DNA from: Pseudomonadales bacterium
Lineage (GTDB): Bacteria; Pseudomonadota; Gammaproteobacteria; Pseudomonadales; Azotimanducaceae
NCBI GenBank assembly: GCA_049454295.1
Contig: JBMTYG010000001.1
Coordinates: 17,454 to 81,453 of the forward strand
DNA: 64,000 nucleotides
Direction: 5' to 3'
The translations under genes and the position numbers were made by a program. A model generated the notes under the pieces. The model was not told the origin of the DNA. It did no database searches and saw only the letters and a program-made list of their open reading frames with translations. Shown here one piece after another: positions 1 through 64,000 of the stretch. Each line of letters begins with the position of its first letter. Within the stretch, counting starts at the first letter, position 1.

Positions 1-760
1 CGTTTTCCGCGGCGAGAAGGTGGCCGCCAAACACCACATCCTTGGTCGACTCCAGCGGACCGCTGCCGGCGTAGAGGTAGCCGCACAGCCCGCGCGCGCT
101 GGTCATGCGCACAAGATCGCGCCGGTAGTCGGACTTCGCGACAAGCTCGTTACTCGCCGACGGATTGAGGATCAGGTCGGCCCCCGCGAGGCAGAGGCGA
201 ATCCCGGGGGGTTCGGGTGCCCACAGGTCTTCGCAGAGCTCTATGCCGAATCGCGTCTGGCCGATATTGAAAAGCTGGTTTGCAGTGACGCGAAATGTGC
301 CAAGCACCGGGTCCGCGACTTCTTCCTCCACCCCCGCGCCGCTCGCAAACCAGCGCCGTTCGTAGAACTCATCGTGATTGGGCAGATGAATCTTCGGCAC
401 CACGCCCTGCACCCGCCCACGCGCAATGACGACCGCGGTATTGAGCAGGCGTCCGTCACGGGTCTGCCAGGGACAGCCGACGACCAGCGTGACCGATCGG
501 CTTGCGGTCGCGCGGGTCAGCTCTACGAGCGCTCGACGGACGGACTGGTGTAGGCCCGCCGAGAAGAACAAGTCCTCGCAGCTATAACCGGTGAGCGACA
601 GCTCGGGAAAGAGCACCAGGGCTGCACGGCGTTCGGCGAGCAGGTCGGCCCGCGCCAGCATGCGCTCCGCATTAGCCAACGGGTCGGCAAGCGCCAGCGC
701 CGGCGCCGAAGCGGCTACACGAATAAACCCGAGTTCACAGAAATCAATCGACGCGTCCAT
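1..760 (-). CDS. nadE: Glutamine-dependent NAD+ synthetase, N-terminal carbon-nitrogen hydrolase domain (5' part only; gene continues past the window start)
   Basis: Own minus-strand translation from ATG at 758-760: MDASIDFCELGFIRVAASAPALALADPLANAERML..LVLFPELSLTGYSCEDLF..NTAVVIARGRVQGVVPKIHLPNHDEFYERRWF..GIELCEDLW. This is collinear with the CN-hydrolase half of long-form NadE. It is absent from the ORF track because no stop lies inside the window. Track ORF 20..553(+) is its antisense shadow. Confidence 0.8.
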   Translation of the reverse strand, partial: MDASIDFCELGFIRVAASAPALALADPLANAERMLARADLLAERRAALVLFPELSLTGYSCEDLFFSAGLHQSVRRALVELTRATASRSVTLVVGCPWQTRDGRLLNTAVVIARGRVQGVVPKIHLPNHDEFYERRWFASGAGVEEEVADPVLGTFRVTANQLFNIGQTRFGIELCEDLWAPEPPGIRLCLAGADLILNPSASNELVAKSDYRRDLVRMTSARGLCGYLYAGSGPLESTKDVVFGGHLLAAEN

Positions 761-875
761 AGCGAGATTCTACTCGGGTTGCCAATGCCGCGGTCTCGCG
801 TTTTCCCGCCAAAGCCGCGAGAATCCCGTGCACAACTCTTTTTTTAACCATGAACCTGGCTTGAGAGGGGCACGC

Positions 876-1991
876 ATGAATTTCGAATTCTCTGAAGATC
901 AGAACCTGCTGCGAGAGCAGGCTCGTGGATTCCTCGCGGATCACTGCCCGACGACGGCAGTGCGCAAGGTGCTAAACGCAGAGGCCGGTCACGATGCAGA
1001 CCTCTGGCGCAAGGTTGTTGACATGGGCTGGACCGCGACGACCATCCCTGAAGAGTTCGGCGGCCTCGGGCTTGGGTACCTGGAACTCTGCGTCATCGCC
1101 GAGGAGCTCGGGCGCGCGGTTGCACCGATTCCGTTCTCCTCCTCGGTCTACCTTGCGACGGAGGCACTGCTCCTCGCAGGCTCTCAAGCGCAAAAAGAGA
1201 AGTGGCTGCCAAAACTCGCTGCGGGCGAGGTGATCGGCACCTTCGCCATGTCCGAGGGCGCTGGTCGCACCACAGCGAAGTCGCTCAAGACCCGCATTAA
1301 CGGCGGGCGCATCACCGGCACCAAAGTGCCCGTGCCGGATGCCGCGGTCGCAGGTATTGCGATCGTGCTCGCTGGGCATAGCGGCGGTGACGGCGGCACC
1401 CTGTGCTTGGTCGAGTTGGGACAAGGCACCACCATCACACCGGTCAAGACCGTCGATCCGAGTCGCGGCCATAGCGAGCTGCAGTTTGACGGCGCGGTCT
1501 GCGAAGTCCTCGGCCGAGAGGGCGAGGGGTTCGCGCTAACACAAACACTGCTTGATCGCGCCGCGGTTCCTTTCGCCTGGGAACAGGTCGGGGGCAGCGA
1601 AGCCGCGCTGGAACAAGCGCGCGCCTATGCGCTGGGACGCTACGCCTTCGGTCGCCCGATCGCTTCCTACCAGGCCATCAAGCACAAGCTCGCCAACATG
1701 TACGTCAAAAACACGCTGGCGCGCTCCAACTGCTACTACGGCGCCTGGGCGCTGAATGCGAACGCGCCGGAGCTTCCGATCGCGGCAGCCACCGCACGGG
1801 TCTCTGCCACTCAGGCGTACTACTTTGCTTCCAAGGAAAATATCCAGACCCACGGTGGCATGGGCTACACGTGGGAATTCGACTGCCAGTTCTATTATCG
1901 CCGTGCCAAGCTCTTGTCCGTTGCCATCGGCAGCGAGGCGCTGTGGCAGGACCGGCTCATCACCGCCATCGAACATAACACCGCCGCTTGA
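876..1991 (+). CDS. Acyl-CoA dehydrogenase family protein
   Basis: Track ORF 591..1991 trimmed to the internal ATG at 876 (MNFEFSEDQNLLREQARGFLADH, a typical ACAD N-terminus). The upstream 95 codons are Ser/Ala/Arg-rich and overlap the nadE 5' end and promoter region. The C-terminal GGMGYTWEFDCQFYYRRAK is ACAD-like. Confidence 0.85.
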   Translation: MNFEFSEDQNLLREQARGFLADHCPTTAVRKVLNAEAGHDADLWRKVVDMGWTATTIPEEFGGLGLGYLELCVIAEELGRAVAPIPFSSSVYLATEALLLAGSQAQKEKWLPKLAAGEVIGTFAMSEGAGRTTAKSLKTRINGGRITGTKVPVPDAAVAGIAIVLAGHSGGDGGTLCLVELGQGTTITPVKTVDPSRGHSELQFDGAVCEVLGREGEGFALTQTLLDRAAVPFAWEQVGGSEAALEQARAYALGRYAFGRPIASYQAIKHKLANMYVKNTLARSNCYYGAWALNANAPELPIAAATARVSATQAYYFASKENIQTHGGMGYTWEFDCQFYYRRAKLLSVAIGSEALWQDRLITAIEHNTAA

Positions 1992-2015
1992 AGCGCGAAC
2001 CACGAGGAGTACAGC

Positions 2016-3233
2016 ATGGATTTCAGCGATTCCCCGAAAGAAGCCGCATTCCGCGCAGAAGCGAGAGCCTGGCTTTCTGGCAACGTCCCGACAGCCGCGG
2101 AACTCGCCGGGCTCGACCCTATTGCCGCTGCCAAGCTGTGGCAGAAGCGCAAGTACGACGCGGGCTGGGCCTGCATCACCTGGCCGAAGGAATTCGGCGG
2201 CCGTGGCGCGTCAGCCATCGAGCAGGTGATCTGGAATCAGGAAGAGTCAAAGTTTCCGGGCCTGCCGGGCGGTGTGTTCAGCATTGGCCAGGGTATGGCG
2301 GCGCCAACGCTCATGACCTGGGCAAATGACGCGGACAAGGCTCGCTTCGTTCCCAAGCTTGCGAGCGGCGAGGAAATCTGGTGTCAGCTGTTCTCCGAGC
2401 CCGCCGGTGGTTCCGACCTTGCCGCGCTGCGCACGCGTGCGGTGAAAGACGGCGATGAATGGGTGATCAACGGCCAGAAAATCTGGACATCGGGCGCTCA
2501 CTACTCGGACTGGGCGATTCTCGTCGTGCGCACCGACCCCTCGGTGCCGAAGCACAAGGGCCTGACGTACTTCTATATCAACATGAAGTCCCCCGGCGTC
2601 GAAGTGAAGCCGATCAAGCAGATCTCAGGGGAGGCACACTTCAATGAGGTGTACTTCACCGATGTACGCGTGCCCGACAGCCAGCGCCTCGGGGCGGTCG
2701 GTCAGGGCTGGCAGGTCTCGCTGACCACGCTCATGAACGAGCGCGCGTCGATCGGCGCGGGCGGCTCGGCAGTGGGCTTCGACTCCGTGTTCAAGCTCGC
2801 GCGCAAGGTGGAGATCGACGATCGCCCGGCCATCGAGAATGCCTCGGTGCGCGCCAAGCTCGCGGACTGGTACTGCCAGGAATCCGGGCTTCGCTACACC
2901 GCCTACCGTACCCTGACGGCACTGTCCCGCGGGGCAATTCCTGGGCCTGAGAACTCCATCGGCAAGCTTGTCGGCGCGCCCAAGACACAGGACATGGCGT
3001 CCTTCGCCATGGATCTGTTGGAGCAAGCGGGCGCTATTCGCGATGAGTCGCTGTCCGAAGAGATGGCGCTGTTCCAGAACACGTACATGAGCATCCCGGG
3101 CCTGCGCATTGCCGGCGGCACGGACGAAATCATGGCGAACATCATCGCGGAGCGGGTGCTCGGCCTGCCTCAGGACGTGCGCGTGGACAAAGGCATTCCG
3201 TTCAGCGAGGTGCCAACCGGCGGCGCCAAGTAA
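2016..3233 (+). CDS. Acyl-CoA dehydrogenase family protein (second of a tandem pair)
   Basis: 405 aa. Starts MDFSDSPKEAAFRAEARAWL, has WCQLFSEPAGGSDLAALRTRA (the FAD/substrate loop typical of ACADs) and ends RIAGGTDEIMANIIAERVLGLP. Lies 24 nt downstream of the previous ACAD. Confidence 0.85.
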   Translation: MDFSDSPKEAAFRAEARAWLSGNVPTAAELAGLDPIAAAKLWQKRKYDAGWACITWPKEFGGRGASAIEQVIWNQEESKFPGLPGGVFSIGQGMAAPTLMTWANDADKARFVPKLASGEEIWCQLFSEPAGGSDLAALRTRAVKDGDEWVINGQKIWTSGAHYSDWAILVVRTDPSVPKHKGLTYFYINMKSPGVEVKPIKQISGEAHFNEVYFTDVRVPDSQRLGAVGQGWQVSLTTLMNERASIGAGGSAVGFDSVFKLARKVEIDDRPAIENASVRAKLADWYCQESGLRYTAYRTLTALSRGAIPGPENSIGKLVGAPKTQDMASFAMDLLEQAGAIRDESLSEEMALFQNTYMSIPGLRIAGGTDEIMANIIAERVLGLPQDVRVDKGIPFSEVPTGGAK

Positions 3234-3251
3234 GGCCAAGCCTCCCCAGAG

Positions 3252-3283
3252 ACCCGCGACCCGGTTTGCCCGGTCGCGGGTTT
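3252..3283 (+). terminator. GC-rich hairpin plus short T run between convergent genes (ACAD operon / ppx)
   Basis: acccgcgacc (3252-3261) pairs with ggtcgcgggt (3272-3281), and the inner gg/cc pair around a tttgc loop. Followed by ttt. Sits directly after the stop at 3233 and abuts the ppx stop codon at 3283-3285. Confidence 0.55.
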
Positions 3284-4881
3284 CATCGATCGACTACGTC
3301 GAACCGAATGCCCGAGGTCGCGAGCTGAGACGACTCGAGGGCCAATTCTGCGGCTGACAGTTGGTGTGATTCGCGCCACCCCTTTGGCAATACCAGCCGA
3401 AGCCAGTCCAACCCCCCTTCCGAGCCCGCCTGCAGTTCCGCTCGCGGACGAGCAACCAAACGTCCGCCCGCTATCGCGCTCCCGTTCATTGCAACGCCTG
3501 CGCTCACCAACGGCGCGGAACCCTCAACCCGTGCGCGCTCAAGAATCACCGCGAGCCGCAAAAGGGCCGTCAGCCGCCGCAGGATGAGGCGTTCCTGCGG
3601 CGGAAACCCCGCATGCGCGAGCCCTGGCAAAACCCGACGATGAGCTCGCACGAGCCCCGTGACAGCGTCCTGCTCGCGCCGACTGAAGCCAGGCATATCG
3701 GCATGACGCAGCACATACGCCGCATGCCGTTGATGACCGCGGGGGCCGACCGCAAGACCGACCTCATGCAGCGCCGCTGCGGTTCGCAGCAGGTCGCGCC
3801 AATCGGGTTGCGAGGGCAACCCGATCAGCGACCAGGGACTCGCCACCGCGTCGAAGCATGCAAGCGCGGTGGACTGCACTCGCGTCGCCTGGGTCTGATC
3901 CACCCGGAAATCGTGCTGCAAACCGCGGACCGTCAGCTCTCGCGGGTCGTTGCCGATACCCGATCCGTGCACCATCTCGTCGAGCACGCCATCCTCGAGC
4001 GCAGCGCCTACAAAGCGCATGGCGCGCAGGTCATAGCGTCGAAATATCATGTCGAGCAGTGCGACACCGGCAGGGAAGATATCAACCCGCTCTGGGGCGA
4101 GTCCGAGCATGCCCGACTCAGCGTCCCAGCGCCCTTCGAACAGCCCGCCCACCAATCGGTCGAGTCCATCCCTGGTGATGAGATCCTCTCCCCAGCCGTT
4201 CGCTGCCAGTACGGTCTGGACAGACTCAACCGTGCCCGAGGTCCCGATCACGTCGGCTGCCCGCTCCAGATCAGGCAGCGACTCCAGCGTCTTGGCCAAA
4301 TGCGCGCGCGCGGCCTCGAATCCCACCTGCACCGAGCGCGCGTCGAAAAACCCCTCGGTGAGCGATACACAACCCACCGGAGCGGACGCCAGACGCTGCG
4401 GCGCATAGCCGTCGCCCCAGGCGAACTCGGCACTGCCGCCGCCCAGATCCACCACCAGCCGACTGCGTTCGGGCCGAATCGGATCACGTCGACCCACACC
4501 GCGATAAATCAGCGCCGCTTCTTCTGCGCCGGACAACACGCGAACGGGAACGCCAAGTACATCCCGAGCAATGCTTAGCACAGGCTCAGGATCAATCGTC
4601 GTGCGCAGCGCATGCGTTCCCACAACCGCGATTCGAGAACGATCAAACGCCCGCAGTCGTTGTGCAAACCGCCCGAGACAGACTTCCGTGCGCGCGACTG
4701 ACGTCGGGTGCAGATTTCCGCCGCGCAGACCACGGGCCAGCTGGACTTTGTCCTTGATTCGTTCGATCACGCGAAGTCGAATGCCGTGAGCATCCGACTC
4801 TCCCTGTGCCACCAGCAAACGAACGCTGTTGGAGCCAAGATCCACGACCGCATACTGCTCACTCAAACCCAATCTCCCCAT
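3283..4881 (-). CDS. ppx: Exopolyphosphatase / guanosine pentaphosphate phosphohydrolase (Ppx/GppA family with C-terminal HD domain)
   Basis: 532 aa. N-terminus YAVVDLGSNSVRLLVAQ, then LVVDLGGGSAEF and IGTSGT (ASKHA-fold phosphate motifs). C-terminal LHEVGLAVGPRGHQRHAAYVLRHADMPGFSRREQ matches the HD region. I cannot separate Ppx from GppA by eye. Confidence 0.8.
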   Translation of the reverse strand: MGRLGLSEQYAVVDLGSNSVRLLVAQGESDAHGIRLRVIERIKDKVQLARGLRGGNLHPTSVARTEVCLGRFAQRLRAFDRSRIAVVGTHALRTTIDPEPVLSIARDVLGVPVRVLSGAEEAALIYRGVGRRDPIRPERSRLVVDLGGGSAEFAWGDGYAPQRLASAPVGCVSLTEGFFDARSVQVGFEAARAHLAKTLESLPDLERAADVIGTSGTVESVQTVLAANGWGEDLITRDGLDRLVGGLFEGRWDAESGMLGLAPERVDIFPAGVALLDMIFRRYDLRAMRFVGAALEDGVLDEMVHGSGIGNDPRELTVRGLQHDFRVDQTQATRVQSTALACFDAVASPWSLIGLPSQPDWRDLLRTAAALHEVGLAVGPRGHQRHAAYVLRHADMPGFSRREQDAVTGLVRAHRRVLPGLAHAGFPPQERLILRRLTALLRLAVILERARVEGSAPLVSAGVAMNGSAIAGGRLVARPRAELQAGSEGGLDWLRLVLPKGWRESHQLSAAELALESSQLATSGIRFDVVDR

Positions 4882-4977
4882 TGACCGTCGCCGACCGAAA
4901 GCTGTCCCCGAGTTGTCCCTACGCTGCCGCCATGCGCCGCCATGCTACACTTGCCGCACCGTCATCCGGAGATTGCC

Positions 4978-5304
4978 ATGGGTGCCAACATCGTCCATAC
5001 CACCGACGCTGATTTTGAGCAGGACGTGCTCAAGTCCGACAAACCAGTCCTGGTCGACTATTGGGCCGAATGGTGCGGCCCCTGCAAGATGATCGCGCCG
5101 ATCCTCGACGATATCGCGAAGGAATACGGCGATCGCGTCAAGGTCTGCAAGCTCGACATCGACGCCAATCCGGGCGTTCCGCCGCGCTACAACATTCGCG
5201 GCATTCCGACGCTCATGCTGTTCAAGAACGGCGCCGTTGAGGCGACCAAGGTCGGCGCGCTTTCTCGATCGCAGCTGGCTGCGTTCCTCGACAGCCACAT
5301 CTAG
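4978..5304 (+). CDS. trxA: Thioredoxin
   Basis: WAEWCGPCK active site. Trimmed from track ORF 4942 to ATG 4978, giving the canonical 108 aa. Immediately upstream of rho, as in other gammaproteobacteria. Confidence 0.95.
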
Positions 5305-5327
5305 CGTCGAGCGCCGATGCAACCACT

Positions 5328-5360
5328 GCAGCTGCTTGCGCGTGACTCGCAAGCAGCTGC
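5328..5360 (+). terminator. Perfect 13-bp stem-loop downstream of trxA (no U tract)
   Basis: gcagctgcttgcg (5328-5340), loop cgtgact, cgcaagcagctgc (5348-5360). Lies 24 nt after the trxA stop. It lacks a T run, so it may be a Rho-dependent or processing site rather than a classical intrinsic terminator. Confidence 0.5.
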
Positions 5361-5549
5361 GGCTTGACGGCATCTCATCACGCTACTAATCTCTGAACAA
5401 TCTGGCAGTTCCGCTGTCAGCCCGCCACGGGTTCCTGGACTCTACCCCCCATCTCGCTTGCGCCGACTCGTTGTCGCACTCGCGATATGCATGCCCCGTC
5501 GGTCGCATACGTCCGCTAACAACTCCTCCCAACTGGTCACTTAAACCTT
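5361..5549 (+). promoter_or_regulatory. rho leader region with C-rich/G-poor (rut-like) tracts
   Basis: In an otherwise G+C-balanced genome, this untranslated stretch has C>G runs: catctcatcacgctactaatctctgaacaatc, ctctaccccccatctcgcttgc, aacaactcctcccaactggtcacttaaacctt. rho is known to be autoregulated by attenuation in its leader in E. coli. Confidence 0.4.
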
Positions 5550-6809
5550 ATGAATCTGACAGATCTGAAGCGCAAGCCCGTCGGGGACCTGATCGACATG
5601 GCCCGGGAAATGGGCCTGGAAAACACCGCGCGCTCGCGCAAACAGGAAGTCATCGCCGCCATCGTGCGCAAGCTCGCGAAGGATGGGGAAGACATTTATG
5701 GCGAAGGCGCGCTTGAGATTCTGCAGGACGGCTTCGGTTTTCTGCGCTCACCGGACAGCTCTTACCTGGCTGGACCCGATGACATCTACGTATCGCCCAG
5801 CCAGATCCGCCGCTTCAACCTGCGCACCGGCGACAGCATTTCCGGCAAGATCCGCCCACCGAAAGACGGGGAACGCTACTTCGCGCTGCTGAAGGTCGAT
5901 GACATCAACTTCAGCGACCCAGGCACCAAAAAGAACAAGATCCTGTTCGAGAACCTCACGCCGCTCTTCCCCAATCGCCGGCTCAGGCTTGAGCGCGGCA
6001 ACGGCAGCACTGAGGATCTCTCTGCCCGCGTGGTCGATCTCATTGCCCCGATCGGCAAGGGTCAGCGAGCGCTGATCGTATCGCCGCCGAAAGCAGGCAA
6101 GACGCTCATGCTGCAAAACATCGCCCAATCCATCGTGGCGAACAATCCCGACGTGGTGCTGATCGTGCTGCTCATCGACGAGCGTCCGGAGGAAGTCACC
6201 GATATGCAGCGCTCGGTGCGCGGCGAGGTCGTCGCCAGCACCTTCGACGAGCCCCCGTCTCGGCACGTGCAGGTGGCTGAAATGGTGATCGAGAAGGCCA
6301 AGCGCCTCGTAGAACACCAGAAGGACGTCGTTATCCTGCTCGACTCAATCACCCGTCTGGCGCGGGCCTACAACACCATCGTGCCATCTTCAGGCAAGGT
6401 GCTGACTGGCGGCGTGGACGCGAATGCGCTTGAACGGCCGAAGCGGTTTTTCGGCGCAGCGCGCAACATCGAGGAGGGCGGCAGCCTGACCATCGTCGCG
6501 ACCGCGCTCATCGACACCGGCTCGAAGATGGACGAGGTCATCTACGAAGAATTCAAGGGCACCGGCAACATGGAACTGCATCTCGAGCGCAAGATCGCCG
6601 AGAAGCGCGTGTACCCCGCCATCAATATCCGTCGCTCGGCAACCCGCCGCGAAGAGTTGCTGATGACCGAAGAGGAACTCCAGCGCGTGTGGATCCTGCG
6701 CAAACTCCTGCATGAAATGGACGACGTCGCCGCCATCGAATTCCTGATCGACAAACTGCGCACGACGAAGACCAACGACGAGTTCTTCGCCTCAATGCGG
6801 GGGCGGTGA
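5550..6809 (+). CDS. rho: Transcription termination factor Rho
   Basis: 419 aa. [25 protein letters not shown] (N-terminal insertion/RNA-binding domain), Walker [35 protein letters not shown]. Confidence 0.98.
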
Positions 6810-6816
6810 AAGGGCG

Positions 6817-7542
6817 GTGACGGGCGCACTCTATCGCTGCCCAATCATTCGTTGTGTCCCGCTCTCAAACGCCCGGGCGCACGCGCAACCCGTGCAGGAG
6901 ATCGTGCTCGAAGCCCCACCCGGCTTCAGTTTTCGCGCCGGCCAATATACGCAGGTCGAACACCTGGAGGGACTGATACCGCTGTCCATCGCGAGCGGAC
7001 CCCGACGGCTGCCGACAGTCACCCTGCACTACCGCTCGCTGCCGGGCGTTCCCGCCGCCCGCTGGATGGACGAACTGCTCGCTGCAGGCGAACCGCTGTT
7101 GCTGCATGCGCCCGCCGGCGACGTTCAAATGCCAGACGATTCTCGACAGCCGATCGTGATGATCGTCGGCGGCACCGGCATCACCCAAGCATTAGCCGTT
7201 CTGGACGAGCTTGCCGACGTGTCCGAACGGGCGCCCGTCGACCTGCTGTGGTGTGCGGACAGCGCCGACGACTTCTACTGCCGCCACGCGCTCGACGCCC
7301 TCGCTGCGTCGTGGCTACGCGTGCGCTACACCGTCGACCCACGCCGCACGCCGGACAACAGCGCTTTCGAACAGGCGCGCAATCTGCTGTCCAGCTCAAG
7401 AACCGCCGCCCCATGGATTCTGCTCGGCGGAAGTCCGAGCTTCGTTTACGCCATGGACGAAGCGCTGGCGACTGTCACACGAACGCCGCGCCATGCCGAT
7501 GCCTTCAGCTGGGCACCGCGACCGACCCAGCAGGATCTCTGA
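6817..7542 (+). CDS. FNR-type FAD/NAD(P)-binding oxidoreductase (Fre-like flavin reductase family)
   Basis: 241 aa, GTG start. FRAGQYTQV, IPLSIAS (in place of RxYS) and MIVGGTGITQALAVL (NAD(P)-binding GGxGxxP-like). No Fe-S cysteine cluster. Confidence 0.6.
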   Translation: MTGALYRCPIIRCVPLSNARAHAQPVQEIVLEAPPGFSFRAGQYTQVEHLEGLIPLSIASGPRRLPTVTLHYRSLPGVPAARWMDELLAAGEPLLLHAPAGDVQMPDDSRQPIVMIVGGTGITQALAVLDELADVSERAPVDLLWCADSADDFYCRHALDALAASWLRVRYTVDPRRTPDNSAFEQARNLLSSSRTAAPWILLGGSPSFVYAMDEALATVTRTPRHADAFSWAPRPTQQDL

Positions 7543-7552
7543 AACACTTGCG

Positions 7553-8734
7553 TCAGATCGGGCCCGTTCGGGGCAGCGGCAGGTCCGGCAGTGCCCCTGC
7601 CGCGTTGACCATCAGCTCGATCCCCCGCGCGTCGCCCAACGCATGGATCAGACGACCCAGTTCCGCCTGAGCGACGGGACCCGCGTTGCGCCGGACCGCC
7701 ATTTCCAGATGCTCCCGCGCCTCCGCCCAGCGCCCGGCTCGCAATGCCAGCCGACCGAGGGTGAGGAATAACGCCGGCTCGTCAGCGTGCTTTTCAACCC
7801 AGCCTTCCGCCCGCTTCAGCGTGCGCAGAGGGTCTGGCACTGGAATCTCGCCGAGCGCTGCAACGAGTGCCACCGACCAGTGATGCGACAGCGCCTCCTG
7901 AACGACCGACTCCGCGCGATCCGGATGCTCACGCCCTGCGCGCCGGACGTAGTCCAGCACCAGCTCGGTCCGCGAACGCAGATCTTTCGTTAGGCTCTGC
8001 CAGCGCGATTCGAGGCCTTCGCCGGACAGTTGCGCAAGCTCACCGCGCACGCTCGCAACCTGCAGCTGATCGATTTCCGCCTCACCCCGGGGGCGCGCCT
8101 GCCGCAGTGCGGGCAAGAGCGTCGCGAACGCCGCGCTGTCTCCCATGCCCACCGCCGCGCGGGCACAGAGCCAGAGAGCCTCTCTGTGCGGCGGCGAGCG
8201 CTCGGCTAGCGGTCGCACGAGGGACGCCACCGCTCCCCACTCGCCGCGGTCAGCCTGCTGCCGCGCGAGCGCAAAGGCGGCGGCGTCCGCATCCTGTTGC
8301 GTCGCCTGCTCGATCAGGCGTGCCTCCGCCGCGCCGTCCTCACCCAGTCGGGCGGCCAGTGCAGCGCCAAGCCAGGGCAACGGACCACTACGCTTGCCGG
8401 CTGCGCCCTCAAAACGGGCGCGGGCTTCGCGCCAGTCACCCTGCACCAGGGCTGCAAGCCCGCCCTGCATGAGTCCGATCGTCCTGTTTCTGCGGCGTTC
8501 CGCCTGCCAGCGCAGGATCCCTCGCGGACCGCGACGCAACCCACCCAGCACGAACAACAGCGCGCGCAGACCCACATAGGCGGATGCGAGCAAGACAAGC
8601 GCCACCCAGAGCCCCGTTTCCAGCGCGCGATTGCCATAGACGACGAGCACATAGCCCGGATCGCGGGCAACGAGAATCCCGACCAGCGCGCCAATGACGA
8701 GCAGGACCAGGAGTTTCAACAGACGCACACTCAT
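7553..8734 (-). CDS. hemY: HemY-like haem-biosynthesis-associated TPR membrane protein
   Basis: 393 aa. N-terminal TM plus DPGYVLVVYGNRALETGLWVALVLL (HemY_N signature), Ala/Leu-rich TPR body. Last gene of a hemC-D-X-Y string. Confidence 0.85.
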   Translation of the reverse strand: MSVRLLKLLVLLVIGALVGILVARDPGYVLVVYGNRALETGLWVALVLLASAYVGLRALLFVLGGLRRGPRGILRWQAERRRNRTIGLMQGGLAALVQGDWREARARFEGAAGKRSGPLPWLGAALAARLGEDGAAEARLIEQATQQDADAAAFALARQQADRGEWGAVASLVRPLAERSPPHREALWLCARAAVGMGDSAAFATLLPALRQARPRGEAEIDQLQVASVRGELAQLSGEGLESRWQSLTKDLRSRTELVLDYVRRAGREHPDRAESVVQEALSHHWSVALVAALGEIPVPDPLRTLKRAEGWVEKHADEPALFLTLGRLALRAGRWAEAREHLEMAVRRNAGPVAQAELGRLIHALGDARGIELMVNAAGALPDLPLPRTGPI

Positions 8735-9783
8735 GGCGCGGCGCTCAGAACCGCGTCGAGTGCCACCAGCGACGCTGATAGATCCGGTAGCGGCGCGGAG
8801 AGCTCCACCGGCGCAACCGCAGCCAATCCCTCACTCAGGCGCTGCACCTTGACGTCGGCGGAGTCGAAATAGCGCTCCACCCAATCACGCGCCTCGCCGA
8901 TGCTGCTATCGAAAATCGGCTGCTCACGACGCAGCGCCGCGAGCTGCGCCCGTTCGAGCATCAGCCGCAGGTTGAGTTCAAGATAAAGCGCTTCCTCAGG
9001 CAGCAGGAGCGCCTGCGCGGGGGTATCCAGTCGCCGAAATCTGACCAGGTCCGACACCGCCGCCCAAAGCGCGGCCAGAGTTCCGTCCATGATCGGTCGA
9101 CCCGGGTCCGCGGCAGCTTCGAACGCCGGGGCACGCGGCTCGATGCCATCAAGATCGCGCTTGATTGCCTCGAGCGCGAGGAACAGTCCCTCGACATCTG
9201 CGCCAGGTAGCGCTTCCAACGCAAGCCGCTCCTCCGCGATATACGCCCGCACCGGCGTGAATCGCGGGTCGTCGAGGCGTGCCAGACTGTCATCGGCTGC
9301 GCTAAGCAGCAGCATCGCTCCGCGGATATCACGCTCGAGCTGCAGGCGATGGTTGGCCATGCGCAGCAAATAGCGGATCTCGGCCAGGTGCCAGGCAGCC
9401 GGCGCTGTCGCACCCATCATCGGGGGAACTCGATCCCCCGCGGCGCTGTCAGGAACCGCAGACCCCGGGAGGGCGTCCTCGATGCGTTCCTCGGTGCGTT
9501 GTCGTTCCGCCAGGACAACGCTGTCGAGTTCCGCCGCCTGCGCAGCAAGACGTCGATCCAAAGCGCGAACGCTGGTTTCCAGCTCCGCCATCCGCAGACT
9601 GAGCGGGCTTGGCTCGTAAACGATCCGCCAGTACAGCATCCCCGCTACGGCGAGAGCGGCAAGCGCGACTAACAGCGCGAAGAGCGCGATCCCGCGTCCG
9701 CGCGGTTTGTCCCGAACCGGCGTATTCCCTGCCGGCGCGGGCTTGGTCGATTGAGTCGATGACTGTTCACTCGCTGCCTGCAT
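8731..9783 (-). CDS. hemX: HemX-like protein (uroporphyrinogen-III C-methyltransferase-like membrane protein)
   Basis: 350 aa. Polar N-terminus, one TM (IALFALLVALAALAVAGMLYW) and a coiled-coil periplasmic body. 4-nt overlap with hemY, 17-nt overlap with hemD. Confidence 0.8.
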   Translation of the reverse strand: MQAASEQSSTQSTKPAPAGNTPVRDKPRGRGIALFALLVALAALAVAGMLYWRIVYEPSPLSLRMAELETSVRALDRRLAAQAAELDSVVLAERQRTEERIEDALPGSAVPDSAAGDRVPPMMGATAPAAWHLAEIRYLLRMANHRLQLERDIRGAMLLLSAADDSLARLDDPRFTPVRAYIAEERLALEALPGADVEGLFLALEAIKRDLDGIEPRAPAFEAAADPGRPIMDGTLAALWAAVSDLVRFRRLDTPAQALLLPEEALYLELNLRLMLERAQLAALRREQPIFDSSIGEARDWVERYFDSADVKVQRLSEGLAAVAPVELSAPLPDLSASLVALDAVLSAAP

Positions 9784-10492
9784 CCTTCACCTCTCGGAGC
9801 GCGCGCAATACGGCGGATACATCCGCGGCGCCACAATCATGGACATTGCCGAATCCCAGTTCCACTGCGCGACCAGCGACGCGGGAGGATGGCACCAGCA
9901 CAAGCACATCGTCAGACCCATCCGCCTCGCGCCACAGCGTCCGGATCGGCAGTAGCGCCTCGCCGCTGCCCACGATGATCGCGGTGACGCCAACAGCCGC
10001 GTCCCGCGGCAATGGATCGAGGCGCGACACGCGTCGATAGCATTCGAACCGTTCGACCGACGCGCCACGAGCACGCAGCGTGTCCTCGATCAGCGTGCGT
10101 CCGCCCACGCCTGCCACCAACAGCACGCGCAGGTCCTTGACGTCCCTGAGCCGTGGATCGGCCAGCAGCGCCTCGGAGTCCGACCGGGCCGCATTCGACG
10201 CCGACGCAATGCCGTGGGCCGAAAGGGCCGACGCCGTTCGCGGGCCGATCGCCAGGCAATGCACCGCCGCCGGCAGGATCAGCCCAGGCGCCGCAGCCTG
10301 CAATCGCGGAAGTCCGCAGTGAACCCCATGTTCCGAGACGAAGATGCATCGCTCAAAAGCACCCTTGGGCAGCGCTGGGGAGAGCGGTTCGATCGTCAAC
10401 ACACTCCGCACCCAGCACGGGTAGCCCGCTGCAGTGAGTTCCGCGGCCTGTCGCGAGGCGCCCGGCTCCGACCGGGTAATCCAGAGTTTCAC
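9767..10492 (-). CDS. hemD: Uroporphyrinogen-III synthase
   Basis: 241 aa. [24 protein letters not shown].., two-lobe HEM4 pattern. 4-nt overlap with hemC. Confidence 0.85.
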   Translation of the reverse strand: MKLWITRSEPGASRQAAELTAAGYPCWVRSVLTIEPLSPALPKGAFERCIFVSEHGVHCGLPRLQAAAPGLILPAAVHCLAIGPRTASALSAHGIASASNAARSDSEALLADPRLRDVKDLRVLLVAGVGGRTLIEDTLRARGASVERFECYRRVSRLDPLPRDAAVGVTAIIVGSGEALLPIRTLWREADGSDDVLVLVPSSRVAGRAVELGFGNVHDCGAADVSAVLRALREVKDAGSE

Positions 10493-11433
10493 CTACCCGG
10501 TCCGGGCGCCGCCGAGGGGCTGGGCAGCCGTGCAAGGATGCGGGCCGCGCCTTGTTGACTAAGATCCGCTACCACCTGCGCGGCAAGCGCCTCGGGATCG
10601 CTTCCAGCCGCGCTGGCGTAGAGCCGCTCGCGGCCGTCGGGGTCCGCGAGGACCGCTCTGAGCTGAAGAACGCCATCTTGCTGCTCTGCATAGGCGCCAA
10701 GAGGCGCGGAGCAATCAGCACCCAGCCCGGCGCTGACCCCGCGCTCCGCTCGCACACAGGGGGCACAACTCGGATCATCGAGCGCGGCGACCAGGCGCAG
10801 CACTTCGGCGTCTTGCGCGAGACACTCGATGCCCAGCGCGCCCTGACCCGCCGCCGGCAGAGAATCGTCAAGTGCCACGTACTCGGCGACGCGCGACTCC
10901 AGCCCCAACCGGCGCAGTCCGGCAGCCGCGAGCAGGAGTGCGTCGAACTCACCGGCATCGAGTTTGCCAAGGCGCGTGCCGACATTACCGCGCACCGGTC
11001 GCACGTCGAGGTCCGGCCGGCGCGCAAGCAGCTGCGCTCTTCGCCGCAGGCTTGCGGAGCCCACACGGGCACCTCGGGGCAGCCCAGCCACCGTCGTGCC
11101 CGGCGCGGCCACCAGGGCATCGCGCACGTCATCGCGAAAACCAATGGCGCCCAACACGAACGGCGCCTCGAGCACCGCTGGGACGTCTTTCATGCTGTGC
11201 ACCGCGAGATGCGCATCACCAGACAGCAGCGCCTGCTCGAGCTCTTTAATGAACAGTCCCTTGCCACCCACCTCGGACAGGGGCGTGCTGAGCCAGCGGT
11301 CGCCGGCGGTCCGCATTCCCAGCAGGCTGACGGTCAACCCGGGGTGCCGCGCTTCGAGCGCGGCCTTGATAAAGCGGGCCTGCCACAAGGCGAGGGGGCT
11401 TTCTCGCGTGGCGATGACAAGGCGATCAAGCAT
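10489..11433 (-). CDS. hemC: Hydroxymethylbilane synthase (porphobilinogen deaminase)
   Basis: [27 protein letters not shown].., [34 protein letters not shown]. Trimmed from track start 11502 to ATG 11433. Confidence 0.95.
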
Positions 11434-11588
11434 GCGCGACTCCCGTTGGCGATCTAGAACACATTCTCGCAGGTTATGCGGCTGTTTCCTCGACCGCGGC
11501 AACGCTCATCCGGTATCGATGGCGCGCACGAGGTCGCGCGCTGACGAGTGCTATGATGCGCGACCGGAAAACCTGCGTGACGACGATC

Positions 11589-12995
11589 ATGACCGACGAT
11601 TCATCCGACCGCGCAACCGCGGACAGCAAGCTCTGGGGTGGTCGGTTCGGCGAAGCCACCGACGCCTTCGTCGAAGCATTTACCGCCTCCGTCAATTTTG
11701 ATCGGCGGCTCTATCGCCAGGACATCGCGGGATCAATCGCCCACGCGCAGATGCTCGGCCGAGTCGGCGTTCTGACCGCGGAAGAGAGCCGCGACATTGT
11801 CGCTGGACTGGCGCGCGTGCGCGCGGAAATCGAGTCTGGCAGCTTCCAATGGCGCGTCTCACTCGAGGACGTGCACATGAACATCGAAAGCCGGCTCACG
11901 GCGCTCATCGGCGACACCGGCAAGAAGCTGCACACCGGGCGGTCGCGGAACGACCAGGTCGCGACGGACATCCGACTGTATCTGCGCGACGCAATCGACG
12001 CTCTCGATGACTTGATGACGCGGCTGCTGCAGGCCCTGATCGAGCTCGCGGAAGCCCACGTACAGACCATCATGCCGGGTTTCACCCACCTGCAGGCAGC
12101 GCAGCCGATCACCTTCGGTCATCACCTGCTCGCTTGGTTCGAGATGCTGCATCGCGATCGGGATCGCCTGCGTGACTGCCGCAAACGGGTGAACGTATTA
12201 CCCCTCGGGGCTGCAGCGCTCGCCGGAACGACCTTTCCGATCGACCGGCACGACGTCGCCGCGGCCCTCGGCTTTGCCGCGGTTGCCGAGAATTCCCTCG
12301 ACGCGGTCAGCGACCGGGACTTCGCCATCGAATTCGCGAGCGTCGCGAGCCTCACCCTCGTGCACCTGTCACGGTGGTGCGAGGAACTGGTGCTGTGGTC
12401 GTCGCAGCAGTTCAGCTTCATCGATCTGCCAGATCGCTTCTGCACCGGTTCGAGCATCATGCCGCAAAAGAAAAACCCCGACGTGCCAGAACTGGTGCGC
12501 GGCAAAAGCGGCCGCGTGATTGGGGATCTCATGAGCTTGCTGACACTGATGAAGGGTCAGCCACTCGCGTACAACAAAGACAATCAGGAAGACAAAGAGC
12601 CGCTTTTCGACGCCATCGACACGCTGACGGGTTGTCTGACCGCCATGCTCGGACTCGTGCCCGCAATCGTCGTGCGTGAGGCAACGCTGCGCGAGGCGGC
12701 GCTAGAGGGCTACACCACTGCCACCGATCTCGCTGACTATCTGGTGCGCCGTCAGGTGCCGTTCCGCGATGCGCACGAGATCGTGGGTCGTGCCGTCGGC
12801 TACGCGGTGGCGGCCGGACGGAGTCTCGAGAGTCTCTCGCTAAAGGAACTCAAGCAGTTCGGCGGAGACGCCATCGATGCCACCGTCTCCGAGGTCCTGA
12901 CCCTCGAGGGTTCGGTCAATGCCCGCAACCATTTTGGCGGTACCGCGCCCGCCCAGGTACGCGCTGCGCTCGAACGGGCGCGGGCTCGACTCTGA
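11589..12995 (+). CDS. argH: Argininosuccinate lyase
   Basis: [18 protein letters not shown].., [20 protein letters not shown] (fumarate-lyase signature). Start set to ATG 11589 (track 11553). Divergent from hemC. Confidence 0.95.
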
Positions 12996-13073
12996 GACCC
13001 CTGCAGACCGGTACGGTCAACAGGCTATACTGCGCCGCTTGCTCGAGCCTCGTCGTAACAGGAACTGCCACGC

Positions 13074-13202
13074 ATGCGCTGGATCTTCATAGGGCTGATC
13101 ACGCTCCAGGCTGCCACCTGTGGTCAGAAGGGTCCGCTCACGTTGCCTGACGCGGGCGCGCGACCGGCTTTCGCAACAGCTGCAAGCACCAGCGAACGCT
13201 GA
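13074..13202 (+). CDS. lptM: Small lipoprotein LptM (YifL/LppL family), 42 aa, absent from the ORF track
   Basis: Own translation: MRWIFIGLITLQAATCGQKGPLTLPDAGARPAFATAASTSER. The C-G-x-K-G-P-L-x-L-P motif right after the lipobox Cys is the hallmark of this family. It sits directly upstream of lysA-dapF, its usual position. Confidence 0.8.
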   Translation: MRWIFIGLITLQAATCGQKGPLTLPDAGARPAFATAASTSER

Positions 13203-13221
13203 CCGGGCATGGCACCGTTTC

Positions 13222-14520
13222 ATGAGCGCATCAACCACAGCCATGCCTGAGACAGCCAACACATCAGCGTTCGTGCACCGCGACGGGGTGCTGCACGCGG
13301 AGGGGGTCCCCTTAACCCGCATCGCGGACAATGTGGGTACCCCTGTCTGGGTCTACTCGCGGACGCATTTGGTACAGCAGTATCGACGTCTAGAGGCTGC
13401 CCTGCACCCGCTGGATGTCACCTTGTGTTATGCGGTTAAAGCCAACTCCAACCTGAGCATCCTCCGCGTATTTGCCGACTTGGGCGCCGGCTTCGACATT
13501 GTCTCCGGCGGCGAGCTGGTACGCGTTATCGAAGCCGGTGCAGATCCGCGACGTGTCGTTTTTTCCGGCGTCGGCAAGTCGATCGAGGAGATCGATTTCG
13601 CGTTAAAGACGGGCATTGGCTGCTTCAACGTCGAGAGCGCGGCGGAGCTTGACCGCATCAGCGCGCGCGCGCGCCTGCTCGGCCGCGTCGCGGCGATTTC
13701 ACTGCGGGTCAATCCGGATGTGGATGCGGGCACGCACCCCTATATCTCCACCGGTCTGCGCAGCAACAAATTCGGTATTCCGATCAGCCATGCGACTCAG
13801 CTTTATCGCCAGGCCGCCAAGGATCTCCATCTCGAACTGCACGGCATCGACTGCCATATCGGATCGCAAATCCTCACGCCCACACCGCTCATCGAGGCAC
13901 TGTCCAGCGTGTTGGCGCTTGTCGACGATCTCGCCGCAGAAGGCATTGATCTGCAGCACGTCGATCTGGGAGGCGGTCTCGGCGTGCCCTATCGTGGGGA
14001 AGACCCGGAGTTCGATGTTTTACGCTGGGGCGCCGATATCCGAGCCGCGCTTGGGGAGCGCAAACTCAAACTCGTGCTGGAGCCCGGGCGGTTTCTGGTC
14101 GCAAACGGCGGCGTGCTGCTGACCAGCATCGAATATCTGAAGCCAGCGACCGAGCCTGACGCGCCAAACTTCGCCATCGTGGATGCGGCAATGAATGATC
14201 TGATCCGACCCGCGTTGTATGACGCCTGGCATGAGATCGAACCGGTGACAAGCGCCCAGACAACGCCAGTGATGCGGTGGCAAATCGTGGGTCCCGTGTG
14301 CGAGTCAGGCGATTTTCTCGGACACGATCGAGATCTGGCGCTTGAACCTGGCGCCCTGCTCGCCGTGCGTTCTGCTGGCGCCTACGGTATGGCGCAAAGC
14401 TCCAACTACAATACGCGACCGCGCGCCGCAGAGGTGCTGGTCGAGGATGGCGCGTACCGCATTGTGCGACGCCGCGAGACCCTGCGCGATCTGCTCGCCG
14501 CCGAGCTGCCGGAGACCTGA
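13222..14520 (+). CDS. lysA: Diaminopimelate decarboxylase
   Basis: TPVWVYS, CYAVKANSNLSILRVFADLG (PLP Lys), HIGSQI, EPGRFLVANGG, GPVCESGDFLG, SAGAYGMAQSSNYN. Trimmed to ATG 13222; the track start 13120 would overlap lptM. Confidence 0.95.
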   Translation: MSASTTAMPETANTSAFVHRDGVLHAEGVPLTRIADNVGTPVWVYSRTHLVQQYRRLEAALHPLDVTLCYAVKANSNLSILRVFADLGAGFDIVSGGELVRVIEAGADPRRVVFSGVGKSIEEIDFALKTGIGCFNVESAAELDRISARARLLGRVAAISLRVNPDVDAGTHPYISTGLRSNKFGIPISHATQLYRQAAKDLHLELHGIDCHIGSQILTPTPLIEALSSVLALVDDLAAEGIDLQHVDLGGGLGVPYRGEDPEFDVLRWGADIRAALGERKLKLVLEPGRFLVANGGVLLTSIEYLKPATEPDAPNFAIVDAAMNDLIRPALYDAWHEIEPVTSAQTTPVMRWQIVGPVCESGDFLGHDRDLALEPGALLAVRSAGAYGMAQSSNYNTRPRAAEVLVEDGAYRIVRRRETLRDLLAAELPET

Positions 14521-14524
14521 CACC

Positions 14525-15379
14525 ATGCTGCTCCCTTTCAGCAAGATGCACGGTCTCGGCAACGACTTCATGCTGCTCGACCTGGTCACGCAGCACTTTG
14601 AGCCGGTGCCCGAGCAAATACGAGCCTGGAGCGATCGCCATACCGGGGTCGGCTTCGACTCGCTCCTCGTGATCGAACCCCCGACGGATCCGCATGCGGA
14701 TTTTCGCTATCGGATCTTCAATGCCGATGGCACAGAAGTCGAGCAATGCGGTAACGGCGCTCGCTGCGCTGCGCTGTTCGTTGCGGCGCGGGCGCTGAGC
14801 CCAAAACGCTCGCTCATCCTGCAGACCATGCGCGGCAGAGTTTGTACAACTCGCCTGAATGACGACCAGGTTGAAGTGGATATGGGCGCGCCTGAACTTG
14901 CGCCCCAGAGCCTGCCCTTTGATGACACCGTGCCAGGTGTGAGCGCCATTATCGACCGTCCGGGCCAGTGGCAAATCCAGACCAACGCCGGCACCGTGGA
15001 ATTATTCCTCGTGTCGATGGGTAATCCGCACGCAGTGCTGTTCGTCGACAATGCGGCGCACGCAGCAGTCGACGCGGTCGGCAACGCGCTTATGCAGCAC
15101 GCCGCATTCCCCGCCGGCGTCAACGTGGGCTTTTGTCAGGTTGTCGATGACGCCTTTCTGCGACTGCGCGTATTTGAGCGAGGCATAGGCGAAACCCAAG
15201 CCTGTGGCTCGGGCGCCTGCGCGGCGGCCGTGGCCGCACGCCTCTCGGGTCGAGGCGGTCCCAGGCTCAAAATCTCGTTACCCGGCGGCAAGGTTCGTGT
15301 GACATGGCAGGGCCCTGACAGCCCCGTTAAACTTGTCGGCCCAGCCACGTTGGTCTTCGAGGGGCAGATCGAAGCATGA
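14525..15379 (+). CDS. dapF: Diaminopimelate epimerase
   Basis: MLLPFSKMHGLGNDFMLLD, NADGTEVEQCGNGARC, ETQACGSGACAAA (both catalytic Cys motifs). Trimmed from 14342 to ATG 14525. Confidence 0.95.
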   Translation: MLLPFSKMHGLGNDFMLLDLVTQHFEPVPEQIRAWSDRHTGVGFDSLLVIEPPTDPHADFRYRIFNADGTEVEQCGNGARCAALFVAARALSPKRSLILQTMRGRVCTTRLNDDQVEVDMGAPELAPQSLPFDDTVPGVSAIIDRPGQWQIQTNAGTVELFLVSMGNPHAVLFVDNAAHAAVDAVGNALMQHAAFPAGVNVGFCQVVDDAFLRLRVFERGIGETQACGSGACAAAVAARLSGRGGPRLKISLPGGKVRVTWQGPDSPVKLVGPATLVFEGQIEA

Positions 15380-16038
15380 GTGCACACGCTCCGCTCAGAG
15401 ACACTGAGGTGGTCGATTACCTGCGCGAGCACCCCAATTTTTTCGCTGATCATGAGGATCTGCTCGGGGAATTGCGGATACCGCATGCGTCAGGTGCCGC
15501 GGTCTCGCTCGTCGAGCGCCAGCTCGCCATCCTTCGCGACCGCAACGCGGTCATGCGCCGACGCATGACCGAGCTGATGCAGACGGCGCGCAATAACGAC
15601 GAACTGTTCCGCAAAACCCGCACGCTGACGCTGGAACTGCTCAACGTGGCGTCCTGGCATGCGCTCAACGAGGTTGTTGCGACCTCGGTCCTCACCGATT
15701 TTGGTGCCGACTTCGTCTGTTGCCATTTGACCGCTGTGCCTGCCGACCTCGATCATCTGCGCGGTCATGAGGGCGCACTGCCCCATGAAGCACTCCTGCG
15801 CGGCAATCAGTCGGCGTGCATCACCCTTCGCGTCGATGAGTTAGCCAGCCTCTTCCCGGGTCATAGCGCCGAGCGCGAGGGCAGTGCCGCCGTGGCGCCC
15901 TTCGCATGGTCTGGCGGACGCGGATGTCTTGCCATCGGCAGCCGCAACCCCGGAAGCTTTGCGCCGGAGATGGATACGCTATTCGTCACCTACATCGCCG
16001 AGGTCATCTCGCGCGTGGTGCAGCGTCTTGCCGACTGA
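15376..16038 (+). CDS. DUF484 family protein (YigA-like)
   Basis: 220 aa. DYLREHPNFFADHEDLLGELRIPH..SLVERQLAILRDRN is the DUF484 N-terminal pattern. Position between dapF and xerC matches E. coli yigA. Confidence 0.8.
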   Translation: MSAHAPLRDTEVVDYLREHPNFFADHEDLLGELRIPHASGAAVSLVERQLAILRDRNAVMRRRMTELMQTARNNDELFRKTRTLTLELLNVASWHALNEVVATSVLTDFGADFVCCHLTAVPADLDHLRGHEGALPHEALLRGNQSACITLRVDELASLFPGHSAEREGSAAVAPFAWSGGRGCLAIGSRNPGSFAPEMDTLFVTYIAEVISRVVQRLAD

Positions 16039-16957
16039 ACTCGATACGTCGAGCGCGGACGCACTGCTCGAGCGCTTCGTTGATCATCTGCGCCTTGAGC
16101 GTCGCTACTCGGCGCATACCCTGACCGGCTATAGGCGCGATCTGGAACGTCTCGCCCAGGTCGTGAACCGGCCCTGGGGTGAGATCCGAAGCCACGACAT
16201 TGCTGCGCACGTGGCACGACTCAACGCGTCCGGACAAGCGCCGCGAAGCATTCAGCGGGCCCTGTCATGCATACGCAGCTTTTATCGATTTCTGATCCGA
16301 CACGGGTGCGCATCACAAGATCCGACCACGGGGTTACGCGCCCCCAAAGCACCGGCGAGACTGCCCCGCCTCCTCGATACCGATCAGGCGGCGCAGCTGC
16401 TCGCAAGGGTGCCAGAGGACGGCGACGAAGTACGGGATCTTGCCATTGCCGAGCTGTTCTACGGCAGCGGGCTGCGACTAGCCGAGCTCACCGGCGCTAA
16501 CATCGGTGACCTCGACCTCAATGAAGGCTTCATTCGCGTCCGTGGCAAAGGCAACAAGATGCGCAACGTCCCGCTAGGACGCCAGAGTGTAACAGCGCTG
16601 CGGCAGTGGCTTCAGGCGCGCGCTGTCTCGACCAGCGCAACCCCAGGGCTGACCCTCGGGCACGAGTCGCCGCTGTTTACCGGGCGCGGCGGTGTTCGCA
16701 TTGCGCCGCGCACCGTGCAAAAGCGACTCAAGCGTCTCGCGGTGTTGCAGCTTGGCAGCGACGAACTCCATCCACACATGTTGCGACACAGTTTTGCCAG
16801 CCACATGCTTGAATCATCGAGTGATTTGCGCGCCGTGCAGGAACTTCTCGGACATGCCGATATAGCCACGACACAGATTTACACGCACCTCGACTTTCAG
16901 CACCTGGCTAAGGTGTACGACGCTGCGCACCCACGAGCGCGGAGCCGCAAGGACTAA
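16028..16957 (+). CDS. xerC: Tyrosine recombinase XerC (chromosome dimer resolution)
   Basis: LERFVDHLRLERRYSAHTLTGYRRDL.., RLAELTGANIGDLD, HMLRHSFASHMLESSSDLRAVQELLGHADIATTQIYTH (R-H-R-Y catalytic set). The track start 15884 overlaps DUF484 by 155 nt. I placed the start at the in-frame TTG 16028; the exact start is uncertain. Confidence 0.9.
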   Translation: MPTELDTSSADALLERFVDHLRLERRYSAHTLTGYRRDLERLAQVVNRPWGEIRSHDIAAHVARLNASGQAPRSIQRALSCIRSFYRFLIRHGCASQDPTTGLRAPKAPARLPRLLDTDQAAQLLARVPEDGDEVRDLAIAELFYGSGLRLAELTGANIGDLDLNEGFIRVRGKGNKMRNVPLGRQSVTALRQWLQARAVSTSATPGLTLGHESPLFTGRGGVRIAPRTVQKRLKRLAVLQLGSDELHPHMLRHSFASHMLESSSDLRAVQELLGHADIATTQIYTHLDFQHLAKVYDAAHPRARSRKD

Positions 16958-17682
16958 TGGCTTCTGTCACGCTTGTCACCTTCGATCTCGACAACACGCT
17001 GTGGGACGTGGATCGTGTCGTGCGTCGGGCGGAAGAGCGCATGCGCACCTGGATCAGGGAGCGCGTACCCGTCTTCGATGAGCGGTTTCCCCCCGAAATG
17101 ATGGCCGGATTGCGCACTTCGGTGCTCGCAGCCGAGCCTGCCCTACGCCATGATCTTTCGAAGTTTCGCGAGCGGCTGTTGTTTGTGGCGCTCTGTCAGT
17201 GCGACCTGGCCGAGGCAGTGGCGGCAGATCTCGCGGCAGGCGCTTTTGCTGAGTTTTATGCGGCGCGCCACGATGTGGAGTACTTTCCCGACGCACTTTC
17301 GACCCTCGCGGTCTTATCCCAGCGCTTTGCGCTCGCCGCGCTCACCAACGGCAATGCCGACTTCAAGCGTTTGGGTCTCGATCGATACTTTGCTTTTGGC
17401 TTCAACGCTGCGACGGTCGGCGCCAGCAAGCCCGCACCGGACATGTTTGAGGCGGCGCTGCGGCGCGCAGGCGCAGCCCCGGCCGGAGCTGTCCATATCG
17501 GCGATCACCTGGTAGACGATGTGCAAGGCGCCGCGGCAGTGGGCATGCACACCATCTGGGTCAATTTTTCCGGTGACTCACCAGCAAATGGCACTATCGC
17601 TCCGAGCCGCGAGGTTCGTCACTTGGCGGATATTCCCAGCGCCGTCGAAGCCATTAACGCCGCGCTGCGTGAGTCTCGATAA
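16957..17682 (+). CDS. HAD-superfamily hydrolase (YigB-like phosphatase)
   Basis: VTFDLDNTLWD (DxDxT motif), LTNGNAD, HIGDHLVDDVQGA. Follows xerC as yigB does in E. coli. Confidence 0.8.
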   Translation: MASVTLVTFDLDNTLWDVDRVVRRAEERMRTWIRERVPVFDERFPPEMMAGLRTSVLAAEPALRHDLSKFRERLLFVALCQCDLAEAVAADLAAGAFAEFYAARHDVEYFPDALSTLAVLSQRFALAALTNGNADFKRLGLDRYFAFGFNAATVGASKPAPDMFEAALRRAGAAPAGAVHIGDHLVDDVQGAAAVGMHTIWVNFSGDSPANGTIAPSREVRHLADIPSAVEAINAALRESR

Positions 17683-19021
17683 AGCCTCTGATAGCGTCGA
17701 GGGAGGCCGGTACCGGCGTGGTGCGAGCGGGTAGACCGCGCAGGCTTTCAAGGCGCTCATGGCGTGCGACCGGCAACCCCACCGCGGCATCGACCGCTTC
17801 CGGAAATTTGGCTGGGTGCGCCGTCGCGAGACACACCGTGGGTCCCGCATAGGGTAACCGGCGGGCGGCAGCGAGCCCCACTGCCGTGTGAGGGTCGATC
17901 ACGTAGCCCGATTCAGCATAGACCGCGTGAATCGTTGCGGATGTCTCGGCCATATCCACCGCGGTCGCAACGAAATCCTGTGGGCTTTCCCGGTCCAGGC
18001 TTGCCGTCCCCGTCTCGGCAAAGCGTTGCATGAACGCCCGCAGCGCTGTTGTGCTCTCGCCCAGTCGGTAATAGAGATACCGCTCAAAGTTGCTTGCGAC
18101 CTGAATGTCCATAGCCGGTGTGATGGTGAACCGCACTGGTCCGCGGGCGTAGGTGCCGCTATTGAAAAAGACCGAGAGGATGTCGTTCTCGTTGGTAGCG
18201 ACCACGAGATCCCCAATCGGGAACCCCATGCGGCGAGCCACGTAGCCTGCGAAAACATTGCCGAAGTTCCCCGTGGGGACTGCGAAGCGAACCGGGGCAT
18301 CCGATCCCAGGCGCAGACTCGCCCATGCGTAATACACAACCTGCGCGAGCACGCGAGCCCAGTTGACCGAATTGACCGCTCCCAGGTGATAGCTCGACTT
18401 AAACGGGAGATCACCGAACAGCGTCTTCATCAGATTCTGGCAGTCGTCGAAACTGCCACTCACTGAAAGACAGTGTACGTTGGGGTCAAGCACGGTCGTC
18501 ATCTGCAGTTCCTGCAGCTCACTCACCCGTCCCGCCGGATACATGATGAATATGTCGATATCCGAAAGCCCGCGCACACCGGCGATGGCTGCGCTGCCAG
18601 TGTCACCGCTCGTGGCGCCCAGGATGTTCAGATGTTCGCCCCGCTGCTTGAGCATGTACTCGAACAACCGCCCCAGGAACTGGAGCGCGACATCCTTGAA
18701 CGCCAGCGTCGGGCCGTGAAAGAGCTCCATGACCGACACATCCCCCACGGAGACGAGAGGAGCGATCTCGGGATGATCAAAGGTGGCGTAAGCGCGGCGG
18801 ATAATGTCGTCGAGTACGGGCCGCGGAATATCATCCACATAGAGAGCGATGAGTTCCTGCGCGAGTTCCACATACCCTAAAGAGCGCAGGACCGGGATAC
18901 GGTCGCGCACATCGGGGATGTATTCAGGGAGCAACAGGCCGCCGTCCGGCGCAAGCCCAGTCAGGACCGCATCAGTAAATCCCATGAGGGGCGTCTCGCC
19001 CCGGGTGCTGAAGTAACGCAT
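17654..19021 (-). CDS. thrC: Threonine synthase
   Basis: 455 aa. MRYFSTRGE.., HGPTLAFKDVALQ (PLP Lys), ATSGDTGSAA, long-form ThrC layout. Its 3' end overlaps the HAD gene 3' end by 29 nt (convergent). Confidence 0.95.
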   Translation of the reverse strand: MRYFSTRGETPLMGFTDAVLTGLAPDGGLLLPEYIPDVRDRIPVLRSLGYVELAQELIALYVDDIPRPVLDDIIRRAYATFDHPEIAPLVSVGDVSVMELFHGPTLAFKDVALQFLGRLFEYMLKQRGEHLNILGATSGDTGSAAIAGVRGLSDIDIFIMYPAGRVSELQELQMTTVLDPNVHCLSVSGSFDDCQNLMKTLFGDLPFKSSYHLGAVNSVNWARVLAQVVYYAWASLRLGSDAPVRFAVPTGNFGNVFAGYVARRMGFPIGDLVVATNENDILSVFFNSGTYARGPVRFTITPAMDIQVASNFERYLYYRLGESTTALRAFMQRFAETGTASLDRESPQDFVATAVDMAETSATIHAVYAESGYVIDPHTAVGLAAARRLPYAGPTVCLATAHPAKFPEAVDAAVGLPVARHERLESLRGLPARTTPVPASLDAIRGFIETHAARR

Positions 19022-19091
19022 GCGCCCGATTGGTCCTTCGCTCAGTTCATGGAGGCGCGATTGTAGCAGGCGGGCCGACTCCTATATGCAG

Positions 19092-19112
19092 CGGGGCGCC
19101 CTAGGCGCCCCG
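19092..19112 (-). terminator. GC hairpin downstream of amtB
   Basis: cggggcgc (19092-19099) / gcgccccg (19105-19112) with a 5-nt loop, 27 nt after the amtB stop and before the thrC start. No clear U tract on the minus strand. Confidence 0.35.
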
Positions 19113-19138
19113 TGCATTCTTTCCAACCCGAACCAGGA

Positions 19139-20683
19139 TCAGGCGCTATAGGCGCGCTCGCCGTGAGAGGCCGTGTCGAGACCTTGACGTTCGTCTTCCT
19201 CGGAAACCCGAAGCCCGACGACCAGGTCAGCGATCTTGTAAGCGATGAAGGCGACTACGCCGGACCACACAATCGTGATCAGCACGCCCTTCGCTTGAAC
19301 CAGGACCTGACCCGCAAGGGTCTCGTTCGGGAAGCCAACACCGCCCAACGCCGGAGACGCGACGATGCCGGTGCCGATCGCGCCGATGATGCCGCCCACC
19401 CCGTGGATGCCAAACACGTCCAGCGAGTCGTCATAACCGAGCACACGCTTCAAGCCGACGACCGCCCAGAGACAGCCGAGACCCGCTACCGCGCCGAGCA
19501 CGATACCGCCCATGGGTCCCGCGATGCCCGCTGCCGGCGTGATCGCGACCAGACCCGCTACGACCCCGGACGCCAGTCCCAGCATCGACGGATGTCCGCG
19601 CAGCAGCCATTCGCCGAACATCCAGGCGAGACCACCCGCCGCGGTCGCGAGAATCGTGTTCACGAACGCAAGTGCCGCAGAGCCGTTCGCCTCGAGCGCA
19701 GAGCCCGCGTTGAAGCCGAACCAGCCCACCCACAGCAGTGAGGCACCGATCATGGTGAACGGCAGATTGTGCGGCGCCATCGCATCGCGGCCGAACCCGA
19801 CGCGCTTGCCGAGCACAATCGCGCCTACCAGCGCCGCGATACCGGAATTGATGTGCACAACCGTACCGCCGGCGAAATCGAGGTCGCCCGCCTCAAACAA
19901 GTAGCCACCCGTGGCCCAGACCATGTGCGCAATCGGGAGGTAGGAAAAGGTGAACCAGATCACCACGAAAATCAGCAGAGCGGAGAACTTAACGCGCTCC
20001 GCGAGACCGCCGACGATGAGCGCGACGGTGATGGCCGCAAAAGTGAGCTGGAAACCGACGAATGTGAGTTCGGGGATCACCACGCCCTCAGAGAAGGTCG
20101 CCGCGGTGCTATCGCCCGTGATACCGGCCAAGAACAGCTTGCTCGTGTCACCAATCATCCAGTTCCAGGCACCGCCGTCGCCAAATGCGAGGGAATAACC
20201 ATAAATCGCCCATAACAAGCCGACGACACAGAAAATGGCTAACACCTGGGTGAGGACCGACAGCATGTTCTTGGAGCGGACCAGGCCGCCGTAGAACAGC
20301 GCCACCCCCGGCACGATCATGAGGATAACGAGCAGCGTAGACACCATCATCCACGCCGTATCGCCCTTGTCGGGCACCGGCGCCGCTTCTTCGACGACGG
20401 CTTCCTCTGCCACGGCTTCCTCAACGGCGGCTTCTACCGCCTCGACAACCGCTTCCGCAGCCTCAGGCGTTTCGGCGACGACATCGACTTCGATGGCGAC
20501 CTCAACCTCTGAGACCGACGCCTCCGCAGGCGCTGCCGCCTCTTCAGCCAACGCGGTACTCGGCGCCATGAGTGCCGCGACACTCATTACGAAGCCTGCC
20601 GCAAGCGCAAATTTTCGCATCGATGCCAGAGCAACCCCGCGCGGGGCGTCTGGCACATGCCGGGAACGAAGCAGATCTTCCAC
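19139..20683 (-). CDS. amtB: Ammonium transporter with signal peptide and acidic N-terminal extension
   Basis: Amt core: DTAWMMVSTLLVILM, FAGGTVVHINSGIAALVGAIVLGKR, FGIHGVGGIIGAIGTG. Track start 20791 overlaps glnK. A GTG at 20683 has a perfect AAGGAG 7 nt upstream. An alternative ATG at 20620 (MRKFALAAGFVMSVAALMAPSTALA) starts directly at the signal peptide. Confidence 0.9.
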   Translation of the reverse strand: MEDLLRSRHVPDAPRGVALASMRKFALAAGFVMSVAALMAPSTALAEEAAAPAEASVSEVEVAIEVDVVAETPEAAEAVVEAVEAAVEEAVAEEAVVEEAAPVPDKGDTAWMMVSTLLVILMIVPGVALFYGGLVRSKNMLSVLTQVLAIFCVVGLLWAIYGYSLAFGDGGAWNWMIGDTSKLFLAGITGDSTAATFSEGVVIPELTFVGFQLTFAAITVALIVGGLAERVKFSALLIFVVIWFTFSYLPIAHMVWATGGYLFEAGDLDFAGGTVVHINSGIAALVGAIVLGKRVGFGRDAMAPHNLPFTMIGASLLWVGWFGFNAGSALEANGSAALAFVNTILATAAGGLAWMFGEWLLRGHPSMLGLASGVVAGLVAITPAAGIAGPMGGIVLGAVAGLGCLWAVVGLKRVLGYDDSLDVFGIHGVGGIIGAIGTGIVASPALGGVGFPNETLAGQVLVQAKGVLITIVWSGVVAFIAYKIADLVVGLRVSEEDERQGLDTASHGERAYSA

Positions 20684-20711
20684 AATCTTTCTCCTTGTTA
20701 TCGTGCCGAGG

Positions 20712-21113
<402 letters not shown>

Positions 21114-21170
21114 TCAAAACGTGTTCGAGCCGACCTGTGGAAGATCTGTGCGCGCCCGATTCTCCATCAA

Positions 21171-21884
21171 TCACAACACTTTAGATAGCGAGATCACCGG
21201 ACGTGTTTCGCAGGCCTTGGAGCCGCCGAAGCAGTCGTCATCGTCTACGTCCGTACCCACAACACCAATGTTCAGCGATACCCCGGCCACCGGAATCGAG
21301 TACATGACGCTCCAATCCAGCACCTCTTCGTCGCCAAAGGAGGCTTCCCAGTCGCCAGCATCGTTATCGTCGGTCATGCTGTATCCCGCTTTAATGACCA
21401 GCGAGGCCTCTGCCGGCAGGCTGATCGTGTAGCCGACGTTCGGATATACCCAGCTCACATCCTCCAGGGCGAAGTACTCTTCCGAGTAGGCAACACCAAA
21501 CGTGAAAGCGCCCCAGGAAACCATGGCGTGATATTCGTTGTAGTCGTACGTGGAGCCATTGCCCGGATACTCATACCGGATGTAGCGCAGATCATAGGTC
21601 GCGTCATCACTCAGCGTTCCTTTGAAGCCGCCGTAGAAATCCCATTCCATACTGGTATCGGTGAAGCCGCTGACATTCGATCCCCAGGTGCCCACGTAGA
21701 ACCCTGAGTCAAATGCCACGTCGAAACCGCCCTGGATAGCCGGGTCGCGATCGGTCTGCGACACACCGCGGAACGGGTAGTCTGAAGCGATAGTGACGTT
21801 ACCAGCGACTTCCACTGCCTGCGCTGCGAATGCGCTTCCCAGCAAGCAAGCGCCGCCGAGCAGAGTGGTAATGTGCTTGTTCAT
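21171..21884 (-). CDS. TorF-family putative outer-membrane porin
   Basis: Trimmed to ATG 21884. MNKHITTLLGGACLLGSAFAAQA signal peptide, then NVTIASDYPFRGVSQTDRDPAIQGGFDV..GFYVGTWGSNV, alternating beta-strand pattern. This family is often found just upstream of glnK-amtB. Confidence 0.7.
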   Translation of the reverse strand: MNKHITTLLGGACLLGSAFAAQAVEVAGNVTIASDYPFRGVSQTDRDPAIQGGFDVAFDSGFYVGTWGSNVSGFTDTSMEWDFYGGFKGTLSDDATYDLRYIRYEYPGNGSTYDYNEYHAMVSWGAFTFGVAYSEEYFALEDVSWVYPNVGYTISLPAEASLVIKAGYSMTDDNDAGDWEASFGDEEVLDWSVMYSIPVAGVSLNIGVVGTDVDDDDCFGGSKACETRPVISLSKVL

Positions 21885-22023
21885 GAGTGCTCCTCTTATC
21901 GATCTTGGTGCAGGTGGACTCATCGGTCCCCCACGGTTTGTCGGACCACGGTTTCTGGCGTGGACAGCGATCCTCGCCGCCCTGTGGGATCCGCGCTGCG
22001 CCTTCGGTGCGCCTCGCCCTCTT

Positions 22024-22039
22024 CGCATTAACCGTGCCA
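22024..22039 (-). promoter_or_regulatory. Candidate sigma54 (-24/-12) promoter for the porin-glnK-amtB unit
   Basis: The minus strand reads TGGCACGgttaATGCg, with GG and GC at the consensus spacing of TGGCACG-N4-TTGCW. It lies about 140 nt upstream of the porin ATG. An AT-rich stretch (22045-22080) and three CGCACC motifs (22101, 22143, 22176) lie further upstream, where an IHF bend and NtrC enhancer sites would be expected. Confidence 0.5.
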
Positions 22040-22279
22040 GTTCGGAAAACCCCGTAAATTCAGTCGTTTAAAAAGAAGTCACGGAGAATGCCCTGGAGCG
22101 CGCACCGATTTGACCGCTACGCGCGCCCTAATTTTGTGCATACGCACCGTGAAGGGGCGATGATTGCGCGTCTAACGCACCCTCCTTCTCGCCACCAGCT
22201 GACGCTTAGCCGAGCACATGAGCCATGACCCGCCGCGCTGCCGCCCTTACCATGCACCACATCATTGATGGAGTGATCC

Positions 22280-22552
22280 ATGGAACGTGACACCCTCTTC
22301 GCCCGGGTTATCGAGCAATTCAGTCAGTCGCTGAATGCCGCTATGCCTGGCAGCCAGACCGAGCGGCTCGCGGTTGGGCTAAAGGAGGCCCTGAACGCTG
22401 CGCTCGCGGAAATCGAGCTCGTTCCCCGACGTGAACTCGAGGGACATCTGGAAGCGCTCAACGGGCTGCGCGCGCGCGTCCTGGAACTCGAGGCACGCGT
22501 GCGTTCGCTGGAACAGGCCAACGCGGCGGAACAGGCACCGGAACAGGGCTGA
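22280..22552 (+). CDS. ubiK: Ubiquinone biosynthesis accessory factor UbiK (BMFP/YqiC family)
   Basis: 90 aa. FSQSLNAAMPG..GLKEALNAALAEIELVPRRELEGHLEALNGLRARVLELEARVRSLE, the short coiled-coil protein typical of this family. Confidence 0.75.
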   Translation: MERDTLFARVIEQFSQSLNAAMPGSQTERLAVGLKEALNAALAEIELVPRRELEGHLEALNGLRARVLELEARVRSLEQANAAEQAPEQG

Positions 22553-22555
22553 CCC

Positions 22556-24121
22556 ATGCCCCCCGCCCTGCACGCTCGCCCGGAGCACCCAGCGACGGCA
22601 GCCGCACCGACGGGTCACCGCGCGTTCAGTCGGGCATTGCTCGGCATGGATGCACCGGCGGTAACCGTGGAGACTCATCTCCCGGGTGGACTGCCAAGCT
22701 TCACCCTCGTGGGGCTGCCAGAGACCGCCGTGCGGGAGGCCAGAGACCGCGTCCGCAGCGCCATCCAGAACTGCGGCCTCGACTTTCCGGCCGGTCGCGT
22801 CGTCGTGAATCTGGCCCCCGCAGATCTGGTGAAAGAAGGCGCCCGATACGATCTGGCCATCGCCATCAGCATCCTGTGCGCTACCGGACAGGTTCCCGCT
22901 GAGCGAGCTCGCGCGTTTGAGTTTCTAGGCGAACTGGGGCTTTTCGGGGAGTTACGCGCGGTGCGAGGCGCCCTCTGCGCTGTCCTGGCGTTGCAGCTTG
23001 ACGGCTCGACGCGTCAACTTGTCATCCCAGCGCCGAACGGTGCGGAGGCAAGTACGGGCGCGGGACGACCGCCCGTGACCGCACGCCACCTGCGCGAGGT
23101 TGTCGAGCTACTCGTCAACGACCGGACACCGCCCGCACAAGAGCGGCCGCGCCTTTTCCCGTCAGCACAGACGGTCTCGTTGTCCGATGTGATCGGACAG
23201 TCCGCCGCCAAACGCGCGCTGGTCGTGAGCGCAGCGGGGGGGCACCATCTGCTTTTCGTCGGACCGCCTGGCACGGGCAAGACGATGCTCGCGCACCGAC
23301 TTGCGAGGCTGCTGCCGCGCTTGGGGGAGGCCGAGGAGCTTGAGGTTGCTGCGATCCACTCAGCCGCCGGCGTTGCACCGCCGCCCCCGGGTGTGGCGCC
23401 CTTTCGAGAGCCACATCACAGCGCGAGCACCGCCGCCATTGCTGGGGGAGGCCCGCAGGCAATGCCCGGAGAGATATCGCTCGCTCATGCTGGGGTTCTT
23501 TTCCTCGACGAACTGCCGCACTTTCGACCGAGCGTGCTCGATCTCCTGCGTGAGCCGTTGGAATCCCGAGCCATCACCCTTGCCCGCGCTCGCTACCGCA
23601 CCCGGTTCCCCGCGAGATTCCAGCTCGTCGCCGCCATGAACCCATGCCCGGCCGGCCGAATCTGTTCGCCTCCCGCGTGCCGCTGTAGCCCAGACAGCGT
23701 CAGGCGCTACCAGGCCCGCATCTCAGGACCGCTGCTCGATCGTATCGACCTGCACGTCGCGGTGCCCGAAATTCCCGCAGCCGCGCTCCTTAATGATGAT
23801 GGGTCAACTGCACCCGTGATCGGCATCCACGCCATAGAGGATGCTCGGCAACGTCAGATCAATCGCCAGGGGATGCTGAACGCGGAACTGGGGGCACCCT
23901 CGCTAAGAACCGTCGCCCAACTTCCAGCGGATGCGCGTCGGTTGCTCGCACAGGCGGTGGAGCGCTTTCGCCTTTCCGCGCGCTCTGCGCACCGCGTGCT
24001 ACGGACCAGCCGCACCATCGCGGACATTGCCGGCAGTCCGGGTGTCCAACGCGAACATCTGGTTGAAGCCCTCGGATACCGGGGCATTGACTGGGAGCGG
24101 GGCGCAGGCGGAGGCGCTTGA
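22556..24121 (+). CDS. comM: YifB/ComM family Mg-chelatase-like AAA+ ATPase
   Basis: FTLVGLPETAVREARDRVRSAIQN, NLAPADLVKEGARYDLAIAISIL, Walker A LLFVGPPGTGKTML, GVLFLDELPHF, ARFQLVAAMNPCP. The ATG is 1 nt after the ubiK stop codon. Confidence 0.93.
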   Translation: MPPALHARPEHPATAAAPTGHRAFSRALLGMDAPAVTVETHLPGGLPSFTLVGLPETAVREARDRVRSAIQNCGLDFPAGRVVVNLAPADLVKEGARYDLAIAISILCATGQVPAERARAFEFLGELGLFGELRAVRGALCAVLALQLDGSTRQLVIPAPNGAEASTGAGRPPVTARHLREVVELLVNDRTPPAQERPRLFPSAQTVSLSDVIGQSAAKRALVVSAAGGHHLLFVGPPGTGKTMLAHRLARLLPRLGEAEELEVAAIHSAAGVAPPPPGVAPFREPHHSASTAAIAGGGPQAMPGEISLAHAGVLFLDELPHFRPSVLDLLREPLESRAITLARARYRTRFPARFQLVAAMNPCPAGRICSPPACRCSPDSVRRYQARISGPLLDRIDLHVAVPEIPAAALLNDDGSTAPVIGIHAIEDARQRQINRQGMLNAELGAPSLRTVAQLPADARRLLAQAVERFRLSARSAHRVLRTSRTIADIAGSPGVQREHLVEALGYRGIDWERGAGGGA

Positions 24122-24159
24122 TGGCTTCCGCCGGCCGAAAAATGACGCGTATCTGAACG

Positions 24160-24594
24160 CTACTGCGCCGCGTCGACCATGTACTGCATCGCACCCTTCA
24201 AATCGTCGTCGCTGCAGCTCACACACGTGCCACGCGCCGGCATCGTGCGAATCCCATTGATGGTGTGATCAAGCAGTGTATCTATCCCCTGGGCGATCCG
24301 CGGTTCCCACGCCGCTGCGTCCCCCAGAACGGGCGCCCCGCCTACACCGCTCGCATGACACGCGAAGCAAAACTGATTGTAGACCTGCTCTCCCGACAAC
24401 GGACCGGACGCCGAGGCCGCGGCGGGTTGGCCACAATCGTCCCCGCTGCGGCAGAGCGACCCGAATGGCTGCAAGCGCTCACGAACCTCGTCCGGCGTAC
24501 CCGGGGGAATCGCGTGAACAAGCGCCGAGATCAGTCCCGCACACAGCCCAAGAACTACCCCTCGTCGCATAACTCGACCCAAACGCGTGCTCAT
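24160..24594 (-). CDS. Cytochrome c5-type monohaem cytochrome
   Basis: Trimmed to ATG 24594. Signal/anchor VVLGLCAGLISALVHA. CFACHASGVGGAP..IAQGIDTLLDHTINGIRTMPARGTCVSCSDDDL (haem CxxCH, distal Met and the c5 disulfide Cys pair). Confidence 0.8.
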   Translation of the reverse strand: MSTRLGRVMRRGVVLGLCAGLISALVHAIPPGTPDEVRERLQPFGSLCRSGDDCGQPAAASASGPLSGEQVYNQFCFACHASGVGGAPVLGDAAAWEPRIAQGIDTLLDHTINGIRTMPARGTCVSCSDDDLKGAMQYMVDAAQ

Positions 24595-24652
24595 GCTCTT
24601 CACGGCGCCTACTCCAGTGGGAAGCTGCAAACGGGCGCGGATTATAGCCAGC

Positions 24653-25816
24653 TCAAGATGTCGCGTCGAACAACTCACGGCCGATCAGCATGCGCCGGAT
24701 TTCGCTCGTCCCCGCCCCGATTTCATACAGCTTGGCATCCCGCAGCAAACGCCCGGCGGGAAAATCATTGATGTAGCCATTGCCGCCCAGGAGCTGAATG
24801 GCGTCGAGCGCTACCGCGGTCGCACGTTCCGCCGCGTAGAGAATGCAACCCGCAGCGTCAAACCGCGTGGTACGCCCCGCATCGCACGCCGCGGCCACTG
24901 CATAGACGTAAGCGCGCGCCGCGTTCGTGACCGTGTACATATCCGCGAGCTTGCCCTGCAGGAGCTGGAATGTGCCAATAGGCTGCCCAAACTGATGCCG
25001 GGTATGCACGTAGGGCAACACCAGATCGAGACACGCCTGCATGATGCCGAGCGGACCACCCGCAAGCACCACACGCTCGTAATCCAGCCCACTCATGAGA
25101 ATGCGCACACCCTGTCCGACGTCACCGAGCACCTGCTGTCGCGAGACGCGACAATTATCGAAGATGAGCTCCGCCGTATCTGAGCCGCGCATGCCGAGCT
25201 TGTCGAGCTTCCGACCCGCGCTGAAGCCCGGCATTCCTTTCTCGATCAAAAAAGCCGTAATTCCACGCGCCCCCAATCCGGGATCGACGGTCGCATAGAC
25301 CACCAGCACATCCGCATCGGGACCGTTGGTGATCCACATCTTGTTACCATTCAGCACGAAGTCGTCGCCGTCGGGCTTCGCGCGCAATCGCATACTGACC
25401 ACATCCGACCCCGCGCCGGGCTCGCTCATGGCAAGCGCCCCCAGCGCGGTGCCGGCGATCAAACGGGGCAGATAGCGCTCACGCTGCGCGTCCGAACCAT
25501 AGCGGCGAATCTGGTTCACGCAGAGATTCGAGTGCGCACCGTAGGAAAGCCCCACCGCCGCCGATGCTCGGCTTAGCTCCTCCATAACGACGCAGTGGGC
25601 GAGATAACCCAGACCCGCGCCCCCGAGCTCCGGCTCAACCGTGATACCGAGTAACCCCAGCGCACCGAGCTCTGGCCAAAGGTCTCGTGGAAACGTGTTG
25701 GTCGCATCGATCTCTGCCGCGCGAGGCGCAATGCGATCCCGAGCAAACGCCGCAACCGACGCCCGGAGCGCGTTGACAATCTCGTCATGACCGAAATCAA
25801 ACTGCAGCATGCTCAC
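24653..25816 (-). CDS. liuA: Isovaleryl-CoA dehydrogenase
   Basis: 387 aa [72 protein letters not shown]. 4-nt overlap with the carboxylase alpha gene. Confidence 0.85.
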
Positions 25817-27792
25817 TCCAATGTCTTATCCGCTTCGGCCATGGCCTCGTCCTCCAGCTGGACGAGCTCCACGCCCTCCTGAACGCGGTCACCCACGTTG
25901 CATGCGATCGCCCGAACCCGCCCGCTGCGGGGCGCGCGAAGCCCGTGCTCCATCTTCATTGCTTCGACCACGATCAGCAGCGCGCCCGCCTCAACCCAGT
26001 CGCCGACACCGACAGACACTTCGATGACCTGCCCGGGCATGGGCGCCAAAACCCGTTCACCGGGCGCCGCGTCATGCAGATCGTGGCGCATTTCTGGTAG
26101 CTGCCAGCGCTCGCCACTACCGTCACGAGCGACATGCACCACGCGACCCTCGACGCGGACAGCCGCCTCGATCCTGGCCGTTCCAACAAGAATTCGCACA
26201 CGCTCCCGAGTGCTGCCAAGATCAACCAGTGGCAGCGATTGTCCCTCGATGACGATCGTCTGCGCCCGGTCCTGAGCCGACTCTGTAAGCAACAGCGTGA
26301 CACGGTGGTCAGCGCAGATGAGTTCGAACGGAATCGCGGTCCCCTGATTGACACGGAAACCATCACTGACACCCCAGGGACCGTCGCCCTGCGCCGCAAC
26401 TAACAGCGCAACCGCTGCGATCACCGCACCCATCGGGTCGGGTTGGGGATAGAGCGTGTCCGCAGCGTCTTCGATCAGGCGGGTCGTATACACGCCCTCG
26501 CTAAACGCGCGCGTCGCGAGCACCCGTCGAAGGAAGCCAACATTGTGCTCGATGCCTAACAACTCTGTTTCTGCCAGGGCTTTATCCAGCGCCGCTATCG
26601 CCGCGCTGCGATCCGGCCCATGCGCTATGATCTTCGCAAGCATCGGGTCATAGTGCACCGACACCTCGTCACCACTTTCTATGCCGATATCCGTGCGTAT
26701 GTCTGTCGGAAACCGCGCGTGGAGCACAGGTCCGCTCGATGGCAGAAAGCCGCGTAGCGGATTTTCCGCATAAACGCGCGCCTCGACGGCATGGCCATCG
26801 CGTTGGATATCATCCTGCGCAATATCCAGCGGGAGACCCGAGGCAATGCGTAGCTGCCAGGCAACGAGGTCAAAGCCGGTGATCGCCTCGGTGACAGGAT
26901 GCTCGACCTGCAGGCGAGTATTCATCTCCAGAAAATGGAACGCGCCATCTTGCACGATAAATTCCACCGTGCCCGCGCCTTCGTAGCTAATCGCCTTCGC
27001 GACGGCAACGGCCGCCTCCCCCAGTTGTCGGCGCAAGGCGGAGTCGATGCCCAACGCGGGCGCTTCTTCGATTACCTTCTGATGCCGGCGCTGTACCGAG
27101 CAATCGCGTTCGAAGAGATGCAACGTGTGTCCACGCTTGTCAGAAAGCACCTGGACTTCGATATGCTTGGGTCGCGTGAGATAGCGTTCAAGCAGCACGG
27201 AGTCATCAGCGAAGGCCGCCAGCGCCTCGCGGCGAGCGCCCGCGAGCGCTGCGCGCACTTCGTCCGCGCTTCTCACCAGGCGCATACCCCGCCCGCCGCC
27301 GCCAGCCGACGCCTTTATGAGAAGCGGATAGCCGATTCGATTGGCTTCGCTGACAAGGCGCTCATCCGACTGATCATCGCCTTCGTAACCGGGCACAACC
27401 GGAATACCAGCGCGAGCAACCAGCTGCTTTGCAGCGCGCTTCGAACCCATGACGCTAATGGCTTCCGGCGATGGGCCGACAAAGGTCACGCCAGAGGCAA
27501 GGCAAGCTGCCGCCAGTTCCGCATTCTCGGAGAGAAACCCATAGCCTGGGTGCAAGGCGTCCGCCCCGCTTGCCCTGGCCGCTGTCATGATCGCGCCGAT
27601 ATTGAGGTAGCTCAGGGATGCCGCGGCCTCGCCAATCCTAATCGCGTGATCCGCGGTACGGACATGCAGCGCACGGGCGTCCGCGTCGGAATAGACCGCC
27701 ACGGTGGTCATGCCCAGGGCGCGGGCGCTGCGCATGATGCGACAGGCGATCTCGCCACGATTGGCGATCAAAAGCGTTCTGATCATGTTCAC
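25813..27792 (-). CDS. liuD: Methylcrotonoyl-CoA carboxylase alpha subunit (biotin carboxylase + BCCP)
   Basis: 659 aa. [49 protein letters not shown]-terminal biotinyl motif VVEAMKMEH. Flanked by the carboxyltransferase and IVD genes. Confidence 0.85.
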
Positions 27793-29429
27793 ATCCGGAA
27801 GATACCGAAGCGGCTCGGTGTGCGGTGCACCTCCGCGTCAGCGCCTTGGCGCAGCACCGGCTCACGACAGGCGGTCGCGAGACCGAGCGCGAGAACCCGT
27901 CGGGTATCGCGCGGATCGATCACACCGTCATCCCATAGCCGCGCGCTCGCGTAATAGGGGTGACCCTGAGCTTCGTATTGCGCCCGAATCTCATCCATGA
28001 AAGCGGTCTGCTCGATCTCCGCCCAGGTCTCTCCACGAGCTGACAAGCCATCTCTGCGAACCGTCGCCAGGACATGCGCCGCCTGCTCACCACCCATCAC
28101 GGAGATACGCGCGTTGGGCCACGTCCAGAGCATCCGCGCCCCATACGCACGGCCGCACATGGCGTAGTTGCCAGCACCGAATGATCCACCGATGACCACC
28201 GTGAACTTGGGCACACCCGCACAGGCGACCGCGTTAACCATCTTGGCACCATCTTTGGCGATACCCTGGTTTTCGAAGCGGCGGCCCACCATAAAGCCGG
28301 AGATGTTCTGCAAGAACAGCAAAGGGATACCGCGCCGATCCGCGAGCTGCACAAAGTGGGCACCCTTTACCGCTGACTCGGAGAACAAGATCCCGTTATT
28401 CGCGAGGATGGCGACGGGGTATCCCTCAATGTGTGCGAAGCCGCAGACCAGCGTTTCGCCATAGAGCGCCTTGAACTCGTGAAATTCGGAGCCATCGACA
28501 ATGCGCGCGATCACCTCACGAACATCGTAGGGCTTACGCGTATCCATGGGCAGCACGCCGTAGAGCTCATCCAGCGCGTGGGCCGGCGGCACTGCGGCGC
28601 GCCGAGTAACAGTATCGGTGTAGCCGAGGTGGCTGTGCGCGACCACCTCCCGCGCAAGCTGGAGCGCATGCACGTCATCCGCTGCCAGGTAGTCAGTGAC
28701 CCCGGACACGCGGCTATGGACGTCACCGCCACCGAGACTTTCCGCATCGACCTCTTCGCCGGTCGCCGCTTTGACCAGGGGTGGTCCGCCCAGAAAGATC
28801 GTGCCCTGATTGCGCACGATAATGGCCTGGTCGCACATCGCCGGCACGTAGGCGCCGCCCGCGGTGCAGGAGCCCATCACCACGGCGATCTGCGGGATGC
28901 CGCGCGCCGACAGCTGTGCCTGGTTGTAAAAAATGCGCCCGAAATGATCGCGATCCGGGAACACTTCATCCTGTAGCGGCAGAAAAGCACCACCGGAATC
29001 GACCAGATAGACGCAGGGCAGGTGATTCTCGAGGGCAATCTCCTGCGCTCGGAGATGCTTCTTCACCGTGACCGGGTAGTACGTTCCACCCTTCACGGTC
29101 GCGTCATTGGCGACGATCATGCAGGGTACGCCGGCGACGCGACCGATGCCGGTGATGATGCCACCCGCAGGCAATGGATCATCGTAAAGCCCATGCCCGG
29201 CGAATTGGCCCAATTCCAGCAACGGAGCACCGGGGTCAACAAGCGTATTCACACGTTCGCGCGGCAGCAGCTTGCCGCGACTGACGTGACGCTCCCGCGA
29301 GCGGGCGTCACCGCCAAGGGCAATGCCGGCCACGGTCGCGCGCAGATCAGCCGCGAGCGCCGCGTGGTGCGCGTGGTTACGCGCGTAGTCGTCACTGCTG
29401 CGGTCAATACGACTCTTGAGCGTGGTCAC
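27789..29429 (-). CDS. liuB: Methylcrotonoyl-CoA carboxylase beta subunit (carboxyltransferase)
   Basis: [59 protein letters not shown]. Track start 29549 overlaps the aminotransferase gene, so I placed the start at the in-frame GTG 29429 ([15 protein letters not shown]). Confidence 0.85.
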
Positions 29430-29446
29430 GTGCGTCTCCGTCGAGT

Positions 29447-30835
29447 TCAGCTGCCGCGGGTTAACCAATCGAGCGTCTCGTCGAGCGCACGGGTTAATTT
29501 GGTGAACAGCTCGTCGACCTGCGCGTCCGAGATGATGAGCGGAGGGCATAGCGCGAGGGTATCGCCGAGCGCGCGAACAATGAGCCCATTCGCCTCACAC
29601 CGCGTGGCGCAATAGGCGCCCACCCCGCGTGCGGCTGGAAAGGACTGCCGGGTCTCCCGATCCGCAACGAGCTCGACCGCACCAATGAGTCCAACACCGC
29701 GCGCTTCACCCACCAGCGGATGCGCCCCGAGCGCTGCCAAACGCGCCTGAAATGGCACCCCTATGCTCGCCGCGTGGCCAAACAGGTCTCGCTCCTCCAT
29801 GAGCTCGAGCGTGCGCAGCGCGACGGCGGCGCAAACTGGATGCCCCGAATAGGTAAAGCCGTGACCGAATGTCCCGACCACGCCACTCTGCTCGGCGACC
29901 GCCGCATACAGTCGCTCGGGCACCATCACCGCGCTGAGCGGAAGGTACGCAGAAGAGATCGCCTTGGCGAGGGTCATGGTATCCGGGACGATCCCCAGGG
30001 TTTCTGCGCCGAACGGTCGCCCAGTACGTCCGAAACCACAAATGACCTCATCATCAATGAACAGTATGTCGTGTTGCGCGAGCACCGCCTGCACCCGGGG
30101 GTAATAACCGGCGGGCGGCACGATGACACCGCCCGCACCGAGCACAGGCTCGGCAATGAACGCCGCAATGGTGTCGCCACCCTCACGGGCAATCAGCGCT
30201 TCGAGGTTCGCGACCAGTCGGTCAAGAAACGCCGCTTCCGATTCCCCGGGCAGCGCCCCGCGGTAGTAGTGCGGGCAATCCGTGTGCAGGATGCCGGCAA
30301 TGGGCAGATCGAAATGGGCGTGGAACGCAGGCAGACCAGTGAGAGAGCCGGAGGCGACGGTGACACCGTGATAGCCCCGGTGGCGGCTGATGATTTTCTT
30401 TTTCTCAGGCTTCCCAATCGCGTTGTGGTAGTACCACATGAGCTTGATCTGCGTGTCGTTGGCATCACTGCCGGACAGACCGAAGAACACTCGGGGCAGA
30501 TCGAATGGCACGAGCCCCGCGAGCCGCTCGGCCAGGCGAATACTCGGCTCGTTGCTGCGGCCGGCAAACAGCTGTGAGTAGGACAGCTTGCGCATCTGCT
30601 CAGCCGCCACCCGAACCAGCTCCTCTTCGCCATAGCCAAGCGCGGTGCACCAAAGCCCCGCCATTCCCTCGAGGTACTGGCGCCCCTCACTGTCCCAAAC
30701 ATAGACACCGGCCGCGTGATCGATAATGCGCGGACCCACAGACTGATGAACCTTGAGATTGGTAGTCGGGTGCAGAACATGCCGCAGATCGAGCGCGGCC
30801 AAGGCCTGCGCCTCGTTGTGCAATGGGTTTGCCAT
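29447..30835 (-). CDS. Class-III PLP-dependent (omega-)aminotransferase
   Basis: 462 aa. [77 protein letters not shown]. Substrate not assignable by eye. Confidence 0.8.
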
Positions 30836-30919
30836 CTCCGACCTCCCGTCTCGGAACGCGCTCCGACGCTACCCGAAGGTTACCGGGCAGGCAATGCGCC
30901 GCAGCCGCCTGTCGCCGGA

Positions 30920-31981
30920 TTAGTCGCGGTAGACGCGCTCGAGCCGAGGACCGAGCCGGGTGAGGAGCTCGTAGGAAATCGTGCCCGCCTGCACGGCGAG
31001 CTCGTCGATCGAATGCTCGGCACCAAATACTTCGACCCAGTCACCGGCTGCAAGCGGATGCGCGCCCACATCCACCACGGTGAGATCCATGGAGATGCGA
31101 CCCACCATAGGCAAGCGCGCGCCGCGCCAAACGACCACCCCTCGGTTGGATAGCGATCGCAGCAATCCATCTGCATAGCCAATGCCAAGCGTCGCCAGCC
31201 GAGTGGCCGTTCCTGTCGAGTATGTGCCGCCATAGCCCACGGGACTGCCAGCCGGCACTGACCGCACCTGCAGCACCTCGGCTTCGAGCGTCACCACCGG
31301 TCGCAGCGCGCCCCCAGACGCCTCCTCGCGGGTCGAACCATAAAATGGGTTGCCGCCATACAAGCCAATGCCGGGGCGCACCAGATCGCCGACGGCATCC
31401 GGGCAGGACAACGTGCCGGCGGAGTTGCAGAGACTCACCGGAACACCCGGGAAGCGCGTTGCTACCGTTGCGAACCGTTCCAGCTGCAGTGCGGTGAAGG
31501 GATGCCCGGGTTCATCAGCCCGAGCCAGATGCGTCATCAGAAGGACCAACGCGAGGCCGCGACACTGACTCGGGTTCAGCGTCGTATCGAAGCCACGGCG
31601 CTGCATGCCCGTGTCGACGTGGACCGCTGCCGGAGCACCCGGCGCCGCGGACTGCCACAGGCCGATCTCGGTTAGGTCGTTAAGCACCGGAGCGAGCCCC
31701 GCTCCCTGCAAAACGTGGACGGTCTCCCCGTTGACCCCATCGAGCACAAAAATGCGGGCGCGCGGCAACACTGCGCGCAGGGCAACGCCCTCTCCCGCCG
31801 TGGCGACAAAGAACGTTCGACAGCCTTCGGCCCAAAGCCGCCGAGAAATCCGTTCAGCACCCAGCCCGTAGGCATCCGCCTTCACCACGGCAGCGCAGTT
31901 CGCCGCGCCCGCCGCTGCGACGAACACCGCGTAGTTCGCGGCCAGAGCATTCAGGTCGATGACAAGCCGGGCGCTCACCAA
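30920..31981 (-). CDS. alr: Alanine racemase
   Basis: 353 aa. AVVKADAYGLG (PLP Lys), MTHLARAD, GYGGTY, PMVGRISMDLTVVDV, ISYELLTRLGPR. Confidence 0.9.
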   Translation of the reverse strand: MVSARLVIDLNALAANYAVFVAAAGAANCAAVVKADAYGLGAERISRRLWAEGCRTFFVATAGEGVALRAVLPRARIFVLDGVNGETVHVLQGAGLAPVLNDLTEIGLWQSAAPGAPAAVHVDTGMQRRGFDTTLNPSQCRGLALVLLMTHLARADEPGHPFTALQLERFATVATRFPGVPVSLCNSAGTLSCPDAVGDLVRPGIGLYGGNPFYGSTREEASGGALRPVVTLEAEVLQVRSVPAGSPVGYGGTYSTGTATRLATLGIGYADGLLRSLSNRGVVVWRGARLPMVGRISMDLTVVDVGAHPLAAGDWVEVFGAEHSIDELAVQAGTISYELLTRLGPRLERVYRD

Positions 31982-32626
31982 TCAACGCAGGGAGTTGATG
32001 TATGCCACCACGTCGTTGACGGCCTGGTCCGAAGCCAACGTCGCCGCCATGGGCTTCATCTGGACACCATAGGTGTCTTTCGGATCGTATCCACGCAGCC
32101 CCTGGCGATAGTTCTTGAGCTGACGCACCAGATACCAGTCATCTTGTCCAGCCAGACGCGGACCACCGAGCGCCTCGTTGCCTTTGCCGTCAGCACCATG
32201 GCAAGCCGCGCACACGGTGTACGCGGTCTTGCCCGCAGCCACGTCGCCCGTGATGGTGGGGGCATTGGGCTTGTCTGGCAGCGTGGCAATGTACGCGATC
32301 AGATTGTCGAGCGCCGCCGGCGCGGAGACCGCTTGCGCCATCGGCCGCATCTGCGCGCCATGCACATCACCCGGGGCCGTGCCCCGCAGTCCGGCGCGAA
32401 AAGCGTCCATTTGACGTCTCACATACCAGCCTGCCTGACCCGCCAAACGCGGCGCATTCATCGCTGGATTACCCTGGCCTTCCGCGCCATGACAAGCCGC
32501 GCAAATCGCGTAGGCGGTCTTGCCCGCCGCGGGATCGGCAGCCATTCCCGGCAAGGAAATCAACAGGCCCAATGCCATCAGCCACCCGGCCGCCAGTGCA
32601 GCAAAGCGATTTCGGGGCGCACTCAT
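31982..32626 (-). CDS. Dihaem cytochrome c4
   Basis: Trimmed to ATG 32626. Signal peptide LMALGLLISLPGMAA. Two homologous halves, each with CAACHGA(E/D)G(Q/K)GN and a distal Met (GAQMRPM / GVQMKPM). Its stop codon abuts the alr start. Confidence 0.85.
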   Translation of the reverse strand: MSAPRNRFAALAAGWLMALGLLISLPGMAADPAAGKTAYAICAACHGAEGQGNPAMNAPRLAGQAGWYVRRQMDAFRAGLRGTAPGDVHGAQMRPMAQAVSAPAALDNLIAYIATLPDKPNAPTITGDVAAGKTAYTVCAACHGADGKGNEALGGPRLAGQDDWYLVRQLKNYRQGLRGYDPKDTYGVQMKPMAATLASDQAVNDVVAYINSLR

Positions 32627-32686
32627 GAAAGCTCCTCGAGGGGAATCAGGGGGCGACATGGTAGACGAGCTGGAGTGCAATCTCGA

Positions 32687-33508
32687 TCAGGGTGACGGCA
32701 CGACGCCCAAAATCCAACCTTCGAACTCAGCCACCGCGCGCTCTGTGTCGGACAGCGGTGGATGGAAGAGCCGGTCAAGTTGGTCATTGCGATCGGCCCG
32801 ACCCAGCCAGGCCGCTATGCTGTAGGCATCATGCTGGTCCTGAGTTCGATTGCCCTTGGCATAGAGCGGACTCCAGAGCGCGGGGTAGGCTTCGACAATG
32901 ACCGAGCGGCCCGGCGCAATATCCCAACCATCAAACGGCCAGAACTGCACCACGGGCCCCAACTGAAGTCGCAGGTAGCGCAGCCACGGGATACCGGCGT
33001 GGGTCGACTTGGCCACCGATCCCTGCACGTCGAAGTGGAACACGGATTTGGCGCGACGGGTTGCGACCTCAGTCAGACGGCGCCAGCGCGCGTCGCCCGA
33101 ACGCGCGGCACCAGCCCCGAGAACGCCGTCCCGCACGAAGTCGACATACACATCATCACCGTCGGTGGGCCAGTGCGCGTGGAAATCCTCGAGGAACAGC
33201 GCCCAGTCCTGGGGCACGCCGTGGGTTTCGAAATAGCGCTTGGGAAATGAGAACCCGTGGTCGATCCCTACCAGTGTAGGCAGGTCCTCAAGCAGACGAT
33301 CCTTCAACCATGCCGCAATCCCCCGGCGCGACCAATACTTGCGCCGCCCAGGCGGGGGCAACACTTCGACGGGTTCGGTTTCGCCGAACTTCCCGTCGCC
33401 AGCATGATCCCCCCCAGGTCCCATGAAGACGCGCAGCCCGCTTAAGCTCGAGGTCGGCGTCGCGGCGCCCGAATAATCGATGCCGATGATGCGGGCGAAG
33501 CGTGGCAC
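32687..33508 (-). CDS. Hypothetical protein, possibly RNase H-fold (DUF429-like)
   Basis: 273 aa, no signal peptide. ARIIGIDYSGA near the N-terminus, then VGIDHGFSFP, VIVEAYPALW, QHDAYSIAAWL, EGWILGV. The spaced acidic/His motifs resemble RNase H-like nucleases. The family assignment is a guess. Confidence 0.35.
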   Translation of the reverse strand: MPRFARIIGIDYSGAATPTSSLSGLRVFMGPGGDHAGDGKFGETEPVEVLPPPGRRKYWSRRGIAAWLKDRLLEDLPTLVGIDHGFSFPKRYFETHGVPQDWALFLEDFHAHWPTDGDDVYVDFVRDGVLGAGAARSGDARWRRLTEVATRRAKSVFHFDVQGSVAKSTHAGIPWLRYLRLQLGPVVQFWPFDGWDIAPGRSVIVEAYPALWSPLYAKGNRTQDQHDAYSIAAWLGRADRNDQLDRLFHPPLSDTERAVAEFEGWILGVVPSP

Positions 33509-33519
33509 GGCGAACGCCT

Positions 33520-34224
33520 TCAGGCTCGACGCGACACCTTGACGTCGAATGGATGGTTAAGGCGGGAGGGAGCCCAAGCAGGCGCGGCAGCAGCCTGATC
33601 TTCCGCCTGACGAGTCCGCAGCTCGGATGCCTTGAGCGCCTGACCCAGCCCCTGAATCAGCGCCTTCTGCTGCTGCAGAGCCGCTTCCAGGCGAGCGATT
33701 TTACCCGACTGGTCCGCAATCTCGCGCACCAGCGCGGCTTCACGTTCCTCCATTGCCGTCGATCGTTGACGCAGCTCTTCCACGGTTGCAGCCGCCGTCG
33801 CCGCCGCCTCCGCGAGCCGGGTCTCCACAGCACGCCGCTCCTCGCGCTCGCGCAGGGCTTCGAGCTCGGCGCGACTGCGGGCGGCGTCCGCTGTGGCGTA
33901 AGCGCCCTGCACACGACGATTCTGTTCGCGGCTTCGCTCGGCAACAGCCTCCAGCGTTTCGCACTCGGCGCGCAGGGTATCGATCTGCTGCTGCAGCCCG
34001 TCCTCGCGATCGGACCGCGCAGTATGCGCCGCGGCTAGCTCGCGTTCGCGTTCACGCACCTGAGCCAACAGACCCCACGCTTGATTACGCCAGTACACCA
34101 GCCCTTGTTCGAGCGCTGACGGCGTACGCGCACTCTCAGCAGCCCCGGGCGAGGTCTGGTTTCGGCGGGCGGGCCCTACCTGCGGGGCGTCTTTGCGAAT
34201 CCTTCCATGCGTCTTCATGACCAC
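33520..34224 (-). CDS. Hypothetical coiled-coil protein (Arg/Glu/Ala-rich)
   Basis: 234 aa. Long heptad-like stretch RERERELAAAH..LQQQIDTLRAECETLEAVAERSREQNRR..LEALREREERRAVETRLAEAA..KIARLEAALQQQKALIQGL. No recognisable catalytic motif. 11 nt upstream of the previous ORF. Confidence 0.45.
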   Translation of the reverse strand: MVMKTHGRIRKDAPQVGPARRNQTSPGAAESARTPSALEQGLVYWRNQAWGLLAQVRERERELAAAHTARSDREDGLQQQIDTLRAECETLEAVAERSREQNRRVQGAYATADAARSRAELEALREREERRAVETRLAEAAATAAATVEELRQRSTAMEEREAALVREIADQSGKIARLEAALQQQKALIQGLGQALKASELRTRQAEDQAAAAPAWAPSRLNHPFDVKVSRRA

Positions 34225-34380
34225 ACTCCTTGTGGGCGCTCACGCGATTGCGACTGACGACACACTGTAGACACAATCGCTTGCATGATCTGTCTGCGAA
34301 ACCGCGCAGAATGTTCGCCACATGTAAGAGCCGATGAACCCGAGCGCGGAACATCGGTCAAAGCCGTCTACTTGGGAGAA

Positions 34381-35274
34381 ATGACGACCATGCGCATCTT
34401 GCTGTTCCTGCTGACCAACCTCGCTATTGTCCTCGTGGCGAGCGTGACATTCCGTCTGCTGGGCTTCGAAAGCATTCTCGCCGCGAACGGGGTGGACCTC
34501 GATCTCACTGCGCTGCTTGTCTACTGCGCTCTGATCGGTTTTGGTGGCTCGTTCATCTCGCTTCTGCTGTCGAAAACGATGGCCAAGATGGGCACGCGCG
34601 CACAGGTCATCGAGCAGCCACGTAACAGCACTGAGCGTTGGCTGGTTGACACGGTAGCCCGCCAGGCCCAAGCAGCCGGTATCGGCATGCCCGAGGTCGC
34701 GATCTTCCCTGCCGCAGAGCCGAACGCGTTCGCCACGGGCGCGAGTCGCAACAAGGCGCTGGTCGCCGTGAGCACCGGGCTGCTCGAAAACATGACCCCG
34801 GACGAAGTCGAAGCCGTGTTGGGCCACGAGATTGGCCACGTCGCGAATGGCGACATGATCACGCTGACCCTGATCCAGGGTGTCGTGAACACCTTCGTGA
34901 TGTTCTTCGCCCGGATCATCGGCTGGTTTGTCGACCGGGTACTGCTCAAAAACGACCGCGGGCTCGGGATTGGCTACATGATCTCCACGATCGTGGCTGA
35001 GCTGGTGCTTGGCATCCTCGCGAGCGCCATCGTGATGTGGTTCTCGCGCCGACGTGAGTTCCGGGCTGACGCCGCAGGCGCTGAGCTTGCCGGACGGCAG
35101 AAGATGATCGCCGCCCTTGAGCGCCTCAAGCGCGCCCAGGAACTGCCGAGCACGCTGCCAACCACCATGACTGCCTTCGGCATCTCGAGCGGCGCCGTGA
35201 GCGGGCTGCGGGCGCTATTCCGCTCCCATCCCACGCTCGACGATCGCATCGCGGCGCTCCGCCAATCCGCGTGA
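34381..35274 (+). CDS. htpX: Zinc metalloprotease HtpX
   Basis: [19 protein letters not shown] (as in E. coli [14 protein letters not shown]), [11 protein letters not shown] (HExxH), [22 protein letters not shown]. Trimmed from track start 34285. Confidence 0.93.
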
Positions 35275-35279
35275 CCCGC

Positions 35280-36707
35280 TCAGTGCGCGCGGTAAACCCA
35301 GTCGAGGAACGCATTCTGTAACTCCTCTCCCGGTCCGAGGTGCGCCTGCTCCGCGTTCACCAGCAGCACGACGAGCAGGCGCTGACCGGATGCCGCATCG
35401 ACGTAGCCGGCAACCGCCGAAACCCCGTTGAGCCGCCCGGTTTTGACATGCAGGCGGCCCGCCGCGGGCGACCCGCGCAGGCGATTGCGCATCGTGCCAT
35501 CGAGCCCCGCGAGCGACAGCGACGACACGTACTCTGACATCCACGGGCTGGACCAGGCGGCCTCGAGCACCGCCGCAAGCTGTCGTGCCGTGATTCTCGT
35601 CTCGCGGGAAAGCCCGGCGCTGTTGCCGATGACAAGCCCGCGGGTATCCAGGCCCTTTGCACTGAGCGTCGCCACCAGCGCGCGGGTACCTTTGTCTGGC
35701 GTCGCAGGCGCACCAAACTGCTTGATCGCGAGCGCGTACTCGAGATGGCGCGTCATCACGTTGTTGCTGAATTTGTTGACCAGGCGAATCACGTCGGCGA
35801 GAGGGGGTGAGCGATGTACATACACCGGCACGCTGCCCGGTGGCACGGCGCCCAACCGCCAGCCACCTGCGAGTTCGCCGCCGAGCTGCCGCCAGTACAA
35901 GTCAAACAGACCGAACGCATAGGTCTCCGGGGTCAGCACAGAGCGCGCGAGCTCATGCTCGCCGCAGGCCGCGGGAAAACGGCCATCCAGCGCGGCGAGA
36001 TTGCGTTCGGCCGGGTCACGGATCGATATACCGACGCCAAGCTGATAGCCGCCGCACGCGCCCGCAACCGACCGCAACCGGTTTTGCACTTTGAGATTTG
36101 GCAGAGGCGGCTCTGCCACGACACGGGTGAGACCTTGAGGTAAGGCCTCTACCCGAAACACGACGGTGTTGAAATTCACCAGCAACGCATGAGGCAGGAC
36201 GTTGTAAACGCGATCGGGCTGACCGTCGAACGCACCGCGATCCTCGAACGGCAGATCGAACCGGGAGAGATCGAATACCAGATCACCTTCAATGCGTCGA
36301 ATCCCGCGCTGTCTGAGCGCCGTCAGGATCTTCCAGAACTCTTCCTGCACGAGGTAAGGATCCCCGCCACCGCGGATGAAAAGATCACCGACGGTATCTT
36401 CGGTACCCGGCATTCGCGCCGCATAGACTTCCGTCGTCCAGACATGGTTCGGGCCCAGACCTTCGAGCGCGGCGAAGGTGGTGACCAGCTTGAGCGCCGA
36501 TGCCGGGTTGCGCGGCACCTCCGCCTGATAGGCGACACGCGGGGCAGGATCACCAATGCCTTGCACAAACACGCTCACACCGGTAGCCGGCATCCCGAGC
36601 TGACGCACGATCCGCGCAAGAGGATCAGGCAGCGTTTCGGTCGCCACAGCGAACCCCGTCATCGCGAGAGCGGCGAGAGCCATGCACCAACAGAGCAGCC
36701 GTCTCAT
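35280..36707 (-). CDS. dacB: D-alanyl-D-alanine carboxypeptidase/endopeptidase (PBP4 family)
   Basis: 475 aa. Signal peptide MRRLLCWCMALAALAMTGFAVA. NPASALKLVTTFAAL (SxxK), FSNNVM (SxN), HVKTGRLNG (KTG). Confidence 0.88.
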   Translation of the reverse strand: MRRLLCWCMALAALAMTGFAVATETLPDPLARIVRQLGMPATGVSVFVQGIGDPAPRVAYQAEVPRNPASALKLVTTFAALEGLGPNHVWTTEVYAARMPGTEDTVGDLFIRGGGDPYLVQEEFWKILTALRQRGIRRIEGDLVFDLSRFDLPFEDRGAFDGQPDRVYNVLPHALLVNFNTVVFRVEALPQGLTRVVAEPPLPNLKVQNRLRSVAGACGGYQLGVGISIRDPAERNLAALDGRFPAACGEHELARSVLTPETYAFGLFDLYWRQLGGELAGGWRLGAVPPGSVPVYVHRSPPLADVIRLVNKFSNNVMTRHLEYALAIKQFGAPATPDKGTRALVATLSAKGLDTRGLVIGNSAGLSRETRITARQLAAVLEAAWSSPWMSEYVSSLSLAGLDGTMRNRLRGSPAAGRLHVKTGRLNGVSAVAGYVDAASGQRLLVVLLVNAEQAHLGPGEELQNAFLDWVYRAH

Positions 36708-37624
36708 GGAAGCGACAGCACTCGACGCAGCGTGACATCGAGCGGTGTCAACGCGATGCCAAGGCGCTGCGCCGTCGGCGCCGAATCGATGCAGTCATCG
36801 TGATCCAGCACGCCGAGCATGGCGCGCGTGAGCGCCGGTGCTCGCTGCGTTCGTTCCAGCAGCAACGCAAGGCCGTAGCCAACCGTCACTGGCAGCGACA
36901 TCAGGCGGGTCTGCCGACCGAGCAACCGAGCGGCCCGATCGACCAGCGCCCGACGACTCAGCGACTCGGGGCCGGCAAGATCGAGCGCAGCGCCCGCGAA
37001 AGGCGCGAGGTCCGCCATCGGCATGCGCAGCAGAGCCAGCAGTGCGTTGACCACGTCATCCGCATCGATGGGCTGCTCCAGGCTCGCTGCGCGGAAGGTC
37101 AGCGACCAGGGTCGCCGCGCCCGCCCCGCGAGCGCGCGGGACGCGAGGTCATCGCCGCCAAGGACCATGGGAACCCGAAGCACTGTCGCCGGCATCGGCG
37201 CAGCGAGCAGTCGATCATCCGCGCGACCCCGCGAGCTCAGACACGCGTTGAGACTGCGGGCATTGGCACCCAGGATGCTGAGGCCGACAAGTGAATGAAC
37301 CCCGGCAGCCTGCGCGGCAGCAACCAATGCGACAACGGCAGCCTCATGGGCGTCTGCGTAACGGTTTCCCGGGCTCTCGCGAAGAATGCCAACGAGGTGT
37401 ACCAGCCGCGTTACCCCAGCGAGTGCGGTTCCCATCGAGACCGGATCGCTGAAATCCACCGTGCGGATCTCCAGGCACGGAAGCCCGACGCGTAAGTTGG
37501 ACAACACCGCCGCAGCGCTCGCCGAGCGCACGAGCGCTCGAACCGGAAGCTCGGGCATTGCGTCAGCGAGAGCACACAGGAGCCTGCGCCCCAAGTGACC
37601 ATTGGCACCGGTGATTGCAAACAT
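36704..37624 (-). CDS. NAD(P)-binding NmrA/atypical-SDR family protein
   Basis: Trimmed to ATG 37624. MFAITGANGHLGRRLL (Rossmann GxxGxxG). 4-nt overlap with the dacB start. Confidence 0.65.
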   Translation of the reverse strand: MFAITGANGHLGRRLLCALADAMPELPVRALVRSASAAAVLSNLRVGLPCLEIRTVDFSDPVSMGTALAGVTRLVHLVGILRESPGNRYADAHEAAVVALVAAAQAAGVHSLVGLSILGANARSLNACLSSRGRADDRLLAAPMPATVLRVPMVLGGDDLASRALAGRARRPWSLTFRAASLEQPIDADDVVNALLALLRMPMADLAPFAGAALDLAGPESLSRRALVDRAARLLGRQTRLMSLPVTVGYGLALLLERTQRAPALTRAMLGVLDHDDCIDSAPTAQRLGIALTPLDVTLRRVLSLP

Positions 37625-37749
37625 GCTACGCGGCGCGACCTGTGTGGGAAACCGCCGCCGCTGCGAAGTTGCGATAAGCTCTCTCAACCATCTGCACAGT
37701 TCAAATTGGTCGCAAGTTGGGGCGCACGGAGTATCTGCGTAGGGTCGGC

Positions 37750-38313
37750 ATGGAACAAGCATCGCATCCTGGCGCCGTCTGGCGCACCTGGGCCAACGGC
37801 CTCACGCTGCTGCGTGCCCTGCTCGCATTACCCACCGCATTCTGGATCCTGCACGGCGACCTGCTGCCCGCCGCGATCTGCTTTGCGACCGCGGTGATAA
37901 CGGACGCGCTGGATGGCCCTCTGGCGCGACGGCTGGGGCAGGCCTCTCCCGTCGGCGGACTGTTCGACCACGCGACCGACGCGCTGTTCGTCACTGCGGT
38001 GCTCACCGCAGCTGCGATCGACGGCCGCGTGGTCTGGGTCCTGCCCGTTATCGTCCCGCTCGCGTTTCTACAGTACGTTCTCGATTCATTCGCATTGCAG
38101 GGTCGCCCACTCCGCGCAAACCGGCTGGGTCGGCTTAACGGGATCGCCTACTTCCTACTGGCGGGGGCTGCCGTCCTGCTGCCGCTCGCAGCTCAAGACT
38201 CACCTGCTTTCGACACAGCGGCGACAGCCATTCTTCACTGGGCAAGTATCGTGCTGGTAGCAACCAGCGTCTGCTCGATGATCGACCGTGCGCGCTGGCG
38301 TCAGACCGGCTGA
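37750..38313 (+). CDS. CDP-alcohol phosphatidyltransferase family protein
   Basis: DALDGPLARRLGQASPVGGLFDHATDALF matches D-G-x2-A-R-x8-G-x3-D-x3-D. Multiple TM helices. Start set to ATG 37750 (the track start 37717 is TTG). Confidence 0.8.
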   Translation: MEQASHPGAVWRTWANGLTLLRALLALPTAFWILHGDLLPAAICFATAVITDALDGPLARRLGQASPVGGLFDHATDALFVTAVLTAAAIDGRVVWVLPVIVPLAFLQYVLDSFALQGRPLRANRLGRLNGIAYFLLAGAAVLLPLAAQDSPAFDTAATAILHWASIVLVATSVCSMIDRARWRQTG

Positions 38314-39509
38314 CCCAGAGCCCCGTAGAGCATGCGCTTGAAATCGTGGCTGAACGGGTGCCAGAAACCCGGCATGCGTTGGGTCATACACACCCCCGTT
38401 AGACCCGCCCGGGGCGCCATCCAGGTATGCGTGCCAGCCATGCCGCCCCAGTGGTACTCGCCCTGCGCCGTCGCGGGCTCGTCGGGTCCCGCCGCTTCTT
38501 TGATGGCGAACCCTAGCCCGAACACAGTGCTCGACATCTCCCACATGGGGAAGCGAACGCCAATGCCCGGGGCCAGCTGGTTCGCGCGCATGAGCACGAG
38601 GGTTTCCTCGCGCAACAACCGGACCCCATTCCAGGTACCCCCATTGACGATGGCCTTCAGAAAAGTCAGATAGTCACTGACCGTAGACACCAGCCCACCA
38701 CCTCCCGACAGGAACGACTTCGGCTGGCTGTAGCTGCCGGTACGTGGGTCATCCGCTTTCACGAGACCACCCTTCATCGGCGTGAACAGGTCGACGGGCG
38801 CATACATCGTGACGAACCGGTCCTGCTTCCCTACCGGCACATGAAAATCCGTGTCGACCATGCCGAGCGGACCGAAAATACGCGTCTTCAGGAACTCATC
38901 GAACCGCTGACCGGACAGCACTTCCACCACTCGTGCCACCACGTCGGTCGCGAGGCTATAGCGCCACTGGGTGCCGGGCTGATAGGCAAGCGGCAGCGCC
39001 GCGAGTCCGTCACAGAGGGATTCGAGTGTCATGCCGTTCGCGGTCATGGGGTTCAGCCCCGCAGACAGGTAGGCCTGATCGACGACCGACTGCGGCTCAA
39101 TGAACCCGTAGGAAAACCCCGCGCTGTGGGACAGGATCTGACGCAGCGTGATGGGCGACCGAGCGGGCTCCACGTCGCTTGCAGAGCGGGCATCAGATCG
39201 CAGCACAAACATGTCACCAAACGCCGGCAAAACAGTGGCCAGAGGATCGTCCAGCCCGAAGCGACCCTCTTCATACAGCATCATGAGCGCGACGCTCGTG
39301 ACGATCTTGGTGTTGGAGTACATGCGAAAGATCGCGTCGCTCTGCAACGGTCGACGGGTCTCGAGATCCATGTAGCCAAAGGTACGGTAATCCACCACCT
39401 CCGTACCGCGCATCGCAAGCGCTACGCAGCAGGAAAGGATTTCCTGATCCACGTACCACTGCATGCGCTCATGGAGTGCCCCCAGATCCGGATGGGTGAT
39501 CTCGTTCAT
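38301..39509 (-). CDS. Serine hydrolase, beta-lactamase/esterase (class C-like) family
   Basis: FRMYSNTKIVTSVALMML (S-x-x-K), YSLATDV, HWGGMAGT. Start at ATG 39509, which has GGAG upstream. The 3' end overlaps the previous gene by 13 nt (convergent). Confidence 0.75.
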   Translation of the reverse strand: MNEITHPDLGALHERMQWYVDQEILSCCVALAMRGTEVVDYRTFGYMDLETRRPLQSDAIFRMYSNTKIVTSVALMMLYEEGRFGLDDPLATVLPAFGDMFVLRSDARSASDVEPARSPITLRQILSHSAGFSYGFIEPQSVVDQAYLSAGLNPMTANGMTLESLCDGLAALPLAYQPGTQWRYSLATDVVARVVEVLSGQRFDEFLKTRIFGPLGMVDTDFHVPVGKQDRFVTMYAPVDLFTPMKGGLVKADDPRTGSYSQPKSFLSGGGGLVSTVSDYLTFLKAIVNGGTWNGVRLLREETLVLMRANQLAPGIGVRFPMWEMSSTVFGLGFAIKEAAGPDEPATAQGEYHWGGMAGTHTWMAPRAGLTGVCMTQRMPGFWHPFSHDFKRMLYGALGQPV

Positions 39510-39560
39510 CCTTTCTGCTCCCACAAGCGGTTCGTTCCGCGGCCGCGCCGCGAGACAATG

Positions 39561-40784
39561 TCAGTATTCGAAGCTGATACCTGCACGCGCGGTGAGCCGT
39601 CGGACCAGCGCGCTGCCCATGGCGGACGCGGGGGTGAGGACACCGCCCGGTGAATCGAGCGCATCCTGCGCCAGGCACACGGCGCTCTCACCCAGCATGC
39701 GCGCCGTGGAACCGTAGCCGGGATCGCGGTCACCGCGAATACGGAGGGTCAATCGTTCGGCGTTCGAGGCGCGCGTCGAGCCCGTCAGCTCAAGCAGGTA
39801 GTAACCCGACTCGCGCGTCGCCGCGGAGGGACCTTCACCAGGCTGCGGCAACCGCTTACCGATAAAGCGACGCAGCGGCGGCACCCGCATTGCAGCCATG
39901 CCCGCGGCACTCGCGACGCTCATGGCCAGGGCGGCAGGGAAACCCCATAGACCATGCGGCACCACAGTCGCTTCGTCATAGCGGAAATCGTGCCCGTAGG
40001 GATAACCGAGGAGGGCGTTCGTCCGCCGCACGACCTTGGTGTTGATAGCGCCCATCACGAACGGCGTGAGCCAAGCGCGGCGCTCCACATCGAAGGTGGG
40101 CAAACGCTGCTCCGGTGCATCGAGACCATGCCGCTCCCCGGCCGGATTGAGACCGTAGGGATCGGTGAGCACCGCGTCGATCGACGGATCACGATCAACC
40201 TCATCGAGCATGTTGAGCATGCTGGCGACGGTGCCACCGCTGAACCCGCCCCGGAACTCGAGACCACGAAAAGCGATCCGCTCCGCCGCGCGACCAAAGC
40301 GTTCGCGAAAAACACGCTGCAGGTCGAACACGCCAAGGTCAGAGGGAATGCTGTCGAAGCCACACGTATGCACGATGCGGGCGCCGGTCTGCCGCGCCGT
40401 GTCGTGGTACGCGTCGATCATGCGCCGCATCCACTGCACTTCACCCGTGAGATCACAGTAATGCGTCCCCGCCGCCGCGCAGGCAGCCAGCAATGCGGAA
40501 CCGTACAGCGCATAGGGTCCAACCGTTGTACAGATGACGCGCGTGCGCTCCACCAGCGTGGCAAGACTCGCGGCATCTTCGATATCGGCTGTGAGAATCG
40601 TGAGCCCCGCGGCATTGGCGCCGAGCTCTGCCCGCACCGCTTCCAGGCGCGCCGCACTCCGCCCGCCCAGCGCCCAGCGCAATTCGCCGTCGATCCCGTA
40701 CTGAGTCAGAAGATGATCAGCCACCAAGCGCCCGGTGAAACCGGAAGCGCCCCAAACGACGACATCAAATTCCCGAGCTTCCAC
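39561..40784 (-). CDS. Saccharopine dehydrogenase-like NAD(P)-binding family protein
   Basis: FDVVVWGASGFTGRLVADHL (Rossmann), CTTVGPYALYG, HYCDLTGE. Start placed at GTG 40784, which has GGAGG 4 nt upstream (track start 40871). Confidence 0.7.
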   Translation of the reverse strand: MEAREFDVVVWGASGFTGRLVADHLLTQYGIDGELRWALGGRSAARLEAVRAELGANAAGLTILTADIEDAASLATLVERTRVICTTVGPYALYGSALLAACAAAGTHYCDLTGEVQWMRRMIDAYHDTARQTGARIVHTCGFDSIPSDLGVFDLQRVFRERFGRAAERIAFRGLEFRGGFSGGTVASMLNMLDEVDRDPSIDAVLTDPYGLNPAGERHGLDAPEQRLPTFDVERRAWLTPFVMGAINTKVVRRTNALLGYPYGHDFRYDEATVVPHGLWGFPAALAMSVASAAGMAAMRVPPLRRFIGKRLPQPGEGPSAATRESGYYLLELTGSTRASNAERLTLRIRGDRDPGYGSTARMLGESAVCLAQDALDSPGGVLTPASAMGSALVRRLTARAGISFEY

Positions 40785-40960
40785 CCTGCCTCCGCGACGC
40801 CGACTGCCCTGACGGACGAATACGCTGTTTCCGATCGGGAACACTTTGGCATCGGCGCACCCGTCTTGCAAACAGTCGCCATGGCGTCGGGAAGCCCCGG
40901 CTGGCGCTGTCGCTCGTGCGCGCCGACAATGGGATTTTGATCCCGATTAACAGGTGCGCG

Positions 40961-41890
40961 ATGGAAGACAAGCGACATGCCGCTGCCGTAGGCAACCGTC
41001 CAGGCTGGTTTATCCGAGCGCTGGACACGCCTTTCGCCGATCGCACCGTGGTCGTCGATGGGACGCCGATCCATTACCTTTATTGGGGGAACGACGCATC
41101 GGAAAAGCCAGGCCTCGTCTTTGTCCATGGCAACGGTGCCCACGCTCATTGGTGGACCTTCATCGCTCCGTTTTTCCTTGAGCATTATCGTGTCGCGGCG
41201 ATCGATCTATCCGGCGCCGGCGACAGCGGACGCCGTGACCGCTATGCACCCGCGCAGTTCGCCGCCGAGGTGATCAGCGTCGCCGAAGACGCCGGCTTTG
41301 GCAGCGATACAGTGGTGGTCGGGCACAGCTTTGGCGGATTTGTCACGCTGCAGACCGGGCTCCTGCACTGCGATCGCCTGCGCGGCATCGTGCTAGTGGA
41401 TTCCGCCGTGCGCCCTCCCGATTACCAGTGGGAGCGCGATCCGCGGCGTTCGCCCATCAAACCGAAGCGCATCTACGAAACGTTCGAAGAAGCGCTGGCC
41501 CGCTTTCGGCTTATGCCGCCACAAGACTGCCGCAACCAATACGTCCTCGACTATATCGGCCGATGGTCACTCATGAAGGTAGACCTGGGATGGACCTGGA
41601 AATTTGATGATGGCCTCTTCCGCAAAATGGATTTTGGCCTGGAAAGCATGCATGAGGCGCTCGCGCAGCTCCGCTGTCGCGTCGGCGTGATCTACGGCGA
41701 GGATAGCTATCTGTTCACGCAGGATATCGCGGACTACATGTTCCGCGTGCTCGACGAATCGGTGCCGTTCGTCGGCATTCCGGACGCTCAGCACCATGTG
41801 TTTCTGGATCAACCTCTGGCTTTCGTGAGCGCGCTACGCACGCTGCTCGCTGAATGGCGGCACTCAAAGCCCAACCGCGTCTATCTGTGA
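40961..41890 (+). CDS. Alpha/beta hydrolase
   Basis: LVFVHGNGAHAHWW (oxyanion HG), VVGHSFGG (nucleophile elbow), IPDAQHHVFLDQP (catalytic His). Trimmed to ATG 40961. Confidence 0.8.
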   Translation: MEDKRHAAAVGNRPGWFIRALDTPFADRTVVVDGTPIHYLYWGNDASEKPGLVFVHGNGAHAHWWTFIAPFFLEHYRVAAIDLSGAGDSGRRDRYAPAQFAAEVISVAEDAGFGSDTVVVGHSFGGFVTLQTGLLHCDRLRGIVLVDSAVRPPDYQWERDPRRSPIKPKRIYETFEEALARFRLMPPQDCRNQYVLDYIGRWSLMKVDLGWTWKFDDGLFRKMDFGLESMHEALAQLRCRVGVIYGEDSYLFTQDIADYMFRVLDESVPFVGIPDAQHHVFLDQPLAFVSALRTLLAEWRHSKPNRVYL

Positions 41891-42453
41891 CGCGGGACCG
41901 AGACGCCGTCGGCATTCACGGGATCGACCAGGATATCGTCATCGCCCATCGCGCGCGTCCAGGCCGCGAACTCGAGCATGATGCCATCGGGATCATTAAA
42001 GTAGATCGACCGGACATAGGTGCTCGGCGTGATACGCGAGCTCGCCTGGTGCGGAGATTCGTCGTGGTTGACGACCGGCGTGCAGGGAATGCCCGCAGCC
42101 TCGAGTTTCTGCTGGTACTCATCGATCCGGTCCGCTGCAACATTGAAAGCCACGTGGTTCATGGACGCATGGGCGGTGGTGAGCGAGCCCTGGCCGATGA
42201 CGTGTGCTGGATGAGTCACCCCGGGCATGCTTTCCGGCGCATCGGCGAACCAGAAGAAGGCAAGCGCATCCCCGTTGCCCACGTCGAAGAAGAAATGTTG
42301 CCCTGATCCCCCCGGGAGGTTAATCGTCTTGATGAGAGGCATGCCGAGGAGACCGGAGTAGAAGTCGACGGTGCGCTTCATGTCCTTGCACACGAGCGCG
42401 AGGTGATTAATCCCCTGAATGTCGAACTTCTCGTTCTGCCGCACCGTATTCAC
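41881..42453 (-). CDS. VOC (glyoxalase/bleomycin-resistance/dioxygenase) family protein
   Basis: 190 aa. INHLALVCKDMKRTVDFYSGLLGMP, MNHVAFNV, SIYFNDPDGIMLEF, the paired beta-alpha-beta-beta-beta pattern. Confidence 0.75.
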   Translation of the reverse strand: MNTVRQNEKFDIQGINHLALVCKDMKRTVDFYSGLLGMPLIKTINLPGGSGQHFFFDVGNGDALAFFWFADAPESMPGVTHPAHVIGQGSLTTAHASMNHVAFNVAADRIDEYQQKLEAAGIPCTPVVNHDESPHQASSRITPSTYVRSIYFNDPDGIMLEFAAWTRAMGDDDILVDPVNADGVSVPRHR

Positions 42454-42631
42454 CGCATGACCCCTTGTTATCCTCGCCCAACGGACTATCGACCGAGGGT
42501 TTCCACGCTGTCAAGGTATCCGCTGCGGGGGATCTGCCACAGGGCTTGCGCTGTCCGACGTGCGCCGGGTGCGACCCGCCGCGCGCGCGCAGGACAGGCT
42601 ATAGTCGCCCTTCTCTAGAAGGAGCAGCGCT

Positions 42632-43015
42632 ATGTCGACGACCGCCGAAGCCAATCTCACCACCATCCGCGCCTTCATAGCCGCCTGGTCGCGGCTCGAC
42701 GCGAAGGAACTTGCGGACTATTTCACCGAGGACGGCTGCTATTACAACATGCCCACTCAGCCGATACGTGGCCGGGCGCAGGTCGAGCAGTTCATACGCG
42801 GATTTACCGCCAGCTGGACTGCGACCGAGTGGGATCTTCTCAATATTGCGGCGACGGGAGACATCGTCTTCACCGAAAGACTCGATCGGACACGCACGAA
42901 ACAAGGCAACGTGGACTTGCCGTGCGCCGGGGTCTTCGTCATGCAGGAGGGCAAGATCCGAGAATGGCGTGACTACTTCGACCTCGCGACATTCACCCGA
43001 GCAATGCAGGGATAG
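42632..43015 (+). CDS. NTF2-like protein, limonene-1,2-epoxide hydrolase (LEH)/SnoaL family
   Basis: 127 aa. NLTTIRAFIAAWSRLDAKELADYFTEDGCYYNMP..GKIREWRDYFD. AAGGAG RBS ahead of the ATG. Confidence 0.65.
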   Translation: MSTTAEANLTTIRAFIAAWSRLDAKELADYFTEDGCYYNMPTQPIRGRAQVEQFIRGFTASWTATEWDLLNIAATGDIVFTERLDRTRTKQGNVDLPCAGVFVMQEGKIREWRDYFDLATFTRAMQG

Positions 43016-43147
43016 CACCCTCAGCTATGCAGGGTGAGCCGGCGTCGATTGGTCGGCGCTCACCGATTTTCGATGCCCGCTGCCGCGAGAAAGGCGTGGG
43101 CGTAAGCAGCCAGAGTTGGGCTAACATCGCGTCGGGGGGACACGACA

Positions 43148-45634
43148 ATGCCATTCTCGAGCGCTACACGCCTGCTGATCACCTGGTTACTGCTCCTCAC
43201 ACTTAGCTCGCCGGTCGCGGCTGCGACAGAGACAGAGCTGCCGACGGAAACCCCCGCCGAGGGTGACGTCGTCATGACCATCGGTGAGGGGGAAACGATC
43301 CGGCTCGCACGGCTCACAACGTCCGACGGAACCATCACCGTCGACGGTCACCTGAGTGAATCGGTCTGGCAGCGCCTGCCCGCCTATGATGAATTCGTGA
43401 TCGTCGAGCCCGACTTGCGCCAGCGTCCCCCGTACCGCACCTACATCCGCCTGGCCTACAACGATCAGGGTCTTTACCTCGGGGCTGATCTGAGACAACC
43501 ACCGGAAACCCTGATTCGTCGTCTGTCAGGGCGCGACACGCGTGAGCTCAATCGAGACAGCATCAACTTCACGCTCGACACCTCAGGTGACGGGCGTTAC
43601 GGCTTCTGGTTCGGCATCAACCTCGGCGACTCACTCATGGACGGTACAGTACTGCCGGAACGCAAATTCTCTACCGACTGGGATGGTCCCTGGGTGGGAC
43701 GTAGCCAGGTCACGAAGACCGGCTGGACCGCAGAGTTCTTCATCCCGTGGAGTGCCGTGTCCATGCCCGCAAGCGGACCCGCAAGACGCATGGGCATGTA
43801 TCTGTCGCGCAAGTTCGCCAATGCAGACCAACGCTGGGGTTGGCCCGCGCTGCCCGAGACACAGCCCAAGTTCATGTCCGCGCTACAGGCGCTCGAGCTT
43901 AAATCGGTTGCGCCGCGACAGCAGTACAACATCTATCCCTACCTCTCCTCGACGGTCGACCGTATCGACAACCGCATGAGCCAGAAGATCGGCGCCGACG
44001 TGTTTTGGCGACCGTCTTCGAACTTCCAACTGACCGCAACGGTGAATCCGGATTTCGGCAACGTGGAATCCGACGAAGTCGTCGTGAATCTCACCGCGAC
44101 CGAGACCTTCTTTCCGGAAAAACGCCTGTTCTTCCTGGAGGGTCAGGAGATCTTCGTGGCATCCCCTCGCGCAGACACCCGCAGCAGCGGTATCGGCAAT
44201 GCCGGACTGCCATACACGATGGTCAACACACGCCGAATCGGCGGCAAACCGTTGCGTCCGGAAGACCTGCCCACCGGGGTCGGCATCGACCGCCGGCAAC
44301 TCAACGAGCCCGTGGCTTTGCTTGGTGCAGTGCAGGCGAGCGGCCAGGTTGGTGCCATACGCTATGGCGTGATGGGCGCATTTGAAGACGACGTGCGCTG
44401 GAACTATCGGTTGAATGGGCGGCCGGAGACGCTCATCGAATCAGGCAGCGACTATGGCATCGGGCGCGTGCTCTATGAGGATCAGGCGGGCGGTGCTTAC
44501 CGTGGGCTCGGACTGCTGAGCACCGCAGTGGTAAATCCGGCGCGCGATGCATTTGTTCAGGGCGTCGACGGGCACTATCTGTCGCGCGACGGCAAAGTAA
44601 AGCTCGACGGCCAGATGATGACCTCGGATGTCGATGTTAGCGGACGCGGCTACGGCGGCTTTCTCGATCTCGAATACACCTACCGCCGTGGGCTCGTGCA
44701 ACGTGTGGGAGTCGAGTATTTCGACGAGGATTTCGATATCAATGATCTGGGTTTTCTGCAGAGGAATAACGAGTATCGTCTGCGCAGCTCGGTTCAGTTG
44801 ATCCAGTCAGAATTGCGTTTTGCGCGAGACAATTTGCTCGACGTGCGTGGATTTGTGCAAAACAATGTCACAGACGATCTGTTCACCGGCGGCGGGCTGT
44901 TCATCACTGATCGACTCACGTTCAACAATCTGTCACGCGTATTGTTGCGAGCGAGCTATTTGCCACCGCAGTACGATGATCTCAACAGCTTCGGCAATGG
45001 CACCTACCGCGTCGAGGAATGGACCGAGTTCAACGTGCGCTGGGATTCGGACCCCACCCGGCCGTTCGCTTTTGGACTGGGCGGCGGCTTTCGTGAAGAA
45101 CTCGAAGAAGGTGAGACAACCCTTGCCGAAGGGGGTTTCAGCTGGCGCCCGATCGACCGCTTCACGGCACAGCTGGAACTCAAGTGGCAGGACCGCGGCG
45201 GCTGGCTACTGCATCAGCGCCGCGATTTGATGGCCACCTTCGATGCCGAGCAGTGGCAGGCGATATTTTCCATGGATTTCTTCCTGACCGCGCGCCAGCA
45301 GTTCCGGCTGTCCCTGCAATGGGTCGGCGTGAAAGCACATGAGCGAGAGTTCTTCCGTATTCCCGAACGCCCCGGCGATCTCATTGGCATCGACAAGCCC
45401 ACCGGCCCCGGCACGCGCTCGAGCTACGATTTCTCATTGTCGCAATACAGTTTTCAGGCGCGCTATCGCTGGGAGATTGCGCCGCTCTCCGATGTCTTTC
45501 TGGTTTATACCCGCCAGGGCGACCTGCCAGCCGCGCTATTGGATGAATCGTTTGGGGACATTTTTAGCAACGCCTGGGACGAGCCGCTTGCTGACTACCT
45601 GATACTGAAGCTGCGCTACCGCTTCGGTTCCTGA
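43148..45634 (+). CDS. Large secreted/outer-membrane protein, CBM9-like N-domain plus DUF5916-type beta-rich body
   Basis: 828 aa. Signal peptide LLITWLLLLTLSSPVAAA. N-terminal ITVDGHLSESVWQRLPAYDEF..AYNDQGLYLGADL resembles family-9 carbohydrate-binding-like domains. Long alternating-strand C-terminal region ending LKLRYRFGS. The family call is from memory. Confidence 0.55.
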   Translation: MPFSSATRLLITWLLLLTLSSPVAAATETELPTETPAEGDVVMTIGEGETIRLARLTTSDGTITVDGHLSESVWQRLPAYDEFVIVEPDLRQRPPYRTYIRLAYNDQGLYLGADLRQPPETLIRRLSGRDTRELNRDSINFTLDTSGDGRYGFWFGINLGDSLMDGTVLPERKFSTDWDGPWVGRSQVTKTGWTAEFFIPWSAVSMPASGPARRMGMYLSRKFANADQRWGWPALPETQPKFMSALQALELKSVAPRQQYNIYPYLSSTVDRIDNRMSQKIGADVFWRPSSNFQLTATVNPDFGNVESDEVVVNLTATETFFPEKRLFFLEGQEIFVASPRADTRSSGIGNAGLPYTMVNTRRIGGKPLRPEDLPTGVGIDRRQLNEPVALLGAVQASGQVGAIRYGVMGAFEDDVRWNYRLNGRPETLIESGSDYGIGRVLYEDQAGGAYRGLGLLSTAVVNPARDAFVQGVDGHYLSRDGKVKLDGQMMTSDVDVSGRGYGGFLDLEYTYRRGLVQRVGVEYFDEDFDINDLGFLQRNNEYRLRSSVQLIQSELRFARDNLLDVRGFVQNNVTDDLFTGGGLFITDRLTFNNLSRVLLRASYLPPQYDDLNSFGNGTYRVEEWTEFNVRWDSDPTRPFAFGLGGGFREELEEGETTLAEGGFSWRPIDRFTAQLELKWQDRGGWLLHQRRDLMATFDAEQWQAIFSMDFFLTARQQFRLSLQWVGVKAHEREFFRIPERPGDLIGIDKPTGPGTRSSYDFSLSQYSFQARYRWEIAPLSDVFLVYTRQGDLPAALLDESFGDIFSNAWDEPLADYLILKLRYRFGS

Positions 45635-45675
45635 TCGGCGACACTCTCGGATTAATTCGTTGAGAAGACACGGTC

Positions 45676-47307
45676 ATGTCTACCGGCGCCGACGATCCAG
45701 AGAGCACGCAGAGTCGCGATGACGCAACGGTCACGCGCGACGCTGCAGCAACCACCATCGCGCGATCGAGCGATGTGGACGAGACCATCGTGCGCGACGC
45801 GGCAGCGACCACCATCGCACGATCGAGCGATATGGACGCGACCGTTGTTCGCGACCCCACGCGACCGAACGACACGCAGCCCCTGACTGGGCCCACGTCC
45901 AGCACTCTGGCACGCACCGGGCAAACTGCCCAGACCGGCGCGACGAGTCCAACCACCGGCGCCACGCGCACCACGGAATTACTCCCAGAGATCGTGCAAT
46001 CGGGCCCGGATCGCGACCTGCGCATCGGGTCCGTCGTGAACGAGCGTTTCGTGATCGAAGGCGTGCTCGGCCGCGGTGGTATGGGCGTCGTCTACCGCGC
46101 CCGTGATTTGCGCAAGGAAGAAACGGGTGATCGCGATCCGCACGTTGCGCTCAAAGTGCTGTCAGACGAATTCCGCCGCGATCCACGCATGGTCATCGCG
46201 CTGCAGCGCGAGTCGCGCAAGGCGCAGACGCTCGCGCACCCGAACATCGCCACGGTGTTCGATTTCGACCGCGACGGCAACATCGTCTACCTCACCATGG
46301 AGGAGCTGGACGGGCGCCCGCTTAATTCCCTGATTCGGGAGAACCCTCGGGGGCTTGCCCAGGCAGAGGCACTCGAGATCATCCGTGGATTATCGAGCGG
46401 ACTCGCCTATGCCCACGACAAAAACATCGTGCACTCGGATTTCAAACCGGGGAACGCGTTCTTCACCCACGCCCGCGCGGTAAAGATCCTCGATTTCGGC
46501 ATTGCACGGGCAGCACCCATGGGGCGCACGGAAGCTTCCGAAGAAACTCGCTTCGACCCGAGCATGCTCGGTGCTCTGACGCCGTCCTACGCCGCCTGCG
46601 AGATGTTTGAGGGACAGGATCCCCACCCGGCGGACGATGTCTACGCGCTTGCTATTGTCGCCTATCAACTGCTGTCCGGACGCCACCCCTTCGGCAGCAA
46701 GCCAGCGCCGCAGGCCCGTGCAGAGAAACTGGTGCCGGCTCCGATCAAGGGTCTCAAGCGACGTCAATGGCGCGCCATTGCACACGGACTCGCGTTCGAG
46801 CGTGCGGATCGCAGCCAAAGCGCGACTGATTTCCTGCGCGAGTTGGAGGGCAGCAATCGGCTCAAGATCATCGCGAGCGCCACGGTTGTCATCTCGCTGC
46901 TGTTTGCAGGCTATGCCGGCTACACCGAGTTCCGGGAGCGGGCGCGCGCACTGCCGGACATTCCATTCGAGGCGTTAAGCGAAGAGAAGCGCGCAATGAT
47001 TCAGGAAGCGCTCCGCGACGGCGTGCAGCTCGAGCGATTTGGCGACGACGGTAACGCATTGATCCTGTACCGGGACGCCTACCGGCTGCATCCGCGCAAC
47101 CCCGAGGTTGTTGCCAAGCTTGAGGCGCTGATGACAGACCTCGTCGAAGAAGCGATCAAGCGCGGCAGAGCCGATGAGCTGCGTCGTGTAGGCGAGAATC
47201 TGAGAGAGCTCATGGCGATCGACGATTTCCTGGCGAAGCATCCCGCCCTGCTGGAGGCGGCGCAGGATCTGTCGAACGCCGAGCGCGCTCGGTCCGGGGG
47301 AACGTGA
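45676..47307 (+). CDS. Membrane Ser/Thr protein kinase (Hanks type) with N-terminal Thr-rich repeats and a C-terminal extracytoplasmic helical domain
   Basis: GVLGRGGMGVVYRARD (G-loop), VALKVL (Lys), IVHSDFKPGNAFF (catalytic loop, non-RD), KILDFGIARA (DFG), SYAACE. TM IIASATVVISLLFAGYAGY, then about 110 aa TPR-like. Confidence 0.9.
   Translation: MSTGADDPESTQSRDDATVTRDAAATTIARSSDVDETIVRDAAATTIARSSDMDATVVRDPTRPNDTQPLTGPTSSTLARTGQTAQTGATSPTTGATRTTELLPEIVQSGPDRDLRIGSVVNERFVIEGVLGRGGMGVVYRARDLRKEETGDRDPHVALKVLSDEFRRDPRMVIALQRESRKAQTLAHPNIATVFDFDRDGNIVYLTMEELDGRPLNSLIRENPRGLAQAEALEIIRGLSSGLAYAHDKNIVHSDFKPGNAFFTHARAVKILDFGIARAAPMGRTEASEETRFDPSMLGALTPSYAACEMFEGQDPHPADDVYALAIVAYQLLSGRHPFGSKPAPQARAEKLVPAPIKGLKRRQWRAIAHGLAFERADRSQSATDFLRELEGSNRLKIIASATVVISLLFAGYAGYTEFRERARALPDIPFEALSEEKRAMIQEALRDGVQLERFGDDGNALILYRDAYRLHPRNPEVVAKLEALMTDLVEEAIKRGRADELRRVGENLRELMAIDDFLAKHPALLEAAQDLSNAERARSGGT
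45718..45855 (+). repeat. About 2.3 copies of a 57-60 nt in-frame tandem repeat in the kinase N-terminus
   Basis: Protein reads DDATVTRD-AAATTIARSSDVDETIVRD-AAATTIARSSDMDATVVRD. The DNA copies (gacgc.gcagc.accaccatcgc.cgatcgagcgat.tggacg) differ at a few mostly synonymous positions. Confidence 0.85.
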
Positions 47308-48163
47308 TGGCATCAAGCCGAGCGAGCCAGTGCGCCCAGTCCCGCGCCCAGCAGCAGACATGGCCAAAACCCGCTACCGTTGCAAAAACCGCGTCGGGTG
47401 CCGCCGCGCGATAGCGCTCGATCAGCTCAGGCGGGACATTCTGGTCCTCGGCGCCCGAGAGATGCAGCGCAGGCGCAGGTGAGACCCGTTTCAGTTCAGC
47501 AGGATTGAGCGAGCCTTCAAGCGCGCTGAAACCGTGAGCGTTAGTCCACGCATCGGTATCCAGATTGGCTGCAACCGTCAAGACGGCGCTGACCTCAGGC
47601 ACGCGATCAGCCACGAGCACGGCAAGCACACCACCACCAGAATAGCCAATGAGCACCACCTCGCGCGCTTGGTGTCGCGCCGCCGTGCGCCGAACCGCGA
47701 GCGCAAGCGCATCGACCACCCGCGGTCCATAACGAGCGATAGTCCAGTCGCGAGCATCACAACCCGTCTGCAGACCGTGATAACAGGGGCGTCCGAGATA
47801 GATCGCCGGCTGAGGGTCCGACACCATCAGATCGAGCACGAGGGGCGCTCGGGGGGTCGGATCCCGCGCGATGCGCCGCGGCGTGACAAACGGGCGACCA
47901 TCACCATCCAGGTAAATGTGCAGCCGAGCGCCGGGTTCACCGGTATGTGTGGTCGTGAAGGTACGCAGAGCAAAAGCACCGGCCGTCACTTCCCCGAGTG
48001 CCAAACCCCGTTCCCGCGCGGAATCATCGAACACGCGATAGGGCGCACTCGCGCATCCCGAAAGCACCCAGCACAGGGTCAAAAGGCCTGCTGCACCCGC
48101 TTTGCAAATGCCCCCTGTGGGCGCTAAGGTCATGCGACAAAGGGGCCCAACGGAAAACCTCAT
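47210..48163 (-). CDS. Alpha/beta hydrolase, probable lipoprotein
   Basis: Lipobox LTLCWVLSGC. LHIYLDGDG, VVLIGYSGGGVLAV (G-x-S-x-G), GFGHVCCW. Start uncertain (ATG 48163 or 48133; track 48316 overlaps the divergent gene). Its 3' end overlaps the kinase 3' end by 98 nt. Confidence 0.65.
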   Translation of the reverse strand: MRFSVGPLCRMTLAPTGGICKAGAAGLLTLCWVLSGCASAPYRVFDDSARERGLALGEVTAGAFALRTFTTTHTGEPGARLHIYLDGDGRPFVTPRRIARDPTPRAPLVLDLMVSDPQPAIYLGRPCYHGLQTGCDARDWTIARYGPRVVDALALAVRRTAARHQAREVVLIGYSGGGVLAVLVADRVPEVSAVLTVAANLDTDAWTNAHGFSALEGSLNPAELKRVSPAPALHLSGAEDQNVPPELIERYRAAAPDAVFATVAGFGHVCCWARDWAHWLARLDAITFPRTERARRSTDPAPPPAGRDASPGNRRSP

Positions 48164-48185
48164 GTTCAGGTCTCTCGACTCGATA

Positions 48186-49913
48186 ATGGCCAAATCCATG
48201 CCACCCGCACTTCGACTTTTCGGCACCCGCTGGGCGCTCTCGGGCGCCATCCTGGTGGGCGCACTTGCTGCCACAAACAGCGCGCAGGCGGCAGACGGCG
48301 GCACTGATTCTGCCATGCAGGGCTACCGCGAGGTCGCCGATCTGTATGTGGTGGATTGTCTCCTGCCCGGACAGGTGCGGCGCCTCGGCCAACGCACCTT
48401 CCTGACACCCAGAAGACCCACCCGAACCACGGCGGCGGATTGCGAGATTCGTGGCGGTGAGTACGTTGCCTATGACCGCGCTGATTATCGGTCGGCGCTC
48501 AACGTATGGATGCCGGCGGCGGAGACGGGTGACGCCGAGGCGCAGGTCAATGTCGGGGAGATCTTCGAGCGCGGGATTGGCGGCCAGCCCAATTACGAGG
48601 CTGCGCGCATTTGGTACGAGAAGGCTGCCGGTCAGGGTAACACCCGAGCGCAGTTCAACCTCGGCACCCTGTACGAGCAGGGGCTAGGCGTGCCCCAGGA
48701 CCAGGTCACCGCGCTCAACTGGTATCGCAAGGCCTGGGGCATCCAGGCTGACGACGTCATTTTCGCCTCTGCTGCTGCACGGGAGCAGGAAGCCCTTCGG
48801 GAAGAACTGGCTCGGGCGGTGGCGGAGAAAGATGCCCAGATCGAGCTTCTAAACAAGCGCCTCGAGGAGCTGCGCACCCAGCTGCAAGCGAGCAGCCAAG
48901 CGGGCGCGGACGCCGCGACTGAGGTTCAGATGCTGAACGGGCTTATCCTGCAGCTCAAATCACAGCGCGATGACAGCGCAAGCAAGCTGGGCGCGATGCC
49001 AGCGGCTGTGGCGGCGGCGCCCACGGTTGCGCCAAACACGGCACCGATGCCTCCGGCGCAGGACGCGCTGCGCACCCGCCAGCCGATCGCCTTGCAGCCC
49101 GCCAATTCGGTCCAGCAGGCCGAAGCTGAGATGCGCTCCTATAGCGGCCTTTCCCTCGGACGTTACTACGCGCTCCTGATCGGCAACCAGAACTATTCGA
49201 GCATCGAGAGCCTGACCACACCGCTGTCCGATTTGGACCGTGCCAAAAGAATCCTCGAGGAGCGCTACGGTTTCACCGTATTTACCGTCGCGGACGGTGA
49301 CAACGTAGCGATCATGAAGGCGATCAACGATCTCTATGACGTGGTCGGGGAAGACGATAACCTGCTGCTCTTTTACGCCGGCCACGGGAATCGGCTAACC
49401 ACTGGCGGCAACGAAATCGGCTATTGGCTGCCGTCAAACGCGGAGGCACCGCCGCGCAACACTTTTTGGGTGGCTAATGAGTTTGTGACCGGGCACCTGT
49501 CGCGCATACGCGCGAAACGGGTGCGGGTGGTTGCCGACTCCTGCTACGCCGGGCTGCTGTCGACTGAACCGAGCTTTCTCATGGTCGGCGACAACGGTCC
49601 CCAGTACAGCAACATGGACTTCCTCAAGTTCAAGCTGGGCAAACGCTCGCGCCTGCTGCTGTCGTCGGGCGGTGACCAACCGGTGCTCGACGAGGGCGGC
49701 GGTCGGCACTCAGTGTTCGCCAAAGCGTTCCTCGATGAACTCGAGAACAATGATCGCCTGCTCCCGAGCCCAGAACTTTTCCTGAGGCTGCAGGCGCAGG
49801 TGACAGAGCGGGCTGCCGAGATGGATTTCAAGCAGACGCCGGAGTTCAAGACCATCAAGGCCGCTGGCCACGAGGTTGGGGACTTCTTCTTCGTGCCCGT
49901 CGCGGCGCGCTGA
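48186..49913 (+). CDS. Secreted Sel1-repeat / coiled-coil / caspase-like (peptidase C14) protein
   Basis: Trimmed to ATG 48186. Signal peptide RWALSGAILVGALAATNSAQA. Sel1 repeats GDAEAQVNVGEIFERGIGGQPNYEAARIWYEKAAGQGNTRAQFNLGTLYEQGLGVPQDQVTALNWYRKAW. Coiled coil REELARAVAEKDAQIELLNKRLEELRTQL. C14 domain YYALLIGNQNY..LLFYAGHGN (His)..VVADSCYAG (Cys). Confidence 0.8.
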   Translation: MAKSMPPALRLFGTRWALSGAILVGALAATNSAQAADGGTDSAMQGYREVADLYVVDCLLPGQVRRLGQRTFLTPRRPTRTTAADCEIRGGEYVAYDRADYRSALNVWMPAAETGDAEAQVNVGEIFERGIGGQPNYEAARIWYEKAAGQGNTRAQFNLGTLYEQGLGVPQDQVTALNWYRKAWGIQADDVIFASAAAREQEALREELARAVAEKDAQIELLNKRLEELRTQLQASSQAGADAATEVQMLNGLILQLKSQRDDSASKLGAMPAAVAAAPTVAPNTAPMPPAQDALRTRQPIALQPANSVQQAEAEMRSYSGLSLGRYYALLIGNQNYSSIESLTTPLSDLDRAKRILEERYGFTVFTVADGDNVAIMKAINDLYDVVGEDDNLLLFYAGHGNRLTTGGNEIGYWLPSNAEAPPRNTFWVANEFVTGHLSRIRAKRVRVVADSCYAGLLSTEPSFLMVGDNGPQYSNMDFLKFKLGKRSRLLLSSGGDQPVLDEGGGRHSVFAKAFLDELENNDRLLPSPELFLRLQAQVTERAAEMDFKQTPEFKTIKAAGHEVGDFFFVPVAAR

Positions 49914-49923
49914 TCTCGCGTCG

Positions 49924-50967
49924 CTAGAGGAAATTGCTCGCTAACCAGAGCGCAGCGCCGGTTGCCGCCGCGACCATGAGACCGATGATGAGGTTGCGGC
50001 GTCCAGAGCCACTCCCTTTAGCTTTGCCCGGGCGCGAGGAGGCGGGGCTCTTAGCGCGGGCCGCGCTGCCGTACAAGCGAATCTCACATTCCACCTGAGC
50101 GAACCGCAGCTTGTCGCCCTGCTGGAGATAGCTGATCGTCGTCTTATGTCCGTTCACCCAGGTGCCATTAGCAGACATCTGGTCAATGATGCGCCAGCGC
50201 CCGCTCTCTTCGACAATTTTCGCGTGGTAGGCGGACACGCCGGAAAACTCGAGGCGAATATCGCGCTCTTCCGCCGTGCCGATGGTCCACTCCCCTCGAC
50301 CCTCAACGAGGGCAAAGGCCATGCCCGCTGCCGGGCCTGCCACAATCACCAGGTGCGGTCCCTCGATGTGCATGGGCGCAGGCGCCTCGCCGGGGGTAGC
50401 AGGCGCATTGCCACCGCCTTCCGCCAGAGCGCGCATTTCCTCCGCCGAGAGGATACGCGTACCCTCCCCCTGATAGTCCGGGTCCGCCCAACTCCTCGGC
50501 ACATGGCTCTGCAATGCCTCGGCCTCAAACCGCGGCGCGGCGGGAGCAGGCTCAGGGGCTGCGGCTGCGGCTTCAGGGGCTGCCGCTGCCGGGGTTGCGG
50601 GACGCATCACCGTCGCGTCAGGCTCTGGAGAACGGCGAATGACGGTGACGTCAGCGTCGTCGACTGCTTCCGCTTCCGGCGCCTCGACCACAAAGGACGC
50701 GAGATCAAACGCAACCCGATCGCCTCGATAGAGCAATGTGCGTGAGGCAATGCGCTGCCCGTTAACCGTCGTGCCGTTCGCGGAACCCAGGTCCTCGACC
50801 CACAAGCCATCGTCATCCAGCGTGAGCATCGCATGGCGTCGCGAAGGATGCCCTTCCGTTACCTTGAGCGCCGCATCATCACCGCGCCCCACAAGCGTCG
50901 GACCACGAATCTCGGTGCGATCGGAACCGCCCGGGTCATCGCCTTTGATCAGAAAGAAACCGCTCAT
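49924..50967 (-). CDS. Tail-anchored protein with two FHA domains
   Basis: FHA1 LVGRGDDAALKVTEGHPSRRHAMLTLDDDGLWVEDLGSANGTTVNGQRI. Ala/Pro linker. FHA2 TIGTAEERDIRLEFSGVSAYHAKIVEESGRWRIIDQMSANGTWVNGHK. C-terminal TM RRNLIIGLMVAAATGAALWLASNFL. The ATG overlaps the PP2C stop (ATGA). Confidence 0.88.
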   Translation of the reverse strand: MSGFFLIKGDDPGGSDRTEIRGPTLVGRGDDAALKVTEGHPSRRHAMLTLDDDGLWVEDLGSANGTTVNGQRIASRTLLYRGDRVAFDLASFVVEAPEAEAVDDADVTVIRRSPEPDATVMRPATPAAAAPEAAAAAPEPAPAAPRFEAEALQSHVPRSWADPDYQGEGTRILSAEEMRALAEGGGNAPATPGEAPAPMHIEGPHLVIVAGPAAGMAFALVEGRGEWTIGTAEERDIRLEFSGVSAYHAKIVEESGRWRIIDQMSANGTWVNGHKTTISYLQQGDKLRFAQVECEIRLYGSAARAKSPASSRPGKAKGSGSGRRNLIIGLMVAAATGAALWLASNFL

Positions 50968-51749
50968 GAGGATCTCATCCACATCCAGATTGAAAACGCC
51001 AGAACCCCGACCAGGGCACCGGCCAGCACGGGGATCCACGCCGAAGATACCGGAGAATAACGGATCACGATGGCCGTTGCGTCATCACCGCCACGCTGCG
51101 CGCGCACCGCTTCGATCAGCGCATCCGCACACGCCTGCGGGTCGTCCGTATCGGCAACGATTTCCGCCATGCGGCGATCATTGAGCTCGCCGGTCACGCC
51201 GTCCGTGCAGAGCAGCAGAAGATCATCCGGTTCAAGCTGCATTCGGACTTGGTCGATACTCGGTTGCTCAAACCCGAGGCAGCGCAGCAGCACATTGCGA
51301 TCCGGGTGGGTCTCAGCCTGCGCAGGGCTAATGCGTCCCTGCTGCACCATCTGCTGCACGAGAGAGTGATCCCGCGTCAGCCGTCTTAGCTCTCCATCCC
51401 GCCACAGATAGGCGCGACTGTCGCCTACCCACGCAATGCGTGCCTCTCCGCTGCGCTGCTCGACATGCGCAGCCACCACCGTGGAACCCATTCCTCGACG
51501 TGCCCGCACTTCGCTACCTTTGCGCACGACGGCTGCATGGGCGTCAGCAATGGCATCGACCAATCCGCGCTTCCGCTCTACTGCGAAGAGCACGCTGTCT
51601 CGAGCTACCTGGCTTGCAACATCACCCGCCGCGTGGCCGCCCATGCCATCGGCGACGACCCAGACGCCACGACCCGGGAGCGCGCCGTGGGCGTCCTCGT
51701 TCACCTGATGACGTACCCCGGTGAGCGTCTGCACGCCATAGCTGGTCAT
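50964..51749 (-). CDS. Tail-anchored PP2C-family Ser/Thr phosphatase
   Basis: VNEDAHG, VVADGMGGHAAGDVAS, LLLCTDGVTGEL, GGDDATAIVI. C-terminal TM WIPVLAGALVGVLAFSIWMWM. Starts 5 nt after the stop of the c554-like cytochrome gene. Confidence 0.9.
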   Translation of the reverse strand: MTSYGVQTLTGVRHQVNEDAHGALPGRGVWVVADGMGGHAAGDVASQVARDSVLFAVERKRGLVDAIADAHAAVVRKGSEVRARRGMGSTVVAAHVEQRSGEARIAWVGDSRAYLWRDGELRRLTRDHSLVQQMVQQGRISPAQAETHPDRNVLLRCLGFEQPSIDQVRMQLEPDDLLLLCTDGVTGELNDRRMAEIVADTDDPQACADALIEAVRAQRGGDDATAIVIRYSPVSSAWIPVLAGALVGVLAFSIWMWMRSS

Positions 51750-51754
51750 GGCGT

Positions 51755-53020
51755 TCAGAGACTGGCCGCAAGACGGGTCATGGCAACCCGGAATTTCGCC
51801 GGATCATAGCTGCGGTCTGTTTCGACAGTTGCGAACACCGCATCCAGCGCGCCCTGCAGGCGATCGTGGTCGCCGATGTGGTAAGACAGACTTTCAATGC
51901 CGAGAAACGCCTGCTCGGCCGCAGCGAAGTCGGTGAGCGTTCCATTCGCGCCCATCTGCCCGATTGCCTTACGCACCGCCAAGGCCTGGGCAGCGGAGGC
52001 TTTGCCCGTGGTCCAGGGCTGACTGTCGATCCAGCGCGCAAGTTCCGCTGCCGCTGTGCGCGTTGCCGGTACGCTCTGCTGCCCGGCTTTGAGATAGGCA
52101 ACCTGAAGCCGCCGCAAGTTGTCGAGCTCAGCGGGTGCAAGCACGCTGGCGACCGCCCGCAGCATATACAGATGCTGGTCCTGTAGACGCAGACCGCCAG
52201 GCTCAAGGCCCTGTTGACGCCGCTCCTCAGCCCAGCGCAGATCGTCCATCGGGTGATGACAGCTGTGGCAGTCGAAGAACGCAAAGTCTGGCACACCCTC
52301 GCGCAAGAGCGGGGTATTCAGAAGTTCGAGGTGCCGACGGGCGCTTTGCAGCTGTCCTGCGCGCCAGACGTCGAACCCACTCGGCTGCCCCTTGCGCTGC
52401 ACATAATCTTCGTCGACCCCATAGTGCGCGGGCTGATTCACCGTATACGCCTCAAGCTCGAACGATAGGCGCGGGTGGCCTGCGCCCATGATGCGGTGTG
52501 TGGCGAACTGGTTGCCGGTCCCAAGGTGACAGGACAGACAAACTTCGGCACGGACGTTGATGTCCTCGGTCGCGAGCATACCCTTGGCCAGATTGTCGGC
52601 ATGACGCGTGCCGGGTTCGGTGTGGGTTTCAAGCCAGAGCTCCGCACCCCCATGACAGGCTTCGCAGCCAACGCCGTCGGACAGCTGGAACTTGGGTCCA
52701 CGCTGCTCCGCCGGCACATTGTCGGCGTGGCAGTCGAGGCAGATCTTCGCCGTATGCGCACTCGGCAAACCGAGCTTACGCGCGATCGCCTTGGACTCCG
52801 GCGTGAGCAGTGTTTGATAGGCTCCCGAGTGCTGGTCCTCGGAAGACCAAATACGGTACTCATTCAGCCAGACGTTACTGTTCGCCTGCTCCTCCAGCTT
52901 GCCATGACACACACCGGTCGCGCAGCTCGCCACGCCCATGTGCTTGCGCGAGTCCAGCGGCTCGGCAGCGGCAGGCAGCCCCACCAGCAGCAGCAGCAAA
53001 AGCGCGGCGCGTCCCATCAC
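51755..53020 (-). CDS. Periplasmic multihaem c-type cytochrome (cytochrome c554-like N-half, helical C-half)
   Basis: Signal peptide AALLLLLLVGLPAAA. Four CxxCH (CLDCH, CEACH, CLSCH, CHSCH) plus one CX4CH-like site (CATGVCH), all in the first about 260 aa. Start GTG 53020 or ATG 53017, overlapping the upstream stop. Confidence 0.8.
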   Translation of the reverse strand: MMGRAALLLLLLVGLPAAAEPLDSRKHMGVASCATGVCHGKLEEQANSNVWLNEYRIWSSEDQHSGAYQTLLTPESKAIARKLGLPSAHTAKICLDCHADNVPAEQRGPKFQLSDGVGCEACHGGAELWLETHTEPGTRHADNLAKGMLATEDINVRAEVCLSCHLGTGNQFATHRIMGAGHPRLSFELEAYTVNQPAHYGVDEDYVQRKGQPSGFDVWRAGQLQSARRHLELLNTPLLREGVPDFAFFDCHSCHHPMDDLRWAEERRQQGLEPGGLRLQDQHLYMLRAVASVLAPAELDNLRRLQVAYLKAGQQSVPATRTAAAELARWIDSQPWTTGKASAAQALAVRKAIGQMGANGTLTDFAAAEQAFLGIESLSYHIGDHDRLQGALDAVFATVETDRSYDPAKFRVAMTRLAASL

Positions 53021-56000
53021 CGGCCACCTCCTGCCATTGGTTGCTCGGGCATGGTCTCCGGGGTCGCGACGGGCGCCGGCTCTGCCGAGGGCATCGCGTT
53101 GGTCACGGACCAGGGCTTGCCGTCCTTCAAGTAGAGCCGATGCATCTCAGGCAGCGTGAAGGGCCGCGAACCACGACGCCCAAACACCGCTACCTGGCCA
53201 CCCGTTTCATCGACGCCCCGGTCGCGCTCCAGCCCCTTCGACAGCGACAAGGCCGGCGTCGTGGTCGGGAAGTGGGCGATGAGTCGAGGATTCGGTTCAG
53301 GGCTGAATCCGTAGAATTTGGGCTGCAGTTCCGGCGAGGTGAGTTGCAGCACCTTGAGTCCGCCCGCGCCGTCAGCCACATAGGCGAACAGCGAGGCATT
53401 CGTTGAGGCCACAACCACGTCGCGCGCGTCCACCAAACGCCCATCGGCATTGAACTGCCGATACGCGCGCATAGCCTCCGGTCGCTCGACATCTACGATC
53501 AGTACACCGTCACGTCCCGCCGCAACGTAGGCATAGGTACGCGACACAAAGACGCCGTGCGCGTCAGCCACTGGGACCGTGTTGTTAGGAACCAGGCGCG
53601 GCACCTCCGGCTGGGTCACGTCCACGGCCTTTAGACCCTCGGCGTCTGTCACAAACAGATAGCGGAATTGCAGCGACGCCCCACGCGGTTCCACCAAGGG
53701 AAGCGTTGCCGTCAGGGTCGGCGCCAGCGGGTTATCCACATTCACGATCACGAGCGCCGCGGGCGTTAGCACATAGGCGTAGTGACCGCCCAGGGTAATG
53801 AAGCGTGCGCCGTTCAACACGCCACCGGGGTTCCAGGTCGCCCCGCGCTTGAGGAAGTTGTTGCGCGGTTCGCCGTCGACCAGTGTGTCGACGTTGACGG
53901 TGATCAGCCCTTCTTCAGCGTCGGTGATGAACATGTAGCTGTAGATCGGGTGGATCGGCTGCTCCATGTTGGTGACGCGCATGAGTTCGCCTTCGTTACG
54001 CGCCGGATTGACCGGCTGGTTCGTCGGCAGCGCCATGCAGGTCGCGTTCTTCGACTCCACCCGCGTGTCATGACCAAGCGGACTGAACGGCGCCGTGATG
54101 ATGCGTTGGGAAATGCCCTTATTCGAGACACTGGCCGCATCGAATACGCGCGTGCCCTCGGATCCAGCGGCCGCAAACACATATTCGCCGCGCAATTGCA
54201 CGCAGTGGATCGGCCCGCTCGGGTGGTTGTAGCCGTGCTCGAGCTTCTGACCGCGCGTTTCGTGATCACGGAACCAGTCCGGATACGCATAACGATGCAG
54301 ATAGCTGCCAATGACTGCCTGAGGCTCATCCCACTCCGTCACCTGCACCGCTTCGAGCGAGCCTTCCGCGCCGACCCAAGCGTTGTAGCCGATGAAGTTG
54401 ATGAAGTTGGTCCCGAACATGAGCAGCTGCGCCATGATCGCGTTGTTGTCATTGCGTTCCGAGATGTGGCAGTCCTCGCACATCTTGGTTTCGGTCTTGC
54501 GTTCCGTGTGCGGATAGTGGGGGTTGAAGGCCTGCGAGGAATAACCGCTTGAGGCAATCGGCGGCTGCTGAATATAGATCTTCTCACGGTTCGCATTGGT
54601 CGAGGACAGGACCAGCGCCGACGTCGAGCGCACCGGCGCAATCTTGCCGCTCTTCGACGGCTCACGCATGCCGAGCAGGAACATGTCGTCCCGCGCCACC
54701 TGCGGGTTGTAGGTCGCGTAATTGCGGCTCTCACCGCCCTCGTAGTGGTGCCGCTCGGTCTTCCAGTTCGCTTCGATCGGCAGATGGCAGCCGCCGCAGG
54801 ACGTCGTCCAAGAGGTATGACAGGTGTAGCACTCCATGTTCTCATCGGAGTGCGCAAGCTCACCGCTTGGCACCTGAGGACCCCATGTCTGTTTGGCCGT
54901 GTCGCGGCTCATCAGCTTGGATCGCGCGGCCACCGGGTTAAAGGCGGGATTGCCCGGCGTGACGGAGTCCTTGACCAGCGACATTTCCCACTCGAGCTTG
55001 GGATCCAGCATGGAGCGCTGATAGAGCTTGTCGCCGATCCACTCAAACCGACGCCGTCCGTCCGGCGTCCGCAGCGTCGTCAGATCCATTCCGCCTTCGA
55101 GCGCAGCTGGCCCCGAGGTGTACAGGTTGGGGTACGACTTCGCCGTGCCATGACAATCCTTGCAGCCGATCTCGACGGCAAGCGCCACCTCGCCATGAAT
55201 GTGGCCGTTGCCGTGGTTGTCCTGAGAGAAATGACAGTCGACACAGTGCATGCCCACATCCACGTGAATCGATGACATGTGCACGGCTTTGTCGAACTTC
55301 TCTGGATCCTCGTCCGAGACCTTGTTGCCCTCGGCATCGAGCAAATTGCCTTTGCGATCGCGCTTGAAGATCGCGCGGAAATTCCATCCGTGACCGTGGT
55401 AATCCGCGAACTGGGTGTCCGAGAGCTGCGGGTTCAGGTCGGATACGTTCTTCAGGAATTCCACATCCGCCCATTTACCCCGGGGCGCGGCACCCTCTGG
55501 GTTGCGATCGAGCGTCTTGCGCACCTCTGCATCGCTTGGGTACTGCTGCTCCTCCGGCCACATGTGCGGCGCATCGGATTCATAGTCCCACATGGTGTAA
55601 CCCAGATAGGTGTTCATGAACATGTTGGGCTGGTGCATGTGGCAGATCATGCATTGGCTGGTCGGGATCGCGCGGGTGAAGACATGCTGCAGCGGATGCC
55701 CGGTGCGATCCTTCGGAATGGTTGGGTCCAGCGTGATGCTCTTGCCCTCGTGACCATGCTGCGCATAGGGCCCGGAATGCCGGGGATCACGATCATTGGC
55801 ATAGACCACATGGCAGGAGGCACAGCCCGAATTGCGATAATCACCCGGTTGATCATTGGTACCCGAGAACCACAGGAACGGATCATTCAGACGGGTCTTG
55901 GTGATGTTGATGAGCGGCACTGAGATGCGAGCGCCGGTCCCAGGACCACGGTTTGACTGACGGATGTCGGGACGCCCAGGCTCCTCAATGCGTTGCAGCT

Positions 56001-56817
56001 GGCCGAGCGAATTTGGCAGGCCTGTCTCTGGAAACAGATTGCTGATGTTGCGCCCGCCACGCTCGAACACGCGGAAAATGTCGCCGGGTTTAACCGTCTC
56101 CCAGGTCGGAAGCGGGTAGAGATAGGGCAGCACGCCCTTCGCTTCCATTTCATCCTTGAGCTCATCCGGCACCTTCGGTCCATAGAGAATCGAAGGCTGT
56201 CCGTCGTCGGTATAGGACTCGCCGATCATGTAATTCTTGAACGGCAAAATGCCGTTGTTATACGCGGCTCCACCCCAGAGCATGGCGCCCGTCGCATGGA
56301 GGCTGCGAATGGATGCCTCGATTATTCCTTGGTGACACGCGCCACAGGCGAGAGAAGCCACGCGATTGTCCGACGGGTTAGTGAAGCGTATGAATTCGCG
56401 CGACTCGCGGTTTAGCAGCGTGTACGTGCGTTCGGGGTTGGCGCTCGAGGGGTAATGCCAGTCATCCGGGTAGCGCGGCAGCACGTGCGCCTGTTCCTGA
56501 ATCGCCGTGTATTGGGCGCTGCCCGCGGGGACACCCTCCTTAAGGGATACACCCGCATTGCCGCCATGACAGTCAGTACAACCGAGGCGTACCGCCGGGT
56601 TTACGTGCATGGTCTTGGTATCAGACTGGGTATGGCAGGAGATGCAGCCCTCACTTTTTGCTGCCGCTTGGGCCACGGTCTGACGTTCAGGCGCGGCGGG
56701 CGCCATAACGTAATCACGCTCGACCGCCTTCGATGCAGAACTCGCCCACGCCGCCGGAAGCGCGCCGACCGTGGCGAGAACGACAACGAGACTCTTGACC
56801 AGTGTTCGTTTGTCCAT
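53017..56817 (-). CDS. 1266-aa secreted decahaem c-type cytochrome fused to a C-terminal LVIVD-repeat (beta-propeller) region
   Basis: Signal peptide LVVVLATVGALPAAWA. Ten CxxCH between residues 58 and 785: CISCH, CTDCH, CGACH, CASCH, CMICH, CVDCH, CKDCH, CYTCH, CGGCH, CEDCH. C-terminal repeats are described in the next entry. The start codon shares 1 nt with the porin stop (TGATG). Confidence 0.85.
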   Translation of the reverse strand: MDKRTLVKSLVVVLATVGALPAAWASSASKAVERDYVMAPAAPERQTVAQAAAKSEGCISCHTQSDTKTMHVNPAVRLGCTDCHGGNAGVSLKEGVPAGSAQYTAIQEQAHVLPRYPDDWHYPSSANPERTYTLLNRESREFIRFTNPSDNRVASLACGACHQGIIEASIRSLHATGAMLWGGAAYNNGILPFKNYMIGESYTDDGQPSILYGPKVPDELKDEMEAKGVLPYLYPLPTWETVKPGDIFRVFERGGRNISNLFPETGLPNSLGQLQRIEEPGRPDIRQSNRGPGTGARISVPLINITKTRLNDPFLWFSGTNDQPGDYRNSGCASCHVVYANDRDPRHSGPYAQHGHEGKSITLDPTIPKDRTGHPLQHVFTRAIPTSQCMICHMHQPNMFMNTYLGYTMWDYESDAPHMWPEEQQYPSDAEVRKTLDRNPEGAAPRGKWADVEFLKNVSDLNPQLSDTQFADYHGHGWNFRAIFKRDRKGNLLDAEGNKVSDEDPEKFDKAVHMSSIHVDVGMHCVDCHFSQDNHGNGHIHGEVALAVEIGCKDCHGTAKSYPNLYTSGPAALEGGMDLTTLRTPDGRRRFEWIGDKLYQRSMLDPKLEWEMSLVKDSVTPGNPAFNPVAARSKLMSRDTAKQTWGPQVPSGELAHSDENMECYTCHTSWTTSCGGCHLPIEANWKTERHHYEGGESRNYATYNPQVARDDMFLLGMREPSKSGKIAPVRSTSALVLSSTNANREKIYIQQPPIASSGYSSQAFNPHYPHTERKTETKMCEDCHISERNDNNAIMAQLLMFGTNFINFIGYNAWVGAEGSLEAVQVTEWDEPQAVIGSYLHRYAYPDWFRDHETRGQKLEHGYNHPSGPIHCVQLRGEYVFAAAGSEGTRVFDAASVSNKGISQRIITAPFSPLGHDTRVESKNATCMALPTNQPVNPARNEGELMRVTNMEQPIHPIYSYMFITDAEEGLITVNVDTLVDGEPRNNFLKRGATWNPGGVLNGARFITLGGHYAYVLTPAALVIVNVDNPLAPTLTATLPLVEPRGASLQFRYLFVTDAEGLKAVDVTQPEVPRLVPNNTVPVADAHGVFVSRTYAYVAAGRDGVLIVDVERPEAMRAYRQFNADGRLVDARDVVVASTNASLFAYVADGAGGLKVLQLTSPELQPKFYGFSPEPNPRLIAHFPTTTPALSLSKGLERDRGVDETGGQVAVFGRRGSRPFTLPEMHRLYLKDGKPWSVTNAMPSAEPAPVATPETMPEQPMAGGGR
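53323..54216 (-). other. LVIVD-type repeat region (at least 6 repeats) of the 1266-aa cytochrome
   Basis: Residues about 868-1165: IHCVQLRGEYVFAAAGSEGTRVFDA; IYSYMFITDAEEGLITVNVD; GARFITLGGHYAYVLTPAALVIVNVDNP; GASLQFRYLFVTDAEGLKAVDVTQP; AHGVFVSRTYAYVAAGRDGVLIVDVERP; ARDVVVASTNASLFAYVADGAGGLKVLQLTSP. Confidence 0.7.
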
Positions 56818-58709
56818 CAGTACGCAAGCACCAGGTTGAAAAGGATGTAATCCGCTTCTTCATCCGGGAACAGGTCGTCCCATCCCTTGCCCGGCAACAG
56901 CCGCGCCCAGGACGCCCGCAACACCACGTTCTGGGTCATGAACGGCCGGTAGGTGAATGACACCGACACGTCATGCCCGATCTCCTCATCAATAGGCGCC
57001 TGATTGCGCGCCGCTTCCAGCACTTCGGTACGATCGAAGCGCAAATAATTCCAGTTCACGCTCGCGCGAAGTTCAGGCAGCACATCGAGATCGACCCCGC
57101 CGCCCACCAGCCAAAGCCCTGGGTTGGTGAAGTTCGACTGGCCTTCCTCTTTCGAAGAACGCAGCGAAGGCAGCACGCCATTGCGGCCGGACAGGGCCAC
57201 ACGACCACCACCCACCAGCGGCACCGCCTGACGGATCCAGTAGCTCGTATCGGCACCCGCAAATTGGGGGTTCTCGAAGATCGCGTCGAACCCGTTGTCC
57301 TCATCGTCGTAGGGATCTTCATCGCCCGTTGCGTAGAGGAACGAGAGTCGCGGCCGAATCCAGCTGAAATCCATCGACGCTTCCGCCGCGAAAAAGCCTG
57401 CGGCGATATCGACCTTGCGATCGACGAAAGTGCCGGGGTCGCCCTCGCCAACGGCGAGGTAGGCGGATGCGGTCAAGTTGAAACGACCAAAATGTCCATC
57501 GCCGTTCAAACCGACATAGGTGACCTCATACCCCCGCGGCCGCTCGCCGCCGACCGAGGCTGGGCGCTGGATAAAGCCGTTTTCGTCGTAATAAAAATCG
57601 TCGTCCTCGCGGTTGCTGTTGTGCATCACCGTCGCCTGCGAGACAAAGCCCTTAACAGGGAAGTCCTGCCAATACACATTGGCAGCGATCACATCGTCAT
57701 CGCGAACGGATTTGGCCACATCGTTAAGACCGCTATTGGTGTCCTTTTCGAGACGTCGAAACCAGGCCAGGTTGTACTGGAAGACGTTATTCGAACGATT
57801 TCCGAAGAGACGAACACCCAGCTGATTGTCCTGAAACAGGAAGCCACGGAAATCTGAGGAAAACGGCTGGATGCCGACACGCAGACTGTCGAAATCATAG
57901 CGATCGGACACGTTTCGCAAATGCTTGTCGACAAACAGCGCTTGAATACCCACGTGTTCATCCGTGCGGTCCTCGCCGTGGCGCGGGTTCACGTTGACGC
58001 CCTGGACTTCTTCCAGCTCGACATAATTGACGTTGAACACGGGGATAAACCGGAATTCCCAATCCGGCGGGCGGAACACGGTGTCACCCTGGTAATACAC
58101 GAACTCGAGCGCCACGTTCTCGACCGCGACGAGCTGCTCGGGTGCGCCGAAGATACCGAGTCCGCCAGGACCCGCTGTGGAATTGCCGCCCACCGGGGTC
58201 GGCACGTCACGGATCTCGAGCACGCTGTCCGAGATCACGCCCAGATTGAAGAACCAGTCATCGTGGATCGGCCGATCACCTTTCAGCGTGTTCTGGTTGT
58301 ACGGATCCCACCAATTGTCCGGGTAGCCGAGCGTGTTCACGATGCGCCAGCGGTCGGGCAGCGGCACACGGTCTACATAGTCCGGCAGCCCGGGTCGCGG
58401 CACGACCGAAGCCGGGTTGGGTTTACGATCTGCCATGGCCGGAGAAATGCGCTGCCACTCGGACTGGCGAATGCGTCGACGGGTCGCCGCATTCGATACG
58501 GGCGCAGCTGCCTCGGACGCCGTATCACTCCCCTCGGCTGGGGCCGGGCAGGGCACAGGCTTGAAGCCGGGACGCCGGCGCTGAACGATGCGACCCTCGT
58601 CGTTCTGGTAGCACACGGCCTCCGCGGCTACGGCGGTTGGCGCCCAAGGTAGCGCGAGCAGCAGCGCCGTGCTGCCACCCAGGAGCAGCCTGCTTACTTG
58701 TTTACGCAC
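56817..58709 (-). CDS. Large outer-membrane beta-barrel protein (putative porin/sheath of the cytochrome cluster)
   Basis: Signal peptide RLLLGGSTALLLALPWAPTAVA. WWDPYNQNTLKGDRPI, then several hundred residues of alternating hydrophobic/polar strands (FFNLGVISDSVLEI, VALEFVYYQG, WEFRFIPVFNVNYVEL, FQYNLAWFRRL, VSVSFTYRPF) ending in aromatic ..FNLVLAY. Start GTG 58709 or 58751; either overlaps the upstream gene. Confidence 0.75.
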   Translation of the reverse strand: MRKQVSRLLLGGSTALLLALPWAPTAVAAEAVCYQNDEGRIVQRRRPGFKPVPCPAPAEGSDTASEAAAPVSNAATRRRIRQSEWQRISPAMADRKPNPASVVPRPGLPDYVDRVPLPDRWRIVNTLGYPDNWWDPYNQNTLKGDRPIHDDWFFNLGVISDSVLEIRDVPTPVGGNSTAGPGGLGIFGAPEQLVAVENVALEFVYYQGDTVFRPPDWEFRFIPVFNVNYVELEEVQGVNVNPRHGEDRTDEHVGIQALFVDKHLRNVSDRYDFDSLRVGIQPFSSDFRGFLFQDNQLGVRLFGNRSNNVFQYNLAWFRRLEKDTNSGLNDVAKSVRDDDVIAANVYWQDFPVKGFVSQATVMHNSNREDDDFYYDENGFIQRPASVGGERPRGYEVTYVGLNGDGHFGRFNLTASAYLAVGEGDPGTFVDRKVDIAAGFFAAEASMDFSWIRPRLSFLYATGDEDPYDDEDNGFDAIFENPQFAGADTSYWIRQAVPLVGGGRVALSGRNGVLPSLRSSKEEGQSNFTNPGLWLVGGGVDLDVLPELRASVNWNYLRFDRTEVLEAARNQAPIDEEIGHDVSVSFTYRPFMTQNVVLRASWARLLPGKGWDDLFPDEEADYILFNLVLAY

Positions 58710-60718
58710 ACGTCCTCCTCGCTGCTGTCGCGGAACGGTGCCTGCGGGCACTGCACGTAGCGCAAGCGCACGTCGCGCGGTGTCAGCGTGTCCGCACGTT
58801 GCGCCCTGGGGGCATTGCCCACAGAGCCGTTGAGCGCAATGCCACCGTTGTGTGCGCCCAGAAACGCGATCATGTCGTCCTGATCGACGCCATCGCCCGA
58901 TACGCCAATACCGCCAACCAGCGTTGTGCCGCGATAGAGCGGTACCCCGCCAGGAAAGATCTGCAGCCCGTTGGCGAGCTGACGGCTATTGGTGGTCTGC
59001 GTTGCAACCAGTGACGCTGCCAGTTCGATGCCCGCGCAGTTCGTACCTACATCCGGAGTGCCTACCCCCGCGACAAACAGCACATGCTGGAGGATTGCGT
59101 TGTGCGCCAGATCGAGCTGCAATCCGGTCGAGAACGCGCTCCACTCGGCAAACGGCTTTGAGAGCGGGCCGTGTGGTTCGCTCTGCAGACCGTCCGGATA
59201 GAACGGACGCGAAAGATTGGCGATGCTGCGCTCGGCAAAAGCGATCGCGCCATCGCCAAGCAGCGTGGGCATGCCGGTGAAGGCGCGCAGGTCAGTGATG
59301 TAGGTGCCGATCGGGCTTGGCGTGAAACTGACGGCGTCAGAAGCCGTGGTCAAATACTGCGCCGCCGGCAGACCCGTTAGAAATTCCGCTGCGGTCGGGG
59401 CCGAAAACAGTGTCGCTGACCGCGCCTTCTGCAACGAAACGTCGGCACCAAACACGGGCGCGTCACGCGTGCGCACCATGCCAAGAATTTCCCCCCGGGT
59501 GTCGACTACGCTGATGGTAACCCGCGCCTGACTGCCGAGCGGACGACGGATCTGTGCGCGGGCACGATTCGCGACTGCAAGCGCCTCACGCAGGAGAACG
59601 CGCACCTCATTCTCCGAAAGCCCGCCATCGGTCCCCGCACGGGGCGGAAACCGGGGCTGATCGCTCGCATCAACAAAGATAAACGCGTCCTGCCCCGGGA
59701 AATCGACCGTGTCAGGTCTAATCCCCGAAGCCGGGTCGCCAAACGACACGCCCTGACGCAGGTTACCGTCCGTGTAGCCCGGCACGGGAACCAGCCCACC
59801 ATCCGCCGCAGTGAGCGTGCTGAACCCCGGCGCGGACGCCGGATCTCGCGCCAGATTGGAAAATTCAACATCGCTGAAGCGGAACGTCTTGCCGTCGACC
59901 GTAATCCGGTCCGCGCGTCGGTCCGGCGGTGCGGCAAACCCAAAGGTCGCGGCGGTGGCAATGAGTTCGTCCACATCGCGGTCGCTATCGGCGATAAATT
60001 TATCAAGGCTGTAGCGTCCATCTGCGATAGCACCGACGCCACCCACCACGGTGCCGTTTTTATAGAGCGGCATGCCACCGGGATCTGCAGACAGCCCAAG
60101 CGGCGACCGCTGCGGACCGACAGTGACCCCTAGTCCATCGGCGCGCTGCATGAAATCCGAGCAGGCAAGCTGGCTGAACTGGACGCCAAACAGCGGGCCC
60201 CCTGCCTGATCGCGCTCACCGGGGTTGAAGTGCTCCTGCACAATCTGGCCTGCCGTGCGGGTGGTGAAGGCGTTGCCCTCGCTCGAGAGATAAGCACCCG
60301 TGACCGCCTTGGCAATCGCTGCCTGATGGTCGAGCGCGAACGGCAGTCCCGGCTGCGGCAGTGCGATGCCCTCGAGCCCACCCGACACCGTGGCGCGCCC
60401 CTCGTCATCCGTCGCCGTCGCGATGAGCACAGGCAGCGGATCGGCGCCCATACGATAGACACCGAGGACATTACCCACCCGGTCAACGACCGCGAGCGTA
60501 GCCCGGACATCGCGCGCCTTTGCCTCAGCCACCCCCTGAGCCAGTACGCGCTCCACTTCGGCGACGGTCAGCAGCGTCGAGGTGTCGGCACAGGACCCGC
60601 TGCACCCTCCGCTCGGCGGCTGGCTGGTCCCGGTGGTGCTGCCGCTGCCACCTCCGCCACCGCAGCCGGCTAGCGCCAGAACGGCAATCAGGGCGGCAAA
60701 AAAGGGAGTTCGCATCAC
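58694..60718 (-). CDS. Lipoprotein with two GlcG/HbpS-like (DUF336, haem-binding/haem-degrading type) domains
   Basis: Lipobox AVLALAGCGGGGGSG. Domain 1: LTVAEVERVLAQGVAEAKARDVRATLAVVDRVGNVLGVYRMG..GGMPLYKNGTVVGGVGAIADG. Domain 2: LSENEVRVLLREALAVANRA..ARVTISVVDTRGEILGMVRTRDAPVFGADVSLQKARSATLFS..GGVPLYRGTTLVGGIGVSGDGVDQDDMIA. Confidence 0.7.
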   Translation of the reverse strand: MMRTPFFAALIAVLALAGCGGGGGSGSTTGTSQPPSGGCSGSCADTSTLLTVAEVERVLAQGVAEAKARDVRATLAVVDRVGNVLGVYRMGADPLPVLIATATDDEGRATVSGGLEGIALPQPGLPFALDHQAAIAKAVTGAYLSSEGNAFTTRTAGQIVQEHFNPGERDQAGGPLFGVQFSQLACSDFMQRADGLGVTVGPQRSPLGLSADPGGMPLYKNGTVVGGVGAIADGRYSLDKFIADSDRDVDELIATAATFGFAAPPDRRADRITVDGKTFRFSDVEFSNLARDPASAPGFSTLTAADGGLVPVPGYTDGNLRQGVSFGDPASGIRPDTVDFPGQDAFIFVDASDQPRFPPRAGTDGGLSENEVRVLLREALAVANRARAQIRRPLGSQARVTISVVDTRGEILGMVRTRDAPVFGADVSLQKARSATLFSAPTAAEFLTGLPAAQYLTTASDAVSFTPSPIGTYITDLRAFTGMPTLLGDGAIAFAERSIANLSRPFYPDGLQSEPHGPLSKPFAEWSAFSTGLQLDLAHNAILQHVLFVAGVGTPDVGTNCAGIELAASLVATQTTNSRQLANGLQIFPGGVPLYRGTTLVGGIGVSGDGVDQDDMIAFLGAHNGGIALNGSVGNAPRAQRADTLTPRDVRLRYVQCPQAPFRDSSEEDVCVNK

Positions 60719-62391
60719 GGGTCGGTCTCCGTCGCGACGGTGGGGTGGAATTCATGGCAATCGATGCAGTCGACGGGGATCAGCTGCGGCTGATGGCGAT
60801 CGCCATGACAACTCACGCATTGCTGAATATCCGGCATCAGCACGTCGCTGCTCGCGGTCGACGTATCCGCTGCATGGCAGTCGAGGCACGCATCGTCCCC
60901 GGCGGCGTCTTGCTGGGTCAGATGCGCGGCGTGATCGAAACGCGCGCTGCGGAAAAAGTCCGGGGTTAACCGAACCGGCGCTACCTGATAACGCCCGAGC
61001 AGATCATCCGTATCGTGCACCGCGACCTGGTGACAAGTGACACAGCCCCGCACGGTAAACTGGGTTTCTGCCTCGCGCGCGGTGCGCTCTCGAGCACAGA
61101 TATACGCCGGACCGGTGCAGGTCTCTGCCTGACGCGCATGATCGGGCAACCGACGCCAGGTTCGCTTTGGCAGGTCGAGCGTTGGGTCCGCGAACACGCG
61201 CATGTAATGACCTTCCATCACCAGCAGCGCTTCGCTGGGATTCCCGTGCGGCAATTCGCGATCAGGCGCCGTGCGATCGAACTTGAGATCATGGCAGTCG
61301 CGGCAGTGCTGCTCCATACGAATGGGCGCGAAATGTTCGCCATCGGGCTGCAGGGTGTGACAATCGGCGCACACTAGCGCAGCCCCGGTCGTGAGGTTTT
61401 GCACCTTGCCCGGATCGAGATGCACGTCGTGCGGGTACTTGAGGTTTGACGGATCCACTGCGTCTGGTAATGGGCTCGACTGCCAGGTCCAATCGTAGGC
61501 GAAGCCTGTGCCCCGCCGCACGTGACTGCTGGTGAGCAGATCAACGGCAAACGGTGCGTGGTCCGCCTCGGAGAAACCGGCCACCGCCGCGAGCCGATTG
61601 TCCGGCCAATCCGGTTCGGCGTGACAGTCGGTGCAGAGCGTATCCGCGCGGATCACCAGATGCGGCGGCGTGTTGTGTTCCTTGTGACAGGACGCGCAGC
61701 GGACGGTATCGAGCCCCACATGGCTGTTGAGCGGCTCCGGCGCGTGGTTCGCCATCGCGCCATGGCAGGTCGTGCAGGCAGTGTCCGGCACTCGTTCGAA
61801 CGGCTTCACGTGACAGGCCTTGCAATCATCGCCCACCGCGACCGCGTGCGCAGGCAGCAATGGACCGCTAGACCAGACATCATCAGTGCTCCACCAGGGA
61901 ATCGCGTCGATATCCACTGCGAAAGGAAGCACGAGTCCAAAGAGCAGCACGATGCCCGCCAAGATCCACGCCGGGCGCCGACGGCCAAGCCGGGTCTGCT
62001 CGAGATCTACGGAGAACGCTGCCTCGAACGCTGCGGGTGAAACTTCTTTCTGCGGCTCTACCTCCAGCGCCCCGGCGAATCCCGCAGGGGGCTTTAGCAC
62101 CCGCACGCGCGCGCCGGCGAGCTCAAGCGTCTGCCCTGGTTCAAGGCGACCGCTGCCCACTGCCGCCCCGTCAATCGCAACGGCGCTGCCACGCACGCAG
62201 CGAACGTCGAAGGCCACCCCAGACGGCGTAAGCGTCACATGCTGCGGCGCCACGTCGGCGCCATACACCTGAATCACCGCGTCGACCGAACTGCCCAGCG
62301 TGACTGCAGGGACTGTGACCTCCCGATCGCGAAATACCGCGCTGGGTGTGCCGGGAAGACCTGAGATGAGTTCGCGCAGAAGAATTTGCAC
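60715..62391 (-). CDS. Inner-membrane-anchored decahaem c-type cytochrome (c3/c7-like repeats) with a cytoplasmic FHA-like N-terminal domain
   Basis: Residues 20-100: FRDREVTVPAVTLGSSVDAVIQVYGADVAPQHVTLTPSGVAFDVRCVRGSAVAIDGAAVGSGRLEPGQTLELAGARVRVL (FHA-fold pattern). RLGRRRP followed by TM AWILAGIVLLFGLVLPFAV. Ten CxxCH: CKACH, CTTCH, CASCH, CTDCH, CADCH, CRDCH, CVTCH, CLDCH, CVSCH, CIDCH. Confidence 0.8.
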   Translation of the reverse strand: MQILLRELISGLPGTPSAVFRDREVTVPAVTLGSSVDAVIQVYGADVAPQHVTLTPSGVAFDVRCVRGSAVAIDGAAVGSGRLEPGQTLELAGARVRVLKPPAGFAGALEVEPQKEVSPAAFEAAFSVDLEQTRLGRRRPAWILAGIVLLFGLVLPFAVDIDAIPWWSTDDVWSSGPLLPAHAVAVGDDCKACHVKPFERVPDTACTTCHGAMANHAPEPLNSHVGLDTVRCASCHKEHNTPPHLVIRADTLCTDCHAEPDWPDNRLAAVAGFSEADHAPFAVDLLTSSHVRRGTGFAYDWTWQSSPLPDAVDPSNLKYPHDVHLDPGKVQNLTTGAALVCADCHTLQPDGEHFAPIRMEQHCRDCHDLKFDRTAPDRELPHGNPSEALLVMEGHYMRVFADPTLDLPKRTWRRLPDHARQAETCTGPAYICARERTAREAETQFTVRGCVTCHQVAVHDTDDLLGRYQVAPVRLTPDFFRSARFDHAAHLTQQDAAGDDACLDCHAADTSTASSDVLMPDIQQCVSCHGDRHQPQLIPVDCIDCHEFHPTVATETDP

Positions 62392-62400
62392 AGCGCGCCC

Positions 62401-63270
62401 CTACCAATAAATGAAGGTGGAGAGGATGTGCACGATAAGTGCCACGAGGGTACCGATAGTGAGCGGCACATGCAGGTATAACCACGCCTTGAGCCAGCCC
62501 TGCAGGCGAATATCGGAACGCAGCCGGCGCAACACGGCCTGACGCCGGCAGAGCACCGCCAGCAGGTCTTGCAGCACGCCAACCTCCGCGCGTCGATCCG
62601 CGCGCGTCAGCCGGCCTGCGACCAGGTCGATCACCGGCGCCTGGTCGATATTTGGCTGGACACCGCCCTCAAGGGTCTCGAACGCGGAGCGGTCGCGTGC
62701 AGAGAGCTGCGCCGCGACACCGCCGCCTAAGGTGGTGCGTGCAATACTCGATTGCACGGCGAGCTGCACGTCGGCACTGGAACGAGCAGCCAGCTCGCGT
62801 CCCTTGCGATTCAGCTCATACAATTCCGCAAACAGCTCCGAGCGCCCATGCCCGGCGCGGAGCGTCGCAATCTGTAGCGGATAATTGAGGTAACCATACA
62901 GCCCGACGATGCCGCTCACGATGACGATAGACATGAGCGCCCACGCGAGCGTGTGAATATTCCAACCGAACTGGAATCCACAGTGCAGGGTCGCAAGCAC
63001 CCAAACCGCGAGACCCAGGTAGACATGAGCCGAGGTCCAACCCTGCACGGTACCAGAGCGCGCCCGATAGCTGCGCTTGCGAATTCCAAGCCAGGCGAGC
63101 CAGACAATCAGAAGCGCCGCCCAGGTGCCAAGGACATAGCCTTGCCAGGTACCTCCGTTCGGCGGCTCAGTAGTCTGGTGCGAAACATAAATACCAATGC
63201 CGCCCGCAATGCTGAACAGCCCCCACCAGAGATACCGATAGCTACGGTATCGGAGCAGATTAGCGAACAT
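62401..63270 (-). CDS. Five-TM membrane protein with two His-x13-His pairs (putative di-haem b, ferric-reductase-domain-like)
   Basis: Trimmed to ATG 63270 (289 aa). TM3 SAHVYLGLAVWVLATLHCG (H82/H96) and TM5 WLYLHVPLTIGTLVALIVHIL (H267/H281), each with exactly 13 intervening residues. About 130-aa soluble loop between TM4 and TM5. Confidence 0.65.
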   Translation of the reverse strand: MFANLLRYRSYRYLWWGLFSIAGGIGIYVSHQTTEPPNGGTWQGYVLGTWAALLIVWLAWLGIRKRSYRARSGTVQGWTSAHVYLGLAVWVLATLHCGFQFGWNIHTLAWALMSIVIVSGIVGLYGYLNYPLQIATLRAGHGRSELFAELYELNRKGRELAARSSADVQLAVQSSIARTTLGGGVAAQLSARDRSAFETLEGGVQPNIDQAPVIDLVAGRLTRADRRAEVGVLQDLLAVLCRRQAVLRRLRSDIRLQGWLKAWLYLHVPLTIGTLVALIVHILSTFIYW

Positions 63271-64000
63271 CGGACTGCAGCAGCCGAATGAACTGTTCAG
63301 GGTTGACGCGCTGGGCCGCACCCGTGGGGCACGCGCGCACACATGCGTAGCCCAATGGGTCATTCACGCAAGCGTCGCACTTGACCGCCCGTTTGCCCTG
63401 TTCTTTCGACCGCGCGTCCGGCGTGAATGAAGCCGGCTCGCCCGGACCCGGCCCGCGGCCGAACAAAAGCCATTGCAGCAGACCCGGCTTCTGCGGCGCA
63501 GCATAGGAGAGACGAATCACATCGTAGGGGCAGTTCGCTTCACAGTTGCCACAGCCAATGCAGGTATCAGCGATATAGACCTGCCCGTCTGCGGCACGGG
63601 AGATGGCGTTGGGCGGACAATCCTTCATGCAATGCGGATGCTCGCAGTGACGACAGGCGATCGGCACATGAATATTGGCGAAGGTCTTGCCCGCCGCGCG
63701 ATCCAGGCGCGAGAGCCCCTCATGGGTCTCGGCGCAGGCGCGCTCGCAGTTGTCGCAGCCGATACAGAGCGTCTCGTCAATCAGGAGGGTATCCGTTGCT
63801 TCACCGAGCCCTTCCTCGAGCAGGAAGCTCATGATGCCGCTGCTCTCCGGGCGCACCTCCATCTGCGTATTGTCCGTCAGCCGCGCCTGCGCCCGAGCCT
63901 GCAGCGCTTCGATGTTGGCGGACGGCAAATTCATCAGCGCAAGGAACTCCTTGCGGGATAGTTCGATGGTTTCCGTCGCCACCGTCGCGAGCGCGGTTTC
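63260..64000 (-). CDS. Ferredoxin-type protein with four [4Fe-4S]-like Cys groups (3' part; the reading frame stays open to the window end)
   Basis: CIGCDNCERAC, CRHCEHPHCMKDCP, CIGCGNCEANCP, CDACVND..CVRACP (DmsB/NrfC-like arrangement). The track start at 63982 is an internal GTG, and the frame continues upstream (..ETALATVATETIELSRKEFLALMN), so a further N-terminal domain lies outside the window. Confidence 0.75.
   Translation of the reverse strand, partial: ETALATVATETIELSRKEFLALMNLPSANIEALQARAQARLTDNTQMEVRPESSGIMSFLLEEGLGEATDTLLIDETLCIGCDNCERACAETHEGLSRLDRAAGKTFANIHVPIACRHCEHPHCMKDCPPNAISRAADGQVYIADTCIGCGNCEANCPYDVIRLSYAAPQKPGLLQWLLFGRGPGPGEPASFTPDARSKEQGKRAVKCDACVNDPLGYACVRACPTGAAQRVNPEQFIRLLQSDVR

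Follow-up and report, generated by a model that had tools for sequence, protein, structure and literature searches.

Background

Inner-membrane proteins (IMPs) of the putative PCC3 and PCC4 porin-cytochrome clusters were described by He et al. (Front Microbiol 2017, 8:1584; PMC5566968). They have five transmembrane (TM) helices, an SGxxG motif on TM4 and two Wx3Hx13H motifs, located on TM3 and TM5. The authors proposed that these IMPs carry two b haems and favoured a quinone-active role, with electrons flowing inward from Fe(II). The IMP gene of PCC4 subgroup II stands directly behind an iron-sulfur (Fe-S) gene (pfam13247), and its product accompanies a decahaem cytochrome; clusters of PCC3 and PCC4 subgroup I are without an iron-sulfur gene, and the IMPs of PCC3 and PCC4 are mutually not alignable according to the same study. 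The two-b-haem idea has thus been in print since 2017, and what we add is stronger evidence and a sharper model. In the literature we found no biochemical test of the two-haem hypothesis and no published demonstration of haem in any family member.

Two more recent preprints describe comparable gene sets. For Ferrigenium straubiae a [4Fe-4S] protein, a five-TM protein and an FHA-nonahaem cytochrome ('NHC') were reported (bioRxiv 10.64898/2026.01.22.701106), a trio without signal peptides that was expressed under all four tested conditions. The authors found no InterPro match and no redox motif in the five-TM protein and proposed a scaffold or stabilising role. The ptdABCDEFG operon with PtdF (Elbon, Stewart & Glass 2024, bioRxiv 10.1101/2023.11.21.568154) shows the same three-gene order as the locus studied here, to which we liken it by description; it differs in its other cytochromes and in having a gene of its own for the FAD/NAD(P) oxidoreductase, PtdC. 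The system of the Tenderiales Uet/LVIVD paper turned out to be unrelated.

Here we analyze a gene at 62401-63270 (minus strand) of a stretch of 64,000 nucleotides from a Pseudomonadales bacterium, which as a whole is called the window. Its product can be set beside the PCC3/PCC4 IMPs by the published signature: the five TM helices, the SGxxG motif and both Wx3Hx13H motifs are all present, the protein has a similar size (~300 aa), the cluster contains a porin and multihaem cytochromes, and the IMP comes after an Fe-S gene as in PCC4 subgroup II. Two differences from PCC4 stand out. PCC4 has periplasmic cytochromes with 4, 5 and 10 haems, whereas the outer components of this locus are others (an HbpS-like lipoprotein, a barrel, an LVIVD decahaem and a c554-like cytochrome), and the Fe-S gene is here a large fusion with NAD(P)H/FAD and cNMP modules. 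With Ferrigenium the locus shares, by description, the same trio of gene types.

The gene and its histidine pairs

The open reading frame starts with ATG at 63270, stops with TAG at 62401-62403 and encodes 289 aa. Based on the frame, its translation, the homologues and an AF2 model we annotate the product as a five-TM inner-membrane protein, a predicted di-haem b cytochrome or IMP in the sense of He et al. A longer frame of 320 aa, starting at 63363, was rejected: this start lies inside the upstream gene, and the longer frame is unsupported because the homologues, mostly ~275-300 aa, align from its M32.

Seven histidines are present, at positions 31, 82, 96, 106, 141, 267 and 281 (codons checked singly). 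H82/H96 and H267/H281 are both i,i+14 pairs (His-x13-His). The original prediction had placed each of these pairs within one TM helix, and hydropathy and AF2 secondary structure agree in assigning the first to TM3 and the second to TM5, with the midpoints of the pairs (89 and 274) in the centre of the respective hydrophobic stretch. If seven histidines are placed at random in 289 aa, the probability of two or more i,i+14 pairs is 0.0066. Among the 10,075 open frames of >=120 aa in the genome itself, two separate hydrophobic His-x13-His helices were found only in this gene and in a paralogue on contig C35.

The AF2 model (pLDDT 86.8, pTM 0.74) contains helices at residues 12-29, 42-64, 75-97, 105-138 and 227-288, which agree with the hydropathy segments and give five TM helices in an N-in, C-out orientation by the positive-inside rule. 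TM1 (residues 12-29; 63184-63237, minus strand as for all parts below) is an extra helix packed on TM3, as seen in the AF2 model and in couplings from direct coupling analysis (DCA) between positions 21-88, 21-91 and 28-99. TM2 (residues 42-64; 63079-63147) carries the small-residue pair G48-x13-G62. TM3 (residues 75-97; 62980-63048) has the motif W78-x3-H82-x13-H96, with the codons of H82 and H96 at 63025-63027 and 62983-62985. A periplasmic GWNxHT stretch (N104, H106) leads into TM4 (residues 105-130; together 62881-62961) with the motif S119-G120-x-x-G123, which reads S119-G120-I-V-G123 in the window protein. Here H106-x13-G120 forms a fourth i,i+14 pair. TM5 (residues 259-289; 62404-62496) holds W263-x3-H267-x13-H281, with the two His codons at 62470-62472 and 62428-62430, and in the AF2 model it runs on as a 62-residue helix into the cytoplasm.

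The soluble insert of about 130 aa that had been anticipated between TM4 and TM5 is indeed present, at residues 131-258 (62497-62880). In the AF2 model it is mostly helical with one beta-hairpin and continues unbroken into TM5. The insert contains 19 K+R, and its sequence and length vary widely in the family. It is cytoplasmic, as follows from the positive-inside rule and from the natural N-terminal fusions described below.

Conservation and spread of the family

The family counts more than 2,500 homologues, most of ~275-300 aa, and has ~2,585 clusters at 50% identity. At least 591 loci occur among species-representative genomes, and the family is present in ~4% of the sampled Pseudomonadota. 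In UniRef some homologues carry the labels 'Ferric reductase like transmembrane component' or 'Iron reductase'. Cultured carriers include Steroidobacter flavus, Kineobactrum salinum, Marinobacter salexigens, Pseudohalioglobus lutimaris, Parahaliea mediterranea and Qipengyuania marisflavi.

Conservation of the four paired histidines is complete in the full-length cluster representatives (115 of 115, at 31-48% identity to the query). This speaks for the original prediction, as did the outcome of every other check run among those named with it. In the most divergent homologue set these four positions make up 4 of the 12 invariant columns. Counted by position, H82 is found in 143 of 144 representatives, H96 in 149/149, and H267 and H281 each in 120/120; the tryptophans preceding them are nearly as constant (W78 in 137/143, W263 in 119/122). 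The glycines behave likewise: G48 in 138/138, G62 in 136/140 (the remainder being S or A), G120 in 147/147 and G123 in 146/147. S119 is found in 128 of 148 representatives and replaced by T in 17. Finally, N104 (146/149) and H106 (148/149) form, together with T(S)107, an invariant polar patch at the periplasmic membrane surface.

Coevolution and geometry of the putative haem sites

Mean-field DCA was run on gap-free TM columns, for which the effective number of sequences (Meff) was ~215, so that the couplings are noisy; a full-length run was discarded, as gap artefacts at the N-terminus and in the insert swamped the signal. Register-consistent series of contacts were obtained for TM2-TM3, TM3-TM4, TM4-TM5 and TM5-TM2, giving the ring order TM2-TM3-TM4-TM5. 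TM3 and TM5 are also coupled directly (93-278 and 94-278). Their register, i to i+185, equals the offset between H82 and H267 and between H96 and H281, and it thereby levels the two His pairs with each other. Since TM3 and TM5 run parallel, from cytoplasm to periplasm, the inner leaflet contains H82 and H267 and the outer one H96 and H281.

Topology together with these noisy couplings (Meff ~215) therefore suggests a geometry in which histidines of the two helices face each other at two levels. We infer that H82/H267 and H96/H281 are the ligand pairs, with the restriction that the invariant fifth histidine, H106, makes the outer pair ambiguous. Haem binding by the 289-aa protein is a prediction from sequence.

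Neighbouring genes and natural fusions

The gene had been described as lying between the genes of a cytoplasmic multi-[4Fe-4S] protein and an anchored decahaem cytochrome, and both neighbours are as described. The upstream partner (63260-64000, minus strand, continuing past the window end) is the 3' part of a gene for an 848-aa protein, identified by profile matches, whose stop overlaps the IMP start by 11 nt. This protein has no signal peptide and combines a FAD/NAD(P)-binding Pyr_redox domain, two cNMP-binding domains and a four-motif [4Fe-4S] ferredoxin domain with Fer4_11 (PF13247) matches. The four-Cys-motif [4Fe-4S] module visible in the window is only the C-terminal part of this flavoprotein with its two cNMP domains. 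The module is of the DmsB/NrfC/FdnH/NarH four-cluster type, the kind that docks on membrane subunits, and matches the FDH-beta, NarH, DmsB, NrfC, HmcB and DsrO models, all below their cut-offs.

The downstream partner (60715-62391, minus strand) encodes 558 aa, with a cytoplasmic N-terminal domain, one TM anchor (~141-163) and, by motif count, ten CxxCH; its homologues show FHA/Yop-YscD_cpl matches. Further downstream follow a 644-aa barrel protein (weak porin-model match) and a 1266-aa LVIVD-propeller decahaem, and the outer components of the cluster also include a two-domain HbpS-like lipoprotein and a c554-like cytochrome.

The core of iron-sulfur protein, IMP and 9-10-haem cytochrome is found in 50 of 51 related loci: the upstream iron-sulfur protein (~800-900 aa) occurs in all 51 and the downstream 9-10-haem protein in 50. 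At every locus annotated for domains the upstream protein has the FAD/NAD(P), two cNMP and 4Fe-4S domains. The same core context is seen in Alphaproteobacteria and beside a homologue of 31% identity.

In one genus the two proteins are joined. Open frames of 1120-1146 aa containing the IMP match occur in three genomes of this genus. For two of these, uninterrupted ORFs (1118 and 1135 aa) were confirmed to encode the flavo-iron-sulfur protein and the IMP as one chain, and a library representative of 1110 aa is built likewise. That the fusion in P0358 might be a lost-stop artefact was considered and ruled out: with fused frames in three genomes and full ORFs annotated in two, the fusion is real.

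Profile and fold searches

Pfam and NCBIfam gave no match to the window protein at E <= 0.01. Ferric_reduct (PF01794; cut-off 28 bits) matched neither this protein nor anything else in the genome, and for Cytochrome_B (PF00033) there was no Pfam match in the window protein. Below threshold, Pfam matches of family members fall in di-haem families only: Ni_hydr_CYTB (PF01292) in 65 of 70 members (best E = 2.6e-6; best score 29.0 against a cut-off of 30.1 bits), DUF4405 in 24/70 and Ferric_reduct in 6/70 (E >= 0.012). For the window protein itself the Ni_hydr_CYTB match reaches E = 0.38 at 11 bits. The matches to this model cover single helices only, and TM5 is matched to its last di-His helix.

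A PDB profile search with the 70-sequence alignment yielded only chance matches on the insert (E >= 1). With Foldseek the full-length AF2 model had no match in the PDB at E < 1, and no cytochrome b or ferric-reductase-domain (FRD) protein was among the 50 best listed; the long helices draw coiled-coil, TRP-channel and chemoreceptor entries, so that the search is no guide to whether the fold is FRD- or cytochrome-b-like, and the highest TM-scores (0.31-0.33, E > 1) include the four-helix-bundle sensor domains of McpS, PilJ and TorS. Using hhalign, all probabilities stayed below 2% against 30 MsrQ-type FRD proteins (0.2%), 30 bc1 cytochromes b (<=1.9%) and the two genuine PF01292 proteins of the genome (cytochrome b561), which do not align with the IMP; these results have little power, because the control of FRD against cytochrome b failed too.

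The original prediction had likened the His spacing to that of FRD/NOX/MsrQ-type proteins. As the curated thresholds of Ferric_reduct, Ni_hydr_CYTB and Cytochrome_B were failed, the idea that the protein works like these is supported, and membership of the family is not.

Proposed electron route and its alternatives

Taken together, the gene probably encodes the inner-membrane electron carrier of a multi-haem conduit spanning the envelope, in the form of a predicted five-helix protein with two b haems. TM2-TM5 would form a cytochrome-b-like four-helix bundle around the haems. The inner haem, near the cytoplasmic face, would be held by H82 (TM3) and H267 (TM5), and the outer haem, near the periplasmic face and ~21 Å further out, by H96 (TM3) and H281 (TM5), with N104/H106 beside it. 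Small residues may leave room for the haem planes, namely G62 and G120/G123 at the inner level and G48 at the outer level. In the upstream cytoplasmic protein (848 aa) electrons would pass from NAD(P)H via FAD to the four [4Fe-4S] clusters, then through the two IMP haems across the membrane to the periplasmic ten-haem domain of the downstream anchored cytochrome, and from there to the outer-membrane barrel and the large propeller cytochrome. Flow in this direction, inferred like the independence of quinones, would be favoured by the redox potentials as well as by the membrane potential, and would make the system an electron outlet comparable to NOX or ferric reductase and not an energy-conserving device.

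The protein could also be a di-haem cytochrome b that works via the quinone pool, oxidising quinol or reducing quinone near one haem, for example at the N104/H106/T107 patch. It would then exchange electrons with the decahaem as in CymA, CbcL, NarI and FdnI, the flavo-iron-sulfur protein serving as a second, regulatory or auxiliary input. We consider this rather unlikely, even though several observations fit. The upstream iron-sulfur module matches the FdnH/NarH ferredoxin family, and the best-studied pairs of a four-cluster ferredoxin with a di-haem b protein (FdnH/FdnI and NarH/NarI) are quinone enzymes. The polar patch is invariant and sits at the periplasmic membrane surface, and a quinone-active cytochrome b was suggested by He et al. 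(PMC5566968), in whose PCC3 and PCC4 subgroup I clusters the protein does without an iron-sulfur gene. Nonetheless, the iron-sulfur flavoprotein is adjacent in 51 of 51 loci and covalently fused in one genus, which argues that the iron-sulfur chain, and not quinone, is the partner of the cytoplasmic haem; moreover, the complete chain from NAD(P)H over FAD, iron-sulfur clusters and b haems to c haems needs no quinone. A known quinone-site motif did not turn up either, in searches not designed to detect one.

It is very unlikely that the protein is a membrane scaffold without cofactor, whose only task would be to hold the FHA-decahaem cytochrome and the cytoplasmic iron-sulfur protein together. 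A stabilising role was proposed in the Ferrigenium straubiae preprint, where no InterPro match was found (10.64898/2026.01.22.701106); the window protein likewise has no significant Pfam, PDB or Foldseek match, and its large, helical insert in the cytoplasm might serve for docking. A scaffold leaves unexplained, however, why four buried histidines stay invariant in over 100 divergent clusters when the insert changes freely, and why the i,i+14 Gly/His pattern is also that of cytochrome b. A membrane devoid of redox centres would leave the whole bilayer between the iron-sulfur clusters and the periplasmic haems, a distance too great for electron transfer. Our reading thus differs from that of the Ferrigenium preprint, whose authors recognised no redox motif; in the family studied here, conserved His-x13-His pairs speak for haem.

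That the TM histidines would bind or conduct something other than haem (as a metal-ion or proton pathway, or as a redox or metal sensor acting through the long TM5 helix on the cNMP and FHA modules) is hardly credible, since the 62-residue cytoplasmic continuation of TM5, the top TM-score Foldseek matches to sensor bundles (McpS, PilJ, TorS) and the richness of the operon in regulatory domains (cNMP-binding and FHA) are offset by the lack of an output domain, by the non-significance of those matches (E > 1), by the poor conservation of the insert and by the position of the two His pairs, which at 21 Å from each other, in opposite leaflets and on in-register helices indicate two sites and not one ion site.

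Implications

Of the steps in most predicted conduits for extracellular electron transfer, the passage through the inner membrane is understood least, and to our knowledge every known route (CymA, ImcH, CbcL and NetBCD) makes use of quinones. Should the two-haem reading be true, electrons could go directly from pyridine nucleotide to the cell surface, by a module simple enough to test or transplant. For biochemical work the natural single-chain fusions offer ready-made constructs. The recent view of the Ferrigenium protein, which looks homologous, as a redox-inert scaffold is also corrected by the result.

More tentatively, and with a chance that we put somewhat below even, the three-gene core may be a quinone-independent 'split NOX' with a c-haem extension that bypasses the respiratory chain altogether. 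Its parts would be the NAD(P)H/FAD, cNMP and four-cluster iron-sulfur protein, the di-haem b protein and the FHA-anchored decahaem. With the aid of the membrane potential, electrons of cytoplasmic NAD(P)H would pass directly over the inner membrane into the haem wire of periplasm and outer membrane, and the outlet might be gated by cyclic nucleotide and by Ser/Thr phosphorylation. Possible acceptors are extracellular Fe(III), Mn(IV), humic substances and O2 (yielding extracellular superoxide). Should this hold, largely aerobic marine and soil Proteobacteria would possess a gated electron outlet.

Comparison with known systems

In FRD proteins (PF01794; NOX, FRE, MsrQ) two haems are stacked between TM3 and TM5 and fed by a cytoplasmic NAD(P)H/FAD module, with electrons flowing outward. 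The IMP resembles them in having its His pairs on TM3 and TM5 and, by the route proposed here, would resemble them in the cytoplasmic NAD(P)H/FAD feed and the outward flow. FRD proteins have six TM helices and no iron-sulfur step, and their acceptor is O2, Fe(III) or MsrP directly, whereas the window protein has five TM helices and a 128-aa insert before TM5. In 30 MsrQ-type proteins of the same class we found three invariant histidines only, with a His-x12-His pair.

A matching pattern of pairs is that of bc1 cytochrome b (PF00033), where i,i+14 or similar Gly and His pairs alternate between the helices of a four-helix bundle at the two haem levels: in 30 sequences of the same class these are G41/G55, H90/H104, G125/G139 and H191/H206, compared with G48/G62, H82/H96, H106/G120 and H267/H281 in the IMP. 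The G-x13-G of bc1 helix A shows the same pattern as G48-x13-G62 on TM2. One of the Gly positions is a His (H106) in the IMP, however, and cytochrome b differs further by its eight TM helices, by its two quinone sites and by a bundle that is oriented the opposite way in the membrane.

Finally, the overall arrangement, in which two b haems connect an iron-sulfur chain with a redox partner across the membrane, recalls FdnH/FdnI, NarH/NarI and Hmc/Tmc/DsrMKJOP. Hmc and Tmc, too, bring together a multihaem cytochrome c in the periplasm, a cytochrome b in the membrane and an iron-sulfur protein in the cytoplasm. In these complexes the b subunits are quinone enzymes or of the NarI type, with other His spacings and another use of the helices, and the cytoplasmic partners are HdrD-like proteins or molybdoenzymes, whereas the partner of the IMP is an NAD(P)H flavoprotein.

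Gene model and histidine spacing

The open reading frame of the membrane protein (window 62401-63270, reverse strand) comprises 289 codons plus a TAG stop, and the stop of the upstream gene overlaps its ATG at 63270 by 11 nt. A longer reading of 320 amino acids from 63363 was rejected: it lies inside the upstream gene, and the shorter start is where the homologues, most of them about 275-300 aa long, begin to align. In the translation, histidines occur at positions 31, 82, 96, 106, 141, 267 and 281, and our count agrees with the two exact His-x13-His pairs (H82/H96 and H267/H281) reported originally. With seven histidines randomly placed in 289 residues, two i,i+14 pairs arise with P = 0.0066. 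A scan of the 3.37-Mb genome to which the window belongs covered all 10,075 open frames (120 aa or longer), and only this gene and its paralogue on contig C35 encode two distinct hydrophobic helices that each contain His-x13-His.

Membrane topology

An AlphaFold2 model (70 homologues as input; pLDDT 86.8, pTM 0.74) agrees with hydropathy on five transmembrane (TM) helices: TM1 (residues 12-29), TM2 (42-64), TM3 (75-97), TM4 (105-138, extending beyond the membrane) and TM5, the final 30 residues or so of an unbroken helix spanning 227-288. As predicted, each His pair resides in a TM helix of its own, namely TM3 and TM5, and is centred on the hydrophobic span concerned (midpoints 89 and 274). 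Lys and Arg occur only at the N-terminus, in the TM2-TM3 loop (where R64, K65 and R66 are invariant or nearly so) and in the insert; the TM1-TM2 and TM3-TM4 loops lack them. This distribution indicates an N-in, C-out orientation with a cytoplasmic insert, so that TM3 and TM5 both run from cytoplasm to periplasm. The predicted topology thus assigns H82 and H267 to the inner leaflet and H96 and H281 to the outer one.

The insert (window 62497-62880, residues 131-258) is poorly conserved yet present in every aligned homologue. It is modelled as helices and one hairpin (approximately residues 131-258), and the TM5 helix reaches about 30 residues into it without a break. C164 and C241 are frequent, not invariant. 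One possible role of the insert is to dock the iron-sulfur domain or the decahaem protein's FHA domain.

Conservation and helix packing

The membrane protein has 2,536 matches in the 90% clusters and 2,585 cluster representatives at 50% identity (E <= 1e-3). H82, H96, H106, H267 and H281 are invariant in 35 and in 70 aligned homologues (40-82% identity). Conservation of the four paired histidines also holds further out: they are present in 115/115 representatives, down to 31% identity to the query, these being the ones that cover the four positions among the best 150 of the 2,585. Aligned with each other, the 25 representatives that diverge most (25-34% pairwise identity) retain just 12 invariant columns, four of which are the TM3 and TM5 histidines, whereas sequence and length of the insert vary freely.

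The i,i+14 spacing extends to the neighbouring helices. Among the representatives, TM2 carries G48 (138/138) and G62 (136/140, the remainder S or A), TM3 H82 (143/144) and H96 (149/149), TM4 H106 (148/149) and G120 (147/147) together with G123 (146/147), and TM5 H267 and H281 (both 120/120). Aligned with one another, 30 bc1 cytochromes b encoded in genomes of this bacterial class place their pairs likewise: helix A has G41/G55, B has H90/H104, C has G125/G139 and D has H191/H206. In cytochrome b the Gly pairs allow the haem planes to pack on helices A and C.

Mean-field coevolution analysis (DCA; 423 gap-free sequences, Meff about 215) gives a noisy but coherent signal, in which the strongest inter-helix couplings form register-consistent series: TM2-TM3 (61-79, 51-92, 56-87), TM3-TM4 (94-110, 87-121, 90-114, 79-129), TM4-TM5 (112-277, 115-270, 105-280, 109-274), TM5-TM2 (59-271, 49-286, 55-274), TM1-TM3 (21-88, 28-99) and TM3-TM5 (93-278, 94-278). 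Noisy as they are, these couplings point to a TM2-TM3-TM4-TM5 ring with TM3 diagonal to TM5, and the TM3-TM5 offset of 185 equals that of both H82/H267 and H96/H281.

Gene neighbourhood and natural fusions

The gene was said to lie between those of a cytoplasmic multi-[4Fe-4S] protein and an anchored decahaem protein. This position is borne out and the core is kept in 50/51 related loci with enough flank: a large iron-sulfur protein is encoded upstream in all 51 and a 9-10-haem protein downstream in 50. The upstream neighbour does contain [4Fe-4S] motifs and has no signal peptide, but the window (63260-64000) holds only the tail of an 848-aa protein (L003:2714-5260, reverse strand, beyond the window end). 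Its N-terminus is a FAD/NAD(P) Rossmann domain (Pyr_redox_2/3) of the pyridine-nucleotide-disulfide-oxidoreductase fold, followed by two cNMP-binding domains and a four-motif [4Fe-4S] ferredoxin domain of the DmsB/NrfC/FdnH/NarH type. The FAD/NAD(P) and cNMP-binding parts point to NAD(P)H as the electron donor and to regulation by cNMP. The 558-aa downstream protein begins with a cytoplasmic domain, is anchored by one TM segment and contains ten CxxCH motifs. Further downstream are genes for a two-domain HbpS-like lipoprotein, a 1266-aa LVIVD multihaem cytochrome and a 644-aa probable barrel. Directly upstream of the operon, on the same strand, lie an NmrA/epimerase-like NAD(P)-binding gene (L003:5405-6124) and a cryptochrome/photolyase-related gene (L003:6124-7638; DPRP and FAD_binding_7).

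The three-gene core also occurs in Alphaproteobacteria (Qipengyuania), at a 31%-identity homologue with different outer-membrane genes, and in a paralogous cluster of the own genome (L004, about 1-8000 of G000:C35). There, ORFs of 833, 293, 562, 706 and at least 294 aa follow the order of the window cluster, and the membrane protein (L004:4605-5483, reverse strand) is 44% identical and keeps the double His-x13-His. Outer components appear exchangeable around this fixed core. In Qipengyuania marisflavi (L088) the opposite strand carries the genes of the LVIVD cytochrome, the barrel and the HbpS-like protein, past a metallophosphatase gene, and on the contig of P0350 different cytochromes (c554-like and MtrC-like) and a 521-aa unknown protein replace the outer genes.

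Open frames of 1120-1146 aa contain the match in three genomes, all from one genus. In the two annotated genomes, single ORFs (L153:1380-4787, 1135 aa, and L154:1350-4706, 1118 aa, both forward) join the flavo-cNMP-iron-sulfur protein to the five-TM protein; the third genome has an 1125-aa open frame at that match, and a 1110-aa representative has the same make-up. Both annotated fusions retain all five TM helices and all five invariant histidines, in the fusions the cytoplasmic TM2-TM3 loop is lengthened by an insertion of about 35-40 aa, and at L153 (one locus annotated) an FHA-type multihaem cytochrome gene follows. Such fusion places the N-terminus of the membrane protein in the cytoplasm, and argues that the iron-sulfur chain works directly on its cytoplasmic face.

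Proposed electron path and alternatives

Four-His invariance, the i,i+14 pattern, the DCA register, the gene core and the fusions support, at the level of sequence, the proposed transmembrane di-haem b wire. It probably connects the iron-sulfur chain to the decahaem protein with NAD(P)H as source: electrons from NAD(P)H would travel along the iron-sulfur chain, reach the haem held by H82/H267, move on to that held by H96/H281 and leave for the decahaem. Outward flow would be favoured by both redox potential and membrane potential; electrons going the other way, from Fe(II) to NAD(P)+, would move against both.

A quinone site might exist in addition, which we consider rather unlikely; the candidate is the invariant N104/H106/T107 patch. 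It belongs to a GWNxHT motif at the periplasmic start of TM4 (N104 to H106, window 62953-62961; T107, 62950-62952), in which N104 (146/149) and H106 (148/149) come close to the invariance of the four putative haem ligands, and 135/148 representatives have T or S at position 107. H106 is a third histidine at the level of the predicted outer haem; its possible roles are alternative ligand, propionate or docking contact, or component of a quinone site. A Ferrigenium preprint (2026; 10.64898/2026.01.22.701106) describes the same trio, sees no redox motifs in the five-TM protein and suggests that it may be a scaffold; a cofactor-free scaffold is very improbable given its poor fit to the conservation pattern. 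Some other, non-haem role fits that pattern poorly as well and is hardly to be expected.

Comparison with known families

With Pfam and NCBIfam the membrane protein has no match at E <= 0.01. Weak Pfam matches among 70 members are concentrated in di-haem families (Ni_hydr_CYTB 65, DUF4405 24, Ferric_reduct 6), cover single helices only and in no case reach the cut-off (29.0 bits at best, with 30.1 required). A sequence search of the PDB, Foldseek of the AlphaFold2 model against the PDB (as proposed with the original prediction) and hhalign against cytochrome b561, MsrQ-type ferric-reductase domains (FRD) and bc1 cytochrome b were all negative, yet so was a control of FRD against cytochrome b, and such tests therefore have little power. 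The earlier FRD/NOX/MsrQ-type reading is supported as far as the di-haem-b-like mode of working is concerned, but MsrQ is a poorer analogue than assumed: in the MsrQ-type proteins of this class three histidines are invariant and one pair is spaced His-x12-His, against two His-x13-His pairs here. Overall, the comparisons support a protein that would work like a di-haem b cytochrome outside every curated family.

In the literature we found no biochemical test of any family member. In the ptd operon, a 'ferric reductase-like' PtdF is flanked by a cNMP/4Fe-4S protein on one side and a decahaem on the other (Elbon et al. 2024, 10.1101/2023.11.21.568154). In the PCC3 and PCC4 clusters, which are themselves putative, He et al. 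2017 (PMC5566968) recognised 'conserved inner membrane proteins' whose signature consists of five TM helices, an SGxxG on TM4 and two Wx3Hx13H motifs, on TM3 and TM5. They set these proteins beside FRD and cytochrome b and suggested that they bind two b haems; in PCC4 subgroup II a pfam13247 Fe-S gene precedes the inner membrane protein, and a decahaem is also present. The membrane protein fits this signature residue for residue, and is a further member of a di-haem kind that had already been predicted.
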